Positions 1 to 64,000 of a stretch of 64,000 bases of DNA are shown piece after piece. The position numbers and the translations under genes are program-made. Under the pieces are notes generated by a model, which saw only the letters and a program-made list of their open reading frames with translations, was not told the origin of the DNA and searched no databases. How positions within the stretch are numbered: the first letter of the stretch is position 1; the number at the start of each line of letters is the position of its first letter. The stretch covers positions 1 to 64,000 of IMG/VR virus record IMGVR_UViG_3300023174_000101; one strand, written 5' to 3'. The stretch comes from a virus.

Positions 1-4
1 TGTA

Positions 5-1735
5 ATGTCACAAAGGTACGAGTCAGTTTATGTCTCAAATATAAATGATGGCCGGTCGCTAGCAGAACAGCTTTTCGGTAATGCTGGCAACACTAGTGAT
101 CAAGATGCATTCGTCTATGATACGAATAAAATAGTAGAGTACATCGGGACACACCCTGATGAATATCTTGTAGATGGTGGACGCTTAATGATGCTAATAC
201 CGTCCGGAATTGGCACCGAAAATGACAATATTGTAGATAAGGGCATAATAGCCAGTCCATATCAGAAGACAGAATGGTCAACCGTTGGCCAGGTCATGTA
301 CGAAACTGTTGATAGAATACAGTTCGTCATGTACTGCACGCCACGTGGTGACATTGTAGTTGAGCCTCCAATGTTTGATGCAGATCCATCATTCTTTGGT
401 GAATTTTATAGAACGTTAGAAGACATGCGTAAGTCTCCTGATCTAGCTGTGGGCAACACTTTAGATTATATGGGCAAGGAAGATGCTGTAGTGAGACGCC
501 CATATTGTGACGACTACGTAGTATTTCAGTCTGATACTTTTGGTTGGGATAGTACATACACAGATGAAAAAGTGTATACGATAGCAGTTGCAGACCATGC
601 GATAGTTAAAAACTTTCCTGAGATAGGAAGGTCAGAGATGTATGGTGGTCTTCAAGTACAGAAGCTTGATAGTTTGATACCACTGTATGGACTAAGGGCA
701 GCAACTGTAACACAGCGTGGCTATATAAGTACACCACAAGCTGCGAAGTTGTTTGCTGCGATTACACTTGATAAATTAAACGCCGATGCGCGAACGGTTT
801 CAATACGTGCGCTTCCAAACATAAAGATGTGGTTGAATAGACCAATATATTTTGAACCTAGAAATTTAATTGGCACAACCAAAAATATTGGCCATAGCAT
901 AACGTGGGGGGCTAGTGGTGACATGTCTACCTCACTACAAATAAATACCGTAAGGTCTTGGGATGGGACTCTTGAGGACCAGTCTTTGTCAAGCATAAGG
1001 AGTGAGAAGTACGGACTGGAATCAACTGACGAAGTATTCTATCAGGACATTGAGAAACTACGCACAAGCATAGCCATATCCACATCAGAAGAAGAGTACA
1101 ATGAGCTGCAAGCAGCTTTGGCCCAGATGGAAGAGGCAGAAAAAGGCTCGAAGCAGGTCCAAGCCGAGCGACCTGACCCATTGCTTTTCAATCACATTGG
1201 AGGATCTGGCGGTAGACTATTAAATTACCAAGTTTTGTGGGGCAGTGCACCAGTACCGAAGCAGGCGCAAGATCAGTCTAATTCTGACGCGCAAAAGAAG
1301 GAGCAGGAGGAAAGGGAAAACCCTGTTCCTAAGAACAACAGGATATTCATACACCCACTAGATGATGTTAATATTCTATTAAAGGAGACAAATAGGGCTG
1401 GTTTCCCGGTTGGGACTCTGTATGAATATAAGTCTGATCCTGGTGTGAGTGTTTATGTATGCCCACCACGTGCGCAGGTGCTCGCAATAGAAAAACTAGA
1501 AAGTGGTTTGTACGCAATAGGAATAGGATACAAGTCGAGCAGCGGAAATGTGTGGATATTTACTTATTATGATCTAGCCAATGTGAGTTCTGACTTGAGC
1601 GTCGGTAGTGCAGTAAGTCAAGGTGATCCACTCGGTGCGACAGGAGTCAGACAATCAGATGGCGTAGGACATTTAGTCCTGCATGTAAAGCGTAATAATC
1701 AGCCAATTGAATTCACTGATTACATAAAAGGATAG
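5..1735 (+). CDS. Baseplate hub/tail-associated protein with C-terminal degenerate M23-peptidase-like domain (probably 5'-truncated by window edge)
   Basis: Frame is open to the window edge (GTA before ATG). The hub-like segment (LYGLR..., RPIYF, IGHSITWG) precedes the spike and gp25 genes. C-terminus LSVGSAVSQGDPLGATG...GHLVLHVKRNNQPIE resembles an M23 tail. Confidence 0.6.
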   Translation: MSQRYESVYVSNINDGRSLAEQLFGNAGNTSDQDAFVYDTNKIVEYIGTHPDEYLVDGGRLMMLIPSGIGTENDNIVDKGIIASPYQKTEWSTVGQVMYETVDRIQFVMYCTPRGDIVVEPPMFDADPSFFGEFYRTLEDMRKSPDLAVGNTLDYMGKEDAVVRRPYCDDYVVFQSDTFGWDSTYTDEKVYTIAVADHAIVKNFPEIGRSEMYGGLQVQKLDSLIPLYGLRAATVTQRGYISTPQAAKLFAAITLDKLNADARTVSIRALPNIKMWLNRPIYFEPRNLIGTTKNIGHSITWGASGDMSTSLQINTVRSWDGTLEDQSLSSIRSEKYGLESTDEVFYQDIEKLRTSIAISTSEEEYNELQAALAQMEEAEKGSKQVQAERPDPLLFNHIGGSGGRLLNYQVLWGSAPVPKQAQDQSNSDAQKKEQEERENPVPKNNRIFIHPLDDVNILLKETNRAGFPVGTLYEYKSDPGVSVYVCPPRAQVLAIEKLESGLYAIGIGYKSSSGNVWIFTYYDLANVSSDLSVGSAVSQGDPLGATGVRQSDGVGHLVLHVKRNNQPIEFTDYIKG

Positions 1736-1738
1736 AAA

Positions 1739-3193
1739 ATGAGTGGATACGATGACTTTGATGACGACAATGCTGATGACGACGTAGAGTATGAGTCAGG
1801 TGGTGGCGTATCTGTAGGTATAAAGTTATCTGGGAGATCGTTTAACTTAGGCGAAAAGAATCCATTAAAGATAATTGGTAACGATAGTATCCGTGATAGG
1901 CTACTATATGGAAGCATAGACGTAGTTGATGATAATAACGGTACTGTCGCTGGCCCACTTATTGGTGTTGGTGGCGGATTGATGTATGCTACCGTACCGC
2001 CACTGTGGTTCTCAATGTCTGGCGAGACCGCTGCATGGGGCAGATACATGCCACAGAAGGGCGATGTGGCTAAAATAGTATACGGACCGGACAATTCTCA
2101 ACACATAATAGGCTACGATCCAGGAAATGCTAAATCCGGCCAAAACTCTGCTGTGCCTGGATACGGATGGCCTGGTGTATACGAGCTTCATAAGAAGGCA
2201 CGCGCCGATCCGAGAGCAAGAATAGAAACGGAAGATGGTAGCGCATCAGTACCTCTATATAAGTATGCACAATTTGAAACGCTGAATCAGGGCGAATACG
2301 ACTTCATGTCGTCCGGTGGTGCATACATAAGAGGATTTAAGGATGGGAAGCTGTATCTGGCCGGTGGTGGTGGCACCACGGTATCCCTAAATAAAGTTGA
2401 CATGTCCATAATGTCTGCATCACAAGTGCTTGTGCATTCTGCCGATAAGAGCGAGTTTAGGTTTGGGCAGGTCAGACGTATGGGCCCTGATATGATAGAG
2501 AGCAAGTTACAGTCTGACTCTCTTGGTGTTAATAGAGAGTTTAGAGTAGTACTTAAAAATGCTACTGCACCCGGCGTTGCAGTTGACTGTGCTAGCTTAG
2601 AAGTTGGCAATGTTGCGACTGCAGAGGGCATCATGGACGTAAGTTTCTATGGCTCTCCGGTCAAGTATTCTTACAGAGCACATAATTCAACTGGCATGCA
2701 AACGCACAGAACAAGTGTTGATGAGTTGGGTAACTGGCGTGTTGAATCTGAATCTGTTGGGTCGGTCGCTGAAGTTACGTATCCGTCAGTTAAGCTGAAT
2801 GGATCTGTAGACTTCACTGTGACTAGTCCAAATATAACGCTTTCTGGTCCTGGATCTGGGTTGCCCACATATCCAACCATATTGTCCACTCCATACAGAG
2901 CTGCCGAGGACACGTTAGTTACAGAACTAGCTAGACAGATAGATTTTCTAAGTTCTCAGCTTGTGGCCTTATCAACCGGACTCGCAGCTTCGTCTGCAGC
3001 AATTACGAGTGGTTCAGCTGCGGCTGCAACGCCGGTGACCAATGGTACGTTGGCTGTATTTTTAGCTGGACTTGCGCCGTCTATCGCTGTCCAAGCCGCT
3101 GTTAGTCCGACTGTAGCTTCCGCTACTATTGCTGCAACAGGCTTCAAGTCGTATAGCTCCACGTACCTTTCTACAATAGTAAAGAATGGGTAA
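1739..3193 (+). CDS. Baseplate spike/puncturing protein (GpV/gp5-like)
   Basis: N-terminal YMPQKGDVAKIVY motif typical of the GpV OB fold, beta-rich middle, position between hub and gp25-like genes. Confidence 0.55.
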   Translation: MSGYDDFDDDNADDDVEYESGGGVSVGIKLSGRSFNLGEKNPLKIIGNDSIRDRLLYGSIDVVDDNNGTVAGPLIGVGGGLMYATVPPLWFSMSGETAAWGRYMPQKGDVAKIVYGPDNSQHIIGYDPGNAKSGQNSAVPGYGWPGVYELHKKARADPRARIETEDGSASVPLYKYAQFETLNQGEYDFMSSGGAYIRGFKDGKLYLAGGGGTTVSLNKVDMSIMSASQVLVHSADKSEFRFGQVRRMGPDMIESKLQSDSLGVNREFRVVLKNATAPGVAVDCASLEVGNVATAEGIMDVSFYGSPVKYSYRAHNSTGMQTHRTSVDELGNWRVESESVGSVAEVTYPSVKLNGSVDFTVTSPNITLSGPGSGLPTYPTILSTPYRAAEDTLVTELARQIDFLSSQLVALSTGLAASSAAITSGSAAAATPVTNGTLAVFLAGLAPSIAVQAAVSPTVASATIAATGFKSYSSTYLSTIVKNG

Positions 3194-3926
3194 TGTTATG
3201 TCGATAATACCTAAGAATGAAGCTGCAGCAGCTAGTGCAAATTACAAAAAGGACGTAGAAAAACTTACTAACACAGTTACTGAGGAGTATGTACTTAAAT
3301 ATTCTTCGCGTGGCATAGAATCGCTTGTATCTAAGGCAGAGAATACTAGACTAGGAAATGACATATCAAGTCTGTACGGTGCTGCCAAAAAGCATGTAGA
3401 CATTCCTAAAAAGTACCGCAATGCGATGCAGGTTGAAGACGTAAGATGTGCACGTGAGATATTAAAAGTATTAATAATGGCAGCTGGGCAGAATATACAG
3501 ATAGTGAAGCAGGCGTTGATATCACTTAAGGGTCTGATGAATTCCTTGATAGTAGCGCTTGACTCTCAAAAGGTCGTCTATGAGATCCAAGCAAAAGCCA
3601 TAGAGATCGCAAATTATGAATCAGAACTTAAGCGCATTGCGTTAGTTAAGGGTATAGATGTTGCACAGAACAGTCTCTCACTAATACCATACGTTGATCA
3701 GTTAAGGTCTGCCTCCGCTTCGTGTCCTGATGTGGCGTTCTTATTCACGTATGTGGACGAAACGCTGCAGATGCCTATTAAGGTAGCGAAGGGATTGCTG
3801 TTTGAAATCGACCAGAAGTTATCGCTTGCTGCCGAGATATACTTTGTCATAGAGAAGATAGAGTACATAAAGCAGTTTCTAAAAAGTTTTATACGTGACG
3901 TGGAGTATGTGCTGTCTATTGCATAA
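3186..3926 (+). CDS. Hypothetical alpha-helical protein in baseplate cluster
   Basis: 246-aa ORF tightly packed in the + strand structural operon. Confidence 0.6.
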   Translation: MGNVMSIIPKNEAAAASANYKKDVEKLTNTVTEEYVLKYSSRGIESLVSKAENTRLGNDISSLYGAAKKHVDIPKKYRNAMQVEDVRCAREILKVLIMAAGQNIQIVKQALISLKGLMNSLIVALDSQKVVYEIQAKAIEIANYESELKRIALVKGIDVAQNSLSLIPYVDQLRSASASCPDVAFLFTYVDETLQMPIKVAKGLLFEIDQKLSLAAEIYFVIEKIEYIKQFLKSFIRDVEYVLSIA

Positions 3927-3961
3927 TTTACTAATGTACATTACAATCTGATTATTGCATT

Positions 3962-4381
3962 ATGGCTACCACTTTAAAAATCAAGAATGGTGACATCTCA
4001 GTGTTTGGTCACAATGGTAGACCAGTACTTTTGTCAGGTGCAGACAAATTAGTGCAAGACATGGTCGAATTTTTTTCGGTTGATGTAACCAGGTATGGGT
4101 TTGGTGCTGGTCTAAATGAGTTAGTTGGTGCGATACCTGAATTTCAGGATATGGTAATTGGGCTTGCGACAAGAAGCATTAGAGATGGTATTAACAGGTA
4201 TATTAAGCTACAAAAGTCAGATCCGGCCACTCCATTGTCAGACGATGAACGTGTTGTTGGGATGGATAGTTTAAAAGTATATCAGGATCCAACCGATGAA
4301 ACCAGGTACTTTTTCACAGTAAACATAATCACAGCAAGTGGAAATTCAATACCATTGCCTAAGATAGGGTTTGGTGCATAA
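3962..4381 (+). CDS. Baseplate wedge protein, gp25/GPW-like
   Basis: 139 aa, GADKLVQD...YGFGAGLNELVG pattern, directly upstream of a baseplate J-like gene. Confidence 0.7.
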   Translation: MATTLKIKNGDISVFGHNGRPVLLSGADKLVQDMVEFFSVDVTRYGFGAGLNELVGAIPEFQDMVIGLATRSIRDGINRYIKLQKSDPATPLSDDERVVGMDSLKVYQDPTDETRYFFTVNIITASGNSIPLPKIGFGA

Positions 4382-5826
4382 TGGCAATCACACGTAAATC
4401 AGCTGTAGAGTTCGCCAGCATACTTAGTAATGCCATTAAACAACGTAACTCTTCATATGACACTGCTGTTGGCCCAATTAGGGATATATATATAGAGCCG
4501 ACTGCATCTGCTCTAGAAGTTCAGTCCAACTCAATATATCAGGTTCAACAGTTGTTAACGCTTGCGAATGGCGCTAGTTTTACAGCCGCTGACCTTGACG
4601 CGTTTGTATACAACGAGTCGATGGTGCGCAACAAGGGTGGACGCGCGAAGGTAGAGCTAACATTTCAGACGTCACAAATACCGCAGTCTGACGTCACCAT
4701 CAGGGCGGGGTTTGCAGTTGCGACGACGGAAGATGAAACCACTGGCATATCCGTTACATTCACGGTTGATTCAGACACTACATTATACGTAAGTGATGTA
4801 TACTCTCACCTGGTCACAGTTAATGGTGCGCAGTACGTTCAGTTAAAAGTACCGGCTACTGCTTCTGTCAGCGGAACAATTGGTAACGTTGGGCCATATA
4901 GGGTAGTTAGAGCCTTGCGGCCAATGCCAATCTTTAGTGCAGTGTTCAACGAGATGCCAGCATCTGGGGGTACGAATTTAGAGACTAATGCAGAGCTTAT
5001 ACGTAGGTATTTAACATCAATAGTTGGGTCGTCCCCCTCAGTCATCGGTGGTATAGAGAAAATTATCAGGTCACAGTTTAACAACGTCCAGGACATGAAC
5101 ATCGTATATGGCAATAGCGTATACAATTTAAGGTCTGCTAATGACGGTGGCGCAGTGGACGTGTATTTGATAGGTGAAACCCAAGCTACGGCCACAGATT
5201 ATGTAACATATACCGGACCTTCGCAAACACTTAAGTTATCAAAGCAGCCTGTAATATCCATAGATAGTGTAATGGATTCCGTTAGCGAGTATGTACAATA
5301 TCCTTCAGTCGGTGCAAGTTATAAATTAGAGAAGGATGCTGGCTCGTACGCTGGATCCAACAAAGCAAGCGATGGTGTGTATTTTATACCGTCTGCTGCA
5401 ACGCTGCCTGCGCTAGGGACAGTTCTAACTGTAGAGTACAAGTACAATTCACTCCCAGCCAGTATGCTAGCAGAATTCTCAAAACCAGACAGGGACGTGC
5501 CAGGTAGAAGCCTCTTATTTAAGGAGGCAATGCAGGTAGACTTGTCAATGTCCGCTTCTATTAAAGTACGAAGTGGATTTAATGTCATATCGACTAAGAA
5601 TTCAGTCAGGTCTGCAATACTGTCGTATGTAAATTCTTTAAAACTTGGCGAACCAGTGGAGGCGTCTGATATCCAGGCAGTTGTTAGAAGGTATACTGGT
5701 GTGGATAACTTCGTCATCAATAATTTGTCAAGACTAGGCTCAACTGGTGTGTCTGACGTCACCGCAAGTCCGTTCGAATACATGCGGATTGCGGATATAG
5801 ATTTGACGTTACAAGACCTATTGTAA
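4381..5826 (+). CDS. Baseplate J-like wedge protein
   Basis: GPIRDIYIEP, DLDAFVYNESMVR, ATASVSGTIGNV, N..ASGGTNLETNAELIRR, GAVDVYL, YVNSLKLGEPV motifs. Confidence 0.85.
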   Translation: MAITRKSAVEFASILSNAIKQRNSSYDTAVGPIRDIYIEPTASALEVQSNSIYQVQQLLTLANGASFTAADLDAFVYNESMVRNKGGRAKVELTFQTSQIPQSDVTIRAGFAVATTEDETTGISVTFTVDSDTTLYVSDVYSHLVTVNGAQYVQLKVPATASVSGTIGNVGPYRVVRALRPMPIFSAVFNEMPASGGTNLETNAELIRRYLTSIVGSSPSVIGGIEKIIRSQFNNVQDMNIVYGNSVYNLRSANDGGAVDVYLIGETQATATDYVTYTGPSQTLKLSKQPVISIDSVMDSVSEYVQYPSVGASYKLEKDAGSYAGSNKASDGVYFIPSAATLPALGTVLTVEYKYNSLPASMLAEFSKPDRDVPGRSLLFKEAMQVDLSMSASIKVRSGFNVISTKNSVRSAILSYVNSLKLGEPVEASDIQAVVRRYTGVDNFVINNLSRLGSTGVSDVTASPFEYMRIADIDLTLQDLL

Positions 5827-5836
5827 GGTGTGATAT

Positions 5837-8800
5837 ATGTCCTGTACAGCATACATTTTGATGAATGGCGTCCTCACTCCAAATGAGGGCTTGTCAATAG
5901 GTTCACAAGTAACTTTAACTAACCAGGACGACACAGGAGTAGTTACTTGGGCCTGGACCATTGTATCTAAGCCAACAGGGTCAACGACCACACTAACAGG
6001 CGCGTCGTCTGCTACTGCTTACTTTACTCCAGACGTTGAAGGTGCGTATCTAGTTCGCCTGATAGTAAATAAAGACTTGGCGACTGAGGAGCAGGGCACG
6101 TCTGTGGGTCGCGTGAAGACGCTACACAAGAATTTACTGCCGCACGCGAAGGACGAGACTTCAGAAGGCCATCCGGTAGAGGGGTGGGCAAAGGCATGGC
6201 GTGAGTCATACTTGAAAGTGGATAAAGCACTAGGCATCCCATCGGACCGCCGCACTGTAAAGTATTCGGACTCTGCAACCACCGGACCCGTGTTCCTTGC
6301 TGCAGATGGCACGATGTACACCATGGCAAACGGCGATGTGGTGCCATCGGTGCGTCTTGCCACTGCGGCTGACGACAAGCAGGCTATGTTCCTGTTTGAA
6401 TCTGGCGCTCTTGCCCCAGGTGTGGTTACGGTTCTTGCGCATGGCATGTCTGCTTCCGTGCCGCTCACAGGTGTGTCTGCTGGCGACAAGTTATACGCAT
6501 CCACCAATGGCTCAGTTGTAAACTCGTCCTTGTCGTATCTGCACAGGGCATTAGGCTACTGTATTTATGTGTCGAGTGGTGTCGCACGTGTGTGGTTCGC
6601 ACCAACCGACCACACACTGCTCAGCACGATTAACCACGAGCAGCTCCAGGGATTGCTCGGTGGCGCTGTTAGTGCGCACTACCACCTAAATCTGAATCAG
6701 CACAATGCAGTAAATGGTGCAAACTCACCAAGCTCTTCTAACGTATTCGCGACCATAAATGACTTATCTGGTCACGTGCCAGCTACACGCAAAGTAGAAG
6801 GCACAGATGGCCTTACTGGTGGTGGGGCTTTAACTACAGACCTGCAGATAAGTATGCCGAATGTTGGCAGTGCTGATACGTATGGCACTGCGTCTAAAGT
6901 ACCAAGATTAACAACGGATGCCAAGGGGCGTGTATCCGGCGTAGTCGAGACTGACATTTCAATCGCACAATCACAGGTCTCTGGACTAGTGGCTGATTTG
7001 GCGGCGAAAGCAAACAAGACCATAACTGTATCTGCCGGTGGTGCGTTGTCTGGTGGCGGAGACTTAACCACAAACCGCACAATATCGCTCAATACGATAC
7101 ACTCTGGGTTTAGTGCTACAGGTGGTTCAACCACGATACCTATTATCACAGTAGATTCTTACGGTAGGGTAACAAACCTTACTGGTCAATCAATAACGTA
7201 TGGTACCGGTACATTACAAAGTATAACGTTTGACGTATCAAACACTGGTTTAACTATTAACGGCAATGCTTCTAACGCCACTGTAAATGGGTCTAGCGGC
7301 ACGTTTACACTAGCCGGTGTCCTTCAAGCAGACAATGGTGGTACTGGTTTAAGCACGTACGCACAGGGCACGATGTTGTACGCTGGGTCTGTAAACCCAA
7401 CGGCTCTCACCCCGCTACCGCTAACGGCAAGCAAGGTGTTATTGTCTGGGGCAAGTGCACCAAGCTGGGGGTCATTACCGTTAAACAATAGTTCATACGT
7501 TACCGGCACACTGGCCGTGGGCAACGGAGGTACTGGTTTAACTAGCTATGCAATTGGTGACATAGTATACGCGAGTGCAGCTGGCACACTAGCTGGACTA
7601 CCTACTGGAACTGTTGGCCAGCTATTAATTGGTCAGGGTGCTGCAACGGCTCCAGCATGGAAGACTGTAACGTCGAGTGGCGACGTAACTGGTCTTACTG
7701 CAGCCGGTGCGTTCACTGTCGGCAAGATTAACGGCGCAACAGTACCAGCTGCTGGTTCCTTAACAACTGGCCACGTGCTACAAGTGAACGGGGCAAGTGC
7801 GCTCACGTATGGTGCTATAAATCTTGGCGGCGGCACTAATTATGTAACTGGAATACTACCGATTGCACGAGGTGGCACTGGAACTTCAACAGCCCCGACT
7901 GCAACGCAGGTACTGCTCGGTAAGTCTGACGGCACTTACGAGCTTAGGACGTTCGCGCCTGGCACAAATACTACTGTAGATACGACTACTCCGAACCAAA
8001 TTAAGATTAATGCATCATTCACAGCACCTGTAACGTCTGTGTCTGGCACTGCTAATCAGATAAATCCGTCCAGTGCTACGACCGGTGCTGTTGTACTATC
8101 ATTGGCAGACACAACAGTATCGCCAGGCACGTACGGTGACGGCGGCTATGTCCCACAGATACAGATAGATTCAAAGGGAAGGATAACTTCAGCGCAGAGC
8201 GTGGCCATAGACTTCCCTTCAATATCGCAAATCAACTATGGGGCGATGCGTAATTACGTAATCAATGGTGCCTTCGACTATTGGCAGAGGGGCACGTACC
8301 ATACAATCACGATGAGCAGCACGTCTCAGCCTAGATATACAGCGGATAGATGGTGTGCATATGTCAACACTGATGCCAGCGCAACATTTACAATCGATAA
8401 GTGGTATGGTCTAACTGACGACTCACAGACGGGCTGTTTAAGATACTATAGACTTAACAACGGCCTACAGAATGCAGCACAGATTAGAAGCATAGGCCAT
8501 AACGTAGAGCAGGAATTATTAAATCAGTTGCGTGGCAGGAAGCTAAGACTGTCGTTCTACTATAAGATGTCATCATCCTTCATATCATCAGTCTCGAAGG
8601 CGTCAACACTGACCGATAACATATTGGTCAGAATTGTGCACACGAATTCGCCCGCGAATAGGAACAGAGCATTTAAAGCGTACTACTCGTCACCTGCAAC
8701 TAATACCAATTTTATACTCAATAGATCGATCAAGCCAGCGTCAAGTGGCGTTACAGCGGACACGTGGGTAAGGTTTGACTATGTAAGTCAAGACGTACTG

Positions 8801-9415
8801 CCCGCAGACACGACTGCAGCTGCAGTCGTCGTGTCATTTGAACATGGTGACACCGCAAACGCTTCAGAGTTCTTCTACTTAACTAATTTCATGCTACTTG
8901 ACGCAGGCACGACCGGCAGTTATGGTAGTGTCGATATCCCATTTCTGTACTCGTCTGGTACGCTTGCGAACGAGCTTGTTGCATGCCAGAGGTACTACGA
9001 AAAGTCTTGGGAGATAGACGAAGCCCCAGGTACTGTAACTTTTGCTGGGATGGAAATCGGATATAACAATTCATCTGGAACACTGGTGGCAAATACGCCA
9101 TGGAGATTTACGCCGCATCCAAAGTTTAAAGTTAGGAAGCGTAGCGCACCTAGCAGTGTTACATTGTATGGATTCACAGATACGAACGCCGCTGGTGTGC
9201 AGCCTTCAATTTTGCAATCCGGATACTGGCAGGTTGGCGCGGGTGCAGACTCAGATGGAACATATGTGTACCCAACAAGTGGTGGCGCTGCACATAAGGC
9301 ATCATTCGCGACTTCAATAACAGATAGTGGATTTATGGTCGCGTCTGTGTCTGCTATTGGCTCTGGCACTGGATATTCGTTTGGTCATTGGACTGCAGAC
9401 GCTGAATACTACTAA
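5837..9415 (+). CDS. Long tail fibre protein (N-terminal PKD/Ig-like domain, Gly/Thr repeats, C-terminal receptor-binding module)
   Basis: WAWTIVSKPTGS...FTPDVEGAYLVRLIV Ig-like start. Repeats NGGTGL and D.KGR(V/I)T. C-terminal RNYVINGAFDYWQRG...YTADRW...ELVACQRYYEK typical of phage fibre tips. Confidence 0.8.
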   Translation: MSCTAYILMNGVLTPNEGLSIGSQVTLTNQDDTGVVTWAWTIVSKPTGSTTTLTGASSATAYFTPDVEGAYLVRLIVNKDLATEEQGTSVGRVKTLHKNLLPHAKDETSEGHPVEGWAKAWRESYLKVDKALGIPSDRRTVKYSDSATTGPVFLAADGTMYTMANGDVVPSVRLATAADDKQAMFLFESGALAPGVVTVLAHGMSASVPLTGVSAGDKLYASTNGSVVNSSLSYLHRALGYCIYVSSGVARVWFAPTDHTLLSTINHEQLQGLLGGAVSAHYHLNLNQHNAVNGANSPSSSNVFATINDLSGHVPATRKVEGTDGLTGGGALTTDLQISMPNVGSADTYGTASKVPRLTTDAKGRVSGVVETDISIAQSQVSGLVADLAAKANKTITVSAGGALSGGGDLTTNRTISLNTIHSGFSATGGSTTIPIITVDSYGRVTNLTGQSITYGTGTLQSITFDVSNTGLTINGNASNATVNGSSGTFTLAGVLQADNGGTGLSTYAQGTMLYAGSVNPTALTPLPLTASKVLLSGASAPSWGSLPLNNSSYVTGTLAVGNGGTGLTSYAIGDIVYASAAGTLAGLPTGTVGQLLIGQGAATAPAWKTVTSSGDVTGLTAAGAFTVGKINGATVPAAGSLTTGHVLQVNGASALTYGAINLGGGTNYVTGILPIARGGTGTSTAPTATQVLLGKSDGTYELRTFAPGTNTTVDTTTPNQIKINASFTAPVTSVSGTANQINPSSATTGAVVLSLADTTVSPGTYGDGGYVPQIQIDSKGRITSAQSVAIDFPSISQINYGAMRNYVINGAFDYWQRGTYHTITMSSTSQPRYTADRWCAYVNTDASATFTIDKWYGLTDDSQTGCLRYYRLNNGLQNAAQIRSIGHNVEQELLNQLRGRKLRLSFYYKMSSSFISSVSKASTLTDNILVRIVHTNSPANRNRAFKAYYSSPATNTNFILNRSIKPASSGVTADTWVRFDYVSQDVLPADTTAAAVVVSFEHGDTANASEFFYLTNFMLLDAGTTGSYGSVDIPFLYSSGTLANELVACQRYYEKSWEIDEAPGTVTFAGMEIGYNNSSGTLVANTPWRFTPHPKFKVRKRSAPSSVTLYGFTDTNAAGVQPSILQSGYWQVGAGADSDGTYVYPTSGGAAHKASFATSITDSGFMVASVSAIGSGTGYSFGHWTADAEYY

Positions 9416-10692
9416 TGCAATATCATAAGCCACAGGCAGTAGGGTCAATGGGTGTTGGACGCGGGCCAGTGGGTGGCGCTTCGTCCAATGACTTCACTGC
9501 GCCCATTATCCAGAACATAACACCTGTCGATGGCTCTGAGCAGCAAGACCATACAACGCCAATCACGTTTGATGTGTTCGACTACGGCGACAACATTTAC
9601 CGTGCGTCAATCACGGTGACAGTGAATGGTGAGCTTGTATTGTCTGGCGATACGTTTTACCTGGGCTGGACTGGCTCCGTAGCGAAGACAGACTTTGGGT
9701 ATCATGTACATCTGAATCCTAATTTCACAGGCCGTGGGCGCAAATCCGTTCATGTGGACGCACACGTAAAGGATGATACTGGCTTGATTACTTGTGCTGA
9801 ATGGACGTATATTACGTACGTTATACCTAATACACTCAAAGTAATTGGACTGTCTGGGCCTCTTGATGGTGGAACTGTAGTTACGATATTTGGCTCCGGT
9901 GTGTCAAATAAGAAGTACTTTGTCGACTTCAAGAGCGGTTTGACTAGCAGTTGGTTAGGAAGCGACACTGGTGCTTCTACTAGTGGAGTCACACTACCAA
10001 CAATGCAGGGTGTATTGCCATCAATAGAAAGTAATTATGACTCAAACGTATTTGACGTACATGTAAACTATAACACAACACTCAGGCCAAGTAGAAATTT
10101 CGTGGGTTTGTCTACCATCTGTGAGCTTCGTGCAAAAGTTTCATCGTCTACTTACTGTTCTATAGCTCACGTAAACGATAGCACAGGTCCAAAGTCTAAA
10201 GCTGTGGTATACGTTAATGGAACGAAAGTTATGGAGATAGTGCGCCCAGCGCTAAGTCCTGGCATGCTACAGATAAGGAGAAACAAAGGGCATGTGGAAA
10301 TGCTTATGGGCGGACTGCATATAGCAGAGTTTAATGGGTGGGTTGATGCGCCATCTAATTTCGTTATAAGTTCGTATACTTCTAACGTAGGGTTCACAAC
10401 GACACTCACAAGTTGGGATCCAAGAGTGGTTGTTCTATTCGATGACAAGATTGGCGATGCGTGTGTCGAATATACTGGTGGTGTTGTTAGGGTGCATTCG
10501 CCTAGGTATCAGATACCGAAAAGCGTCTCAATGCAGATGTTCTCGTTTGATGCGTCTAGGTCTATGCCCGATGGGTTTGAGTATATAGAACCACCAAGGC
10601 TTACAGTGTCCAATAATGACGCGTCTGTAAGAATAGAGAATGATAAAGCGCTCAGAGATGTGAGTTCTGAATTGAAGGGTCTGAGGATATAA
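9415..10692 (+). CDS. Virion structural protein with Ig-like/IPT-TIG domains
   Basis: DFTAPIIQNITP and SGPLDGGTVVTIFGSG Ig/TIG-like motifs; operon context. Confidence 0.6.
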   Translation: MQYHKPQAVGSMGVGRGPVGGASSNDFTAPIIQNITPVDGSEQQDHTTPITFDVFDYGDNIYRASITVTVNGELVLSGDTFYLGWTGSVAKTDFGYHVHLNPNFTGRGRKSVHVDAHVKDDTGLITCAEWTYITYVIPNTLKVIGLSGPLDGGTVVTIFGSGVSNKKYFVDFKSGLTSSWLGSDTGASTSGVTLPTMQGVLPSIESNYDSNVFDVHVNYNTTLRPSRNFVGLSTICELRAKVSSSTYCSIAHVNDSTGPKSKAVVYVNGTKVMEIVRPALSPGMLQIRRNKGHVEMLMGGLHIAEFNGWVDAPSNFVISSYTSNVGFTTTLTSWDPRVVVLFDDKIGDACVEYTGGVVRVHSPRYQIPKSVSMQMFSFDASRSMPDGFEYIEPPRLTVSNNDASVRIENDKALRDVSSELKGLRI

Positions 10693-13619
10693 TGGCCATT
10701 AATCGTTATAGGGACATGTTAGACGTTGTGCCGAAGGGTGACTTTTACTCTTCTAATGGCCAAATCATACCATACCGTGGTCCAAATAATCCCTATAGTT
10801 TCTTCTTTAGGGTGGGCAAGGCGGCTACTGAGTATAGAGTTACAGTAAATGGCAGGGACAATGGCACCGTGGTGTCTGATGCAAATGGCGACGTTAGGTT
10901 TGGTGCGCCACCTTATAACGTTATCGCGTTAGACTTAGGCGAGAATGAAATAATCCTATACGAGGAGTTCAGCACCAATAAGGTTGTAGGATACATTACC
11001 ACCAGGAACAGTGCTACCCTAATGGCTTCCGTTGCACAGGCAATGGAAGGTAGCTATGTGTCTGATGGCACGCTTGATCAGCCTGGCATAGACAGTGATG
11101 TACGTATCGTAAGAGAAGGTTCAATATTAGAGACCGCCGACCTTGATTTTGCTGAGAACGTGTTCGGCAAAATGGTCCGCACCCCGCACATCGATAATTA
11201 CGGGCTGTCTGTGTATCGTGGTTTGGTGCGCGGGCTAAGAAGTGCTTACAGGCACTACGGTGGCACGTACGAAGGCATTAATCGCGTTGTGCGTGCTTAC
11301 ACGCATGTGTCCCCGCTTGTACTCGACTTTAGTTTCGCTAGGTCGTGGAAGCTAGGCAAAGATTTTATAGAAGAACGTAATCTATACGTATACCAGGACA
11401 GTTCTAATTCGTTACAAAACGGAGTGTCCATAGTAGACACAAATCTTGGTTGCAGTGATTCGCATGTCATTGAGTATGATAGTGCCACAAGCAAGTTTAG
11501 ACTATTTAATGCAAGTACATATGTATATGGTGATTGGGTAAGTGTTACACCTGGTCAATATATAAGTGTAACTTTGCATGACGGCATGTACTCAAGGCCA
11601 CTAATAGGTCAGGGTCCGTTCGACGTACAGGCTAGCAGCTCAATTGAAGTAGATTTTGGCAATGGGCCTGTGTTAATTCCTTTGACTGCCGGTAATGGGC
11701 GAACGGCATTGGACGTGTCGTCTGACATAAACGCAGCGTTGTCCGCTTCTACGAGCTACGGCCCATCTTACGGTTCGTGTGCATATGCTGGCACATCAAG
11801 TGGTGAGCCAAGTGCGTTAGGCACGTATCTGTGCATAAAGAATATAAGTGGAGATGCAGTGTATTATGGTAGCCAAACTATGAATATGCTATTTGGCGTG
11901 TCAGCTAATACACAATTCGTAATGCGTGCCGCTGGCGGTGACAAGTATCTAAGATTGCAAGTAGAAGATTCTTCTGCGCTTGGTGTGTCGCGTAGTGAAA
12001 CATTTAAAGTGTCCGGTTCAGGAGTGCCATTAGGTTGGACTTTGAGGAAGCATTCAGATGGAACGATATCGTCCGCAAGCCAGCCAAAGTATAGGCCATT
12101 CGACACGGACGCTTATCTAATCTCTGGCGGCATGGAGATTGTTGTGCCGATATCTGACAGCATATTGAAGTATAAAAACTTCATTGCGAAGGCATCTGTC
12201 TTTGGAGCGTCAATAGATAGTTCAGTTGAAGTGTCTAGCATGCAAGTGTCTTTTGACGGTGGCGCGACTTACAGTTCATTAGTGCCGGTATCTAGTGGTA
12301 TTGCTGTGTCGCATCAGTTCGCTGGTAAAAGGTATGACTGTACGTTTTTCATACCGGCTTCCGCAACTGGTGTGCTAGTGAAGGTGATAACTACCGGGGC
12401 GACTTCTGAGAAGTTTAGACTCGATAGAATAAATTTAGCCATACAAAACGTGTTTGGGCTGCATTTGGGTAGTGGAACAATACCTAGGAGCGACTCCAGG
12501 ATAAAGAACGGCCAAAACATATTCATATGGTCTCCTGAGGAGCTTACAAATCAAGAAAAGTCGCATCTTGGAATAAATGAATATAACGGCACGAACACTG
12601 GTCATGTGGCTTCTATTGTGCCAGCTAACACGTGGGCCGAGATATACGATGTTACGGAGTATGTGCCAAATACAAACGTACCAGCAGACCCAGAAAATCT
12701 ATCAAAGAACGTTGTTGGGGCGTATAACTACACTCACTTCCAGCTTGGTGAGAGCGAGAACCTTGCACTGAACGATTCGTCACTTATACCGGCCAGGTTC
12801 TCATACATGGAGCCGTTGGTTGTAAGTTCTTCAACTGAGAATGTGCTTTGGTCCGGTCTGACGGCTAGTGCAACTGCTGATCTGTCTTACAGCTACGATA
12901 TGGATGCCAGCAAATCCATATTGTACGAGGACGGTGTGCCGATGACATCAGACGAATGGTCGTTTGTAGATAGTCGCACAATACGTAAGACGTATGCCCC
13001 TATTGATGGTTCGGTATATACGCTGGAGGCGCAGCGTTTAACTAGGTTTACTACAGACATACTTGACTTGGGCGCAGAATTTTCTGACTATATATGGTTT
13101 GCTGATGCGCATGTATGGCTTAGACCAGATATTATGCCAAGGGACTCGCGCATGCAATCCCAACTAATATTTGACACGAATGGGAATGCGAAGCTACCAG
13201 TGCCGAGCAACGGCAACAAATTCGTTGCGACCATAACTGAGGACGGTGATACGGAGTCACGTACAGTGCCTGTGTCATCATGGTCATACACTTCAATTGA
13301 TACTGTAAATGTTTCCCTAGGAGAAATTAACAGACAGTATCTATATTCGATTGATTATGTATCGAGGATATCTGTTTCGGACACAAAGGCCAATTTTAAG
13401 CTTGAAATTAGATCTTCGGACACAGAAGATGTTGATACTCAGGTCTGGCGTGAGGTGTCAATTAATGAGGTTGTCGACAATACTAAGCGATATCACCAGA
13501 TGCGCGTAACTATATACAATATAGAAGACACAACTGATGCGCGCGTATATTCTGTACTGCTAAAGGGATTGAACATGTACGGCGCAGGTGTTACTGTACC
13601 TGTTCTAAGACCGTCCTAA
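10692..13619 (+). CDS. Large virion structural protein (baseplate wedge/tail-associated)
   Basis: 975 aa, beta-rich; YRGLVRGL..AY..GGTYEGINRVVRAYT resembles baseplate/tail-I type segments; operon context. Confidence 0.55.
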   Translation: MAINRYRDMLDVVPKGDFYSSNGQIIPYRGPNNPYSFFFRVGKAATEYRVTVNGRDNGTVVSDANGDVRFGAPPYNVIALDLGENEIILYEEFSTNKVVGYITTRNSATLMASVAQAMEGSYVSDGTLDQPGIDSDVRIVREGSILETADLDFAENVFGKMVRTPHIDNYGLSVYRGLVRGLRSAYRHYGGTYEGINRVVRAYTHVSPLVLDFSFARSWKLGKDFIEERNLYVYQDSSNSLQNGVSIVDTNLGCSDSHVIEYDSATSKFRLFNASTYVYGDWVSVTPGQYISVTLHDGMYSRPLIGQGPFDVQASSSIEVDFGNGPVLIPLTAGNGRTALDVSSDINAALSASTSYGPSYGSCAYAGTSSGEPSALGTYLCIKNISGDAVYYGSQTMNMLFGVSANTQFVMRAAGGDKYLRLQVEDSSALGVSRSETFKVSGSGVPLGWTLRKHSDGTISSASQPKYRPFDTDAYLISGGMEIVVPISDSILKYKNFIAKASVFGASIDSSVEVSSMQVSFDGGATYSSLVPVSSGIAVSHQFAGKRYDCTFFIPASATGVLVKVITTGATSEKFRLDRINLAIQNVFGLHLGSGTIPRSDSRIKNGQNIFIWSPEELTNQEKSHLGINEYNGTNTGHVASIVPANTWAEIYDVTEYVPNTNVPADPENLSKNVVGAYNYTHFQLGESENLALNDSSLIPARFSYMEPLVVSSSTENVLWSGLTASATADLSYSYDMDASKSILYEDGVPMTSDEWSFVDSRTIRKTYAPIDGSVYTLEAQRLTRFTTDILDLGAEFSDYIWFADAHVWLRPDIMPRDSRMQSQLIFDTNGNAKLPVPSNGNKFVATITEDGDTESRTVPVSSWSYTSIDTVNVSLGEINRQYLYSIDYVSRISVSDTKANFKLEIRSSDTEDVDTQVWREVSINEVVDNTKRYHQMRVTIYNIEDTTDARVYSVLLKGLNMYGAGVTVPVLRPS

Positions 13620-13620
13620 T

Positions 13621-13650
13621 ACTAGTATAATAGTATAAGTAATTATTAAC
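13621..13650 (+). promoter_or_regulatory. AT-rich putative promoter (TATAAT) upstream of 13698 gene
   Basis: actagTATAATagtataagtaattatt in the longest intergenic gap of the structural arm; AGGAG RBS just before ATG 13698. Confidence 0.4.
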
Positions 13651-13697
13651 CGTTTACCCTGTACGGACTATGCATGGTTCGTTAGGAGAGTAATAAA

Positions 13698-16600
13698 ATG
13701 GCTAACCGTTCGCTATGGCCTGAGGGCTGTGAAGTTCACCAGGAGCACCTTGAGTACGATACGACTGAGCGTATAAAGTCAATTAAACTGCGCACAGGTC
13801 ACTCCGCAAAGTATGGCGTTGTAAGTGGCTTGGTTCTATCAGTTGACACTACCAACAACAGTATCAACATGACTGCCGGTGGTGGATATACTCCATCTGG
13901 CGAGTATGTAGAGTATGCCACAAACGCTAACTTCATAGTTGACCAGACGAACAACGAGAAGACTTATGTATACTTAGTGTATACTGAGAGCCTAGAGGAC
14001 TTGGAGGCACACGAGTCTGACGGCACGGTTAAGCCTACCAGAGCAGTTGGTGCTTCAATGTTGAGAGTCGTGAAATCCGCAGACTACGCAGCCTGGCTAG
14101 AGACCTCTGCGAATATGGCTGTAAATGCCAAGGATCGTGCACTACTAGTCGGCATTGTAACTGGCATGGGGTCTGGTAGCACACCACAAATTACAGCGCC
14201 AACAGTATTTGGTGAAGCAAAGTATGTATCGCCACAGCCTTCTAATATCACAGGTATAACTGTAATTAGTGTAAGTGGCAATACGCCAACTGGAACCGGC
14301 ACTCTTTACTTTACTGCAGCTAAGGCTATTTCGTGGCAGGCCCCAGGCGACACATCTGCTGGACAGCCAGTAACTATCACGAACAGTGACTCTGTAACAC
14401 TACAGTCAAGCACGAGTGCGTATACCATACTTATTGATGTGGCATATACAAGGCTGCCAATAGACGCACAGCAAGATAGTTTAACAGTTTCTAACCTATA
14501 CTCCCAAGAAGTAAGTCGATTTACCGCTGTTGATGCCCACCATCGTTCACTTGTGGGCGGTGGTCAGCCAACCTCAAACAACCCGCACGGTATGACGATG
14601 GATGACCTTGCGCCTGGTGTTGCTGGCTCTCTTGAGCAGCACCAAGACATAATGCATTCAAACGGCATAGGCGCTGGCTCAAGCAGCATGCTATTGTCGT
14701 GTGAGGTCCAGCTGAACTCGACACTTGCTGACACATTACTTGTTCAAGATTTTACAGAGGGTGACTCTGTATACATCAACGGGCGTAGGATTGAGAGATT
14801 AGCGTCCGATGCAACAAATATAGTTAATTTTGATGACGCTGGGACCGACAATGTCCCATACTTGTTTGGCGTATATGTATCTCAGGATGGATATCTATTT
14901 AAGCAGGTGCGCGCCAAGCTGTCTGGCAATGATTTAATAGACAGACTATTCTTAATTAACGCAAGTGATAACATCACCAGCGGAACATACGTCATAAGTC
15001 TGAATACATCTGGTGTCGTAACGTTTGATGACGGCCCTGGCGCTACTGTATTTGCGAATGATACATCTGGTAAGGAACAAATAGTAAGGCTTTACAGCAA
15101 AGACGGCATTCGTTATGTGGATGTCTTCGTTAAGCATCTATCACCGCCAACCTCTACTAAGTCTATAAGCGTAGAATTCTTTGCGGAGCCTGACGTATCA
15201 CAGTGCCTACAGGTGTCCTACGTCCACTTTTTAGGTGGCAATTACGGAAACGCTGGATATGGATTTGGTGGAAGTAACCTAACCGCACCAAACAGAACAT
15301 TTGATAGGCGTACATATGGTACGCTCATGCCAGAGAATATCAATACGAATGCCGGATATGAGTCCCTACGTGGATTCATGTCGGATAACTTTCCAGGCGA
15401 CAGCTTCTTGGCCCTGCCAGTGCGCAAGAAGATATCCTCTGCATGGAAGTCAGAAGGCGCGGCTGACATTACACCAGTGCTTACGGATGAGTATTCAATT
15501 GTAAAGGACGATTATTGGTTCTCAGTCAAGAGCCAGAGCGGCTTGAACTTTACAGTTGCTGGTGGCGTCGCGTACATTAATGGCCTTCGCAAGACCGTAT
15601 CAACTGCTACGCTAACAATACAGCAGACTGATGGATATACATACATATATGTGACCAAGAGCGGAGTCATATCGCAAACTGGAGCACCAGACGCGTCAAG
15701 CTTCAAGTCTGCATTGTATAACTTGTCGTTTACTGGCGATCCTGAGATTGGTCTTTACTTGGTTAGGACCGCTGGCAGTGCGGTGTCTAGCACCATCGAC
15801 CTCAGGGAGTACTCGTACAGGCGCATTGGTAATGATGTGCAATTTGGCCAGGTTGGATTAGATAAGTACAATAGGGCAATAATCAAGGGCACCAACGCAG
15901 GATTGTCAGGGAGTGCGCTAACCGTGGTGGGCGCAGGCACAAGTCCCGCATTACTGGTAGAGCCTGCATCGACTAGCTTTACCAGTTATGTTACAGAAGT
16001 GAAGACACTGCATGCAGTGTCTTCTGGTGGCGTGCCTGCAATCCCTTATAATCAGGGTGGCATACGTGCTGAGGGCTCCGGCGACAAGGCCGCTGTTACT
16101 GCAGTTGCGTTCGATTCTGGCCCAGGCGTTTTTGCTGCGTCTGGTACCGGTGCTGGTGTATATGCACAAGGTGGTGAGGCCGCACATACAGCAAGCGATC
16201 CGCTTACTTACGGTAAGGGCGCTGGTGTATATGGAGTTGGCGGTGCAAGTACAGCGTTCGGTGTAGTTGGTATTGGTGGCATTGGTGACGAGCAGTTATT
16301 GTCTGGTCTTGGTGGCATTGGGCCTGCGTCGATTGGTGTAATGGGAGTCGGTTCCGCTGGTGGTGAGGGCGTGTTTGGTCTGGCCGGTGGAACTGCAGGT
16401 GCTGGTGTGCATGGGTATGGCGGTACGTCGCCAAACGCAGATGGAGTGTATGCACGCGGGTCTACAGTCGCAGCAACATGGGGTGTAAGGGCCACAGGTG
16501 GTAACGGTGGTCTTAGCGGCGGCGGAATAATCGGCATAGGCGGGACTGGTTCTCTAGGCTCAGGCTCTGATGGTGTGCGCGGAATTGGCGGCGGAACGGC

Positions 16601-17285
16601 TGGTTCTGGTGGATATTTCTCCACTGATGGTGGCCATGCGAATGGAGCTTATGCTATTAAGGCACACTCTCAGTATGGTCAAGTGATCAAGCTGGACGAC
16701 TCTAAGGGTGCGCTTACGACGTATCCGAACTTCTCCCCAAGCGCTAGTGACCCGAGTAAGCAAAAGCCAGACCCACTTGATTTAAACGTATATCCATGGC
16801 TATCCGCTGGCAACTCGATTTCGTCCGCCAACATAGTCAACAATTGGGTGGTGTTTGAATATGGATGGGTTTCAGACCCAAACAATTTGAATAATGTGCT
16901 ATTCAACACACTTGGTGTAAAGTGTGCAAGGAATTTTTCTCATTTTGAGATAGCGAACGAAAACGCTGGAAATGCCAACATTCGTCTATGGTGGACTAAA
17001 AAGCTAGTAAATCCATTCCAGCCTGTGTTTGTGTCTTGTTATGTATACAAGGAGAAGAACCAGCCAAATAATTGGATGGCGTTTGGTGGTGATGGACTGT
17101 GGCATGCTTGGCAGTATCGTGTAGACGAAACCGATGATGGGTCTTATACAAGAATACAAATAGCTGCAAACGAAGGCGGACATGAGGCCCTGGAGAGAAT
17201 ACTGACAGACGGTGGGAGTGGCAAGGCCACGAATGGATTTGCGCTGATCGTGTCTGTGATGGTTGTTGGCCCAGTCCAAGATTAG
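13698..17285 (+). CDS. Tail fibre/baseplate-attached structural protein with glycine-rich repeat region
   Basis: 1195 aa; N-terminal GVVSGLVL..MTAGGGYTPSG attachment-like domain; GVYG.GG repeats at ~16060-16640. Confidence 0.65.
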   Translation: MANRSLWPEGCEVHQEHLEYDTTERIKSIKLRTGHSAKYGVVSGLVLSVDTTNNSINMTAGGGYTPSGEYVEYATNANFIVDQTNNEKTYVYLVYTESLEDLEAHESDGTVKPTRAVGASMLRVVKSADYAAWLETSANMAVNAKDRALLVGIVTGMGSGSTPQITAPTVFGEAKYVSPQPSNITGITVISVSGNTPTGTGTLYFTAAKAISWQAPGDTSAGQPVTITNSDSVTLQSSTSAYTILIDVAYTRLPIDAQQDSLTVSNLYSQEVSRFTAVDAHHRSLVGGGQPTSNNPHGMTMDDLAPGVAGSLEQHQDIMHSNGIGAGSSSMLLSCEVQLNSTLADTLLVQDFTEGDSVYINGRRIERLASDATNIVNFDDAGTDNVPYLFGVYVSQDGYLFKQVRAKLSGNDLIDRLFLINASDNITSGTYVISLNTSGVVTFDDGPGATVFANDTSGKEQIVRLYSKDGIRYVDVFVKHLSPPTSTKSISVEFFAEPDVSQCLQVSYVHFLGGNYGNAGYGFGGSNLTAPNRTFDRRTYGTLMPENINTNAGYESLRGFMSDNFPGDSFLALPVRKKISSAWKSEGAADITPVLTDEYSIVKDDYWFSVKSQSGLNFTVAGGVAYINGLRKTVSTATLTIQQTDGYTYIYVTKSGVISQTGAPDASSFKSALYNLSFTGDPEIGLYLVRTAGSAVSSTIDLREYSYRRIGNDVQFGQVGLDKYNRAIIKGTNAGLSGSALTVVGAGTSPALLVEPASTSFTSYVTEVKTLHAVSSGGVPAIPYNQGGIRAEGSGDKAAVTAVAFDSGPGVFAASGTGAGVYAQGGEAAHTASDPLTYGKGAGVYGVGGASTAFGVVGIGGIGDEQLLSGLGGIGPASIGVMGVGSAGGEGVFGLAGGTAGAGVHGYGGTSPNADGVYARGSTVAATWGVRATGGNGGLSGGGIIGIGGTGSLGSGSDGVRGIGGGTAGSGGYFSTDGGHANGAYAIKAHSQYGQVIKLDDSKGALTTYPNFSPSASDPSKQKPDPLDLNVYPWLSAGNSISSANIVNNWVVFEYGWVSDPNNLNNVLFNTLGVKCARNFSHFEIANENAGNANIRLWWTKKLVNPFQPVFVSCYVYKEKNQPNNWMAFGGDGLWHAWQYRVDETDDGSYTRIQIAANEGGHEALERILTDGGSGKATNGFALIVSVMVVGPVQD

Positions 17286-17302
17286 TCGATAGGACACACC
17301 TA

Positions 17303-18592
17303 ATGCATAGCGAACCAAGTATAAACTTACAGGACGTAGTAGACGACATAGAACGAATAATGGAGGAGACTGGGCTTACCCCGGACGAGATTACTGTGGA
17401 TAAGTATTCTCGTGCTGGCGGTAAGTTCGATGGGCGCAGACTAAAGCGTCTAGGCGGATTTCAGGCCATTGTCAGGTCTGAGTTCCTAGGAGACGTGCAA
17501 CGCGACACCTACACCAATGCGCGTCTGAAGCGTAATTTGTCTTATGTACGCAAGCTTGAGCGTAAGATTGGGGATTGGGAGTTTCTGCGCGAGCAGGTAT
17601 ATGAGAGCTTCAAGCGCGCTTTCGACGAGTCCGCGCCCATATCAGTGTCTCCGAACAAAAAGACGGCCAAAAGAAAGCCATCCGATAAGGCACGCGCCAA
17701 TTGTGTGCTAATATCGGACATCCACCTTGGCCTTCGAATCGACCCAAATGAACTTATGAACAATGGGTACGATTGGAACATCGCCGCCCGTCGTCTGGGT
17801 AAGCTTGCGTACCAAGTAGCTACCTACAAGCAGGACCACCGCGATGAGTGCGTAGAACTGAATGTTTGCCTTGGTGGCGACTTGGGCCAGGGTGTTATCC
17901 ATTGGCAGACCGATGCTGGTACGGACCTTATTACATACCAGGTAATCGGCATTGTGTCGTACCTTACCCAGATGATCGACTATTGGAGGCAATCATATGC
18001 TAAAATCAATGTATATTGTACTCCAGATAATCATATGCGACTTGTTCATAAGGGTGCTGGTCGCGCTACTGCGCAAAAGTTTGATAGCTTCGCAACTATG
18101 GTCCACCATGCGCTCCAGATGGCATTCCGAGAGGCGGACGATGTAAATATCGTAATCCCCAAGACTGCCATCACAACTTTTGACGTGCTTGGTCATAAGT
18201 ATGGTCTCACGCACGGAGATGGCCATATCACCACGGGCAACGTCGGACATCAGGTTAACGTAAAGAGCATTACAGACAAGGTGCTTCGCTTAAACGCTTC
18301 TGTAGCTGACGGCAAGAAGTATTCTGCTATCTTGCTCGGTCATGTACACGTCGCTATGAACATGACTCTTAATGAGACTGGCACCGAACTTATCGTGAAT
18401 GGCACAGGTTCGGGCACAGACGGATACGCAGAGAGCATTGGATTCTTTAGCACCATCCCTATGCAGGTCATGTGGGAAGCAACACGCGACTATGCGGTGG
18501 GCGACGTCCGCAAAGTCAGATTAGATGATGCGGACGAGGATGCCTCCTATGAGAAGATAATCAGTCCGTATAAGTACACACTGACTATATAA
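17303..18592 (+). CDS. Calcineurin-like metallophosphoesterase
   Basis: SDIHLG, GGDLGQG, PDNH, THGD, GHVH metal-binding motifs. Confidence 0.8.
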   Translation: MHSEPSINLQDVVDDIERIMEETGLTPDEITVDKYSRAGGKFDGRRLKRLGGFQAIVRSEFLGDVQRDTYTNARLKRNLSYVRKLERKIGDWEFLREQVYESFKRAFDESAPISVSPNKKTAKRKPSDKARANCVLISDIHLGLRIDPNELMNNGYDWNIAARRLGKLAYQVATYKQDHRDECVELNVCLGGDLGQGVIHWQTDAGTDLITYQVIGIVSYLTQMIDYWRQSYAKINVYCTPDNHMRLVHKGAGRATAQKFDSFATMVHHALQMAFREADDVNIVIPKTAITTFDVLGHKYGLTHGDGHITTGNVGHQVNVKSITDKVLRLNASVADGKKYSAILLGHVHVAMNMTLNETGTELIVNGTGSGTDGYAESIGFFSTIPMQVMWEATRDYAVGDVRKVRLDDADEDASYEKIISPYKYTLTI

Positions 18593-18610
18593 AATCCCAA
18601 GCAAGTGCAA

Positions 18611-18638
18611 GGCCCCACACGCAGTACGGTGTGGGGCC
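18611..18638. terminator. GC-rich hairpin, putative terminator between convergent arms
   Basis: GGCCCCACAC (18611-20) pairs with GTGTGGGGCC (18629-38), 8-nt loop. Confidence 0.7.
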
Positions 18639-18654
18639 GATTTGTATATACGTT

Positions 18655-18688
18655 TTGGGCCGGGGTGGTTTCCCATCTCCCGGCCCAA
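18655..18688. terminator. Second hairpin, putative terminator
   Basis: TTGGGCCGGG (18655-64) pairs with CCCGGCCCAA (18679-88). Confidence 0.65.
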
Positions 18689-18703
18689 TCCGTTTGAGGT
18701 TAT

Positions 18704-19048
18704 TTAGTTGTAGAGTCTGCTGTATTCAACCGCCGCGATTAGGAGCTCCACTTCCGTGTCTAGGAACTTCGACGTAAGCTTCGAATTCCTCTTGGACATT
18801 AGCTCATCGCGGAGCAGGTCGTATCTACGTGCCAGCTGGATTAGGTCTAAGTGAGACTTTACCAGTTTTACAGCTTCTTCTACGCCTATAGTCTCCAGTG
18901 TTTCCAGCTTGTCGACGTTGTCCTTGTTGCGGTCACCTGCCTTTTTGCCTCCTCGCCGCACTTTGGACACTGAACCTTTTTCCCCGCGTCCAGTTCGTCC
19001 ATCGACATTCTTTCCTCGAACTTTTCGTCGCATTTCTCGCTCGTGCAC
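18704..19048 (-). CDS. Hypothetical protein (true start uncertain, probably near 18890)
   Basis: Fills 18704-18885; the upstream part overlaps the FmdB-like gene. Confidence 0.35.
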   Translation of the reverse strand: MHEREMRRKVRGKNVDGRTGRGEKGSVSKVRRGGKKAGDRNKDNVDKLETLETIGVEEAVKLVKSHLDLIQLARRYDLLRDELMSKRNSKLTSKFLDTEVELLIAAVEYSRLYN

Positions 19049-19068
19049 TTGTAGTCGTATAATGGCAT
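18886..19068 (-). CDS. FmdB-family zinc-ribbon regulatory protein
   Basis: MPLYDYKC....CDEKFE...CPKCG signature. Confidence 0.85.
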   Translation of the reverse strand: MPLYDYKCTSEKCDEKFEERMSMDELDAGKKVQCPKCGEEAKRQVTATRTTSTSWKHWRL

Positions 19069-19070
19069 GG

Positions 19071-20339
19071 CTACTCCTTCTTTGGCTCCACTTCCTCTAC
19101 CACTACAGACTTGAGTAGGTAGTCGCGCACAGTGTCGGTGTAGGACTCGAGCTGTGACAAGCGGGAGTCGCCCTCTACGCCCTTCAGCTTGCCCCAGCTA
19201 CGTAGCACAAGGTCTGAAACTAGCTCGTTTGCCGCGCTTTCCCCAAAGAACCAAAGTAATGAATTACGGTCCGTAACGGGAGTGCCGTCCTTAAGCTTTG
19301 CCTTCGAAAACGCCGTGATTAGCTCCTCCTCGGTCTTGAAGTTCTCGCGCTGCCATGCGTACACCTGACGAGCCTTTTGGACGATCCACACCACCGGAAT
19401 TGGCTCAACGTCAACCACGTCTGTGTTTACAATCTGTGAGGTAATACGCGCCATAATCGCCTCATTACGCTCCTCCTCAACCATTGCGGCATATTTAGCA
19501 GTTAACGTTGACGACCACTTCTCAAGCGACTCAAGGCCATTTGAAATCGCAAACTGGTCGTTTAGATCTGGAACAACACGCTTAAAGACCTTTAGTACTG
19601 ACACAGTTACTTCTGCCTGCTTGCCGCCAACAACCTGTACATCTGCAGGATAGGTTACAGTAAACGCCTTAGTGTCGCCAGCCTTAAGGCCGACTAGCTG
19701 CTCTGCGATTCCCTGGACCCGGAATACAGATGGGTCAACGGCCCAACGGTTGTTCTTGAACGTGCCAGCTTCCCACACTTCATTGTCTACCTTGGTTGTA
19801 CAGTCAAGGGTAATAATGCTGCCCATTTGTGCGGCTGTATCTGCGGACTCCTCTACGAGTGTAGCAGCAGCCTGGCGCGAACGCTCAAGGTCGTCCGTAA
19901 CAAGCTTCTGCACGAAGTTCTCAGGTAGCTTGTCGAGTCGCACCACAATCTGAGAATCAACGCCTGGCTTTTGCTTCCAGGCGATAGTGGGCTCAAGGTA
20001 TACATTGGCCTTAATCGTGCCGGTGCTGCTATCTTCGCTTAGCACGATATCATTGTAGGAGATGGCCTGCTTCTCCTGCTTATCCAAGTAGCTGGACACG
20101 TAGTCAATAAGGATAGGACGATAGAACTCAGACTTGCCACCTGCTGCACGCTCCACGCGCTCGCGCTTGAGGGAGCGGTATCCACCCTTCTTAGCCTTAG
20201 TTACGATATCTGGACTAAGACGGTCCTTGACCTGGCTCCAGAACTGCTCAAACTGCTTTACAAGCTCGTCCTTTGGAACGTTAATGGTGACGCTGAAGCT
20301 GGTTGCATTGGGAAGTACTGAATTAGTAGTGGTTTCCAT
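19071..20339 (-). CDS. tig: Trigger factor homolog (ribosome-binding, FKBP PPIase and C-terminal domains)
   Basis: 422 aa; FKBP segment GSIITLDCTTKVDNEVWEAG...IAEQLVGLKAGDTKAFTVTYPAD...GKQAEVTVSVLKV...VPDLNDQFA; AGGAGG RBS. Confidence 0.85.
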   Translation of the reverse strand: METTTNSVLPNATSFSVTINVPKDELVKQFEQFWSQVKDRLSPDIVTKAKKGGYRSLKRERVERAAGGKSEFYRPILIDYVSSYLDKQEKQAISYNDIVLSEDSSTGTIKANVYLEPTIAWKQKPGVDSQIVVRLDKLPENFVQKLVTDDLERSRQAAATLVEESADTAAQMGSIITLDCTTKVDNEVWEAGTFKNNRWAVDPSVFRVQGIAEQLVGLKAGDTKAFTVTYPADVQVVGGKQAEVTVSVLKVFKRVVPDLNDQFAISNGLESLEKWSSTLTAKYAAMVEEERNEAIMARITSQIVNTDVVDVEPIPVVWIVQKARQVYAWQRENFKTEEELITAFSKAKLKDGTPVTDRNSLLWFFGESAANELVSDLVLRSWGKLKGVEGDSRLSQLESYTDTVRDYLLKSVVVEEVEPKKE

Positions 20340-20374
20340 TGTGGTACGGCCTCCTGAGACTAGATATATAGGGA

Positions 20375-22474
20375 CTACGCGTCAGTGATTAACTGACTTG
20401 TGTGGTTCTTCTTCTCGACTGTCCATTTGCTGTCAAAGTTCAGCTGATTCTTGATGTTCTTGTCATGTGTGATAACTATTATAGTGGACTTGCCTCCGGA
20501 CTTCATATGGTCTAAGTAATTGAATACACCCACGGCATTGAGTTCGTCTAGCGGCCCAAATATTTCGTCCAAGCATAGGATGTTTACACCGGACCCATGC
20601 ATTGTGGCCACCTTCCAAAACGCGCCGATAAATGCAAGTATGATCTGCTGCTTCTCGCCGCCACTGTATAAGTCGAATGGAACGTTTCGCTTCTCTCCCT
20701 CGGACACAATAATCGACATGTCCGTGGATGTGGTCCCGTCCACCTTCTCGCGGAAAGGTGTGACCCACACCTTAACCGAGTTGTCGGTTAGCACGTCTGC
20801 AAACTCTTGGGCTGTCTTGTTAAGCATGTCCAGCACGGACGCTAATTTGTGTGCCTTTATGCCCTTATCGCCAAATGTGCGTTCTACGATGCGGAGATAC
20901 TTAAGGTCCGATTCGAGGCTCTCTATATCTGCTTTTGCTTTGTCTATAGACTCTTGATACTTATTCCACTGCTTAATTCTACGATCAAGTTCTACAAGCC
21001 TCGACACTTCGCTGTTCTTAGTCATGAGGAAGCCCATACGCTCACGCTCAATCCCGGCGATTGTAACTTTTGGGTCCTGGCCCAAGCTGCTCTTCCTTGT
21101 GCGTAAGTCTGCAATACGGCTGTCGATGGATGCCACGTTGGCATTTATCATTTGGATCGCAGACTCTACATCCAATTTGTCCATCTTGTACTTTACTTCT
21201 ACATCGTTGAGCTTTTGTACGACCAACTGCTCCCACTCTTTGTTCTTAGCATCAAGTCCCAACTGCAGCTTGGTTGCAGATTCTTCTATTTCGCGGATAT
21301 CGTTCTCAAGCTGCTTCTTTTGATCAAGTAGGTGATCAATTGTTACGATTGTTCTACAGCGTGTGCACCTACCTTCTCCGCTCATAATCTGCTCAAGGTC
21401 AAACCTACGCAGTTGTGCGGCGGACTTTAAGCTGCGGACGTCTTCTTCTAACTGATAGTACTCAGGCCCTTTGGATAGTTCACGTACTTGGGCGCAGTCT
21501 TTAATGTAGGCAGCAGCGAGTGAGGACAGATTCGCTTCTAGTTCATTCTTGCTGCCCACAATCGTGCGCATCTGCTTGCCTAGGTCTGTAATTTCGCTAT
21601 CAATGATAGCAATGCTATCAACCCAGGTAGAGCTGTCGTTCGTGGCTTCCAGAATGCGGCGTTCACAGTCTTTTATCTTGTCTTCTGCAAGCTGCACAGA
21701 GTCTTGGATGACAGGCCGCTGAGACTCGTCTGGCCTAGACATTATGGCACCTGCGCCGGATGCACCGGCCAGTGTTGCTCGTGCCTTGTCTGTCCGCGCC
21801 TCATACTCCTTCATTCGCTCCTTGGCCTTTGCTGCGCGCCTGTCCCATGCCGATATGTCGGACAGTTCAGACAGCACCTCAAGCTTTTCCTTGTGTGTGC
21901 CGTTTACGAACTTGAGGCTCTGCTGCTGTGCCAGGTAGGCCACGTTCATGAACTGTTGGTATGACATTCCCACGACTGTTTGCAGCTTTTTGCGTGTGGA
22001 TTTAGGGTCTAGTCTATGTTCCCCTGCTGCATTGGTCGCCCGTTCGTCCTTCCAGAGGCTCCCATCCCATCGCTCCAGGTATACGTCCGTACCGGCGTAT
22101 TTTTCCTTATTATTATGCCATTCGGACGGTTCAGATGCTACAGCATTGCAAGGATACTTATCCGTCTTCTTCCACTTTCTGGTGATAATTACCCGCCACT
22201 TATCCCCATTATGGTCGAGGAATGTGACCTTTCCGAAAGAACGACCAAGTGTCTCATTGACGATGGACTCACCCACATATCCGGTTGGGTTCTTGTCGAA
22301 CAGGATGGACGTAAGTGTATTTAGTATCGAAGTCTTACCCGCGCCGTTCGCAGACCCGTTCCGGTCGTGGTTCAGGCCCTCAAGCAGGACAGTGCCCATG
22401 CCGTCCAAATGGACGGTTGGGTGCATGCCGAAGCTGAAATACCCAGTCGGGTTTACATCAAGAACGGTCAGCAT
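20375..22474 (-). CDS. SbcC/Rad50-like SMC ATPase (T4 gp46-like)
   Basis: Walker A GSANGAGKT, coiled coils, CTRC zinc hook, YSGGE signature, LDEIF Walker B, ITH loop. Confidence 0.92.
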   Translation of the reverse strand: MLTVLDVNPTGYFSFGMHPTVHLDGMGTVLLEGLNHDRNGSANGAGKTSILNTLTSILFDKNPTGYVGESIVNETLGRSFGKVTFLDHNGDKWRVIITRKWKKTDKYPCNAVASEPSEWHNNKEKYAGTDVYLERWDGSLWKDERATNAAGEHRLDPKSTRKKLQTVVGMSYQQFMNVAYLAQQQSLKFVNGTHKEKLEVLSELSDISAWDRRAAKAKERMKEYEARTDKARATLAGASGAGAIMSRPDESQRPVIQDSVQLAEDKIKDCERRILEATNDSSTWVDSIAIIDSEITDLGKQMRTIVGSKNELEANLSSLAAAYIKDCAQVRELSKGPEYYQLEEDVRSLKSAAQLRRFDLEQIMSGEGRCTRCRTIVTIDHLLDQKKQLENDIREIEESATKLQLGLDAKNKEWEQLVVQKLNDVEVKYKMDKLDVESAIQMINANVASIDSRIADLRTRKSSLGQDPKVTIAGIERERMGFLMTKNSEVSRLVELDRRIKQWNKYQESIDKAKADIESLESDLKYLRIVERTFGDKGIKAHKLASVLDMLNKTAQEFADVLTDNSVKVWVTPFREKVDGTTSTDMSIIVSEGEKRNVPFDLYSGGEKQQIILAFIGAFWKVATMHGSGVNILCLDEIFGPLDELNAVGVFNYLDHMKSGGKSTIIVITHDKNIKNQLNFDSKWTVEKKNHTSQLITDA

Positions 22475-23570
22475 CCAGGATTATCTCCATGCCAATGGCT
22501 TCAAGTTTTGTGCGGTTAATGTCCGTAAACTCTTCGGACTTCGAACGGACGTAATCTAACCATTCATCTTGGGGCGTGCCAGTCTTCTTGATTGCAGTAA
22601 GTAGTGGTACTTGGACGATGTGTTCAAGGTTAATTTTGATGGACCGCGCACCACTCTTAGCTTTGAGCTTGTCGTGTAGTTTCGACGCCTGGAATCCATT
22701 AAAGACGTCTGCGCGGCCAGTAAATGTACATTTGACGACATTATCCCTCCATTTGTCACCGATGTTCTTAATGAAATTCTGTATGTCGTCATCCGAGTTT
22801 ACGACCACATCTTCTTTGACGAATACAGGATACTTAAGTGGAATACGCTCTACGTTTACATTCTCGTCAGTAAGAGTTGCGTACACACACCCACGTTCTG
22901 AGCCATAGTCGCCCCAATTGTGCTGTAGTGGCGCACCTATGTACAGGCCCAGTGTATTAGAGAAGTCTAGGTCCTGCGGCTGGTGATTATCGCCACCGAG
23001 TACTAGGTCGTAAATCTCTCGGTCTAGTAAGGCCGGGCTCACGCCTTCCGGCGCAACCATGCCATTGGTGTATTTAGACCCACGGATAATATCATGGAAT
23101 AAGGCTATGCGGAAGTCCGCATCGCCGTCCACTGGCAGTTCTTGCCCTCCGAGCTTATGTCCCGCTGGAACTGCGTGAAATTCTACCTTAACGCCGCTCT
23201 TCGTACGTACAGTTGTGGACCCAAGCTTGTCGAGAACAGTTACGTTCGGCATTTCGTTCCTGAACAATGGAACTATACCGAACGAATGTTCACTGTATGG
23301 GGACTTAGTGGCACGGTCGTGGTTGCCTACTAAGATTATGACCTCTATGCCTAGATTCGCTACATGCCATAGGGACTTCATGGCAGTGAGCATAGTCTCA
23401 GTAGTGGGATTGCGGCTAAGGTATCTATCTCCACAGAATACTATAAAGTCTGGGTCTCTTTCTTTCGCGATCTGGATTACTTGGTTTTCTACTTCTACTA
23501 CATCTTGGATTGTGACGCCGTTTGCGTACTGGTGGAAGTGAATATCACTATATGCCAGGATACTGATCAT
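22458..23570 (-). CDS. SbcD/Mre11-like nuclease (T4 gp47-like)
   Basis: SDIH, GD, GNHD, FH, GDNH motifs, GAPLQHNWGD; adjacent to the SbcC-like gene. Confidence 0.9.
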   Translation of the reverse strand: MISILAYSDIHFHQYANGVTIQDVVEVENQVIQIAKERDPDFIVFCGDRYLSRNPTTETMLTAMKSLWHVANLGIEVIILVGNHDRATKSPYSEHSFGIVPLFRNEMPNVTVLDKLGSTTVRTKSGVKVEFHAVPAGHKLGGQELPVDGDADFRIALFHDIIRGSKYTNGMVAPEGVSPALLDREIYDLVLGGDNHQPQDLDFSNTLGLYIGAPLQHNWGDYGSERGCVYATLTDENVNVERIPLKYPVFVKEDVVVNSDDDIQNFIKNIGDKWRDNVVKCTFTGRADVFNGFQASKLHDKLKAKSGARSIKINLEHIVQVPLLTAIKKTGTPQDEWLDYVRSKSEEFTDINRTKLEAIGMEIILDADRS

Positions 23571-24397
23571 TTAGCCTCAAGATCAAAGATAGGGCGGTTC
23601 TCGTTGTTAATGGACTTACGATACTGGTGCCAGCCACGGAAATTGCCCGACTTATCGTTTGGGTCTAGCATTGGTGTGGCCTGATGCTCGAATGGCGATG
23701 CGTGTGGCTGCTCAATTAGCTTTTCCAGCAGCTTCAAGTCCTTCTCTGGATTTGGAGTAGACCCGTCGTGGTTCAGGTATGACACACGTGCACAGCGGGC
23801 TACCGACATGTTCTTGCACTTCTCAACGCCGTATTTCTCTACTTCCTCGTTTGTGATGAACGGCATATGCCAGCGCCCATAGTCCAAATGCTTAGGCGTA
23901 CTCGCACGTTGTGCCTCAATCATCTTGTTGGCTAGCTCCCTAAATTCCGGCTGTGCATCCTTGTGCGCACGCAGGTTGTACAGATTGCCCCACTCGGTAC
24001 CCGTACACACGACCTCAATATAGAACCAAGGCTCAAGAATACGGTTCGCAATTTGCTTGTGCAGGCCAATCCACTCGAACATCTTGGCTACGCCGCACAT
24101 GGCCAGGCCAGACAACACCCATAGAGCCTTTGCAGCCTTGAGCCTCCAGCCAACAAGTTCATCGCCCGCCTGCATTCCAGGCTTATTCGCACCCCAATAC
24201 ACGGGCATTGCGGGGTCCGTCATTACGCTCTTGATGAACTTGTTGACTGGAATCGCCCTGGAGCTTGCCGCATTGCGGCTGAGCATCCGGTGAGTCATGA
24301 ACTCCGCATGGATGAACCTTGGGTATCTAAGTACGAAGGTGGTTAGCCTTCTGCCCGACATAGACACGCTGTCTGCGACTATCCGTGCGGAGATCAT
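23567..24397 (-). CDS. thyX: FAD-dependent thymidylate synthase
   Basis: AEFMTHRMLSRNAASSRAIP, HKQIANRILEP, AQPEF, CARVSY, HASPFEH. Confidence 0.9.
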   Translation of the reverse strand: MISARIVADSVSMSGRRLTTFVLRYPRFIHAEFMTHRMLSRNAASSRAIPVNKFIKSVMTDPAMPVYWGANKPGMQAGDELVGWRLKAAKALWVLSGLAMCGVAKMFEWIGLHKQIANRILEPWFYIEVVCTGTEWGNLYNLRAHKDAQPEFRELANKMIEAQRASTPKHLDYGRWHMPFITNEEVEKYGVEKCKNMSVARCARVSYLNHDGSTPNPEKDLKLLEKLIEQPHASPFEHQATPMLDPNDKSGNFRGWHQYRKSINNENRPIFDLEAK

Positions 24398-24398
24398 T

Positions 24399-24632
24399 TT
24401 ACTCTAGCCTCTTGGTCGAAGCAGTCTTCACCGTAATGCATGTATCGCAGGCTGGGCACTCAATAACTGAATCGTAGCCGCCATTCAGGATGGCCTTTAC
24501 GAACATGTTGCGGTCATTAACGCTGCACGTTGTGCACTCGGTCGTGGTCTGGTAGTGGTATCGCTTACCTTGCACCACAACGTTGCGGCTGTCTGGTGGT
24601 GCTGCACGGTCGTCAATCTCATACTTCGCCAT
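24399..24632 (-). CDS. Small zinc-finger protein
   Basis: CTTC...CPAC; packed in operon. Confidence 0.6.
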   Translation of the reverse strand: MAKYEIDDRAAPPDSRNVVVQGKRYHYQTTTECTTCSVNDRNMFVKAILNGGYDSVIECPACDTCITVKTASTKRLE

Positions 24633-24903
24633 TGTCTTCCTCCTCGGAGCTTTGCTCCTGCTGCATGTTAAACTTCTTCACCATGTCCCTGTATGCGCGG
24701 CTGGACTCAATCGTGCGCAGAAGCATAGAGACCCTGGAATTTACACCTGGGATATCAAGAAGAAGAGACTTGGCCTCCTTTTTGATCTGCTCGTCGTCCA
24801 TTTCCTGCACAAGGTTCAATGTGTTGTGCACATTGTCCATCGTTGCCATGTATGACCGCATGCGGCGTACTACATCCAGTAAGTCTGAATCTGTGATTGC
24901 CAT
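24619..24903 (-). CDS. Hypothetical protein
   Basis: 94 aa, abuts neighbours. Confidence 0.6.
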   Translation of the reverse strand: MAITDSDLLDVVRRMRSYMATMDNVHNTLNLVQEMDDEQIKKEAKSLLLDIPGVNSRVSMLLRTIESSRAYRDMVKKFNMQQEQSSEEEDNGEV

Positions 24904-25739
24904 TATACTCTCTCAACCTCCCCAATCTGGTTCTGTACGTCGTACTTGATTAGATCTAAGTAGTGCCTTAAGCGCATCTGCACAGCCTGCCTCGTGACTT
25001 TGTACTTCCTAGATAATTCTGCGAAAGTCTCTTCTTCTTCCGCTAAGTATCGGCCTTCTAGAATTCCCATGTCCTTGGCTGGCACATGCTTCTTCATAGC
25101 CTTAATAGCTAGGTCGTACACCTTATTCATGTCCATTTTATACTGGATTTCTGACTCTATGTCAGTTCCCGACTTGAGCATATTGCCCAGGGCACGCTCG
25201 TAATTGTCGGCTTCATTTGGATCGCCAAGGATTTCAGAAGTAGACTTTTCGCCAGCTATCTGCTGCAGCACACGCTCCACCTGATCGTCGGTCACTTCAA
25301 GAAAGTCCTTAACTTCGCCTACGAGTTCGCTCCACCCAAGCTTCCCGCAGTGCTTAGATTGCACGTATGCGCATGCCTTCGAGAACGTGTGCGACAGTGC
25401 GTACGAGCCCTCTGTGCTGATATACTTCACGTTGCGCGTCTTAAATGTGTAGTACTTGTATATTAAGTTCTTGATGTGCCAGCGGGCAAAGGTATTCAGG
25501 TTAACGCCACGGCTTGTGTCGAACGACTTCACCCCGGCCATGAACCCGATGCACCCCTCTTGGAACAGGTCCTCGCGCAGGTCATTGTCGTGTTCATTAG
25601 CCTTAACGATGTCGCCAATGATTGCGTAAATGAGGCCGTAATTTTCCTTAAGAAGCTTCTCACCTGCCCACTCGTCGCCATTCTGATAGCGCGTGACGAG
25701 TTCGTATTCCTGCTCTCGATTAAGTGCGTACTTACCCAT
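24903..25739 (-). CDS. Sigma-70 family sigma factor (RpoH/sigma32-like layout)
   Basis: Region 1.2 LNREQEYELV..YQNGD, region 2 EDLFQEGCIGFMAGVKSFDTSRG.NLNTFARWHIK, region 4 TFAELSRKYKVTRQAV. Confidence 0.9.
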   Translation of the reverse strand: MGKYALNREQEYELVTRYQNGDEWAGEKLLKENYGLIYAIIGDIVKANEHDNDLREDLFQEGCIGFMAGVKSFDTSRGVNLNTFARWHIKNLIYKYYTFKTRNVKYISTEGSYALSHTFSKACAYVQSKHCGKLGWSELVGEVKDFLEVTDDQVERVLQQIAGEKSTSEILGDPNEADNYERALGNMLKSGTDIESEIQYKMDMNKVYDLAIKAMKKHVPAKDMGILEGRYLAEEEETFAELSRKYKVTRQAVQMRLRHYLDLIKYDVQNQIGEVERV

Positions 25740-28700
25740 TGATTTGATACCGTGCCCGTAGCGTTGCTAGTCCTGCGAAGTCGTTTGGTCGGATGAACGC
25801 GATGTTCTTGAGCATGACTACATGCCCCATATTCATGATTTGGTCAGACAGAGTGGCGATTTCTCCGCCAATCTGTAGTGCGACTGTGTTGGCAGTCGGC
25901 ACATCTGCGGCGTAATAACTATTGATTGGGATGCCATTGCTTATAGGAGTCACGCCATTCACGTAAATCGTGTTCTCGCCCAATCGGAACTTATCCTCCT
26001 GGATGGTGCCAGTAATCAGCGCCATGCTGTTGTCTGGCACGCGGTTGAACACCTGGGTCGCCAGCGGACTCCATACCATAACCTCGATGTTGCCCATCTG
26101 GTCACCCACCCGCATGCGTAGGAAGGGATCGCCTTTCTTCGTGGTCTTCATTTCGCGGGCTTCGACTACACCAGCCACCACCACGCGGCTCCCCACCTGC
26201 TGCTCCTGCAGCTGGCTCGGCGTAATCATATTCAAGTCTGGGAAGAGATTGAATAGTGGCTGGTACTGCATGACTGGGTGGGACGAAATGTAGAAGTTAA
26301 GCACCGCCCGCTCAAACGCGAGTGCCTCCTGCTGGTCCCAGTCCTTGTCGTCGATTACGATTTTGCTCAGCACTTGGTCGCGGATAAGGTCATCACTCAC
26401 CTTGCCTTCGAACTTCTTGATGATCTTTTGGATAAGCTCTACGTTCTCGAACTTGTTCTTGTCCGTGATGCTTGAGTCCCAATTGAACGCCCCTGCCTTA
26501 ATCAGGTTCTCCTTCACCGTCTTGTTGCAGCGGGTGTACGGGGACATCCGCATGCAGAAGTCTACGAAGTCCTTGAATGGACCCTTTTGGTCACGTTCGT
26601 TAAGAATAGCCTCCACAGCCGTGTCACCAGCCATACGAACGGAGAACAGACCCATGTAAATAGCGTTCCCATCCGTGTAGAATTCGGACCGGGAATTGTT
26701 GATATGTGGCGGCAGGACCTTAATACCCTTCTGGATAATGGATGATAGCAGGATTTTGAGTTGGTCATTGTCGTCCAAGTTCACGTTGAGGAGTACCGTG
26801 TAGTACTCGTACGGGAAGTGGGTCTCCAAATAGGCGGTTACGTACGAAATGTAAGAGTACGCGATGGAGTTGTGGACTACGAACCCATTTGCAATGAAGT
26901 TCGGGTCCTGCTCCATTTCCAGGTCCCATACATGGGCTGGTTCGTCCAATTCAATGTTACTAGTTACGTTCCAGCTATAAATTATCTTTTCATGATCAAT
27001 AATGTGTGTATTAGGTGCGGTGTCGAGTTCAGTAGCGACCCCAATGTCGTTGTAGCTAACTGCCAGACTTGTCTTAGCAGAAGCGACACGAAGCGCATTG
27101 CTTGTATTGAGTGTGGAGTCGATACTGTCGTTGGCAAGTGGTCTCACTCTAGAAGATGTAGGCCCTGTCAGGCCAGAACCGACCCGTATGAGGTCAGCAA
27201 GGAACTCATACTCAGTCTGCACGCCAAGGGTTTCCCATCTAAACAGATTCGCATCATGCTTCCCTTTAAGGCGTCCAGCGCCAGCCTCTCTAGAAAGCTT
27301 AAGCAGTGGGGAGTCGGAGGCAACAGGGTTGGAGTTATTACGCCCGAAGTCATCGCCATGATAGACGACATAATCGCCAATGATGGCGTCACTAGCCAAC
27401 TCGCCATCGCCAAGCGACTTGCAGCCAATGGAATATTCGTTAACCCCAAATCCATTTATAAATTTATTAGGCGCAGAAAGACCGTTGGCAGAAGCTATAG
27501 GAAGAAAATTAAGCTCTCTATCACTGACACTGTTCTTGAGAGGGACGGAGGCGCTTGTGTGATTTGTAAATCCACGAGTAGGCTCCAGGTCCATCACATA
27601 ATTCCGTACAGTATTGTTCAGTCTGACCCCATATGGGATCTGGTCACCGTTTGCGTTAGGTGTCACACTGACGTCGAAATTAGTTACAGGAACCCCCTTA
27701 TTAAGCATTTCAACGCTGTCCCCAGGGAGAAGCTGGTCGGCGTTTTTATACGCCTTTTTGGAGGACAGGATAGGGTGGTTGCCTGTACAGGTGATAGACC
27801 TGCCGTTAGCAGTGATGGTCCTGACGGGCTTGATACCATTGTCGATAACATCAACGACGCGATTTCTAAAGAGATCGCCAGTATCGTGTCTGACACTCCA
27901 TAGCTCTTCGCCAACCTTCACGTCCTGAATGTCAACCCACCCACGCTCGCAGGTGAGCACATTCGTGCCTTCCTTGAGGCAGTGGCCCTTATTCCAGTTA
28001 TACCGTGCAGAACCCGCAAGCTTGGCCGTAATATCGTCCATGAACTCCTTGGTGTGGCCGTTCTTCATGCCGAATTCACGGAGCTTCTGCTGCACGGCTT
28101 CGAACTTTACCTTGTCCTTCTTGCCGATTGCAGACCGGTACTCATCGGCCTCTGTCTCATTGAACCCGCCGATAATGCGGGCGATGGACATAACCTGCTC
28201 TTGGAAGATACACACACCCAGGGTCGGGTCGAACACTTCCTTGAGCGACGGGTGCCACACTTCAATCGGCTCTCGCCCGTGTCTGCGCTCAAAGTAGTGC
28301 TCCATGATTGACAGTTCCTTGCCAATCTTGAGCATGGGGCCAGGGCGGTATAGGGCGTTGAGTGCCACTAGGTGGTTAAACTCAGTAGGATACAGCTGCC
28401 TAGCTGCCGTACGGATGCCTGACGAGTCGTACTGGAAGACCGACACGTACTTACCGTTTGCAACGTTATGAAAGGTCGCGGCATCGTCTAGTGGGAAGCC
28501 CTGGTAGTCAAGCTTAATCCCGTGCCTGCGCTCGATGAGTTCAAGCGTGTACTGAATCAGGTCCATCGTCTTAAGACCCAACATGTCCAGCTTGAGCAGG
28601 CCGAGTTCTGCGATGTCCTTCATGTCGTACTGCGTGACACGGTAGCCTTCTGCAGAGTCCCGGATTAGGGGCACATGCTCCTCAATCGGGTCGTTCGAAA

Positions 28701-30321
28701 TCACAATGCCTGCGGCGTGTGCGCCCAGGTTCTTATTGTTGCCCTCGAGCTTCTCCGAAATGTCGATCCAGTTCGGGGTCTGCTCCATGATTTGCTTTGC
28801 CCGACCCACCGACTCTACAAGCTCGCGTACGTGGTCGTCCTTGGTCACATCGTCGCCAAGTAGCTTGGACACCTGACGGCGCACAGCAGAGGGGACACCC
28901 AGGGCTCGGCCCACGTTGTCGATTGCGGCCTTCGCCGCCATAGACTGGAACGTTACGATTTGCGCCACCCGCTCCTTGCCGTAGCGGGCCACGATGTAAT
29001 CGATAACCTCTTTGCGGTGCTCCTGCGAAATATCGGTATCGATATCTGGCAGGTCCTTGCGGCCCTCGTTGATGAAGCGTTCGAAAGGAACGTCATGCGT
29101 CACGGGATCCATGCCGATGATATACAGGCAGTAGCAGACGAGCGAGCCCATGGACGAGCCACGTCCGATGGGCGGGAGGATTCCACGCTTACGCATTGCC
29201 CCATCGATAATGTCTGCGATGATGAGGAAGTAAGACGAGAAGTTCTTGCGCTTAATCATGTCCAGTTCGAACATGAGGCGCTCTTGGTGGACCTTACTAT
29301 CCGCCAGCCCACGTTCGGCCAGACCCTGCCATGCCTTAAGCTCGAGGAGCTGCACACAAGCCTCTTCGGACAGGGCATCGCCATTGTCGATGCGGAACAG
29401 GGGAATCTGGGCCGGGTGCTTATTCGACGTCAGCTTAAACCCGTAGTCCTCCACCATCGAATTAATAAGTTCGGTATTGGTCAGCGCGGACTCCGGAATG
29501 TCTGCAAGCTTGGCCATTCCGTCCATCTCCTCCGCCGTCTTGAACCAGTATCCTTCGCCGTTGAAGCGCCAGTGGGACGGGTCCGCTAGGGTCTTGTTCG
29601 TGCCCACGCAGAGTGCGACCTCGTGCGCGGTCTCGTCACCCTTGCTGGTGAAGTGCGAGTCGTTGGTCAGTACGAGCGGCACACCGTGGCGATTGGAGAT
29701 GTCAATCAGCGCCTCGTTGACCACATCCTCCTCTTCCCCAATGCCGTGGTACATAAGTTCCAGGAAGAAGTTCTCACCGTGAATGGCCCGCATCCGGTCG
29801 ATGACTTCTATAGCCTTGTCCTTTTGTCCTGCCACGATGTAGCGGGATGTAATGGACGCCAGACAACCGGACATCACAATCAGGCCATCTTTATACTGAG
29901 ACAGCACGTCGAGGTCGATACGGGGCTTCTTGTAAAAGCCTTCGCGGTACGAAATCGTGGACAGCCTCTTGAGATTCTCGTATCCCTGGCGGTTGCGAGC
30001 GAGGACCGTAAGGTGGTATGCGTGGTACGAAATATCGCCGTTCTCGGCGTCCTCAGACGCCTTCGCCTTGGTGGAGTACGTGCGCCCAAACCGGCTGTCC
30101 GGTGCGACGTAGAACTCAGTCCCGATGATGGGCTTGATGTTCACATCCTTGCACGTCTTGTAGAATGAAATGGCATTGAACACGTTGCCGTGGTCCGTAA
30201 TGGCCAGCGCCGTCTGGCCGTACTCCTTCGCCTTGCGGGCCAGGTCCTCGCGGCGGGAAATACCATCTAGGATGGAGTAGGTGGTGTGTACGTGCAGGTG
30301 TGTGAAATTCTTAATCGTCAT
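25732..30321 (-). CDS. dnaE: DNA polymerase III alpha subunit (family C) with intein
   Basis: PHP motifs HLHVHTTYSILDG, TDHG, TNDSH; GRGSSMGSLV; catalytic PDIDTD; KLDMLGL; ALYRPGP; C-terminal OB fold. Confidence 0.97.
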   Translation of the reverse strand: MTIKNFTHLHVHTTYSILDGISRREDLARKAKEYGQTALAITDHGNVFNAISFYKTCKDVNIKPIIGTEFYVAPDSRFGRTYSTKAKASEDAENGDISYHAYHLTVLARNRQGYENLKRLSTISYREGFYKKPRIDLDVLSQYKDGLIVMSGCLASITSRYIVAGQKDKAIEVIDRMRAIHGENFFLELMYHGIGEEEDVVNEALIDISNRHGVPLVLTNDSHFTSKGDETAHEVALCVGTNKTLADPSHWRFNGEGYWFKTAEEMDGMAKLADIPESALTNTELINSMVEDYGFKLTSNKHPAQIPLFRIDNGDALSEEACVQLLELKAWQGLAERGLADSKVHQERLMFELDMIKRKNFSSYFLIIADIIDGAMRKRGILPPIGRGSSMGSLVCYCLYIIGMDPVTHDVPFERFINEGRKDLPDIDTDISQEHRKEVIDYIVARYGKERVAQIVTFQSMAAKAAIDNVGRALGVPSAVRRQVSKLLGDDVTKDDHVRELVESVGRAKQIMEQTPNWIDISEKLEGNNKNLGAHAAGIVISNDPIEEHVPLIRDSAEGYRVTQYDMKDIAELGLLKLDMLGLKTMDLIQYTLELIERRHGIKLDYQGFPLDDAATFHNVANGKYVSVFQYDSSGIRTAARQLYPTEFNHLVALNALYRPGPMLKIGKELSIMEHYFERRHGREPIEVWHPSLKEVFDPTLGVCIFQEQVMSIARIIGGFNETEADEYRSAIGKKDKVKFEAVQQKLREFGMKNGHTKEFMDDITAKLAGSARYNWNKGHCLKEGTNVLTCERGWVDIQDVKVGEELWSVRHDTGDLFRNRVVDVIDNGIKPVRTITANGRSITCTGNHPILSSKKAYKNADQLLPGDSVEMLNKGVPVTNFDVSVTPNANGDQIPYGVRLNNTVRNYVMDLEPTRGFTNHTSASVPLKNSVSDRELNFLPIASANGLSAPNKFINGFGVNEYSIGCKSLGDGELASDAIIGDYVVYHGDDFGRNNSNPVASDSPLLKLSREAGAGRLKGKHDANLFRWETLGVQTEYEFLADLIRVGSGLTGPTSSRVRPLANDSIDSTLNTSNALRVASAKTSLAVSYNDIGVATELDTAPNTHIIDHEKIIYSWNVTSNIELDEPAHVWDLEMEQDPNFIANGFVVHNSIAYSYISYVTAYLETHFPYEYYTVLLNVNLDDNDQLKILLSSIIQKGIKVLPPHINNSRSEFYTDGNAIYMGLFSVRMAGDTAVEAILNERDQKGPFKDFVDFCMRMSPYTRCNKTVKENLIKAGAFNWDSSITDKNKFENVELIQKIIKKFEGKVSDDLIRDQVLSKIVIDDKDWDQQEALAFERAVLNFYISSHPVMQYQPLFNLFPDLNMITPSQLQEQQVGSRVVVAGVVEAREMKTTKKGDPFLRMRVGDQMGNIEVMVWSPLATQVFNRVPDNSMALITGTIQEDKFRLGENTIYVNGVTPISNGIPINSYYAADVPTANTVALQIGGEIATLSDQIMNMGHVVMLKNIAFIRPNDFAGLATLRARYQING
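26869..27981 (-). mobile_element. DnaE intein, 371 aa, inserted at NKGH|S
   Basis: Starts CLKEGTNV, block B TCTGNHPI, ends VWDLEM..DPNFIANGFVVHN followed by Ser; no LAGLIDADG or HNH motif in its own frame. Confidence 0.95.
26992..27903 (+). CDS. HNH homing-endonuclease-like protein (Zn ribbons + HTH + HNH) encoded antisense within the DnaE intein
   Basis: CIRC, CQTC, CIEC, CRPC; two HTH-like basic segments; VLERDGGACVICKSTSRLQVHHIIP...DLVTVCVRCH HNH motif; ATG 26992 lies at the border of the intein insert. Confidence 0.8.
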   Translation: MINNVCIRCGVEFSSDPNVVVANCQTCLSRSDTKRIACIECGVDTVVGKWSHSRRCRPCQARTDPYEVSKELILSLHAKGFPSKQIRIMLPFKASSASLSRKLKQWGVGGNRVGVITPEVIAMIDDIIANDGVTSQLAIAKRLAANGIFVNPKSIYKFIRRRKTVGRSYRKKIKLSITDTVLERDGGACVICKSTSRLQVHHIIPYSIVQSDPIWDLVTVCVRCHTDVEISYRNPLIKHFNAVPREKLVGVFIRLFGGQDRVVACTGDRPAVSSDGPDGLDTIVDNINDAISKEIASIVSDTP

Positions 30322-30661
30322 TTAGTTTGCCCAGATACTGGTTGGTCAGCTTGCAACTCTCTTCGAATTCCTCTTCCAATCCCGTGTGCGAGAGAAATTC
30401 TGCAAATGTCATGCCACCAAATCCTACCTCTTGGGGGCTAGGCTGTATATAGTCAATTGTTGGGCTCATCTTGTAATCTGGGCGCCAAAGGCGGATTATC
30501 TTGAGTTGTGCTCTTAGGCTTTGGTATAGTGGATCCACGATTTTATCCAGGCTGCTTGGTTTTGCCTCTCTGCCGAGCATCTTTCCTCTGAGCCGAGCGT
30601 AAATTGCGACTCTAGCTAACGCCCTCTCGTCAATCGATCCATTGGCATCAAATAGAGGCAT
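30311..30661 (-). CDS. Hypothetical protein (start re-assigned to MPLFDANG)
   Basis: Operon packing between the 30616-30909 ORF and dnaE. Confidence 0.5.
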   Translation of the reverse strand: MPLFDANGSIDERALARVAIYARLRGKMLGREAKPSSLDKIVDPLYQSLRAQLKIIRLWRPDYKMSPTIDYIQPSPQEVGFGGMTFAEFLSHTGLEEEFEESCKLTNQYLGKLNDD

Positions 30662-30909
30662 TTCAGTGCTTCTATGTACTCCTTGTACTTGATCTTGTTC
30701 GCCCTGTACTGTTGGAGTAGCATCGGCACTATCATCTGGTATTCTTCCCACGTAGTATACTCCAGATGTAGCTCGAATTGCTCGCCTTCCATCCACGAGC
30801 ACTCGAGGCATACATACTCATCAAGCCCGCCCGAGAAATGCATCTGGGACAGGCAATTGGGACATCCCTCTGTGCAGCGAACCAGGCTAGTCGTTAGAGT
30901 ATCCAACAC
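30616..30909 (-). CDS. Hypothetical zinc-ribbon protein
   Basis: CPNC...CLEC. Confidence 0.5.
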   Translation of the reverse strand: MLDTLTTSLVRCTEGCPNCLSQMHFSGGLDEYVCLECSWMEGEQFELHLEYTTWEEYQMIVPMLLQQYRANKIKYKEYIEALKCLYLMPMDRLTRGR

Positions 30910-31336
30910 ACTTTAGGCACCGGAACTTGGTTCCAAACTGCAAGTATGAATTGACTTCGTTGCCACAGTCCGAACAAGGCACGACTACGATGAAGCTTTC
31001 GGTCTGCGGTTTCTTCTCTAGGAATCCTACAGTCTCGATGATGCGTGATACATCACCCGTACAGTCGCGGGGTACTGCATTTGGAGACTCAAGCGTACCG
31101 TTAGTGATAGACACGAACTTCATGGTGTTGATGTTAAAGCCTACGAGGCGGTAGTCCACGTTCATGGACGTGCCACGGTCGAACACGGGGGTAAGGCGCA
31201 TGATGGACCCGTCCATTAGGGCGTAGTCCTTGTAGTACGTGTTGTCGCCATTGAGGATAAAACCAAGCTCGCCCATCACGTTCTGAATGGCCATTAAGCT
31301 CTGCATGGCCATGTCCATCTGATTGTTGTATTCCAT
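30887..31336 (-). CDS. Hypothetical protein with C-terminal zinc ribbon
   Basis: CSDC...CLKC; GGAAG RBS-like sequence upstream. Confidence 0.65.
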   Translation of the reverse strand: MEYNNQMDMAMQSLMAIQNVMGELGFILNGDNTYYKDYALMDGSIMRLTPVFDRGTSMNVDYRLVGFNINTMKFVSITNGTLESPNAVPRDCTGDVSRIIETVGFLEKKPQTESFIVVVPCSDCGNEVNSYLQFGTKFRCLKCVGYSND

Positions 31337-32157
31337 TATACTTCCTCTTTGGTCTCGTTGAACCTGCGAATCATCTTATCCCTGGCCCGCTTGTACAGAC
31401 GCGTAATTCTTGGGCGTGATACCCCCATTAGTCTTGCCAGATAAATGTGCAGGCCGTCGATATGACGTGTGGCGTTGCTTTCGTTGCCGTTCGCCATGCA
31501 GAACTTCATGACGCGGTATTCGTTGCTGTTCAGTGTGTAACCATCTTCAATGATGCCCATGACTGTGTTCATCATTGAAGACTCTTCATTCTCGGGCGCA
31601 TACGGGTCGTATCTTAACGAACTCGTGCCTTCGATGATTGAGTTCCAGCTGGATGTACCCTCTCCGCCCTGTATCTGGAACTGCACGTCGCCCGAATCAT
31701 CGTGGCCTTCATCATCGGTGGAGCCGCTGTGCAGTTCGTGGTGGGAATAGAATCTGCGGCTCTTGCCGACCACCCACTTTACCCACTTGGTGAGGAACCC
31801 CTGGTGTGGGTCGAATAGGTAAGGTGTTGCACGTCCACGATCACCAATCTTGTAATCGTATAGGAGGTACTCTATCGCTGTAGACTGCATGTCGGCTAGG
31901 AGTTGCTCCATATCTAGCCCAGGTGTATTGCCCTGCTGCCGGGTATGAGTGATGAGCCGAATCATACCCGGCCTAAATATGTCCAGTAGGTTTTGCGCGG
32001 ACTTGTCCCGGTCAATGCCTAACTGTAGTCTGCATATAAGAATGTTGATTATAATGTTCTGAGTTGATACAGGCTTGCCTGTATTCGTGGCTAGTGCCCA
32101 GCACTTTGCACTATGCATGCACGTACTGCAAGACTGCTTTTGGGTAGTTATGGACAT
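31336..32157 (-). CDS. Divergent sigma-factor-like protein
   Basis: Region-2-like DMEQLLADMQSTAIEYL; region 4 HTH LARLMGVSRPRITRLYKRARDKM; N-terminal CSTC...C. Confidence 0.6.
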   Translation of the reverse strand: MSITTQKQSCSTCMHSAKCWALATNTGKPVSTQNIIINILICRLQLGIDRDKSAQNLLDIFRPGMIRLITHTRQQGNTPGLDMEQLLADMQSTAIEYLLYDYKIGDRGRATPYLFDPHQGFLTKWVKWVVGKSRRFYSHHELHSGSTDDEGHDDSGDVQFQIQGGEGTSSWNSIIEGTSSLRYDPYAPENEESSMMNTVMGIIEDGYTLNSNEYRVMKFCMANGNESNATRHIDGLHIYLARLMGVSRPRITRLYKRARDKMIRRFNETKEEV

Positions 32158-32214
32158 TATTCACCTAACACTGTATGAGCATATCATAGAGTGTAGGTTA
32201 CATTGTATAATTAT

Positions 32215-32940
32215 TTAGGCACCAGTGCTACCGAACCCGTTGTCGTTCCGGTCCGATGGCTTAAGCTTCGACACTGGATTGATGTGCAGATGCGGCACAC
32301 GGTACATAAATAGCATCTGCGACACACTGTTCCCCGCCTTAATGGCTACCGGCTCGTCAGACAGATTGTGTACCATGGTGAAAATCTGTCCACGGTATCC
32401 GGGGTCAATTACGCCGGGGAGTACGATGAGCCTGCGCTTGGACGTGCTGGACCGCGCCTGCACCACCCCGTACAGGTGATTAGGCATCTCGAGGAACACG
32501 TTGGACGGAATGTCCAGGAATCCACGCGGCGGACAGACCACATCCTGGTCGCATACCAAGTTCCAGCCAGCGTCACCCTGCAGTTTGGGTGATAGTATCT
32601 GGATTGGGGCTCCGTCGCGGTCGAGCAGGTAGATCTCATTCGCGGACTCGACCAGCTTGTGTCTAGCTTCATCTACGTCATCCGGGAGTACCAAGTATCG
32701 GTAGTTATTCTGCTCAAGCAGGACACTCTTCGACTCGCTGTAGAGGTCTTCCGCCTTGTCGAAGTCAATGGCGAGCCGGTACTCCGGGATGTGTACATCA
32801 AACGTGAGCTTCTGCCCACGGATGTACACGGACTTGTCCCACCAAAGCACATGACTGTGGGGGAACATGCTCCACAGCATTGGGGACATGCGGGCCTTCA
32901 ACTCTGCGTCACGCTCTACGATTTGGATTAGGTCAGTCAT
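32215..32940 (-). CDS. dut: Trimeric dUTPase with N-terminal Vsr/DUF559-like extension
   Basis: GDAGWNL, ARSS, GVIDPGYRG, SQ, RNDNGFGSTG motifs 1-5. Confidence 0.9.
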   Translation of the reverse strand: MTDLIQIVERDAELKARMSPMLWSMFPHSHVLWWDKSVYIRGQKLTFDVHIPEYRLAIDFDKAEDLYSESKSVLLEQNNYRYLVLPDDVDEARHKLVESANEIYLLDRDGAPIQILSPKLQGDAGWNLVCDQDVVCPPRGFLDIPSNVFLEMPNHLYGVVQARSSTSKRRLIVLPGVIDPGYRGQIFTMVHNLSDEPVAIKAGNSVSQMLFMYRVPHLHINPVSKLKPSDRNDNGFGSTGA

Positions 32941-33415
32941 TTCCTAGGGTCATCAGCTTGATGTCGTTAACAATTGACTGTAGGCACATGTCCACAGCCG
33001 CTTCGTCCTTAAGGTCTACATGAAACCACCGGTTTGCATCCACGCGATTGTTCAAGTACACGGACTTGCCGCGCTCGATGTTGGTGAACATCATCACAGT
33101 CTTTCCACGCTGACATGCCATATCGATTTCAATAGGCGTGCCAACTGTGGTTACACCCAGGGGCATGGCCACCACTACAATGTCGGCACTGTCCAGGGCC
33201 TCGCGGTTCACGTGCTCGATGTAGATGTCGCGGCGCTCAACCGGCGTGCCCATGAGCGTAGGGCGATAGGCGGTGGATGGGTCGAACACGACCGCGCCCA
33301 CGCCCGACTCCTGTAGCTTCTTCGTGAACTTCTCGCGCCAGTTGGGGAAGTCTACGCCTAGGTCGATGGGTCCTGCGGTGTAGATTAGTGCGCCATTCTT
33401 CAAGTTATTTACCAT
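32933..33415 (-). CDS. Nucleoside 2-deoxyribosyltransferase / dNMP N-glycosidase-like protein
   Basis: IYTAGPID..W, ADIVVVAM, GTPIEIDMA..GK.V pattern. Confidence 0.75.
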   Translation of the reverse strand: MVNNLKNGALIYTAGPIDLGVDFPNWREKFTKKLQESGVGAVVFDPSTAYRPTLMGTPVERRDIYIEHVNREALDSADIVVVAMPLGVTTVGTPIEIDMACQRGKTVMMFTNIERGKSVYLNNRVDANRWFHVDLKDEAAVDMCLQSIVNDIKLMTLGND

Positions 33416-33968
33416 GACTGTATGCCCTCTTCTGAATGAATTTGAATTGCGAAACTATCTGCTCGTCTGCGCCGCTCATGATTGTATAGTACGGCACTGT
33501 GCGGCGATTCAGTACGTCAAACACCCCGGCCATGTTCTTCTGTGCACGGGCGAGCCTCTCCAAGAACTCCTGCGTATTGTCCCTGCCGTCGCGAGACCTG
33601 AACCTGGCACGGTTAACCAGTGTTACGGGATCGCCCACGTTCACTTCAATCACGACCGGATTGTAAATCCAGAACTGGTCGATCATGTAGTTCACTTGGT
33701 CGTCGAACCTTGGAAAACCGTCCACGATGATGTTGTCTTCCGTGGAATTGTCTATGGTCTTGCAAAGCTCCAGGCGAAGTGCCTCCTCGCCGGGGAACAG
33801 GTCGGTTTTGGCCATTTCACGACCTGACTGTTCATCGATAAGCTTACGTGCGATATCCCCAGTGGATACACGCAGCGATTGATTGTTGAACACTTTGGAT
33901 GCCACCACGTTCGCGGTGTACGTCTTTCCGGAGCATGGGAGTCCGATAAAGAAGTATACGTTCTTCAC
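33405..33968 (-). CDS. Adenylate-kinase-like nucleoside monophosphate kinase
   Basis: GLPCSGKT P-loop, STGDIAR, IIVDGFPR. Confidence 0.85.
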   Translation of the reverse strand: MKNVYFFIGLPCSGKTYTANVVASKVFNNQSLRVSTGDIARKLIDEQSGREMAKTDLFPGEEALRLELCKTIDNSTEDNIIVDGFPRFDDQVNYMIDQFWIYNPVVIEVNVGDPVTLVNRARFRSRDGRDNTQEFLERLARAQKNMAGVFDVLNRRTVPYYTIMSGADEQIVSQFKFIQKRAYSHGK

Positions 33969-34255
33969 TCGTCCTCCTTATGCTCCCCAAGCTCATTAAT
34001 ATCGTCCTGGTAGATACCGCCAATGATGTCGTCTATGTGCTTGCACTCCGAAAGATATGGCATGTCGTGCTCTCCCTCGACACAGATGGACGTGCCGTCA
34101 GTAAGCTCAATCCACTCCAGTTTGAAGACGGGAGCGCCAAATTCACCAGTTATGCTTCCGTGTATGTCCTTGATGCCAACGTTATGCGGGAGCATCTTCT
34201 CCATTGAAATGCACCAATCGTGCTTGTCCGACTGCACGTCTTTACGAGTCTTCAC
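33965..34255 (-). CDS. Hypothetical protein
   Basis: GTG start overlapping upstream stop; VEGEHDMPY. Confidence 0.5.
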   Translation of the reverse strand: MKTRKDVQSDKHDWCISMEKMLPHNVGIKDIHGSITGEFGAPVFKLEWIELTDGTSICVEGEHDMPYLSECKHIDDIIGGIYQDDINELGEHKEDE

Positions 34256-34485
34256 TAGCGTTCTCCTCTTGCCTTGCGAATGGCGGCACGGGCAGCGTCC
34301 GCACGGTCGGGTGTGATGGTAATGCGGTATGCCGCACGCCCGCAAGATTCGACGACTTCGTGGACGGCATCGGCATAGCCGAGCAGCGCATTGAGCAGGT
34401 CCGGGGCGGCTTCCAGCAAGCGAGCATGATCCCGCAGTGCGCGCTCACCTACGGCTTGATCCTCGTTCCATTGTGCGTTGCTCAT
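34255..34485 (-). CDS. Small protein, AAP(D/E)LL family copy 1
   Basis: ARLLEAAPDLLNAL...ARAAIRKARG. Confidence 0.65.
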   Translation of the reverse strand: MSNAQWNEDQAVGERALRDHARLLEAAPDLLNALLGYADAVHEVVESCGRAAYRITITPDRADAARAAIRKARGER

Positions 34486-34724
34486 ATCGCCGTCGCCTTA
34501 TCTAGGGCCTTCTCTGCCCTTGCCTTGTCGTCATTAAAAGTGTGGCCACCGCAGCAGCCGCAACCGCTAGAGTTCAACAGCGCCTCTAGCGCTGCCAGTA
34601 GTTCCGGTGCAGTCTCAAGCAGCGCGGCCTGCTTGTGGCTAGTGACTTGGATTGTATAAGGCCGAAACCCATCCCTAGCCTTGGTCTTATCGGCACAGTT
34701 CGGGCATGTACAAAGGTTAGTCAT
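34482..34724 (-). CDS. Small protein, AAP(D/E)LL family copy 2
   Basis: AALLETAPELLAALEAL...AEKALDKA. Confidence 0.65.
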   Translation of the reverse strand: MTNLCTCPNCADKTKARDGFRPYTIQVTSHKQAALLETAPELLAALEALLNSSGCGCCGGHTFNDDKARAEKALDKATAI

Positions 34725-34959
34725 GCTTATCTCCTCTTGCTTTCTTAATTGCGTGCCATGCGTTGCACTCTGAACACGAGTCACAGTCGCAGAATCTCTC
34801 GCCACTACCGACAATGTTATCAAGCGCTTCTAAGAGTAGTGGTGCAGCTGCAATCAGAGCTGCGTCTTCGTCTTTAACTACGTCAGCGACAATTACGTTG
34901 TTCACGGTCTTGACCGTGTTGCCCCATTCAACATGCCACGGGCCAGGAGTGTGGTTCAT
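34717..34959 (-). CDS. Small protein, HTPGPW/AAPLL family copy 3
   Basis: MNHTPGPW...AALIAAAPLLLEAL...AIKKARG. Confidence 0.7.
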   Translation of the reverse strand: MNHTPGPWHVEWGNTVKTVNNVIVADVVKDEDAALIAAAPLLLEALDNIVGSGERFCDCDSCSECNAWHAIKKARGDKHD

Positions 34960-35279
34960 GATCTATCCCTAATTGCCTTTATAGCAGCTTCTTTGGCTTC
35001 TTCAATGGAGCTTGCCTTGCCCTCTTTGTAATATGCAGTCTGAGGGAATGCTTGCCACGTTATGCCGATTGGCGTGTTGCCAACCACTATGTAATATCCA
35101 TCTGCAATGGCGGTGTGGTTCTTAGTGGTGCGACCATTTGGTACAGTCCACTTAATCTCAGGTTCTGCAAGTGCCGCATCAATACGGTCAACGAGACCAG
35201 GCACGCTTCTGTCATAATCCTCGCTTATGACGCCTCGAGCTTCCTTGAGCAGTGCGCGCAGCTTTTCATTCTCAGTCAT
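34956..35279 (-). CDS. Hypothetical protein, paralog of 36240-36590
   Basis: EKLRALLKEAR...RIDAALAE...HTA..DGYYIVV...EEAKEAA. Confidence 0.7.
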   Translation of the reverse strand: MTENEKLRALLKEARGVISEDYDRSVPGLVDRIDAALAEPEIKWTVPNGRTTKNHTAIADGYYIVVGNTPIGITWQAFPQTAYYKEGKASSIEEAKEAAIKAIRDRS

Positions 35280-36243
35280 GGTGCGTACTCTTCAATCCTA
35301 TGTATAAAGTCACGGATGAGCTTTGTGTGGCCATGCCCACGGCATTCGCAGTGTGTGTCCTCACATGGGGACCAGTGTTCGTAATCATACTTGCGCCACA
35401 CTACTCTGAACGACCTGCCTCCCGGTGGTGCTGGCCATTCACGCACAATATCACCGTCCTTTGGGAGAACTCCTGGATCACTACTGTGTGCGGTCTTGTC
35501 GTCACAATGTGGGCAGGCCAGACTAGAATCCATAATCTGGGTCCGGAATGTTGTTTTTATCCTCGAACAGGACTTCTGCGGCGATACGCCCAACTTTCTT
35601 GGCCGTCCTGCAGTAGTTACGGAGCCTCTCGTCTGCGTCTTTTTCAAATTCATACAACGCATAGGCGCCTAGGGCGTGGCGGTTCATGATTTCTGCATAA
35701 ATGGTCTGCGCGTACGCTTGGACCATTTTCTTTCTTTCTTCGTCGCTCATGAGCGCTCCTCAACGAACAGTATAATGCACAGTGCGGTCATCATTGCAAG
35801 TCCTGATGCCCAAGCTTTTGCCTCGTCGTCCCATCGTATGTCTAGTATCGCACAGAAGACTCGGACATATAAACCCGCAGCCATAGGAGCAACCACACCA
35901 AGAATCCATCGCTTCACGGCGTCCCTCCACCCACGGCGCAGGCGCACTCCACGCGCACAGGGGAGTTCGCGAACGGGTAGCGACTTGGCCGACAGGCAGT
36001 TACCGCGAGCGGTGTGCAGGACGCGACACACTTGGCGCACGTCTCATCTGGAGTGTGGTCAGACATCACCCAGTTCACCCCATGGGCGAGTGCGACGGAG
36101 CCAACAAGCAGAGCAACAGCGATTAGCGGCGGAATGACAACATCCTTCACGCCCCCGGTTGTGACATCTTTCACCTTTCGGGTTACGGCTTGTCCTTTGG
36201 ACCGGAAAAGTTGAATGACATTATCCTTCACGTCCCAGTTCAT
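35276..36243 (-). other. Four small hypothetical ORFs (35276-35533, 35523-35750, 35747-35917, 35914-36243), two with predicted TM segments
   Basis: Overlapping stop/start codons chain them; hydrophobic stretches. Confidence 0.5.
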
Positions 36244-36590
36244 GGCTTCCTCCATCCAACTGCAGTGAGTGCTGCTTCCTTGGCTTCTTCCAGCGTCTTC
36301 TTGGACAAGAACTCCCCCTTGTGCGACTGGTGCTGCGGGTACGCCGCCCACGATACGCCCGTCGTCGAAGGCTCGACGACGATGTAGTAGCCGTTGACCA
36401 TCGCCGTGTGCTTCTTGCTGCCGGTGAACTCCGGGGCGTCCCACCGCACGTCGGACTCCGCGAGCGCCTCCTCGATGCGGTCGATGAGGTCGCCTACGTT
36501 CTGGCTCGCCATGTCGTTCGGCACGCTGTACGGAAACAACACCTCTCGCGCCTCTGTGAGCAGTTCTCGCAGCTTTTCGATTTCACTCAT
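36240..36590 (-). CDS. Hypothetical protein, paralog of 34956-35279
   Basis: EKLRELLTEAR...RIEEALAE...HTAMVNGYYIVV...EEAKEAA; AGGAGG RBS. Confidence 0.7.
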   Translation of the reverse strand: MSEIEKLRELLTEAREVLFPYSVPNDMASQNVGDLIDRIEEALAESDVRWDAPEFTGSKKHTAMVNGYYIVVEPSTTGVSWAAYPQHQSHKGEFLSKKTLEEAKEAALTAVGWRKP

Positions 36591-36766
36591 TTATCCTCCT
36601 TGAATAGACCATCGCCAAGCTTGTGTCCGAGTTGGTGGGCTCGGTAGCCACGCATGTATCCGTACGCATGGGCGCTTATAGCCTTCCTCTCGTAGTAGTC
36701 ATAAGTCCAAATTAGGCTACACGCCACACCCAGCAGCCACCCACCGATGAAGACTAAGTATATCAT
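36587..36766 (-). CDS. 59-aa membrane protein absent from the ORF track
   Basis: MIYLVFIGGWLLGVACSLIWTY...; ATGA overlaps on both sides. Confidence 0.55.
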   Translation of the reverse strand: MIYLVFIGGWLLGVACSLIWTYDYYERKAISAHAYGYMRGYRAHQLGHKLGDGLFKEDK

Positions 36767-37746
36767 TCATTGTCCGTAACTAGTGGGGCCTGGAGCATTT
36801 CGTCTGCACCTACCCATGTGGCAGTTGCCTTCTTCTCTTGGAGCTTTTTGTGCAAAAATCGTGCCGATTCTTCCCGCTGACGAGTCGCAATGTTCACCAG
36901 GGACTCGCGGTGTGTAGCCCATGTTGGGCCCTCAGCATAAGCTTGAACACGTCTAAGCTCTCGCTGTGCCTCATCCCGTTCACGTACCAGCTGTTGCCAC
37001 ATACCGTCTAGTCGTGCGAATTCTGTTTCCACGGGTCGCTCTTTCATGGCCTTGAGTGCTGCTTCTGCCTCATCAGCACGTTTGACCATTCGGTCCGCAT
37101 GCTGCACTTCGGCCTCCCACATCTGTGCAGCCTTGGCACGCTCCGCGCGCTCGTGGTCTAGCATCCACTTCAACGAGCTTATTTCACTCTTAAGTATGTC
37201 AACTTCTATTAAGTGGCCAGCCCGCATGTTCTCTTTTAGGAAATCTGCACCAGTCTGTTCGGACACCATGTTGCTTGCTGTACCCTCGATTTGTTCCTTG
37301 AGAAGCCGCTGGGCAGCATCCCGCTGCCACCGCGCATCGTCCCGCTCTTTCACCATACGGTCACGTAGCACCCATGCCTGTGCGGTTTCGCCAGCAAGCT
37401 TATTACATTCCGCTTGCAGGCGATCCGCCCTTGCACGGGCTTCGTCAGTACGCTCCCAGGCCCTGGAAAGGTGGTCGCGCAACGTCTCACGCTGTTCTTT
37501 CAGTACCTCGATGGTGTCCTTCGCTTGGTCTGCTACCGCCCGCGCCTCGTTGCGCTCGCGCAGGGCTTCGTTGCGCTCATGGATGCATTGGGCGTCGGTG
37601 ACGATGAACAGGGGCTCCGCATCTACTTGCGACCAATCATGCCCACACGCCGCACAGCCGTAGATGGGGGTCAGCGGATTCGTCATGAGACTGCCGATAC
37701 GCTGCGCTTTGGACTTATTACACTTCGGACAGGGGATGTTGCTCAT
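36763..37746 (-). CDS. Coiled-coil protein with N-terminal zinc ribbon
   Basis: CPKC...CAAC then ERDEAR-type heptads; AAGGAG RBS. Confidence 0.7.
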   Translation of the reverse strand: MSNIPCPKCNKSKAQRIGSLMTNPLTPIYGCAACGHDWSQVDAEPLFIVTDAQCIHERNEALRERNEARAVADQAKDTIEVLKEQRETLRDHLSRAWERTDEARARADRLQAECNKLAGETAQAWVLRDRMVKERDDARWQRDAAQRLLKEQIEGTASNMVSEQTGADFLKENMRAGHLIEVDILKSEISSLKWMLDHERAERAKAAQMWEAEVQHADRMVKRADEAEAALKAMKERPVETEFARLDGMWQQLVRERDEAQRELRRVQAYAEGPTWATHRESLVNIATRQREESARFLHKKLQEKKATATWVGADEMLQAPLVTDNE

Positions 37747-37756
37747 CACTTGTTCT

Positions 37757-37791
37757 CCTTGGGTTGAACTTCCTTGGGTTGAACTTCCTTG
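37757..37791. repeat. 15-bp tandem repeat CCTTGGGTTGAACTT x2.3
   Basis: Copies at 37757-37771 and 37772-37786, partial 37787-37791, related CCTTGGGT at 37801. Confidence 0.85.
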
Positions 37792-37812
37792 CAAGTACGA
37801 CCTTGGGTGGCG

Positions 37813-40770
37813 TCACGCCAACACCCTCGCCCAGTGGCGCAGCAGCGCTTGTGCCTGCTTCACCACTTCACTGCGCGTCTTGCCGCGCACCAGCGGAAAC
37901 AGCCCCGGCACCGGCTCCCAGCGTGCCCCAGAGAGATACGCACGGTATTGCTCAAGGTGCGCCTCGTACTCGGAGGCGGGTTCGCTTGCCGCGCCGTCGA
38001 AAGCGACGGGCTGCACTTCGTGGACTTGAACGCGCAACCACCGTTCCGTGCTCACTTGTCCCTCTCCGTCACCAGCGGCGTGGCGCGGACGGTATCCGCG
38101 TAAGTGCTTGGAGCGTGCCGGTACATATGCGCCGCGCACGCCTCACGCTGTTTCTCCGCCGCGTCCTTGGCCATTGCCCGCCCATATCCTTCACGCAAGC
38201 ACTTTTGGCATGTAGCCTGGGGCACGCATCGCTTTGGAGCGCGGGAGCAATCATATCCCCAATCGATGATGCTCTGCCATGCCTTCAATAGCTCATTCTC
38301 CTCCTTGAGCTTCTTGTTCTCTTCCTCAAGCAGCCTGTGTAGCTCGAACTTGGCAACACGTTCCTCGTACCGCTTGTTCTCCTGCTCAAATACGGCCTGA
38401 GCCCGTGCCTCCATAATTTCCTTAGGTGGGCGTTCCGGCACGGGCTCGTCATTCAGCTTATGGTACATACATAGGCTACTATCCGAGCATCCGCATTCAT
38501 CTGTCCAAGGCGTAGTATGAACACTTGGAAAGAACGGTGCACGCCTGGTCATGCCGCATACTGGACATTCAGCGCTTTTCATTCTTGTCTCCAGGCTCTG
38601 CGAACACCTTAGGGATGTCGTATACGTGCTTGCCACCGGAGAAGCTAGCTTTCCAGCACAGGCCGTGTAGCACCAAATTCTTCTCTATAGCCGCAATTAC
38701 GTCCTCGTTGCCGCTCCAGCCGCCAGTGATGAAGGTATACTTGCGCCCGTATCTGCGTGCCATACCTGGGTATAACCACAAACTGCGTGCATACTCAAGT
38801 GCGCCACGAAGGTCTGAACTGTTCCAAGTTGCAAGCTTACGGAGTTCTGCCCTGGAGGGATATTGGCTTAGTGTCACGTTCATTTCTTCTTCCCTGTCAT
38901 GGTGTCTACAATTTCAACTAGACGCTCAAATGTACTACCAGATGCAGCACTTTCCCTGTGGCTTTGGATGAATTCAACTAGGATTTCTAGTTTATCCGCG
39001 TCTGATTGCATCCACGCCATTTCTTGTGCAAAATTCATGCCCATGCCGCCTGTGTCTTCATGCGGGTTAATGCCGCGCTCGCACAGTGAGCGATCCCACG
39101 AATTCCGCATCTGCTCAGGCTTTGCCCCAAGTATAATGGCTAGGTTCCGGTAGTAGCAGACTGCATCCACCCGCATCTGGTCGAGGTCTAGTCTGGACTC
39201 GAGCCGTTTGAATTCGTCCCTGAGTCTCTGATTCTCTACACGCAACTCCTTGCACCTGAGGCGTAGCCCGTGCTCACTAAGCTCGTCGTCGTCGTACGGG
39301 GCAATCTCACTCATTCTTCACCCTTCTTAATGGCGGCATCGATACGGCGCAGGAGCAGAATAAGTCCATCGGTCTCGGAGTCTACATTTGGATGGAGCGT
39401 TAGTGCGTCCAATGTGGACAGCTCTGTGTGCGCCTCCTTAAGTAGGACACGGAGCTGTTTTATCTCCGACCCAAGACCGCCAACCCTCTCCTGCTCCTTG
39501 TAGATTTTCTTCACTGTGCGTCGGAGGTCATTACGTACGCGGCAGCACACACACCTTTGCCACTCAGGTGGACAATCGCAGTCGCTATCTTCAATCAGTG
39601 TCTCGATTGCGCCCTCAATGTCGGCCTCAATCTCCTGGAGCGGCGTCTTGTCACTCATCGTCGGAGCTCTCGTATTGGCTGACTTCGACCTCATTCAACG
39701 GCGCATGGAGTACGTTGCCCTCCGTTAGCGCATCGAAGAATTCCCACTCAACGTCACCCGCATCAGGGCCGTCGTCATTTATACGCTCCCATGCAAGGTG
39801 GCGAGCCTCACTTTCAGACTTTGCCTTGACTTGGATGTGGATCGCACCGGCAATTGGAACAGACACTACGTACGTGTGCTTTTTCATGGCCTATCCTTAT
39901 TTGGTCGGCGTACAATAACAACGCTTGCATCCATGACCAGCGGAGAAGAACGCTGCATTTGGTATCCACACGCGGTTTTTAGTCCTAGCAGGATTCGACG
40001 TAAACTTTAGTCCGCAAATCGTACGGCGCGTTATAGGGTTTAATAAATGATTCGTAGTAAACCCAGTATTTACGCAGGTAAGGAGCGATTTTATGTTCAT
40101 GGCTGGTCCTTGTCCTCTTCGTATCTCTCTAGGCAATCGGTGAACTTCATGTCCTGATGCTGCGGACAGTGGGAGTCATCCTCATATGGGGGTGTGTGCA
40201 GGAATGCGCTGATACGCTTACGCAGCGCATCTACAGCATCGATTACGTAGAACCCACCACGGGTGGGAGGAGGATACCAAGCCTTTAGCGCCCCAACATG
40301 GTCGGTCTCGTCGCGTATGGTGTCAAGCATCCGGTACGATTCGTTCAGTAGTGTTGTTGCCTGGCGCACTTGGGCCTTTGCGTGGAGGAAGTCTGCATAG
40401 TCTAGGCCGTCAAGCAGGCCGTCCTCAGAGTACGCCTTAATGTTCTGGAGCGCGGCCTGCGTGGCCTCAAGCTGGGACTTTAGTGCACGGTTCTCCTTCT
40501 GCACGTCCTCAAGCTTGTCCTGCAGGCGGCGGCGCTCTTCCTGCGAATACATCAGTGCATCTCGACTACCTTTCTCTTCGGTCGTCATGCGCCCTCCTCT
40601 GGGGCCTCGACCACCTTCTGCAGGAACACGATCTGCCGCACACAGTCAGCCACCGCCATGACCATGGCGACCATGCCTTCCTGCGTCTTGTCCGATGGGT
40701 TGAATTCGAACGTGATGGTTACGCGCTCGCTCGTGTCTGTCTTACGGTCACTCTCAAGTAGAACTCTCAT
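37813..40770 (-). other. Chain of small hypothetical ORFs (37813-38055, 38052-38582, 38569-38883, 38880-39314, 39311-39658, 39651-39887, 39897-40100, 40097-40588, 40585-40770)
   Basis: Consecutive overlapping start/stop codons on the - strand, typical accessory/early region. Confidence 0.6.
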
Positions 40771-43475
40771 ACCTTTAACCCCTTTGCAAGGCCCATTAAC
40801 TGCTCTGGTGTGATGCACTCCGTCCAACGTAGGCTGGTCGTACGGCTGGTGTCCAGGTCCAAGTCGAACTTAATATCGGACGTACCGCCACGGCGCTTAT
40901 CCAGGAATGCGATACGGTTGCCCTTGTCCTTGGCCTCGGCCATCTGGTCGGGCGTCTTCTCTTGGAGCAATAGTACATCGTCTGCGTCCTGTGCAATCTG
41001 GTACGAGCCGCCGATGTTCTCAATCTTGCCGGTCTCGCCCGCCACGTAGTTAGACCGGTTCTGCTGGGCGATACACACGGAGCATATGCCCATGCCCTCT
41101 GCGATCTGGTTCTTCATCACCTTGGATGCGCGGCCAATTACCTGCTCACGTGAAGCGCCTTTATCCTCAGGTCCCGGTGATACCAACTGGATATAGTCCA
41201 CAAATACGGCCTGAATCCCGTACTTGAAGTGGTATTCGTCTACGATTGCGAAGATTTCGTCAATGGAGCCAATCTTCGGCTTCTTGATGTAGAACTGCGA
41301 CGATGCGATGCGTTCCATCGCGAGCTTTACCTTCAAGTACTGCTCGTCGTTGAGTAGACCTGCCTGTAGCTTCGTGTTGTCGATGCCCGACAGCATCGAA
41401 ATCTGGCGGAACGAGGTCTCAATCTCGTTCATTTCGAGGGGAATCCAGAGCGTGGGAATCTGGTCCTGGGGCTGTGGGGAGATAGAAATCGCCGTCGCCA
41501 TTTGCAGTGCTAGCAGGGACTTACCTACGCCTGAATACGCGGAGATTACGACTTGGTGCCCCTTCTGCAGTCCGGACAGGCCCAGGGTTAGTCCAGTCAG
41601 ACACACATTCATCTGGCCGTCCACGTCCCGGAGGGTGGAGAAGTCGAACCCCACGACCGCGCTCTTGCGGGCCATACGCTCCTCAAGGTCCACGCGTACG
41701 CAGTCCATGAGGGAGATTGGATTGCTCTTGTCGTCGCGGCGTATCTCCATGCTGGAGACCATTTCACGCCGATACTTGGACAGGATGTCGTTCGTGGGCT
41801 TCTTGAGGTCGCCAAGTGTGGCCTGCAGTACACGGGACTGGTCAATGCCCATGCGCCGCCTGTAGAGGTCTACGATGCGGTGCAGTGCGTCTTGGAACTG
41901 ATACTTGGCCTCCGCCACAAGCAGCATGTCGATGTACTTGTGGAGGTCTGGGAACTGAGGGTATGCAATCTTTAGCTGGTCGCGTACCACCTGTACGGTG
42001 ACCGAATCAGCTAGCCCGTCTTCGCGTGCCCTGCGGTGCACATGCTCAATCGCATTATATACGTACTGATGCCCACCTACCGTGAACACTTTATTGTCGG
42101 TGATGGACTGCCGAATGGTAGACCAGGACTTTTGGTTCAGCAGTGCGTGCTGGAGTACTACCTGCTCCGCGTCCCGGTTCATCAGGCCCGTGTCGCCAAG
42201 TTTAGTCTCCACCACGTACGACTTGATGCTGAGTGGCTCTACCCCGATTGCGCGGGACAAGTACTCGGCAGTCAGGTCCAGCTGTACGTCCGGGAGCCGA
42301 ATTAGGTGCTCCTTGAGGTCCTTGACCAGGGAGAACTTATTCTCCGTAGTAAGATTGCCGTGCGCGTCCCGGCGCATGTCCACATAGAACTGGACTGGGA
42401 GTACAGCCGTGGCAAAGATGGTGTCTAGTGCCTCCTTGCCGAACTCGCGCACGATACCATCGGGCTGCTTTCCCTCGGGCATCTTTGTGATGAGCACATT
42501 GATGTCATGGAACTCATTGATGTAATCCATGAGTCGCACGGAGGCTGCGCGGCCAGCATTGTCGCCGTCGAATGCGACACGCACTTCCTTGACACCGTAC
42601 TCACGCAGGAGCTGAATCTGCTCCTCGTGAATCTGCGTACCCATGACCGCCACGCCGCCAGAGGCAATCGCCGCCTTCTGGCCTTCGCAGATACGCATAA
42701 CGTACCCGTTCTTACGGAGGTCCTTGCGGGCAACGTTGAATCCGAACAGGAGCTTGTGGCTGAACAGTGGGTGGCGGTTGCTCGTGCCCACATACTTGCC
42801 GCCGAAATCGGGTGGTGGATTCAGCGGCTTATTGTAGAAGCGTGCCACCCGTCCGTTCTGGTCACGGATTGGGTAGACTAGGGCGTCGCTCCACGCGAGC
42901 CGGTTGGTAAACTCGAGCTTGTCGATATCATCCTGGCTGATGCCGGGGAACTTGGCATGCAGGTGCTGGATTATCTGGTCCGTGGAGATGCAGTACCCAA
43001 CATCGTACGTCACAATCTGGTCAATGTCGAATCCAGTATCCTGGATGTACCACTCGAGCATCTGCTTGTTCGCGAACAGGGCGTTGGTGCAGTACTTCGC
43101 CGCCTCTTCGCAGATGTCTTGATATCTGGCCCGCTCAATCTCCTCCGCTGTTGGCGGGCGGTGATATGCACTGATATCGATGTGATACGTGGCCGCGAGG
43201 CGATTAATAGCCTCGGTTACGGTGATACTATGGAAGTTCTGTGCCCAAGCTACTACATCGCCACCCGCCTGGCACCCGAAGCACTTGTAGAACTGTAACT
43301 GGGTGTGAACACCGAATGACGCGCCCTTAGACTCCGAGTGAAACGGGCAGAACCAGAACTTGTCGTTTCCCGTTTCCTTAGCCGGTGCACCAAGGTCATC
43401 CGATACGACTTGGATAATATTCAGCCTTTTACGTAGCTCTGTCCGTGCTGACTTTACGTCAGTGATATACATCAT
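40767..43475 (-). CDS. DnaG primase - DnaB helicase fusion
   Basis: CHC2 zinc finger CPFH...CFGC, TOPRIM CEG and FDGDNAG, DnaB N-domain AEQVVL, Walker A AYSGVGKS, VDYIQL, QQNR, QDAD. Confidence 0.92.
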   Translation of the reverse strand: MMYITDVKSARTELRKRLNIIQVVSDDLGAPAKETGNDKFWFCPFHSESKGASFGVHTQLQFYKCFGCQAGGDVVAWAQNFHSITVTEAINRLAATYHIDISAYHRPPTAEEIERARYQDICEEAAKYCTNALFANKQMLEWYIQDTGFDIDQIVTYDVGYCISTDQIIQHLHAKFPGISQDDIDKLEFTNRLAWSDALVYPIRDQNGRVARFYNKPLNPPPDFGGKYVGTSNRHPLFSHKLLFGFNVARKDLRKNGYVMRICEGQKAAIASGGVAVMGTQIHEEQIQLLREYGVKEVRVAFDGDNAGRAASVRLMDYINEFHDINVLITKMPEGKQPDGIVREFGKEALDTIFATAVLPVQFYVDMRRDAHGNLTTENKFSLVKDLKEHLIRLPDVQLDLTAEYLSRAIGVEPLSIKSYVVETKLGDTGLMNRDAEQVVLQHALLNQKSWSTIRQSITDNKVFTVGGHQYVYNAIEHVHRRAREDGLADSVTVQVVRDQLKIAYPQFPDLHKYIDMLLVAEAKYQFQDALHRIVDLYRRRMGIDQSRVLQATLGDLKKPTNDILSKYRREMVSSMEIRRDDKSNPISLMDCVRVDLEERMARKSAVVGFDFSTLRDVDGQMNVCLTGLTLGLSGLQKGHQVVISAYSGVGKSLLALQMATAISISPQPQDQIPTLWIPLEMNEIETSFRQISMLSGIDNTKLQAGLLNDEQYLKVKLAMERIASSQFYIKKPKIGSIDEIFAIVDEYHFKYGIQAVFVDYIQLVSPGPEDKGASREQVIGRASKVMKNQIAEGMGICSVCIAQQNRSNYVAGETGKIENIGGSYQIAQDADDVLLLQEKTPDQMAEAKDKGNRIAFLDKRRGGTSDIKFDLDLDTSRTTSLRWTECITPEQLMGLAKGLKV

Positions 43476-43517
43476 TTGGTGTTATATCCTTTCGGATACT
43501 TGTTATAGTGTTGGCGT

Positions 43518-44309
43518 TTATTCGATTGAGAACTCGCGGCTAAGCTGTGCAAACTGCCGCTCGCGTTCCCACTTCTCTTTGGTGTCCGCATCGAACTGAT
43601 GAGGCTTCTTTTCCACGGACTCTGCAGCAAGTGCTCCTAGGGTGGCGAGCTTGTCCACATTCAGTCTGTCCGTGATTGAATTCCTATACTGCATGATTTC
43701 GTCCCTCGAAGCTACACTGCGGACGATTGCGTACAGGTACGGGACGCTACGCTTTTCCGGGTCTAGTACTTGAGCGGCCTCACGCCTGATCGCATCGTGT
43801 TTGGCGGACCTGCCCATTTCAGCGATTTTATTTAGGTCGTAAATCGAAAAGTCATTAGACAGGTAATTATCTACGAGCCAGTTATATACATCCTGCACTT
43901 GCAAGATGTCGGCATTGCGGTTACGCCTAGGTATTGGATTTTCATGGACCCACTGGCCATCGAGCAGCCTGTCCATCCACATAATGGACAGGACTTCGTG
44001 CTTAGTCTTTGGCTTGAGCCCTGGCTTACCCTTTACCCCTGGGACACCGCATACGATTTTCATGAACTCCACAGTGTCGTATGCCTGCTCCGCAGCCTCG
44101 TACTTTACTTGCGTGAATCCGGCAGTGAACTCTGTCATCAGCTGCTTCGGGCTCGTGCCGAACAGCGGCGTAAACTTCGTGGACCACTCGAGCATGCGCG
44201 ACAGCGTGTCACGTGCGCCGTTTGACATGGGGCGCTTGAACGTGCCCTGGTCTGGCGCAGACATGACCATGGTTAGTGCTTGGCCAGAAAATAATTTGGT
44301 TTGGTTCAC
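43518..44309 (-). CDS. Hypothetical protein in replication cluster
   Basis: GTG start overlapping upstream stop; ~263 aa. Confidence 0.6.
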   Translation of the reverse strand: MNQTKLFSGQALTMVMSAPDQGTFKRPMSNGARDTLSRMLEWSTKFTPLFGTSPKQLMTEFTAGFTQVKYEAAEQAYDTVEFMKIVCGVPGVKGKPGLKPKTKHEVLSIMWMDRLLDGQWVHENPIPRRNRNADILQVQDVYNWLVDNYLSNDFSIYDLNKIAEMGRSAKHDAIRREAAQVLDPEKRSVPYLYAIVRSVASRDEIMQYRNSITDRLNVDKLATLGALAAESVEKKPHQFDADTKEKWERERQFAQLSREFSIE

Positions 44310-44845
44310 TTTATCTCTACGTCGTAGCTTGGGTAGTAAGGTTCGTCTAGTACCCTGACCTTCTGTATCTTTCGAAGATCGAATGAATTGACTCGTCCGC
44401 AGATTGAGCATTTGCCGTAAAACATTTCCTTCATGCCTAGGACAACACGTCTCTTGCCATCCATAGTAAAATCTTCCATCATTTTGTAACTGTATGCGTC
44501 TACTTTTCTAGGAATGCCATTATACTGTAGTTCCAACCTAAGTAAATTGCGGGCCGCATATCCTATTACTTGTTTCTTCTTCTCATTATTTTGAGAGTCT
44601 GACGTCTCCCTAAGTGGGCCGTCCGTGTCTTGCTGCTCTTGCTCTCTCGGTTCTGCGTCCTGCCTCTGCATTAGTGTCGGCTGGTCCGACACTGGAGCCT
44701 GAGTCGTTGGGGATGGAGGTAGGAATGGCTGTTGCTGTACGGTTGGGACTGTACGCTCCATGTTCTGAAGTTGTTGGCGTATGCGCTTATTCTCCTGTGC
44801 TGGAGCGTATACGTTCCTCATTATGTCCCAGAAATTCTTAGGCAT
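44306..44845 (-). CDS. WYL-domain-like protein with low-complexity N-terminus
   Basis: LELQYNGIPRKVDAYSY...FYGKC...SFDLRKIQKVRVLDE follows the WYL pattern. Confidence 0.6.
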   Translation of the reverse strand: MPKNFWDIMRNVYAPAQENKRIRQQLQNMERTVPTVQQQPFLPPSPTTQAPVSDQPTLMQRQDAEPREQEQQDTDGPLRETSDSQNNEKKKQVIGYAARNLLRLELQYNGIPRKVDAYSYKMMEDFTMDGKRRVVLGMKEMFYGKCSICGRVNSFDLRKIQKVRVLDEPYYPSYDVEIK

Positions 44846-44920
44846 CGCAACTCCCCACAATACGCCGCCGCCAGTGGTGCAATACGCATGCCACACTGGC
44901 GGCGGTACACTGCTTAAATA

Positions 44921-45202
44921 CTAAATACTGGCTACGCTCTTGGCAGCATTGCGAAGGTACTCGTTGCCAGCAAGTTCAATGGCGTCGTCATGCGCCTGAC
45001 GCTCTGCCGTCTTGACGGCCTCAAGTGCGGCGAGCATCTTCTTCTTATTCTCCTTGATAACCTCGTTGGTTGAGGCCACATACTCCTTCTTCTGGTCATC
45101 CAGGTCTACGTTCTGCTTCACAATGTCCACGATGACCTTGCGGAGCTGCTCCTGGGTTAGCTTTCCGAATCCATACGGGTCTTGGTTTGCAGGGTTATTC
45201 AT
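44921..45202 (-). CDS. Small coiled-coil hypothetical protein
   Basis: 93 aa with AGGAG RBS. Confidence 0.65.
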   Translation of the reverse strand: MNNPANQDPYGFGKLTQEQLRKVIVDIVKQNVDLDDQKKEYVASTNEVIKENKKKMLAALEAVKTAERQAHDDAIELAGNEYLRNAAKSVASI

Positions 45203-45210
45203 ATTGTCTC

Positions 45211-46680
45211 CTATCCTAATACTAAGTGTCCGTCGTTGTCGTACTGGCTTTTACGTGAATCGAAGTGCTTAGATAAAAATTGGGTGTTGGTGTGAAAATC
45301 GATCAATAGTCCGTACTCCTTGGTCGCATTTGGGGATTTATCTGCACGCTCTACCCGTCCTTTGAGCTGCCGGATATCCTGCAAGTCTGATGCCAACATG
45401 ATTGCATTTAGGGATGGTATATCCAGCCCAGTGCCACCTACATCGCTCACCAGTACTAGTAGATCCTTCCTCCGCATCGCATCGTAGATTTCTCTTCGTC
45501 GGAGGCGAGGAGTCTTACCATTAACCAGCATTGAACCTGGAATGCGCTGCTGAATGGATTCACCGAATTCAATAGAGTGAGCAGCGTGAATGAACACAGA
45601 ATTACCTGTTGATGCCATTTTAGATGCGTAAGCAGCAACTTCCTCATGATACTGGTCATTCTTGAGGATTTCATTCTCTAAGCACTCTCTGTAATTGGCC
45701 GTATAATCGGGCTCAGTCTTGCCACCCTTGAAGCGGTTCTTCTTGAAGTGGATGTTATAATCCTTCTTAACCGGCGCGCGATTCTGGACCTGGACGTAAA
45801 TGGGCACTTTAAGGCCAAGCTCTACGAAGTTATTCTTCCGCGTGTCGAATACGACCGTACCAAAGTGCTGCTCAAGCTCCAGGTTCTCACGCTTCTCACG
45901 GTCCCCATCCCATCCGTACGGGGTGGCAGAGAAGCCTATGAACCTATCCGCGTTAGGGAATAGGTCCATAATGTTGAGGATGGAAGCCGTGTCGCTCAGG
46001 TGGACTTCATCCGAGATTACGGCACCCACCTTGTTTGTGAATGCAATCAGGTCCTTGCGCTTGTCTGCAGCCGCAATTGACTTTGCTTTCTTGATTGTGT
46101 TGAGTGACTGGACGGTTGATACGGTGATGTTTTGTATGTCGAATTCCCCGTCCCCTATTATCCCGATGGGTTGATTATATGCGCGTTGTAAAGACTGCTG
46201 CATCTGGTCAAGCAGTACCACGTCCGTAACGAGAACGATGGTGTACCGCTTGAGATTATTCAGCAACATCGCAATCTGCACGCTCTTACCGGTGCCCGTG
46301 GGGGACACAATAATCCCACTGGACGTCTCAGTTGCGGCCTCCACCGCCTTGCTCTGGAACTCGTACGGGCGGAAGATGTCCTTATGTATGTAGTGGTCCA
46401 CACGGGGTGGCTCGCGCCCTGTGTATTTGGTGGTTACGTTATGACCAGCGTCTTTAAGAGCAGCGACCACACGGCTCAGAAGGCCACGCCTGAACGTGTT
46501 GTCCTTTATGTTGAATAGGTAATTATATCCATCCCACGTGCCGCTCTTGAAGCTGTACACATGCCTGTATCCATCCGGCCTATAGCGCAGGATGGAACAC
46601 AGATACCTAAGTATGTCGTCAGGAAGGACAGAGGGCTCAATACGTGCAACTAGATTGTCGTACTCTATGCTTAGGTTCAT
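45211..46680 (-). CDS. SF2 DNA helicase (UvsW-like); start re-assigned to MNLSIEY
   Basis: RPYEFQ Q-motif, SPTGTGKS, DEVH, FSATP, GLDIPSL, QLKGRVER. Confidence 0.9.
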   Translation of the reverse strand: MNLSIEYDNLVARIEPSVLPDDILRYLCSILRYRPDGYRHVYSFKSGTWDGYNYLFNIKDNTFRRGLLSRVVAALKDAGHNVTTKYTGREPPRVDHYIHKDIFRPYEFQSKAVEAATETSSGIIVSPTGTGKSVQIAMLLNNLKRYTIVLVTDVVLLDQMQQSLQRAYNQPIGIIGDGEFDIQNITVSTVQSLNTIKKAKSIAAADKRKDLIAFTNKVGAVISDEVHLSDTASILNIMDLFPNADRFIGFSATPYGWDGDREKRENLELEQHFGTVVFDTRKNNFVELGLKVPIYVQVQNRAPVKKDYNIHFKKNRFKGGKTEPDYTANYRECLENEILKNDQYHEEVAAYASKMASTGNSVFIHAAHSIEFGESIQQRIPGSMLVNGKTPRLRRREIYDAMRRKDLLVLVSDVGGTGLDIPSLNAIMLASDLQDIRQLKGRVERADKSPNATKEYGLLIDFHTNTQFLSKHFDSRKSQYDNDGHLVLG

Positions 46681-47126
46681 GTGCCGTAGCGGTACATCTT
46701 GTCCAAGCTGTTCGCGCCAGTGATTAGGCGGCTTGCCGACTCGCGCTGAGACTCTAGGGTCTGAATTGCACGATACAGGCAGTCCATATGCGAATTCAGC
46801 ACCGCAAGTGCGTCCTCCGCTGCCTCCTTGGTATCCGGGTTCTTCTTCGCCTTTGTCCACCCAGGCTTGGCCCCGGCGCACTGAACATACAGCTCCGTGG
46901 CAAAGGAGATGCGGTTGGCGATTGCGGGCAGAATAGGCAGGATTTCGCCCTGCAGATTGAGCGTGTGGTTCGGCCCTGGGATTGGGAGACGCAGATTGAG
47001 CAGGCGTGTGGCTACCCACTTTGCCAGGTCTGCGGGGTCAGTCGCGAGGATGTTGGTGATGTTTACGTCGGGTATGCTTGCACCGTAGCTTGGCTGGTGA
47101 ATACCACTTACTGTATCAATGTCCAT
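46677..47126 (-). CDS. Hypothetical helical protein (possible recombination mediator)
   Basis: Between RuvC and the helicase with overlapping ends. Confidence 0.55.
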   Translation of the reverse strand: MDIDTVSGIHQPSYGASIPDVNITNILATDPADLAKWVATRLLNLRLPIPGPNHTLNLQGEILPILPAIANRISFATELYVQCAGAKPGWTKAKKNPDTKEAAEDALAVLNSHMDCLYRAIQTLESQRESASRLITGANSLDKMYRYGT

Positions 47127-47721
47127 CGCAGATTGCCACTCCTCTGGTGTATGCGAGCGCCATGCAGATTGCGTCTGCGATGTCGTCGTCTTTGGGTCTG
47201 AGTTCAAGGTTGAATTCTGCATTTGCCACCCTTATCGCTACGTGTTTCTTCGTGATTTTGCCGCGAATCCCAAGTTCCTTCTTGTCCAACGCTACGCCAT
47301 TCTTCTTGGCCTTAGTCTTCGCCTTCGACAACAGGGTGTTCTGCTTCTTCTCGTCCACATTCAGTTGTGCACCTACCATCCTGCGCCAGTCGGATGTATT
47401 TACATACTTCACACGGTCCATGTACTTATCCTGCGCCAGTAAGGTTAGGATAGACAGATGCATGAACTCCAGGGCCTTCTGTGTGTATCTATTCTTGCCC
47501 TTGTTCGTCTCCTCAATTACAACTACATCCGGGTCTGTCGCCAGTACCTTTTTATACATGGCCTGTGCCATGTATTCCGCCATCTTGGTGTAGCTGTACG
47601 GATACGTGCCGTATTCGTCTATCTTCTTCTTGGATTTAATCGTACCGGCACAAACGAGTACGCCGTCACGAAGGACGGCGTACCCTGCGCTAGTAGAGAT
47701 ATCAAGCGCTAGAACGACCAC
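47116..47721 (-). CDS. RuvC-like Holliday junction resolvase
   Basis: LALDIS, VVIEE, WRRMVG, DDIADAI acidic tetrad. Confidence 0.85.
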   Translation of the reverse strand: MVVLALDISTSAGYAVLRDGVLVCAGTIKSKKKIDEYGTYPYSYTKMAEYMAQAMYKKVLATDPDVVVIEETNKGKNRYTQKALEFMHLSILTLLAQDKYMDRVKYVNTSDWRRMVGAQLNVDEKKQNTLLSKAKTKAKKNGVALDKKELGIRGKITKKHVAIRVANAEFNLELRPKDDDIADAICMALAYTRGVAICDGH

Positions 47722-48315
47722 TTACGGCCACCGGTTGTCCGAATGCTGCATCATCCAGGTGCCGCCACGAGTCTCCCCGTGAGGCACAGGCTTGTTGCAC
47801 ACATCCTTAAACACTGGCTGGTCGGTCTGCCACGTAGAATCTACGCCCACATAGATGGAATTATCTGCGGGGTCTTGAACTACGCAGTACAGCTTGGAAA
47901 CGGAAACATGGCGATAGCCCTCGTGTCCGTCCACGGTGGTACGCCAACTCCAGGTGCCACGCTGGGACTCGTGCAGGTATGGGCGTGAGCTTACTTTTAC
48001 GTAAACTACGTCCTTAATATTGCCCTTGTACGCAGCGCCCTGCTCGATTACGTTCCACTTAGCCGGGGCCTCTACCCTCTGCTCTGGCTCCTCGTCGGTG
48101 GAACGCACACGGCGCTCGGCTTCTCGCACCATGTCATTCGCCAAATCAAGTAGTCGCTTCCCTGCCTTGATGTATTCCGCCTTCTGCTCCTCGTTTAGCC
48201 TCTGCTTGCCCTTCACCATCACGAGGGTGTCCATCATGTCCGTGGTCGCGTAATTCATCACGGCACGGACCTTCTGCTCAAGTACGAACTTCGCCTGCTC
48301 TTTGCCGCTATCCAT
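47722..48315 (-). CDS. Hypothetical protein
   Basis: 197 aa with AAGGAG RBS. Confidence 0.65.
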   Translation of the reverse strand: MDSGKEQAKFVLEQKVRAVMNYATTDMMDTLVMVKGKQRLNEEQKAEYIKAGKRLLDLANDMVREAERRVRSTDEEPEQRVEAPAKWNVIEQGAAYKGNIKDVVYVKVSSRPYLHESQRGTWSWRTTVDGHEGYRHVSVSKLYCVVQDPADNSIYVGVDSTWQTDQPVFKDVCNKPVPHGETRGGTWMMQHSDNRWP

Positions 48316-48359
48316 TTGTGCTACTCCTTTGTGGTTAGTGTACTACTTGGGTACTGCAT

Positions 48360-48415
48360 TGGCGCCTAGGGAGTCGAACCCTAGCTAACGGTACAAATAC
48401 AGCCCGCCACGCCCA
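48360..48415 (-). other. tRNA-like fragment (T-arm + partial acceptor)
   Basis: - strand CTAGGG-TTCGACT-CCCTAG-GCGCCA; no convincing D or anticodon arm. Confidence 0.4.
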
Positions 48416-48421
48416 CCTACT

Positions 48422-49546
48422 TTACTGCTGAGCCTTGCCCTTCAATACTTCGTCACGAATCTTCTGTAGGATTGCCTTGTCTGCAGCACGCAGGGCTGCA
48501 ATGAAGGCATCCTCACCGTTCGCCTTGATGGTGTCGTACGTATACCAGGATGAAGACTTGCCAATGACGCCAAGCGCCAGGGCGGTCTGCACTACGTCCT
48601 TATACACGTCTACGCCAGCATAGTAGACCTGGCCAGAGTCGTCCGTCACGTTCTCGAAGTAGATATCGTACTGGATTGGCGTTACAGGGATGGCTGCAGT
48701 CTTATTCTTGTGCAGCTTCGCCTCTACCGTTACGCCGATACGACGCTCTTCGAACTGGCCGGTGATGCTGGGCACCTTCTTGATAATGTCGCCCCGCTTC
48801 TTAACCTCTATGGAGTAAGTCTCATAGAACTTAAGTGCATTACCGCCAGTGTGTTCCTCGGGGCTGCCGAACATAACCATGGGCTTTGCACGCTTCTGGT
48901 TAATCATCCACACAACCGACCGCTTGAACCCGTTGAGTAGTGCGGTAAGCTGTTGCAGACCCTCGGACATCATCACCGATGAAGTCGCCTTCTGTCCCTG
49001 GCCAATCGTAGCTGTCATACGAGAGGAGGGGATAAGCGCGGGGATTGAGTCCACGATGATGAATTCGATACCGTTCTGTACGAGAATCTTCATGATATCG
49101 AAGTAGTCCTCGCCAGACAGAATCTTCTCCGGTGAACTCTGGAACAGGAGGAGCTTGTCCGTGTCGATGCCTACGGACTTGGCCATTGCGGGTGAATACG
49201 TACCCTCTGCGTCGAGGAACGCCACCCGACCCTCTCCATCCGTGTTGCCCACGCATGGGGTGAACTTTGAGCGCTGGATGTTCGCGGCCACCGTCAGTGC
49301 GGTGAGTGTCTTACCAGTGCCCTCCCATCCCCATGCGTTTACTACGCGACCACCAAGGAGACCACCCACACCCAAGTACCTATCCATGGACAGAATCCCG
49401 GATGGATACAGGTATGTAATGTCCTGTGTCTCTGAAAGGGACGAAGCCACGGAGGCTACATCTGCTTTCAGATGCTTGTTAATCGCCGTAGCAAGGGCAA
49501 CTAAGTCCTTGCCTTTTGGCGTATCCTTAAAACGATCGTCAGCCAT
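48422..49546 (-). CDS. recA: RecA/UvsX recombinase
   Basis: SGILSMDRYLGVGG, GWEGTGKT, FLDAEG, IIVDSIPAL, INQ.R, TGGNALKFY, KNK. Confidence 0.95.
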   Translation of the reverse strand: MADDRFKDTPKGKDLVALATAINKHLKADVASVASSLSETQDITYLYPSGILSMDRYLGVGGLLGGRVVNAWGWEGTGKTLTALTVAANIQRSKFTPCVGNTDGEGRVAFLDAEGTYSPAMAKSVGIDTDKLLLFQSSPEKILSGEDYFDIMKILVQNGIEFIIVDSIPALIPSSRMTATIGQGQKATSSVMMSEGLQQLTALLNGFKRSVVWMINQKRAKPMVMFGSPEEHTGGNALKFYETYSIEVKKRGDIIKKVPSITGQFEERRIGVTVEAKLHKNKTAAIPVTPIQYDIYFENVTDDSGQVYYAGVDVYKDVVQTALALGVIGKSSSWYTYDTIKANGEDAFIAALRAADKAILQKIRDEVLKGKAQQ

Positions 49547-49549
49547 GGG

Positions 49550-50653
49550 TTAGCCCCGTGCGCCGCGCATTTCACCGAGCTTAGACTCAAGAGCCATGCG
49601 GAGGGTCTCAAGCTGATGCTCGGACAGCTTGTAGTACTCCGCGTGACCTACCTCCTTCTTGAGGATAGGGAGCAGAGTCTGAATCATTCCCATGCCCTGG
49701 AACTCGGGCTGAGAGTTCAGCCATGAGCTGAACGCATCGACCACGTTCTTGGACGCCTGGTCGCCATTTACGGCCTTAACCTCAACGTTCGGGGTGGCCG
49801 CGTTGACGATCGGCAGCTTAGGAGCAGCCACCGGGGTGGGGGCAGCTGCAGCTACCGGTGCAGTCATGGGGGCTCCAGCCACCGCGTTAGCGATGACGTT
49901 GGCGATGCCAGCTGCGCCGTTCATAAAGACTGCAGGATTGTTGGATTGTCGCAGCTGGAACTGGGCCTGTCCAGCAGGGAGCCCGTACTGTGCCTGTGTG
50001 TTGCCCTCTGGCAGTGCGGTGGAGCCATCGCCGCCACGGATTGCAGCCACGAGCTTGGGCGTGTCCGTGGGCGCACGGTCCCGCATTGCGACCGTCAGCA
50101 CGGACTTTGCCTGGTCCTCAAGCTCTGGCGTCACGTCGAACGCAGAGGCATCGAGGCGCAGGGAGTTATAGCGCGTCATCTTGCGCTCGCCAGTCTTCCA
50201 CACACGCCAGTCACAGCGGCGGAGGTCCTGCCCGCGAGTGTCCTGTGTGTCGAACCACTTGTCCATTTCCTGGAAGATCTGGTTACCGCCCTTGAGCACC
50301 TCCACCTGCGTGGTGCTGTGGTTGTACACAGGCAGCATGTGGATGGGGGTCTTGGGGAAGTCAACCCGCTTGCCCTGCCGGTTCGTCTGCTCCTCGCCTG
50401 AGAGCATTGACCAGAGGGGGTCGGGAGTGCTGCACAGATAGCAACCTGCGCCGGAACGGTTAGTCGCAGTGCAGGTCTCGTAAGCGAACTTACGCACCGT
50501 CTGCGGCTGGCCGTTAGGCCCAGCAGTCTTTACCTCCTGAATCTTGTGGACCCAGACGGTCTGCGGCTTTGCGGACAGGGGGCGAAGGGTAACAGGCTCG
50601 CCCTTGACTTCAACATAAACGGACTGCTTCGTAGAATCAGCTAGAAAACCCAT
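49550..50653 (-). CDS. Single-stranded DNA-binding protein (gp32-like) with Ala/Pro-rich tail
   Basis: TLRPL...WVHK...C....GCYLC zinc motif, adjacent to recA. Confidence 0.55.
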   Translation of the reverse strand: MGFLADSTKQSVYVEVKGEPVTLRPLSAKPQTVWVHKIQEVKTAGPNGQPQTVRKFAYETCTATNRSGAGCYLCSTPDPLWSMLSGEEQTNRQGKRVDFPKTPIHMLPVYNHSTTQVEVLKGGNQIFQEMDKWFDTQDTRGQDLRRCDWRVWKTGERKMTRYNSLRLDASAFDVTPELEDQAKSVLTVAMRDRAPTDTPKLVAAIRGGDGSTALPEGNTQAQYGLPAGQAQFQLRQSNNPAVFMNGAAGIANVIANAVAGAPMTAPVAAAAPTPVAAPKLPIVNAATPNVEVKAVNGDQASKNVVDAFSSWLNSQPEFQGMGMIQTLLPILKKEVGHAEYYKLSEHQLETLRMALESKLGEMRGARG

Positions 50654-50669
50654 GGTAGTGTATATCCTT

Positions 50670-50819
50670 TTACTTAGAGAAATGAATTGTGAGAATGTCG
50701 CCGTCTTTAACTTCGATTGATTTGTCCAGCTCTAGGTTAAACTTTGTACCGTCCATACAGACGATCAAAGCCTTTCCTTTAGCTGCTTTAATGACTTGTA
50801 CTTTATCGCCGTTTTTCAT
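50670..50819 (-). CDS. 49-aa hypothetical protein absent from the ORF track
   Basis: MKNGDKVQVIKAAKGKALIVCMDG...; TAATG overlap with the PurZ-like stop. Confidence 0.55.
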   Translation of the reverse strand: MKNGDKVQVIKAAKGKALIVCMDGTKFNLELDKSIEVKDGDILTIHFSK

Positions 50820-51997
50820 TAATTGACTGTATCACTGTGATTATCTGGATTATAGTATCTGCCTTCTGAATCAAATGGTAGCGCCATTTGGCCCCCAGCC
50901 GCACGAATGGTTTCACCGTTACGAGTAACGATTTCACCGTTCTTTGCGCCCGTTCCGACTAGCGTTACCGGTACACCTCCCACTTCTTCTACCCTACGAA
51001 TGAAGTTCTTGCTCTTCTCTGTCAGCGTGGAAAAATCACCCTTCTTGCAATTGTCGTGCCAGTCGATATACTGGATGAAATTCACTGCAATTTGTGTAGG
51101 ACCACACACGTTCACGAAGTTACGGAATAGAGCATCCGACCACGTAAACACACGACGCACTCGCTTAGTCACAGTAGTCCTCTCGTACAACTCCATTGGA
51201 CCACCACACTCTGACATTACGTCTGCCCAGGTGACCTCCTTGGCGTCAAAGGGCACTGGACCTGACCACCCTACAGTACCGTCTTCGGCTACGAAGTTAC
51301 CCACCCGGATGGGCCAGGTGCGTACGATACCGATTACCTCGCCCACCGCCTTGGGAGGCACACCCATACCGCCTAAGAAGGAACTGGTGTTGGTACCGCC
51401 AGACGTGCAGTATGGGAAGTCGATGCCGTGGGAGATATCCAGGCCGAACCCCTGGTGGCCCTCATGCAGGAAGGTCTCGCCTGCAATAAGTCTGCTGTGA
51501 ATTAGGTGGGTGGTGTTGCAGGTGAATGGCTTGAGCCACTCAATGTCCTTGGAGAGGCGTACACCCTCCTCGCGACGAATACGACGGGCCTTAGCAGCGC
51601 CCACACCCTGCATTGTACCACCGATGCGGCCTAGGTGCTGCTTCTCCCACAGGACGTCCTCTTCCTCTACAACCACTGCACGGTCGGATACGAACAGACG
51701 CTCTGGGGTGAGCTTAAACTGCTCAATCTCCTTCTTGAGGATGTCGAGCGAGAGCGTGGACTCTGGCCCGATGATGAGCTTGGTTGATGGATTTAGGACA
51801 CCGGTCGGAATCTGCTTGACGAGAATCTCCGTGCCGTCGTCTAGTACAGTAACGTGGCCCGCGTTCGCACTGAACGAACAGGTGGCCCACTCAGGCTTGT
51901 CCTCTAGTACGATGTACGCAAGCATCTTGCCCTTGCCGCAGGAGCCCACGCCAGCATCTAAACCAATATTGAACTTGCCCTTCTGTAAGTATCGCAC
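50819..51997 (-). CDS. purZ: Adenylosuccinate-synthetase paralog with PurZ signatures
   Basis: GSCGKGK (Ser in place of the PurA Asp of GDEGKG), NAGH, EGHQG, PYCTS, RTWPIRVGN..SGP, ERTTVTKRVRRV, NFIQY in place of TKLD. Confidence 0.75.
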   Translation of the reverse strand: MRYLQKGKFNIGLDAGVGSCGKGKMLAYIVLEDKPEWATCSFSANAGHVTVLDDGTEILVKQIPTGVLNPSTKLIIGPESTLSLDILKKEIEQFKLTPERLFVSDRAVVVEEEDVLWEKQHLGRIGGTMQGVGAAKARRIRREEGVRLSKDIEWLKPFTCNTTHLIHSRLIAGETFLHEGHQGFGLDISHGIDFPYCTSGGTNTSSFLGGMGVPPKAVGEVIGIVRTWPIRVGNFVAEDGTVGWSGPVPFDAKEVTWADVMSECGGPMELYERTTVTKRVRRVFTWSDALFRNFVNVCGPTQIAVNFIQYIDWHDNCKKGDFSTLTEKSKNFIRRVEEVGGVPVTLVGTGAKNGEIVTRNGETIRAAGGQMALPFDSEGRYYNPDNHSDTVN

Positions 51998-52018
51998 TTG
52001 TATTGCCTTTCGGTTAGA

Positions 52019-52303
52019 CTACTTTATAAAGGACGACATGGCGTTCTGCAGTATCTCTACCATGTCGTCATTCTTTGGTGGATTTACTATTCTGCCTACT
52101 ACTTTGCTGCCAGACAGTATTAGGAAAGTCGGCACAGGCAATACTCTGTGCTTAGCCACGACAGCCAGATCGTCCAGGTCTTGAGTATAAAAGTCAATCA
52201 TTCTGCCGTCTGGTACTAGCTTTAGCAGATCTTCGAACTCTTTGTTGCGTGGACAATCTGGTGTCGTTATGCAGACAACTTCAATCGTGCTTTTTCTTGC
52301 CAT
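52019..52303 (-). CDS. Thioredoxin/glutaredoxin-like protein
   Basis: TPDCPRN active-site-like segment, VPTFLI cis-Pro motif, next to RNR. Confidence 0.7.
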   Translation of the reverse strand: MARKSTIEVVCITTPDCPRNKEFEDLLKLVPDGRMIDFYTQDLDDLAVVAKHRVLPVPTFLILSGSKVVGRIVNPPKNDDMVEILQNAMSSFIK

Positions 52304-55300
52304 TAAGATATGTGGCAGACGCTAAACCCACATGACTTGCAGGACTCACAGCCGCCACCCATTTCTAGAGTGTTTTGATTGCACTCTGGGCATAGCTGTC
52401 CTCCTGCATCAGAATAATTAGCCACGATATTCTCTTCCACAGGCGCAACCTCTGCAGCGGCGGGCACTTCATTGGTCTGCGGCTGTGTGTCGGCTTTCTT
52501 CTGGGTGGATAGAGCCTGGTGGGACCTGCACCCGTCACGATACACAGTGATTCCCTTACAACCGTTCTGCCAGGCAAGTATGTATGCGTGGCGCACGTCG
52601 TCCTCGGTCGCGGAGTTCGGGAGGTTGATGGTCTTCGAGATTGAGTTATCGATGTGCTTCTGCCATACAGCCTGCATCAGGACGTGGTCCTTGTGCTGGA
52701 CATCATTAGCCTGCGCAAATAAGAGCTGAATATCCTCAGGGACATCCAGGCAACCCATAAGGCTATTGTGAGCAAAATAATACTCATATACGCTGTTTCT
52801 CTTAGACTCAGAGAGACTGTTGAGCCAGCTTTCGAAGAGCGGATGAGACTCATACATAATCATGCCAGCCTGCTCACGGCGTAGCAACAAGCCGAATACG
52901 GGCTCAATGCTTGTAGAGCAACCTGCAATCATCGCAGTCGTACCAGTAGGAGCGACTGTTGTACGGCAAGCGTTACGCATTGCGGACCATCCCTCCTTCT
53001 GTACCTCTGAGCCCTCAAAGGACCCGAATGAGCCACGCTCCTTGCCGAGCTTGAACGAGGCCAAGTCTGCATGCTTACGGTGGAATGATGCGATCTTCTC
53101 AGCAGCAACGCGTGCCTTCTCTGATGCATACGGAATGCCAAGCATGATTAGCATGTCAGCAAAGCCCATGACGCCAAGGCCAATCTTACGATTGGTGTCG
53201 CGGTGCATCTTCTCAATCTCTGCAGTTGCGTAATGATTGAGTTCGATCACGTTATCTAGGAAGCGCACACCCCAGTAAATGTCCTCCTCGTACTGCCTCC
53301 AGTCAAAGCGATCTTCCCAATTGGGGGACACAACATCGGTCTTCACGTACATGGCCAGGTTGTGATGACCAAGAGTACATGCCTCATTTGGGAGTAGCCA
53401 CTGCTCGCCGCAGTTGGAGATAGTGATACCATTGGCGCACATACGGTGTGTGGGCTCAATGGTGAGGCAGAATGTCTCCTCCTCACCGTCGAAGTCGATG
53501 GACACAATTTCGTCTAGGCGGCTAGTCTCACGGAGTTTGTGGTTTATTAGAATATTATTCAGCTTCTCAGTCTTGTAATCCTGGGTGAATCCGATTTCGC
53601 TAGCGAAATATCCGACTGCAGACCCAGTTATGCTAAGCTCATAACACCTGCCGTCAGAGCCATACTTCTGCACTGAACCATCAGGCAGTGTGTGCTTGAA
53701 TAACTCCTCACGCGGCTCACGTGACCGGTCATACTTGGTGCAGTAGATACCGAACCTAGACAGTAGCACCTGTGCGCCACTGATAAGAGCTTCACTCTTG
53801 GATGTTAGACGTACACCGTAGTTACCCTTATGAGAGTCGTAGACTACATGGCCGTCCGCAGAGAATAGACCACGTAGGAATCCTGCCGCCACATCCATGC
53901 TGGCATTGTTCACGCATGCGGGCACTTCCTTCTCACCCGCCTTGTGTGGGATGATACCTAGATCCTTCACAGCCCACGTCCAGATGCGTGACGATAGCAG
54001 CTGCGTGGTGTTGAACTGCTCACGCACGTGGGCTGTAGCTGGGACTCCAACGTGCTTTGCAATTAAGCCGTTAATATGCTCTACGTACGCAAAGTCAGGA
54101 CCGCCAACTACAATGCCTGCCATCCTAGACTTGGACTCCATGTGGCTAAGGTAGCCGTCGCCAATGAGCCAACCGACTAACTCGCCAAAGCTGAAATTAT
54201 CCTGATTGACAGGCTCTCTGTGCATCTTTGGCTGTAGCGTAACTACATCGCCAATGACTAAGTCACGGGTCTCCTTAACTCCAGCCTCAGTTGGCCACCT
54301 GTGATTGTCTGTGGCGCGGACTGAATACCCTCTACGAGTGGTAACCTTATATACCTTCTTTACCCCGGAGTCAATGTACTGGGTGATATCCTCAAGCTCG
54401 CCAGATGGGGATAGCGCCTTCTTTGCAGCATTCTTGCGAACGATATCCACAATTGGCTGTAGACCATTCTCCGTGGCGATTAAAGTCTCACCCGTCACGC
54501 ATGGGTTAGTTGCACTTAGGTGGCCCACGTGTGGTGTCGGGTTTGCGCGGTTTGCGGCGTCGATAAACAGTAGTCCTGGGTCGCCCGTGCTCCAGGCACT
54601 CTTCACCAGATGGTTAAATAACTGACGGGCCTTAATGGTCTTTACGGTCTTGCCATCTGCGCGTGACTTTAGATTCCAATCTAAGTCATTCAGTACTGCA
54701 TTCATGAACTTGTCAGTTGCGGCTACGGACACGTTGAACGATGCGCATGAACCGTCCTGGTGCTTGAACGTGATGAACTCCTCGATGTCTGGATGATCGT
54801 CCGGTAGAACGCCCATGTTTGCACCATTGCGGATGCCACCTTGGGTGATGAACTCGGACATCATGTAGTTCATCAACTTAATGATTGGGATTGGACCCGC
54901 TGCGTTATGTCCGGTGGACTTGACGAGAGCGCCGCGTTCGCGGATGTTGCCGAAGTTAAATCCAGTGCCGCCGCCTGACTTCTGAACTAATGCCTGATTC
55001 TTAAGGGCATCCATGATGCCCTCCATAGAGTCCTGAATCGGCAACACGTAGCAGGCTGCAAGCTGCCCACGGTCACGACCCGAATTTGCAAGCGTAGGAG
55101 TGTTGGGCATCCAACGCAGGGAGCGCATCATTTCATACGCTCGGTCATGCATCTCCTGTGACTTCTCGTGCGTGCCGAATTTGAACTCAGCACGCGAGTT
55201 AAATATGGCCACACGCTCGAACAGCTCTTCTGGTGTTGACTCTATAAACGAGCCATCTGGATTCTTCCAGTAGTACCGCTTCTGTAGGACCTTCTTTGCG

Positions 55301-55332
55301 TTTGTGTTGATCTCAGGAAACTTTGAAGACAT
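52303..55332 (-). CDS. nrdJ: Class II (adenosylcobalamin-dependent) ribonucleotide reductase with intein
   Basis: PNTPTL, LAACYV, GGGTG, RNGANM, TNP|CGEQ, ACTLG, APTGT, SKTIN, KGITVYRDG, C-terminal CPEC..GCESCKSCGFS. Confidence 0.93.
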   Translation of the reverse strand: MSSKFPEINTNAKKVLQKRYYWKNPDGSFIESTPEELFERVAIFNSRAEFKFGTHEKSQEMHDRAYEMMRSLRWMPNTPTLANSGRDRGQLAACYVLPIQDSMEGIMDALKNQALVQKSGGGTGFNFGNIRERGALVKSTGHNAAGPIPIIKLMNYMMSEFITQGGIRNGANMGVLPDDHPDIEEFITFKHQDGSCASFNVSVAATDKFMNAVLNDLDWNLKSRADGKTVKTIKARQLFNHLVKSAWSTGDPGLLFIDAANRANPTPHVGHLSATNPCVTGETLIATENGLQPIVDIVRKNAAKKALSPSGELEDITQYIDSGVKKVYKVTTRRGYSVRATDNHRWPTEAGVKETRDLVIGDVVTLQPKMHREPVNQDNFSFGELVGWLIGDGYLSHMESKSRMAGIVVGGPDFAYVEHINGLIAKHVGVPATAHVREQFNTTQLLSSRIWTWAVKDLGIIPHKAGEKEVPACVNNASMDVAAGFLRGLFSADGHVVYDSHKGNYGVRLTSKSEALISGAQVLLSRFGIYCTKYDRSREPREELFKHTLPDGSVQKYGSDGRCYELSITGSAVGYFASEIGFTQDYKTEKLNNILINHKLRETSRLDEIVSIDFDGEEETFCLTIEPTHRMCANGITISNCGEQWLLPNEACTLGHHNLAMYVKTDVVSPNWEDRFDWRQYEEDIYWGVRFLDNVIELNHYATAEIEKMHRDTNRKIGLGVMGFADMLIMLGIPYASEKARVAAEKIASFHRKHADLASFKLGKERGSFGSFEGSEVQKEGWSAMRNACRTTVAPTGTTAMIAGCSTSIEPVFGLLLRREQAGMIMYESHPLFESWLNSLSESKRNSVYEYYFAHNSLMGCLDVPEDIQLLFAQANDVQHKDHVLMQAVWQKHIDNSISKTINLPNSATEDDVRHAYILAWQNGCKGITVYRDGCRSHQALSTQKKADTQPQTNEVPAAAEVAPVEENIVANYSDAGGQLCPECNQNTLEMGGGCESCKSCGFSVCHIS
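53413..54501 (-). mobile_element. RNR intein, 363 aa, with in-frame LAGLIDADG endonuclease
   Basis: CVTGETLI start, ATDNHRW block B, LVGWLIGDG and FLRGLFSADG, ends MCANGITISN before the Cys of CGEQ. Confidence 0.95.
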
Positions 55333-55562
55333 GACGGTTGCGTTCTCCGGAAGAGGTAATATACTACTTAAGCATGCTGTCTGGATTGTTCTACTGTTTG
55401 TCTGTCGAACTTATGGCAGGAGGATTGAGGTGTTTGTATGTTTCACAAAGAGGTCTCATGTTTCTCTCCTGACTCAAGTCGCAAGGACAATTATAGGATG
55501 ACCCGTTCCTTCCAGAAACCCATTCGCGTGTGTGTGCACTGATATATTGCCAGAAACATTAC

Positions 55563-55793
55563 TTATGTGCTTTCCTGGCGCGTCCTTCGTGCTCTCTTTG
55601 CTCTTGACTGCAGGCGGGCTTCACGCGCATGAACTTTACAGTGACGCACTTGAGTGCGATCCTGTGGCTTAATGTAGCGTATCTGTGTGCACGACACGTG
55701 CTCGCACACAATCTTAAGCGAGTAGATGTTAGTATCGACCCTTTCATTCTCGCCGCGTTCGTTCACTTGTGTTGCGAGCTTTGGTTCCGTCAT
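55563..55793 (-). CDS. Small basic zinc-finger protein
   Basis: IVCEHVSCTQIRYIKPQDRTQVRHCKVH. Confidence 0.55.
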   Translation of the reverse strand: MTEPKLATQVNERGENERVDTNIYSLKIVCEHVSCTQIRYIKPQDRTQVRHCKVHAREARLQSRAKRARRTRQEST

Positions 55794-57028
55794 ACATTCA
55801 TTTTCTTTAACAGCGCGGCGGCTGCGGCGCAATCTTCTTCTTCTGAATGTTCTTCTATGTAGCGTTTCACGTATTCACGTACTTTCTTAACCCTACGTGC
55901 AGCGAGCGATGCGCTACAATTGTGGTGCTCGCCAATCTTCTTAGAGAAGTTCACACATTTGCCAATTAAGAAATGATCAGCACCGCACGTATCTGCAGGG
56001 TCAAGTGTTTTCTCGTGGCCACACTTGCCCTGGGTCTTAAATAACTTGCACCGCTCTGTGCAGATGGTGCTTGCGGATGCCACGCACTTCTTGCACATTT
56101 CAGCAGATGCTTCTGACTTTACAAGGATATCAAACACTTCCTTGGTCTTAGACACAGCTGTAGGATCACGCGGGTCGAGCGGCAAGTAGTTGTACAGTTT
56201 AGTTATGAGCCCGTCTATGAGTAGATCTTCCTCAAGTTCGGATAATGTAGTTTCCGTGTCCGCGCCGCTCGAAGTCTGTGCTAGCAGATCATCACCGCCA
56301 TGAGCGCGTGCGTCTATGCGCACATTCTGCGATTCACAGTGAATACACTTACGGTTAAACTGACGCTGCCAGGTATGGCCGCACGTTTTACACATGCGGA
56401 ATTTCTTAGACCTATACGACGAATTGCCCGTTGGCCAATACTTGCACGTATCGGTGGAATTGCATTTTGCACACGCGGACGAGTCCTCCTTGGTAGAGAC
56501 ACTAGACCCACCGCCACAGTCATCACACACCATCATGATGTTGCGCCTGTATGCTTTATTTAGCATATTGCGCACACCCATTATCCCCATATTCCTCAAG
56601 TAGTGAACTGGGTTGCAGTTGGTGTTGCGGTGCGCAAATGTGAGACCGCTCGTAGACTTCTCGTCGTCAGGGTCGTCCGTGTGTTGACCGTCAACCACGC
56701 GAACAGACACGATTTCGCCAGTCATGCTTGCCCTTGGGAGATACTTAAATACCGCCTCCCAAAAGGTAGACACAACATCTGACATGTCGGTGCCGAAGCT
56801 GGCCGAATTGCCAGCCTTACCACCGTTGTGCTTATAGCGTTCGTGTTCGAACGTCTTACGAATGATGCCTTGCCTGTTTACGTCCCAAATATTATATCCT
56901 TCAACTCCGGATATAAGATCCATAGTCGTCTGTAAGGCGTCTTTGTCTACTTCATTCGTGGCGACTGAGTGTTGCAACTTGGCTACGACTTGATTCGCAG
57001 TCTCGTTTTGTACCCACTTTGTACTCAT
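55790..57028 (-). CDS. Sigma-factor-like protein carrying multiple zinc ribbons
   Basis: Region-2-like DMSDVVSTFWEAV..HYLRNMGIMGVRNML; CDDC, CAKC, CKTC, CIHC, CKKC; terminal HTH KKIGEHHNCSASLAARRVKKV. Confidence 0.5.
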   Translation of the reverse strand: MSTKWVQNETANQVVAKLQHSVATNEVDKDALQTTMDLISGVEGYNIWDVNRQGIIRKTFEHERYKHNGGKAGNSASFGTDMSDVVSTFWEAVFKYLPRASMTGEIVSVRVVDGQHTDDPDDEKSTSGLTFAHRNTNCNPVHYLRNMGIMGVRNMLNKAYRRNIMMVCDDCGGGSSVSTKEDSSACAKCNSTDTCKYWPTGNSSYRSKKFRMCKTCGHTWQRQFNRKCIHCESQNVRIDARAHGGDDLLAQTSSGADTETTLSELEEDLLIDGLITKLYNYLPLDPRDPTAVSKTKEVFDILVKSEASAEMCKKCVASASTICTERCKLFKTQGKCGHEKTLDPADTCGADHFLIGKCVNFSKKIGEHHNCSASLAARRVKKVREYVKRYIEEHSEEEDCAAAAALLKKMNV

Positions 57029-57034
57029 GCGCTC

Positions 57035-57706
57035 CTACTTGCTTAGTCTACAGACACTGCATAGCTTGACTTGAAAGCAGTCAGCCAGATGGATCGTCCT
57101 AGTGCTCAAGCAACCTGGGCCTGACTTTTGACATTTAATATCAAGAATGGTGCCGCCTGGCTTGTCCGGGTCTGCACGGAACGTGCCAGCGATTGCCCAT
57201 GAGTACTTTTTTACCACAGCGTCCTGCGACTGTGAATCACTGTATACTGGCACCTTTTGTTTCTTGGGCTGGCCCGCATGCTTAGGTGGCTGTCCTGACG
57301 CCATGCGGGCGACTTCGTTCTTCGTCTTCTCGCGCTCGCGCTTGGCCTTGTTAATCTCCTTAAGCTTTTCCTTTACGTCTTCTGGCATTGGCGGAGCGTC
57401 ACTGTCTAGAGGCTTAATTTTGCCTTTAGCCCACGAGCCCAAGTAGTGCTGCTCGAACTTCTGCCGCGCCTTCTCTAAATACTCTGCTTTCTTTTCTGCG
57501 TTGGCCTCAAGTGACGCCAGAAATAAATGCTTCATAGCATAATCTGGAATTTCAAGCTTGTATGGCTCCAAATACTCAGAATACAACCGTTTCATTTCCT
57601 GCACTACATCGTCAGGCATCTCTACATCTACATACGGTGTAAGATCAGTGGTTGGCAGGACGTGTGGCACGCTTGCGCTTTGTGTCTTTTTTATGTGCTT
57701 TTTCAT
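57035..57706 (-). CDS. Basic protein with C-terminal zinc finger
   Basis: IKCQKSGPGCLSTRTIHLADCFQVKLCSVC. Confidence 0.6.
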   Translation of the reverse strand: MKKHIKKTQSASVPHVLPTTDLTPYVDVEMPDDVVQEMKRLYSEYLEPYKLEIPDYAMKHLFLASLEANAEKKAEYLEKARQKFEQHYLGSWAKGKIKPLDSDAPPMPEDVKEKLKEINKAKREREKTKNEVARMASGQPPKHAGQPKKQKVPVYSDSQSQDAVVKKYSWAIAGTFRADPDKPGGTILDIKCQKSGPGCLSTRTIHLADCFQVKLCSVCRLSK

Positions 57707-57986
57707 CTTCTTGACTCTCAAATGCATATGCTGGTGAGTTTGGATCTTCGTAAACGCCGCCAGTGCCAGCCAGCACGGACAGTGGTGTGCATCCGAATAT
57801 GCTATACACGTGTGGCGAGCATATAATACCCCACGCGAGCGCAACTACAGTTAGCCATTTTGTGAAGTGTAAGGCACCTATAAACAACTTAAACGCAGAT
57901 TTGATTATGAATATCCAACCCCTTGCTGGTAGGGTCAAATAGACTATCATTCCACCAAGGATCAGAATAGTCCATGGGTATCTCAT
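57645..57986 (-). CDS. Putative membrane protein
   Basis: Two to three hydrophobic segments, basic C-terminus. Confidence 0.5.
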   Translation of the reverse strand: MRYPWTILILGGMIVYLTLPARGWIFIIKSAFKLFIGALHFTKWLTVVALAWGIICSPHVYSIFGCTPLSVLAGTGGVYEDPNSPAYAFESQEDEKAHKKDTKRKRATRPANH

Positions 57987-57990
57987 ATGT

Positions 57991-59439
57991 TTAGATACAA
58001 GCCATAATCGCGTCGTGGTCTTCGTGCATCATGTGTGCCACTTCTGCGGCAATTTCAAGCGTGAGGTCAGTTGCATTTGTCTTGTCTCCCTTGCAGACTT
58101 TGTATGCTACCAGGGCCTGGATTAGAGCGCGGAGGAACGTACTGGACGTTGGAGCTACTCCATCGAACGCTGCCGAGTTTAGAACAACTACACCACCATC
58201 AAGGATCGAAATATGATCACGCTTGAAGACTAGCGTCGGCTTGTACTTGCGGAACTCAACCCTTGGCTCGAATCCGGCCAGCCTATTCACAGCAAACGTC
58301 AGGAAAGCTGTGATCTGCGCGTTTGGGTCTGCGTTATGCCATTCTATCTCTTCGCCAGCATCGGAACGTTCGACTTCCTTGGCAATGGTCTCTGCGTCCG
58401 ATACCACGCTCTTCACCGCGTCCACTACGGACCTGGCCATATTGTCGGTGTCAATTACCGTATAGCCGTTGGCAGACAGGGAAGCGTTCGCATCCCGGTT
58501 CGTGCTCTTTACTGCGGCCTTGCTTACATCACCGAACATGACCTCTACGTACTTCTTCCGGCACGAGTGGCTCGCATAGATGAGCGCCTCCTCTACCCAC
58601 TTGTCCTTGAGGTCCTTCTTGGACCACGTGTTCACGGCCTCCTCAAGGCAGAGTGCGAGCAGGCAGCGGGTGTAATACCCAGACACGGAGGTACGGTCGT
58701 CGGACAGCGGAATGCGCTGCTCTACATTGATGTGGAATGGCGTGTCGATGTTCGTGACCGGCACTCCCATTTCATACAGGAATGCAGTCTCGTTGGGCTT
58801 TGTGTAGTACAACTCCACGTCAGCTGTACGATACTCAGTCGTCTGCACGCCATCCTTAATAACCACAGTTTCAAGGTGGGCCCTAGTAGTCATGTTCGGC
58901 TTACGGCTACGCACGCGCTTGCCGCTAACCACCAGCGCCTTGCCGTGCTCTACTATAAAACCATTGAGATGCTGCTCAATGTCTATGATGTCACGCTCTG
59001 TCCAGCCGTCCACTTCGGCGGTCAGCCGCGTGCCCTTTTTGCGGTTGTTCCTCACGACCGTGCGGCCTTCCTCAAACTGGACCGTGAACCCAATGGTCTC
59101 AATCGAAGCCACGCGGGCAGCTGCAATAAGCTCCTTTACGCCACGACCCTTGCGGCCACGGGACGTGGGGCTGTCCTCCTTACTGGTCATGAACACCGTG
59201 GTCACATGTTCAGGACTCTGCACGCCCGTTGGCGAGTTGTCCTCGACCTGCACCCGAACACCAGTGTCTGTGCGTTCGAGCTTCACGTTGATTACGTTCG
59301 CATCGGCTTGGTCTAGTGCATTGGAGATAGCCTCGCGGACCAAGTGCTTTGGGCCACGACCGGCGTTCATCCTGCGCCAGCCTTCATTGGAGAGTTCGAA
59401 GCGATTGGAGCTGGTGGACAGTACTAGTTCGTTTGACAT
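57991..59439 (-). CDS. GHKL-family ATPase (Hsp90/MORC/rIIA-like N-terminus)
   Basis: REAISNALD, VEDNSPTG, SK....RGRKGRGVK Bergerat motifs. Confidence 0.8.
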   Translation of the reverse strand: MSNELVLSTSSNRFELSNEGWRRMNAGRGPKHLVREAISNALDQADANVINVKLERTDTGVRVQVEDNSPTGVQSPEHVTTVFMTSKEDSPTSRGRKGRGVKELIAAARVASIETIGFTVQFEEGRTVVRNNRKKGTRLTAEVDGWTERDIIDIEQHLNGFIVEHGKALVVSGKRVRSRKPNMTTRAHLETVVIKDGVQTTEYRTADVELYYTKPNETAFLYEMGVPVTNIDTPFHINVEQRIPLSDDRTSVSGYYTRCLLALCLEEAVNTWSKKDLKDKWVEEALIYASHSCRKKYVEVMFGDVSKAAVKSTNRDANASLSANGYTVIDTDNMARSVVDAVKSVVSDAETIAKEVERSDAGEEIEWHNADPNAQITAFLTFAVNRLAGFEPRVEFRKYKPTLVFKRDHISILDGGVVVLNSAAFDGVAPTSSTFLRALIQALVAYKVCKGDKTNATDLTLEIAAEVAHMMHEDHDAIMACI

Positions 59440-59525
59440 AGTGGTTTAGTGTTCCGCCTTTGGGGTCCCGCGCCGCGCCGCGCGCACACGAATATCTGCA
59501 ATGGCCGTGCCAGGCCGGGCTCAAC

Positions 59526-59747
59526 TTACAGTACTACGTTATGACCGGAAATCCACTCAGACACCACACCGGACACGCTCGCCAGGTCTGCAGCCTCATC
59601 CTTTGTGATGTCCGTCTTTACACCAGTTTTGTGGTCTACTATCTGGAACGAACCTACTTGCGTAACAATAAGTGAAAACCGGCCAATTGTACATATTAAC
59701 CAGCCGGTCTCACCTAAATTACCTACATTGAAATTACGCTTTTCCAT
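59526..59747 (-). CDS. Hypothetical protein
   Basis: Overlaps the stop of the upstream ORF. Confidence 0.5.
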   Translation of the reverse strand: MEKRNFNVGNLGETGWLICTIGRFSLIVTQVGSFQIVDHKTGVKTDITKDEAADLASVSGVVSEWISGHNVVL

Positions 59748-60189
59748 CGTCGTAATTAATTGGTGGGTTGAACTTGATGTAGTCTCTGATGTTGCGAGTT
59801 GCAGCTCTTGTGAGACGTGCATCCTCCATCTCCTGTTCAACCTTTGGATTCGGCACGATTCCGAATCCTTCTTTGTTAAAATGACCAACTAGTATCTTAC
59901 AAGGAAACGCGCAAATCTTGTATCCGTCTATATCAGTAAATGGAGTAGCGTACACATTGCTTGTTCCATTCTCTATCTCTTCTTCGTATTCTACTTCATC
60001 TGATATTATGGTAACGGATGGAGAGTAGAAGCGAGCCATCAGCAGAGAACTCGCATTAGAAGGATTGTACTCCACCAACAGATCCGAATAAATGTTACGT
60101 ACGTACAATACCGCATCGAGTAGCTTCTGTTTGTCTTTTACGTCAACTGTTAAATACGCTATTGCAGCGTCAGCTTTTAGTATCCCCAT
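59734..60189 (-). CDS. Hypothetical protein
   Basis: 151 aa, AAGG upstream. Confidence 0.6.
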   Translation of the reverse strand: MGILKADAAIAYLTVDVKDKQKLLDAVLYVRNIYSDLLVEYNPSNASSLLMARFYSPSVTIISDEVEYEEEIENGTSNVYATPFTDIDGYKICAFPCKILVGHFNKEGFGIVPNPKVEQEMEDARLTRAATRNIRDYIKFNPPINYDDGKA

Positions 60190-60263
60190 ACCTTAGCCTT
60201 ATGAAATTGGCCACACAAAAGTGACATCAAAATCATAGGATCATGAGGCATGGTGGAACTAAC

Positions 60264-60674
60264 TTATGAATTTTTACTCTGCTTTATGGAGTCGATTTCG
60301 GCACGCAGATCTGCATTCTCGGCCTCAAGTTCGAGTGTCCTGGCCTTAAAATGCATGCTTACGTTCGCGTGCAGAGCAACTTGGTCATTGGCCTGTCGTA
60401 CAATTTTCGACATGTGTTGACACCACTGGCACATATCGTTGTGCCTGTGTATGTCCCAAGCGGTTTGTATGTTAGTCCAGAATTCCTGTGTCGTGCCCAA
60501 CACAACAGCCAATTTAGATGCTATCTCATCTGTGACTGGCTGAACACCACACATTATTCTATGCACTGTGTCTATAGACAAGCCCGCTAGCCTAGCTAGC
60601 TTAGACGCATTCATGTCCATGTTCATGAACTTATGAACTAGTATCGAGCCTGGAGACTGTGTATCTCTACTCAT
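60264..60674 (-). CDS. HigA/VapI-type antitoxin-like HTH protein (orphan)
   Basis: SPGSIL...ASKLARLAGLS..TVHRIMCG..PVTDEIASKLAVVLGTTQEFWTNIQTAWD. Confidence 0.8.
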   Translation of the reverse strand: MSRDTQSPGSILVHKFMNMDMNASKLARLAGLSIDTVHRIMCGVQPVTDEIASKLAVVLGTTQEFWTNIQTAWDIHRHNDMCQWCQHMSKIVRQANDQVALHANVSMHFKARTLELEAENADLRAEIDSIKQSKNS

Positions 60675-61047
60675 ACTTGGCGTCTTCTGCTTTGCACTTC
60701 GCTATGTGCTTCTTGCCGCATGGTTGACATAATGTAATATACCAATTGGCATACCATGCGCGGTTGTTGCCTTCAGCACCGCATTCTTCGCACGTGCGTG
60801 CAGAAGCGCCTTCTGCCTTACGTATGAGTTCATACATCTCATCAGATGCGGATCCAACGTAGAACCTCAGAGTGCCATACTTTTCTTTTACTTGCTCTAA
60901 CTGCTTATCCCATCCGGCAGCAATGAGGTCTTCGATTAGTTTTTCTACGATGTGCGTCCATCCAGGACCGAACCATGCTCCGCACCTTGGATAATGTATA
61001 CCGTATTTAGCTAGAAGTGCTTCTGCATTGTCATTGCGGTCTGGCAT
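60667..61047 (-). CDS. Phage hypothetical protein with zinc ribbon
   Basis: GPGW...QVKEKYGTLRFY...SARTCEECG...LCQPC. Confidence 0.7.
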   Translation of the reverse strand: MPDRNDNAEALLAKYGIHYPRCGAWFGPGWTHIVEKLIEDLIAAGWDKQLEQVKEKYGTLRFYVGSASDEMYELIRKAEGASARTCEECGAEGNNRAWYANWYITLCQPCGKKHIAKCKAEDAKYE

Positions 61048-61049
61048 GT

Positions 61050-61385
61050 CTACACGTCCTTAACTGTGTCGCGCTCGTATTTTTCCACAGCAAGCCCAAT
61101 CGCGTCCATAATCTTATCAGAGAACGAACCGCTACGATCCCACAGTTCGTCTATTAAGTTCATAGCTACATCGTATTCGTCCTGGGACCCGATATCTGGT
61201 ATGACGATTGGTTTAGATGTATGCACATCGGACACGCTTTTAATGCGCCACTTATATCTGGACCTGTTTGCCTCGTACGGAAAGAACTCCGCCTGTGACT
61301 TTAAATCGCTTACGCAGATAGACATGGACGCGTCGTCTTCCACATCTACTTCGTATATTAGTGTCACGTAAACATTAGTCTTCAT
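61050..61385 (-). CDS. Hypothetical protein with HigA-N-terminal-like segment
   Basis: IGSQDEYDVAMNLIDELWD...MDAIGLAVEKYE. Confidence 0.55.
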   Translation of the reverse strand: MKTNVYVTLIYEVDVEDDASMSICVSDLKSQAEFFPYEANRSRYKWRIKSVSDVHTSKPIVIPDIGSQDEYDVAMNLIDELWDRSGSFSDKIMDAIGLAVEKYERDTVKDV

Positions 61386-62928
61386 TGGTTAGCGCCTTGC
61401 GTGCAATGTCAGAACAAACCACAGTTCCAGGTGCCCCGCAATGGGATGCTATACGCATGAGAGCCGCACGCAGACGTGTATTTTCTGCCTGCAGCTCGAG
61501 CATTGTCTCAGTGACCCTGCTGTTTGCATTTGCTTGAATTGCTAGTCTGCGAATTTCAGATCTGCTGTTAACGGGCATGTTCAGTCCTTCCACATCACAA
61601 AAGCAGTCAGCCCTATCCCAGCTATAGCACTTCAAGCATAAATTGTACATTACTTCGCCCAGAGTTTCTCTAGCTGGTAGTTGATACTGTGCATCTCAGT
61701 GGCGACCTCATGCAGCATGTCGGAGAAATCAAGCATCGCAGTGGCCAAACTCTCAATGCTGTCTGCGTCTTCAATGTCAGTAAGCGAACAGTCAGCCTCA
61801 GCTGTGCCTGTGATGATTGATACCTTGGCGGCAAGTTCGTCTAGTCGCTTCTCTAGCTTGGCAGTGATTTGCTTCTTGTTAGGCTTGGGTACCTTCTTTG
61901 CTGTCTTAGTGTTTGGCTTCTTCTCTACCTTCTTAGTCTTCTTGCTCATTTTATCCTCCAGTTTGTATTCGTACTCGTATCCATGCTGTTCAAACGCACG
62001 ATTCAGTGCATCTAAAGTCAGCTGATTGAACGCTTCGTCCGTCCACTCATCCCATCCCAATGCAGCAACAAGCTTATCCTTGAAGTCGTCAGGCACATCA
62101 AAAATAATGGTGCACGTGCCGTCTTCGTTGTCTTTAACTTCTACGACCTTAATGCTGCCTATGTCTTTGATGTCGCCAGATGACATTTACTTTACCCTCA
62201 TGAGTCTTACTACTGCATGAACCCTGGATTTCGCATCTTCTAGGCTTGAAGCAGGACCACGAGCAATTACCGCACCTGCAGCCCTACTAACCTGCCAATA
62301 ATAGTACACAGGTCCACTCGGTGAATCAGTCTCCCTGATTGACCATGAGTACCTACCATCAAGGCCCCAATGTCTACCGTCAACTATGGTCTTCATTTCG
62401 GCTCCGGGGTTGGGATTGAACGTACACGTTGCGCATATTCTGCGCCAACAGTAGTCTTAGCATTGTACGTGGGTGAAATTTCTACAGTTTGTGCGGCAAG
62501 CTCGCGCATAAGCTCCGCCCCACGCTTGAACGCCTCAATCTGTGCCTTGCTCATTTTGCGCATAATTTACCTATACTCATCACATTCACACTTGGTGCAT
62601 CCGGTAAGCGGCAGGTGGTATACGATAGAGTGTGTGCAACGGTCACAGTCACCGAATGCGTTAGTGCACACGTGCGCAGGCTTCTTGTCGTTCTCTTTCA
62701 TGTCTGATCTCCTGGATCTTTGGGCTGGTCGTTTAGTACAATTGCTGCATATGTCTTAAGCTCTGACGAATCCGGTAGATGCTTAATTGCCTCGGCAAGT
62801 AAACTTGCGAGTAACTTGTTACGCACGTTTAACTGGTCAATCTTGTCGTTACACTTCTTGGCGAGATCGCACATCAGGCACGGCTTCTTGCCTGGAGAAT
62901 CATCCTTACACTTTACGCAGTCGCCCAT
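61375..62928 (-). other. Small hypothetical ORFs (61375-61650, 61650-62186, 62187-62396, two short ORFs in ~62393-62701, 62698-62928)
   Basis: Abutting - strand ORFs. Confidence 0.55.
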
Positions 62929-63488
62929 TATTTAGACTTCGCCTCCGGTGGATAACCGCCAAGGATACGGTCAATATACCACTTCGCCTTCTGCAGGTCC
63001 TCAGTCCCGCCCTTCCGCTTCCAGCGCCACAGGTACTTGATAGCATTGCCCGTACAGAAAGCCTCGATGCCGTCCAGGCTCTCGGTCGCGGCCTCAATGG
63101 CGTCAATACACTCAATCTTTCCGCCGTAATGTGCCGGATGGTCCACATTCTCAAATAGTTCACGAATTTCTTCAGACGTATACTCATTAGCAGGTTCAGA
63201 TTTTAGCTTGTTATATGCAGCCATAGCCTCCTCCCTTGCAGCTTCAAGTCCACGCACAGTGCTGCCAGTAGCATGCAACAATTGGCCTTCAACGGTGACC
63301 CATGCGTTCCAGATTATCGGATCTAGTTCATTCCCGTATGTGTCAATATCTACATCTACAGTAAGACTGCTAGCATCATCCGGTGTCATGATCCATCGGG
63401 AGTGATTTGCATCAAAATCTACATGCTCTTCCCACTTCGGTCCATCGCTTGTCTTCTTACGCTTCGCAGGTGCATTCTTGGTCTTCAT
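62928..63488 (-). CDS. DUF3310 (T7 gp1.7-like) domain protein with N-terminal extension
   Basis: VDHPAHYGGKIECIDAI...FCTGNAIKYLWRWKRKGGTEDLQKAKWYI. Confidence 0.8.
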   Translation of the reverse strand: MKTKNAPAKRKKTSDGPKWEEHVDFDANHSRWIMTPDDASSLTVDVDIDTYGNELDPIIWNAWVTVEGQLLHATGSTVRGLEAAREEAMAAYNKLKSEPANEYTSEEIRELFENVDHPAHYGGKIECIDAIEAATESLDGIEAFCTGNAIKYLWRWKRKGGTEDLQKAKWYIDRILGGYPPEAKSK

Positions 63489-63966
63489 ATCCGCCCTCGC
63501 ATTTTGCGCAGTTATACCACTTAGTGCTGTTAAGTGCTTCGCGTAGCTGCTGCCTAACATTAGGGTTCTTGTTGAGTGCACGTACAAGCTGGGCAAGCAG
63601 TTGCTCGTCTGCCCAATCCTCTACATTCTCTGCATCATTCAGATTAAGTTCACTCTGCTTCTTGAACTTTGCACTGCCCTTCGGCATAAACCATGATGCC
63701 CCACATGGCTCACACTTTACACCAACTTGGTCTGCAAGCCTAGGATTAAACTGGTAAAACTGTACAACACCACCGTATGCACGGCAGTGTGGACATGTCA
63801 TATCTACAAATTCAGGCTCAGGTGCGTATATGTGCAGCTTATCATTACTAATGGTCATGCCTTGCAAGGTTATACTGTCATTATTCGCCAGCATCGTATT
63901 GTCAGATACGGTAATGTTGTACTGATGCGATACTGCGCCAGGTGCACCTGCAGGTGTAATATGCAC
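63457..63966 (-). CDS. Hypothetical zinc-ribbon protein (start uncertain)
   Basis: CPHC, CEPC, CAKC motifs. Confidence 0.5.
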   Translation of the reverse strand: MHITPAGAPGAVSHQYNITVSDNTMLANNDSITLQGMTISNDKLHIYAPEPEFVDMTCPHCRAYGGVVQFYQFNPRLADQVGVKCEPCGASWFMPKGSAKFKKQSELNLNDAENVEDWADEQLLAQLVRALNKNPNVRQQLREALNSTKWYNCAKCEGGYEDQECTCEA

Positions 63967-64000
63967 AGGCGAATTGCAGAAGCATACCGACGAGTACGGC

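Follow-up and report, generated by a model that had tools for sequence, protein, structure and literature searches.

The gene at positions 50819 to 51997 of the 64,000-nucleotide stretch analysed here (the window), which forms part of a 98,360-bp contig from a large uncultured freshwater phage (IMG/VR record IMGVR_UViG_3300023174_000101), raises the question of whether this phage writes its genome with 2-aminoadenine (Z) in place of adenine and, if so, how it would do this with a family C polymerase. A sequence-only reading had proposed that the gene encodes a PurZ-type synthetase in a phage replicating with DnaE, making it a candidate new type of Z-DNA system.

The open reading frame lies on the minus strand and encodes a protein of 392 amino acids (aa). 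It starts with a GTG codon preceded approximately 10 nt upstream by a GAAAGG ribosome-binding site, and the resulting N terminus agrees with those of its homologues. The protein matches PF00709 in Pfam (2e-38) and PHROG 1211, "2-aminooxy adenylosuccinate synthetase" (1e-55). All five motifs on which the initial proposal relied (GSCGKGK, NAGH, TTVTKRVRR, NFIQY, and PYCTSG) were found in the frame, and the two family matches identify them as parts of a full-length homologous domain rather than chance occurrences. In the P-loop (GSCGKG, residues 18 to 23), Ser occupies the position of the catalytic Asp of PurA. Ser was likewise present in every one of the 114 nearest cluster representatives, from a set of 120, whose P-loop could be read; these followed the pattern GS[TSCEG]GKG and none had GDEGKG, while the other six fell outside the search pattern. 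Archaeal and long PurA sequences, included as controls, carry GDEGKG. At the site of the guanine-specifying Asp, long PurA has TKLD, archaeal PurA has G[IV]D, and PurZ0 has AD or LD, whereas PurZ has NF[CA][NQ]Y (NFCNY in phiVC8 and NFAQY in S-2L); the query has NFIQY and has lost the Asp. Replacement of TKLD by NFxQY predicts ATP or dATP as the donor used by the enzyme. Loss of TKLD, put forward earlier as a mark of PurZ, does separate PurZ from PurZ0 and PurA but is not general to the Ser-type group, because PurZ0 retains the Asp. The NAGH motif is common to the whole PurA family and has no discriminating value. PYCTSG had been taken for a departure from the usual sequence, yet it is typical: the residue following TS differs between groups of the family (PurA has S, its archaeal form K, PurZ0 N or S, and most PurZ sequences R), and G or S is normal within the clade of the query. 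In the IxSTxxG phosphate loop, the query has Gly (IGGT) at a position that is mostly Ser or Thr in its relatives.

In a phylogeny including PurA, PurZ, and PurZ0, the query grouped with PurZ and with neither of the other two. A full IQ-TREE search under LG+C20+F+G4 placed it inside a 55-row PurZ clade together with the phiVC8 and S-2L enzymes (100/100; UFBoot/SH-aLRT, rooted tree), a topology also recovered in two quick trees. PurZ0 formed a separate clade (100/100) with the query outside it, and archaeal PurA with GDEGKG was also apart from the query. The AF2 model of the synthetase (pLDDT 90.4) matched solved PurA and PurZ structures with TM scores ranging from 0.85 to 0.93, including 0.87 for phiVC8 PurZ and 0.85 for S-2L PurZ, both of which were crystallised with dGMP and ATP or dATP. 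Identity to the characterised PurZ enzymes is only 27 to 29%, and the three closest homologues (P0002 to P0004) are 56 to 60% identical to the query. The PurZ-type assignment was upheld by the PF00709 and PHROG 1211 matches, the Ser-type P-loop, the NFIQY motif, and membership of the PurZ clade, and the protein is predicted to be an N6-succino-2-amino-2'-deoxyadenylate synthetase acting on dGMP, aspartate, and ATP.

Among solved structures, the query is closest in sequence to the PurA of the archaeon P. horikoshii, an enzyme acting on IMP with GTP (PDB 2D7U/5K7X; 3e-39), as would be expected if the enzyme behaved like PurA and, together with PurB, raised the flux from IMP to AMP (or the deoxy equivalent) while the phage DNA stayed canonical. 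PurA and PurB make up the cellular IMP-to-AMP branch, and the phage encodes both. Its full-length purB lies outside the window, 21 kb beyond purZ at contig positions 73468 to 74787, and the product matches a solved adenylosuccinate lyase at 1.7e-113 and contains the SSAMPHKRNP signature. The presence of many other nucleotide-supply genes also fits such a role; they include the large chain of a class II-like ribonucleotide reductase, NrdJ, for dNTP supply (52303 to 55332, minus strand; Ribonuc_red_lgC at 2e-115, LAGLIDADG_3, and Intein_splicing, the intein being of the LAGLIDADG type), a ThyX-like thymidylate synthase for dTMP supply (23567 to 24397, minus strand; Pfam Thy1 at 6e-15), and a dCMP deaminase. 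However, substitution of the catalytic Asp by Ser, loss of the guanine-specifying Asp, and the 100/100 placement in the PurZ clade, away from archaeal PurA, argue against auxiliary purine metabolism, which we consider highly improbable. Given the ThyX-like gene, T is expected to remain canonical. Among the neighbours of purZ named in the sequence-only reading, the intein-bearing NrdJ and RecA were confirmed, but the "SSB" (49550 to 50653) and the "thioredoxin" (52019 to 52303) matched no Pfam or PHROG family. The contig protein scan covered open reading frames of approximately 110 aa and above. A DUF3310 protein (62928 to 63596) was considered as a DUF5664/DUF550-like diphosphohydrolase and rejected, as PF18909 and PF04447 gave no match and its PHROG matches were to "nucleotide kinase" families.

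The claim that the only polymerase is of family C holds for the whole 98,360-bp contig, which yielded no match for PolA, PolB, or Prim-Pol; an intein-bearing DnaE, the polymerase alpha subunit, was the sole polymerase detected (25732 to 30321, minus strand; PHP, DNA_pol3_alpha at 4e-76, finger, HHH_6, OB, and Intein_splicing). Its replisome partner is a DnaG-type primase fused to a DnaB-type helicase rather than a Prim-Pol (40767 to 43475, minus strand; Zn_ribbon_DnaG, Toprim, and DnaB_C). The reported absence of datZ and mazZ likewise extends beyond the 64 kb, and a search of the 98-kb contig for datZ, mazZ, and dpoZ, the check suggested for the rest of the genome, recovered none of them (YfbR-like HD, HD_3, MazG, DUF550, and DUF5664 were all absent). 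Profiles for DatZ-type HD proteins (PF12917 and PF13023) had no match in the six-frame translation of the 98 kb or in a complete relative, G046, and the profile for DpoZ-type family A polymerases (PF00476) had none in the contig, G046, G010, or G026. The profiles for MazZ types (PF03819, PF04447, and PF18909) had no match in the contig, although PF04447 and PF18909 matched no control genome either. As the contig is estimated to be 61% complete, the missing part could harbour another polymerase or a DatZ. G046, a complete IMG/VR genome of 160,708 bp with terminal repeats that is syntenic with the window, argues against this; DnaE is its only polymerase, and PolA, PolB, Prim-Pol, HD, and MazG were not found in it.

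The sequence-only reading overlooked predicted dATP-exclusion helpers that lie inside the window. Three adjacent minus-strand genes at 32.2 to 34.0 kb encode a kinase, a DmtZ-like protein, and a DutZ-like protein and are homologues of the kit characterised in PurZ0 actinophages (PMC12884076). The first product is an adenylate-kinase-fold (d)NMP kinase (33405 to 33968; Pfam AAA_17 at 2e-10 and ADK at 1e-8), predicted to convert dZMP to dZDP. The second (32933 to 33415) is an NDT-fold enzyme whose Pfam NDT match, at 2.9e-6, is slightly short of the curated cut-off; PHROGs gave no match for either the kinase or this protein. Only 9 of 50,697 phage records contain a match to the DmtZ-like protein, all of them Gordonia/Streptomyces-group actinophages carrying PurZ-type genes. 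In DmtZ of Gordonia phage Ghobes, Tyr6, Asn77, and Glu103 form the catalytic triad, and Asp12, mutation of which abolished dAMP activity, is proposed to confer dAMP specificity (PMC12884076). The protein in the window keeps Tyr6, Asp12, Pro57, Asn77, Val98-Gly99, and Glu103, that is, each of the five residues at which mutation lowered or abolished the activity of Ghobes DmtZ, plus the phosphate-binding Val-Gly pair, and these are invariant across 26 homologues. The uncharged residues of the 5'-phosphate pocket are identical in the two proteins, and Trp124 of Ghobes DmtZ falls in an unaligned stretch of the comparison. A protein identical to the DmtZ-like one of the window occurs on a contig of 167,616 nt. 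The AF2 model (pLDDT 89) has NDTs and DNPH1 as its top folds. The DmtZ-like protein is predicted to be a dAMP N-glycosidase and dAMP-to-Z deoxyribose-5-phosphate transferase; with Asp12 kept, it would oppose any raising of adenine nucleotides, a further point against a role for the synthetase and PurB in supplying AMP.

The third gene of the triad (32215 to 32940; PF00692 at 3.5e-25) overlaps the DmtZ-like gene by 8 nt and is the sole dUTPase-fold gene in the 98 kb. The fold spans residues 113 to 240 of its product and follows a 112-aa N-terminal extension for which we have no explanation. Among phage proteins, this product is closest to the dUTPase-like ones of PurZ0 actinophages (E values of 1e-19 to 1e-24), whereas canonical phage dUTPases mostly match at 1e-6 to 1e-10, at least nine orders worse, an affinity that is read from the E-value gradient across 755 phage records. 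We know of no published sequence determinant of purine use by DutZ, and the protein could be a plain dUTPase; from its relatives, it is predicted to be a dATP/dGTP/dUTP diphosphatase. Ghobes DutZ acts on dATP, dGTP, and dUTP (PMC12884076), and the same substrate range would explain why the contig has a single gene of this fold.

These helpers bear on whether Z would replace A completely. If dZTP were made but DutZ and DmtZ left some dATP, an unselective DnaE would yield a mixed A/Z genome, and this is the outcome that might be anticipated from finding neither a DatZ-type dATP triphosphohydrolase nor a Z-selective DpoZ. Complete A-to-Z replacement is reported to require both dZTP synthesis and dATP degradation (PMC12697855). 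However, PurZ0 actinophages described as having Z-DNA use DutZ, alone or together with DmtZ, instead of DatZ and MazZ (PMC12884076). Homologues of both are encoded in the window, and PurB and the kinase would drive flux towards dZTP. Partial substitution is regarded as unlikely.

Full use of Z is the preferred reading, and the arrangement behind it is not confined to one contig. Many uncultured phages carry it, as does vB_BpsS-140, a Bacillus phage that is in culture. The IMG/VR relatives were obtained with a profile-based scan, a single-sequence scan having given none, and a megablast search of 20 kb of the window against the 50,697 phage records returned no match. Among the 50 most related IMG/VR records with PurZ, 26 encode DnaE, and two of these (G007 and G028) combine it with a DatZ-like HD protein and are without PolA. 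The window shares with G046 the order NrdJ, PurZ, an unnamed gene, RecA, UvsW, primase-helicase, kinase, DmtZ, DutZ, ThyX, a second unnamed gene, and DnaE, so that the kinase holds the same place in both; the ThyX-like protein of the window is 50% identical to the product of the G046 gene adjoining DutZ. The PurZ of G046 falls in a different PurZ sub-clade from that of the query, indicating a mosaic history of the module. In the searchable literature, no relevant mention of PurZ alongside DnaE was found.

The phage probably writes Z instead of A in its genome, a conclusion drawn from homology and signature residues, from the clade in which the synthetase falls, and from gene content together with conserved synteny. 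From these we infer every enzymatic activity, the occurrence of Z in the virion DNA, and the role of DnaE as the incorporating enzyme. The PurZ-type enzyme would join dGMP and aspartate, taking the phosphate from ATP or dATP, and the N6-succino-2-amino-2'-deoxyadenylate formed would be split to dZMP by the phage PurB; the kinase and the host NDP kinase would then carry dZMP to dZTP. The DutZ-like enzyme would convert dATP to dAMP and dGTP to dGMP, the latter supplying PurZ, and the DmtZ-like enzyme would destroy dAMP, either releasing adenine or moving the deoxyribose-5-phosphate onto free Z. The intein-bearing DnaE replisome would place Z opposite T and, with dATP cleared from the pool, would need no selectivity of its own. 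In this it would resemble the PrimPol of cyanophage S-2L, which is nonselective and depends on DatZ. Taken as a whole, from the PurZ pathway and DutZ/DmtZ-type pool editing through the phage's own PurB and kinase to incorporation of Z by DnaE, this reading appears likely. A bolder version, that DnaE is a third, independently recruited type of Z-DNA polymerase, maybe the commonest in large or jumbo uncultured phages, and that it may have evolved a preference for dZTP ("DnaE-Z") alongside a host-independent PurZ-PurB-kinase route, is offered tentatively and is rather doubtful. The product of PurZ might also be an intermediate on the way to another base, as the sequence-only reading had allowed in naming a different modified purine. 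The query belongs to a distinct branch that is uncharacterised and has substitutions of its own (TSG and IGGT), and many neighbouring genes have no family assignment, but no known purine hypermodification gene was present among the proteins scanned (approximately 110 aa and above), and each recognisable helper fits the known Z pathway. Nothing in the data points to such a base, and we hold this to be the least probable of the explanations considered.

To our knowledge, all characterised Z-genome phages use either a PolA-type DpoZ or a PrimPol. If Z is truly present in these DnaE-encoding phages, a bacterial-type Pol III alpha subunit would be capable of copying a genome wholly devoid of A, the DutZ/DmtZ kit would not be bound to PurZ0, and Z-DNA may be common in phages of 50 to 430 kb from freshwater, soil, and gut metagenomes. 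A Z-accepting processive replicase and a host-independent PurZ-PurB-kinase route would also make a useful part set for synthetic biology. As vB_BpsS-140 is cultured, the question is directly testable.

Set against known systems, the layout varies a known theme and is new in combining a PurZ-clade synthetase and DutZ/DmtZ-type editing with a phage-encoded PurB, a phage-encoded kinase, and a replicase of family C. P. horikoshii PurA, which is the best solved match in fold (TM 0.91 to 0.93) as well as in sequence, shares the compact architecture of the query but keeps GDEGKG and the GTP-site Asp and belongs to a separate clade. The PurZ enzymes of phiVC8 and S-2L share with the query their clade, Ser in place of the catalytic Asp, TTVTK[RK]xRR, NFxQY, and the short-PurA fold. 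With S-2L the phage further shares a polymerase other than DpoZ, such that specificity would have to come from nucleotide-pool editing. It differs from both in having no DatZ-type HD protein, MazZ/DUF550, PolA, or PrimPol, in replicating with family C DnaE, in encoding its own PurB and kinase, and in its approximately fourfold-larger genome.

The nearest phage record is that of vB_BpsS-140 (MH884512), a small siphovirus of 55 kb infecting Bacillus pseudalcaliphilus, whose Ser-type synthetase (GSEGKG) is 38.5% identical to the query over 96% of its length. Its syntenic module comprises purA, an unnamed gene, recA, UvsW, primase-helicase, adk, dut, a sigma factor, and dnaE. The last is split into frames of 363 and 852 aa, and its product is 34% identical to the DnaE of the window. 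No DmtZ-like match was found in this phage at an E value of ≤1e-3, and the 35 kb of its genome that were examined contain no annotated purB. In the papers on this phage the synthetase gene is annotated as an ordinary purA and DNA modification is not discussed; the phage is not named in the part of the supplement text of PMC12884076 that was available.

The PurZ0/DutZ/DmtZ system has been described for Gordonia phages Ghobes and Archimedes and Arthrobacter phage Wayne (Poubanne et al. 2026, PMC12884076). Like these phages, the present one has a dUTPase-fold and an NDT-fold helper gene side by side, which are homologues of DutZ and DmtZ, the latter with the DmtZ catalytic triad, Asp12, and Pro57 kept, and it likewise lacks DatZ and MazZ. 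In contrast to PurZ0, the query synthetase has GSCGKG rather than GSEAKG, is without the Asp that PurZ0 retains, lies outside the PurZ0 clade, and matches the PurZ0 structure PDB 7VF6 by sequence at only 5.5e-16; moreover, the phage uses DnaE where PurZ0 phages use the PolA-type DpoZ-1, and it has no DUF5664. DutZ and DmtZ are enriched in PurZ0 genomes, with DatZ and MazZ-2 or DUF550 typical of PurZ genomes (PMC12884076), and a PurZ-clade synthetase accompanied by DutZ and DmtZ homologues crosses this dichotomy.

The ORF at 50819-51997(-), with a GTG start preceded by GAAAGG, encodes a 392-aa product that lines up with its homologues at the N-terminus and contains all five motifs quoted in the sequence-only reading (GSCGKGK, NAGH, TTVTKRVRR, NFIQY, and PYCTSG). 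It matched PF00709 in Pfam (2e-38) and PHROG 1211, "2-aminooxy adenylosuccinate synthetase" (1e-55). By sequence, the best matches among solved structures were Pyrococcus horikoshii PurA (3e-39) and S-2L PurZ (1e-32), with phiVC8 PurZ (1e-30) and Archimedes PurZ0 (5.5e-16) at lower ranks.

The predicted assignment to PurZ was upheld by agreement among the P-loop, the motifs, and the trees. Among the 120 best cluster representatives from a 5.8-billion-protein database, the P-loop GS[TSCEG]GKG was found in all 114 that were readable, and GDEGKG in none. The query was aligned with S-2L, phiVC8, Ghobes, Archimedes, Preamble, and vB_BpsS-140 and with eight archaeal short and four long PurA sequences. 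At the guanine-specifying aspartate site, long PurAs have TKLD, archaeal PurAs G[IV]D, and PurZ0 AD or LD, while PurZ has NF[CA][NQ]Y and the query NFIQY. The aspartate-site motif is TTVTK in the PurZ rows, TTVTN or TTVTQ in PurZ0, and T[TV]TxR in PurA. Two of the quoted motifs carry less weight: NAGH is present but family-wide and thus uninformative on PurZ identity, and PYCTSG, which had been considered unusual, is typical of the query's clade, this position being variable in the family as a whole. Phylogeny, as proposed in the sequence-only reading, comprised three 74-row trees: two quick ones, under LG+G4 and PMSF, and one careful LG+C20+F+G4 search run to completion. All three placed the query and three close relatives (100/100) inside a 55-row PurZ clade (100/100) with phiVC8 and S-2L; PurZ0 (100/100), Ser/Gly forms from archaeal MAGs, and GDEGKG PurAs fell outside. 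An AF2 model (pLDDT 90.4) gave TM scores of 0.85 to 0.87 to PurZ crystallized with dGMP and ATP or dATP. PurZ0 and PurZ are stated to prefer "ATP and GTP, respectively" (PMC12884076); as PDB titles of PurZ structures point to ATP or dATP as the PurZ donor, which the introduction of a bioRxiv preprint also gives, this order is taken to be a slip.

DnaE, with an intein, was identified by Pfam at 25732-30321(-). Six-frame HMM searches of the whole source contig (98,360 bp, linear, viral in IMG/VR), whose first 64 kb make up the window, found no PolA, PolB, or Prim-Pol, confirming family C as the sole polymerase there, and no YfbR-like HD, HD_3, MazG, DUF550, or DUF5664, in keeping with the proposed absence of datZ and mazZ. 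As the contig is incomplete (61% by CheckV estimate), complete relatives were sought. A profile scan of IMG/VR gave 236 PurZ-like loci; the 80 best were retained, and 50 PurZ-bearing records were searched whole. MAGs and genomes from many different phyla contained a further 89 PurZ-like loci. DnaE was present in 26 of the 50 records, full PolA in 12, DatZ-like HD in 12, and phage PurB in 11. Among the 19 records at least 90% complete, eight had DnaE, none of these with DatZ-like HD.

The whole module is syntenic in record G046, a 100% complete genome of 160,708 bp with terminal repeats, in the order NrdJ, PurZ, unnamed gene, RecA, UvsW, primase-helicase, kinase, DmtZ, DutZ, ThyX, unnamed gene, DnaE, and Mre11/Rad50; HMM searches of this complete genome found no polymerase other than DnaE, no HD, and no MazG. 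A DmtZ-like gene was also present in G026 (DnaE only) and in G035, a record without a detected polymerase; G007 and G028 carried DnaE together with DatZ-like HD and without PolA. Thus, the DnaE configuration occurs with both dATP-removal kits. Many records with DnaE and PurZ, several of jumbo size, also have a truncated PolA-like ORF (about 400 aa) whose match to the PolA profile, at E values of 1e-5 to 1e-15, covers only positions 245 to 380; these are G002-G005, G008, G009, G014, G017-G019, G024, G030, G032, G033, G039, and G050, among the records behind loci L008-L083. In a Methanophagales MAG, a PurZ-group gene (L175; G051:C41:1797-2669) has Gly at the catalytic position (GGEGKG), is interrupted by one TAA stop, and groups with the IMG/VR viral sequence L054; the MAG additionally has an ordinary GDEGKG PurA.

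The nearest GenBank phage to the query was the cultured Bacillus phage vB_BpsS-140, whose "purA" is of the Ser type (GSEGKG) and whose module follows the gene order of the window, with adk, dut, and a split dnaE among its genes. The latter comprises two overlapping ORFs (363 and 852 aa), each 34% identical to the window DnaE, at L006:28885-32492 (MH884512, about 48884-52491), where the record shows no CDS; the gene may be genuinely split, or the break may stem from a frameshift or from an error in sequencing. Papers on this phage do not discuss DNA modification. The genes flanking the synthetase, read earlier as SSB (49550-50653, -) and thioredoxin (52019-52303, -), have no match in Pfam or PHROG. 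The former encodes a 367-aa protein whose counterpart in G046, 32% identical, occupies the same position; it is probably also conserved in vB_BpsS-140.

Using Pfam scans of about 70 ORFs over the whole contig, three overlapping or abutting genes missed by the sequence-only reading were identified inside the window: an ADK-fold kinase (33405-33968, -), an NDT-like (DmtZ-like) protein (32933-33415, -), and a dUTPase-fold (DutZ-like) protein (32215-32940, -). The NDT-like protein had matches in only nine of 50,697 phage records, including Gordonia phages Ghobes, Archimedes, and Frizzle and Streptomyces phages Hiyaa, Keanu, and Spocter; PurZ-type genes occur in phage groups that include Gordonia and Streptomyces phages. 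The characterized DmtZ is Ghobes gp53 (PMC12884076), and its residues Tyr6, Asp12, Pro57, Asn77, Val98-Gly99, and Glu103 are kept in the window protein and invariant across 26 homologues. The nearest folds to its model (pLDDT 89) were NDTs and DNPH1, the same structural neighbors reported for DmtZ. A second contig, 167,616 nt long, carries an identical 160-aa copy; it probably represents all or nearly all of the same phage's genome, and its length fits the ~160 kb implied by CheckV.

The best phage relatives of the dUTPase-fold protein, the only one encoded in the contig, were dUTPase-like proteins of PurZ0 actinophages (1e-19 to 1e-24), whereas canonical dUTPases from T5-like, Bacillus, and Staphylococcus phages mostly scored 1e-6 to 1e-10. 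As Ghobes DutZ hydrolyzes dATP, dGTP, and dUTP (PMC12884076), a single DutZ-like enzyme could cover the job of MazZ, part of that of DatZ, and that of Dut. Residues 1 to 112 (32605-32940, -) form an N-terminal extension before the dUTPase domain, without a Pfam or PHROG match; it is not conserved in G046, whose homologue aligns over the C-terminal 140 aa only. An NDT domain fused as in Arthrobacter phage Wayne was rejected, NDT being a separate upstream ORF here.

Beyond the window, a full-length adenylosuccinate lyase, PurB, with the SSAMPHKRNP signature lies at contig positions 73468-74787(-) (1.7e-113 to PDB 8jbd). The minus-strand block that it shares also contains dCMP deaminase, RNase H, and ATP-dependent DNA ligase genes (66416-66799, 74771-75265, and 76431-77789). 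Within the window, a 222-aa protein (62928-63596, -) that carries DUF3310 at its C-terminus (7e-17) and has PHROG matches to "nucleotide kinase" (8e-29) may, from these matches, be a second nucleotide metabolism gene.

From this gene content we infer a four-step pathway. The DutZ-like enzyme would yield dGMP and convert dATP to dAMP, which the DmtZ-like enzyme would remove; PurZ, PurB, and the kinase would then produce dZDP, to be raised to dZTP, and DnaE would incorporate Z because dATP is absent. Three other explanations remain, of which partial A/Z substitution weighs most, followed by plain AMP boosting and then another modified purine.

Within the searchable literature, PurZ and DnaE were linked in no relevant paper. 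A 2026 survey described an enrichment of DutZ and DmtZ among PurZ0 genomes, as well as two groups of PolA-type DpoZ that track PurZ0 and PurZ (PMC12884076). Every part of the present system is of an already known kind; it is the combination of a PurZ-clade (not PurZ0) synthetase with DutZ/DmtZ, phage PurB, a kinase, and a family C replicase that is new.
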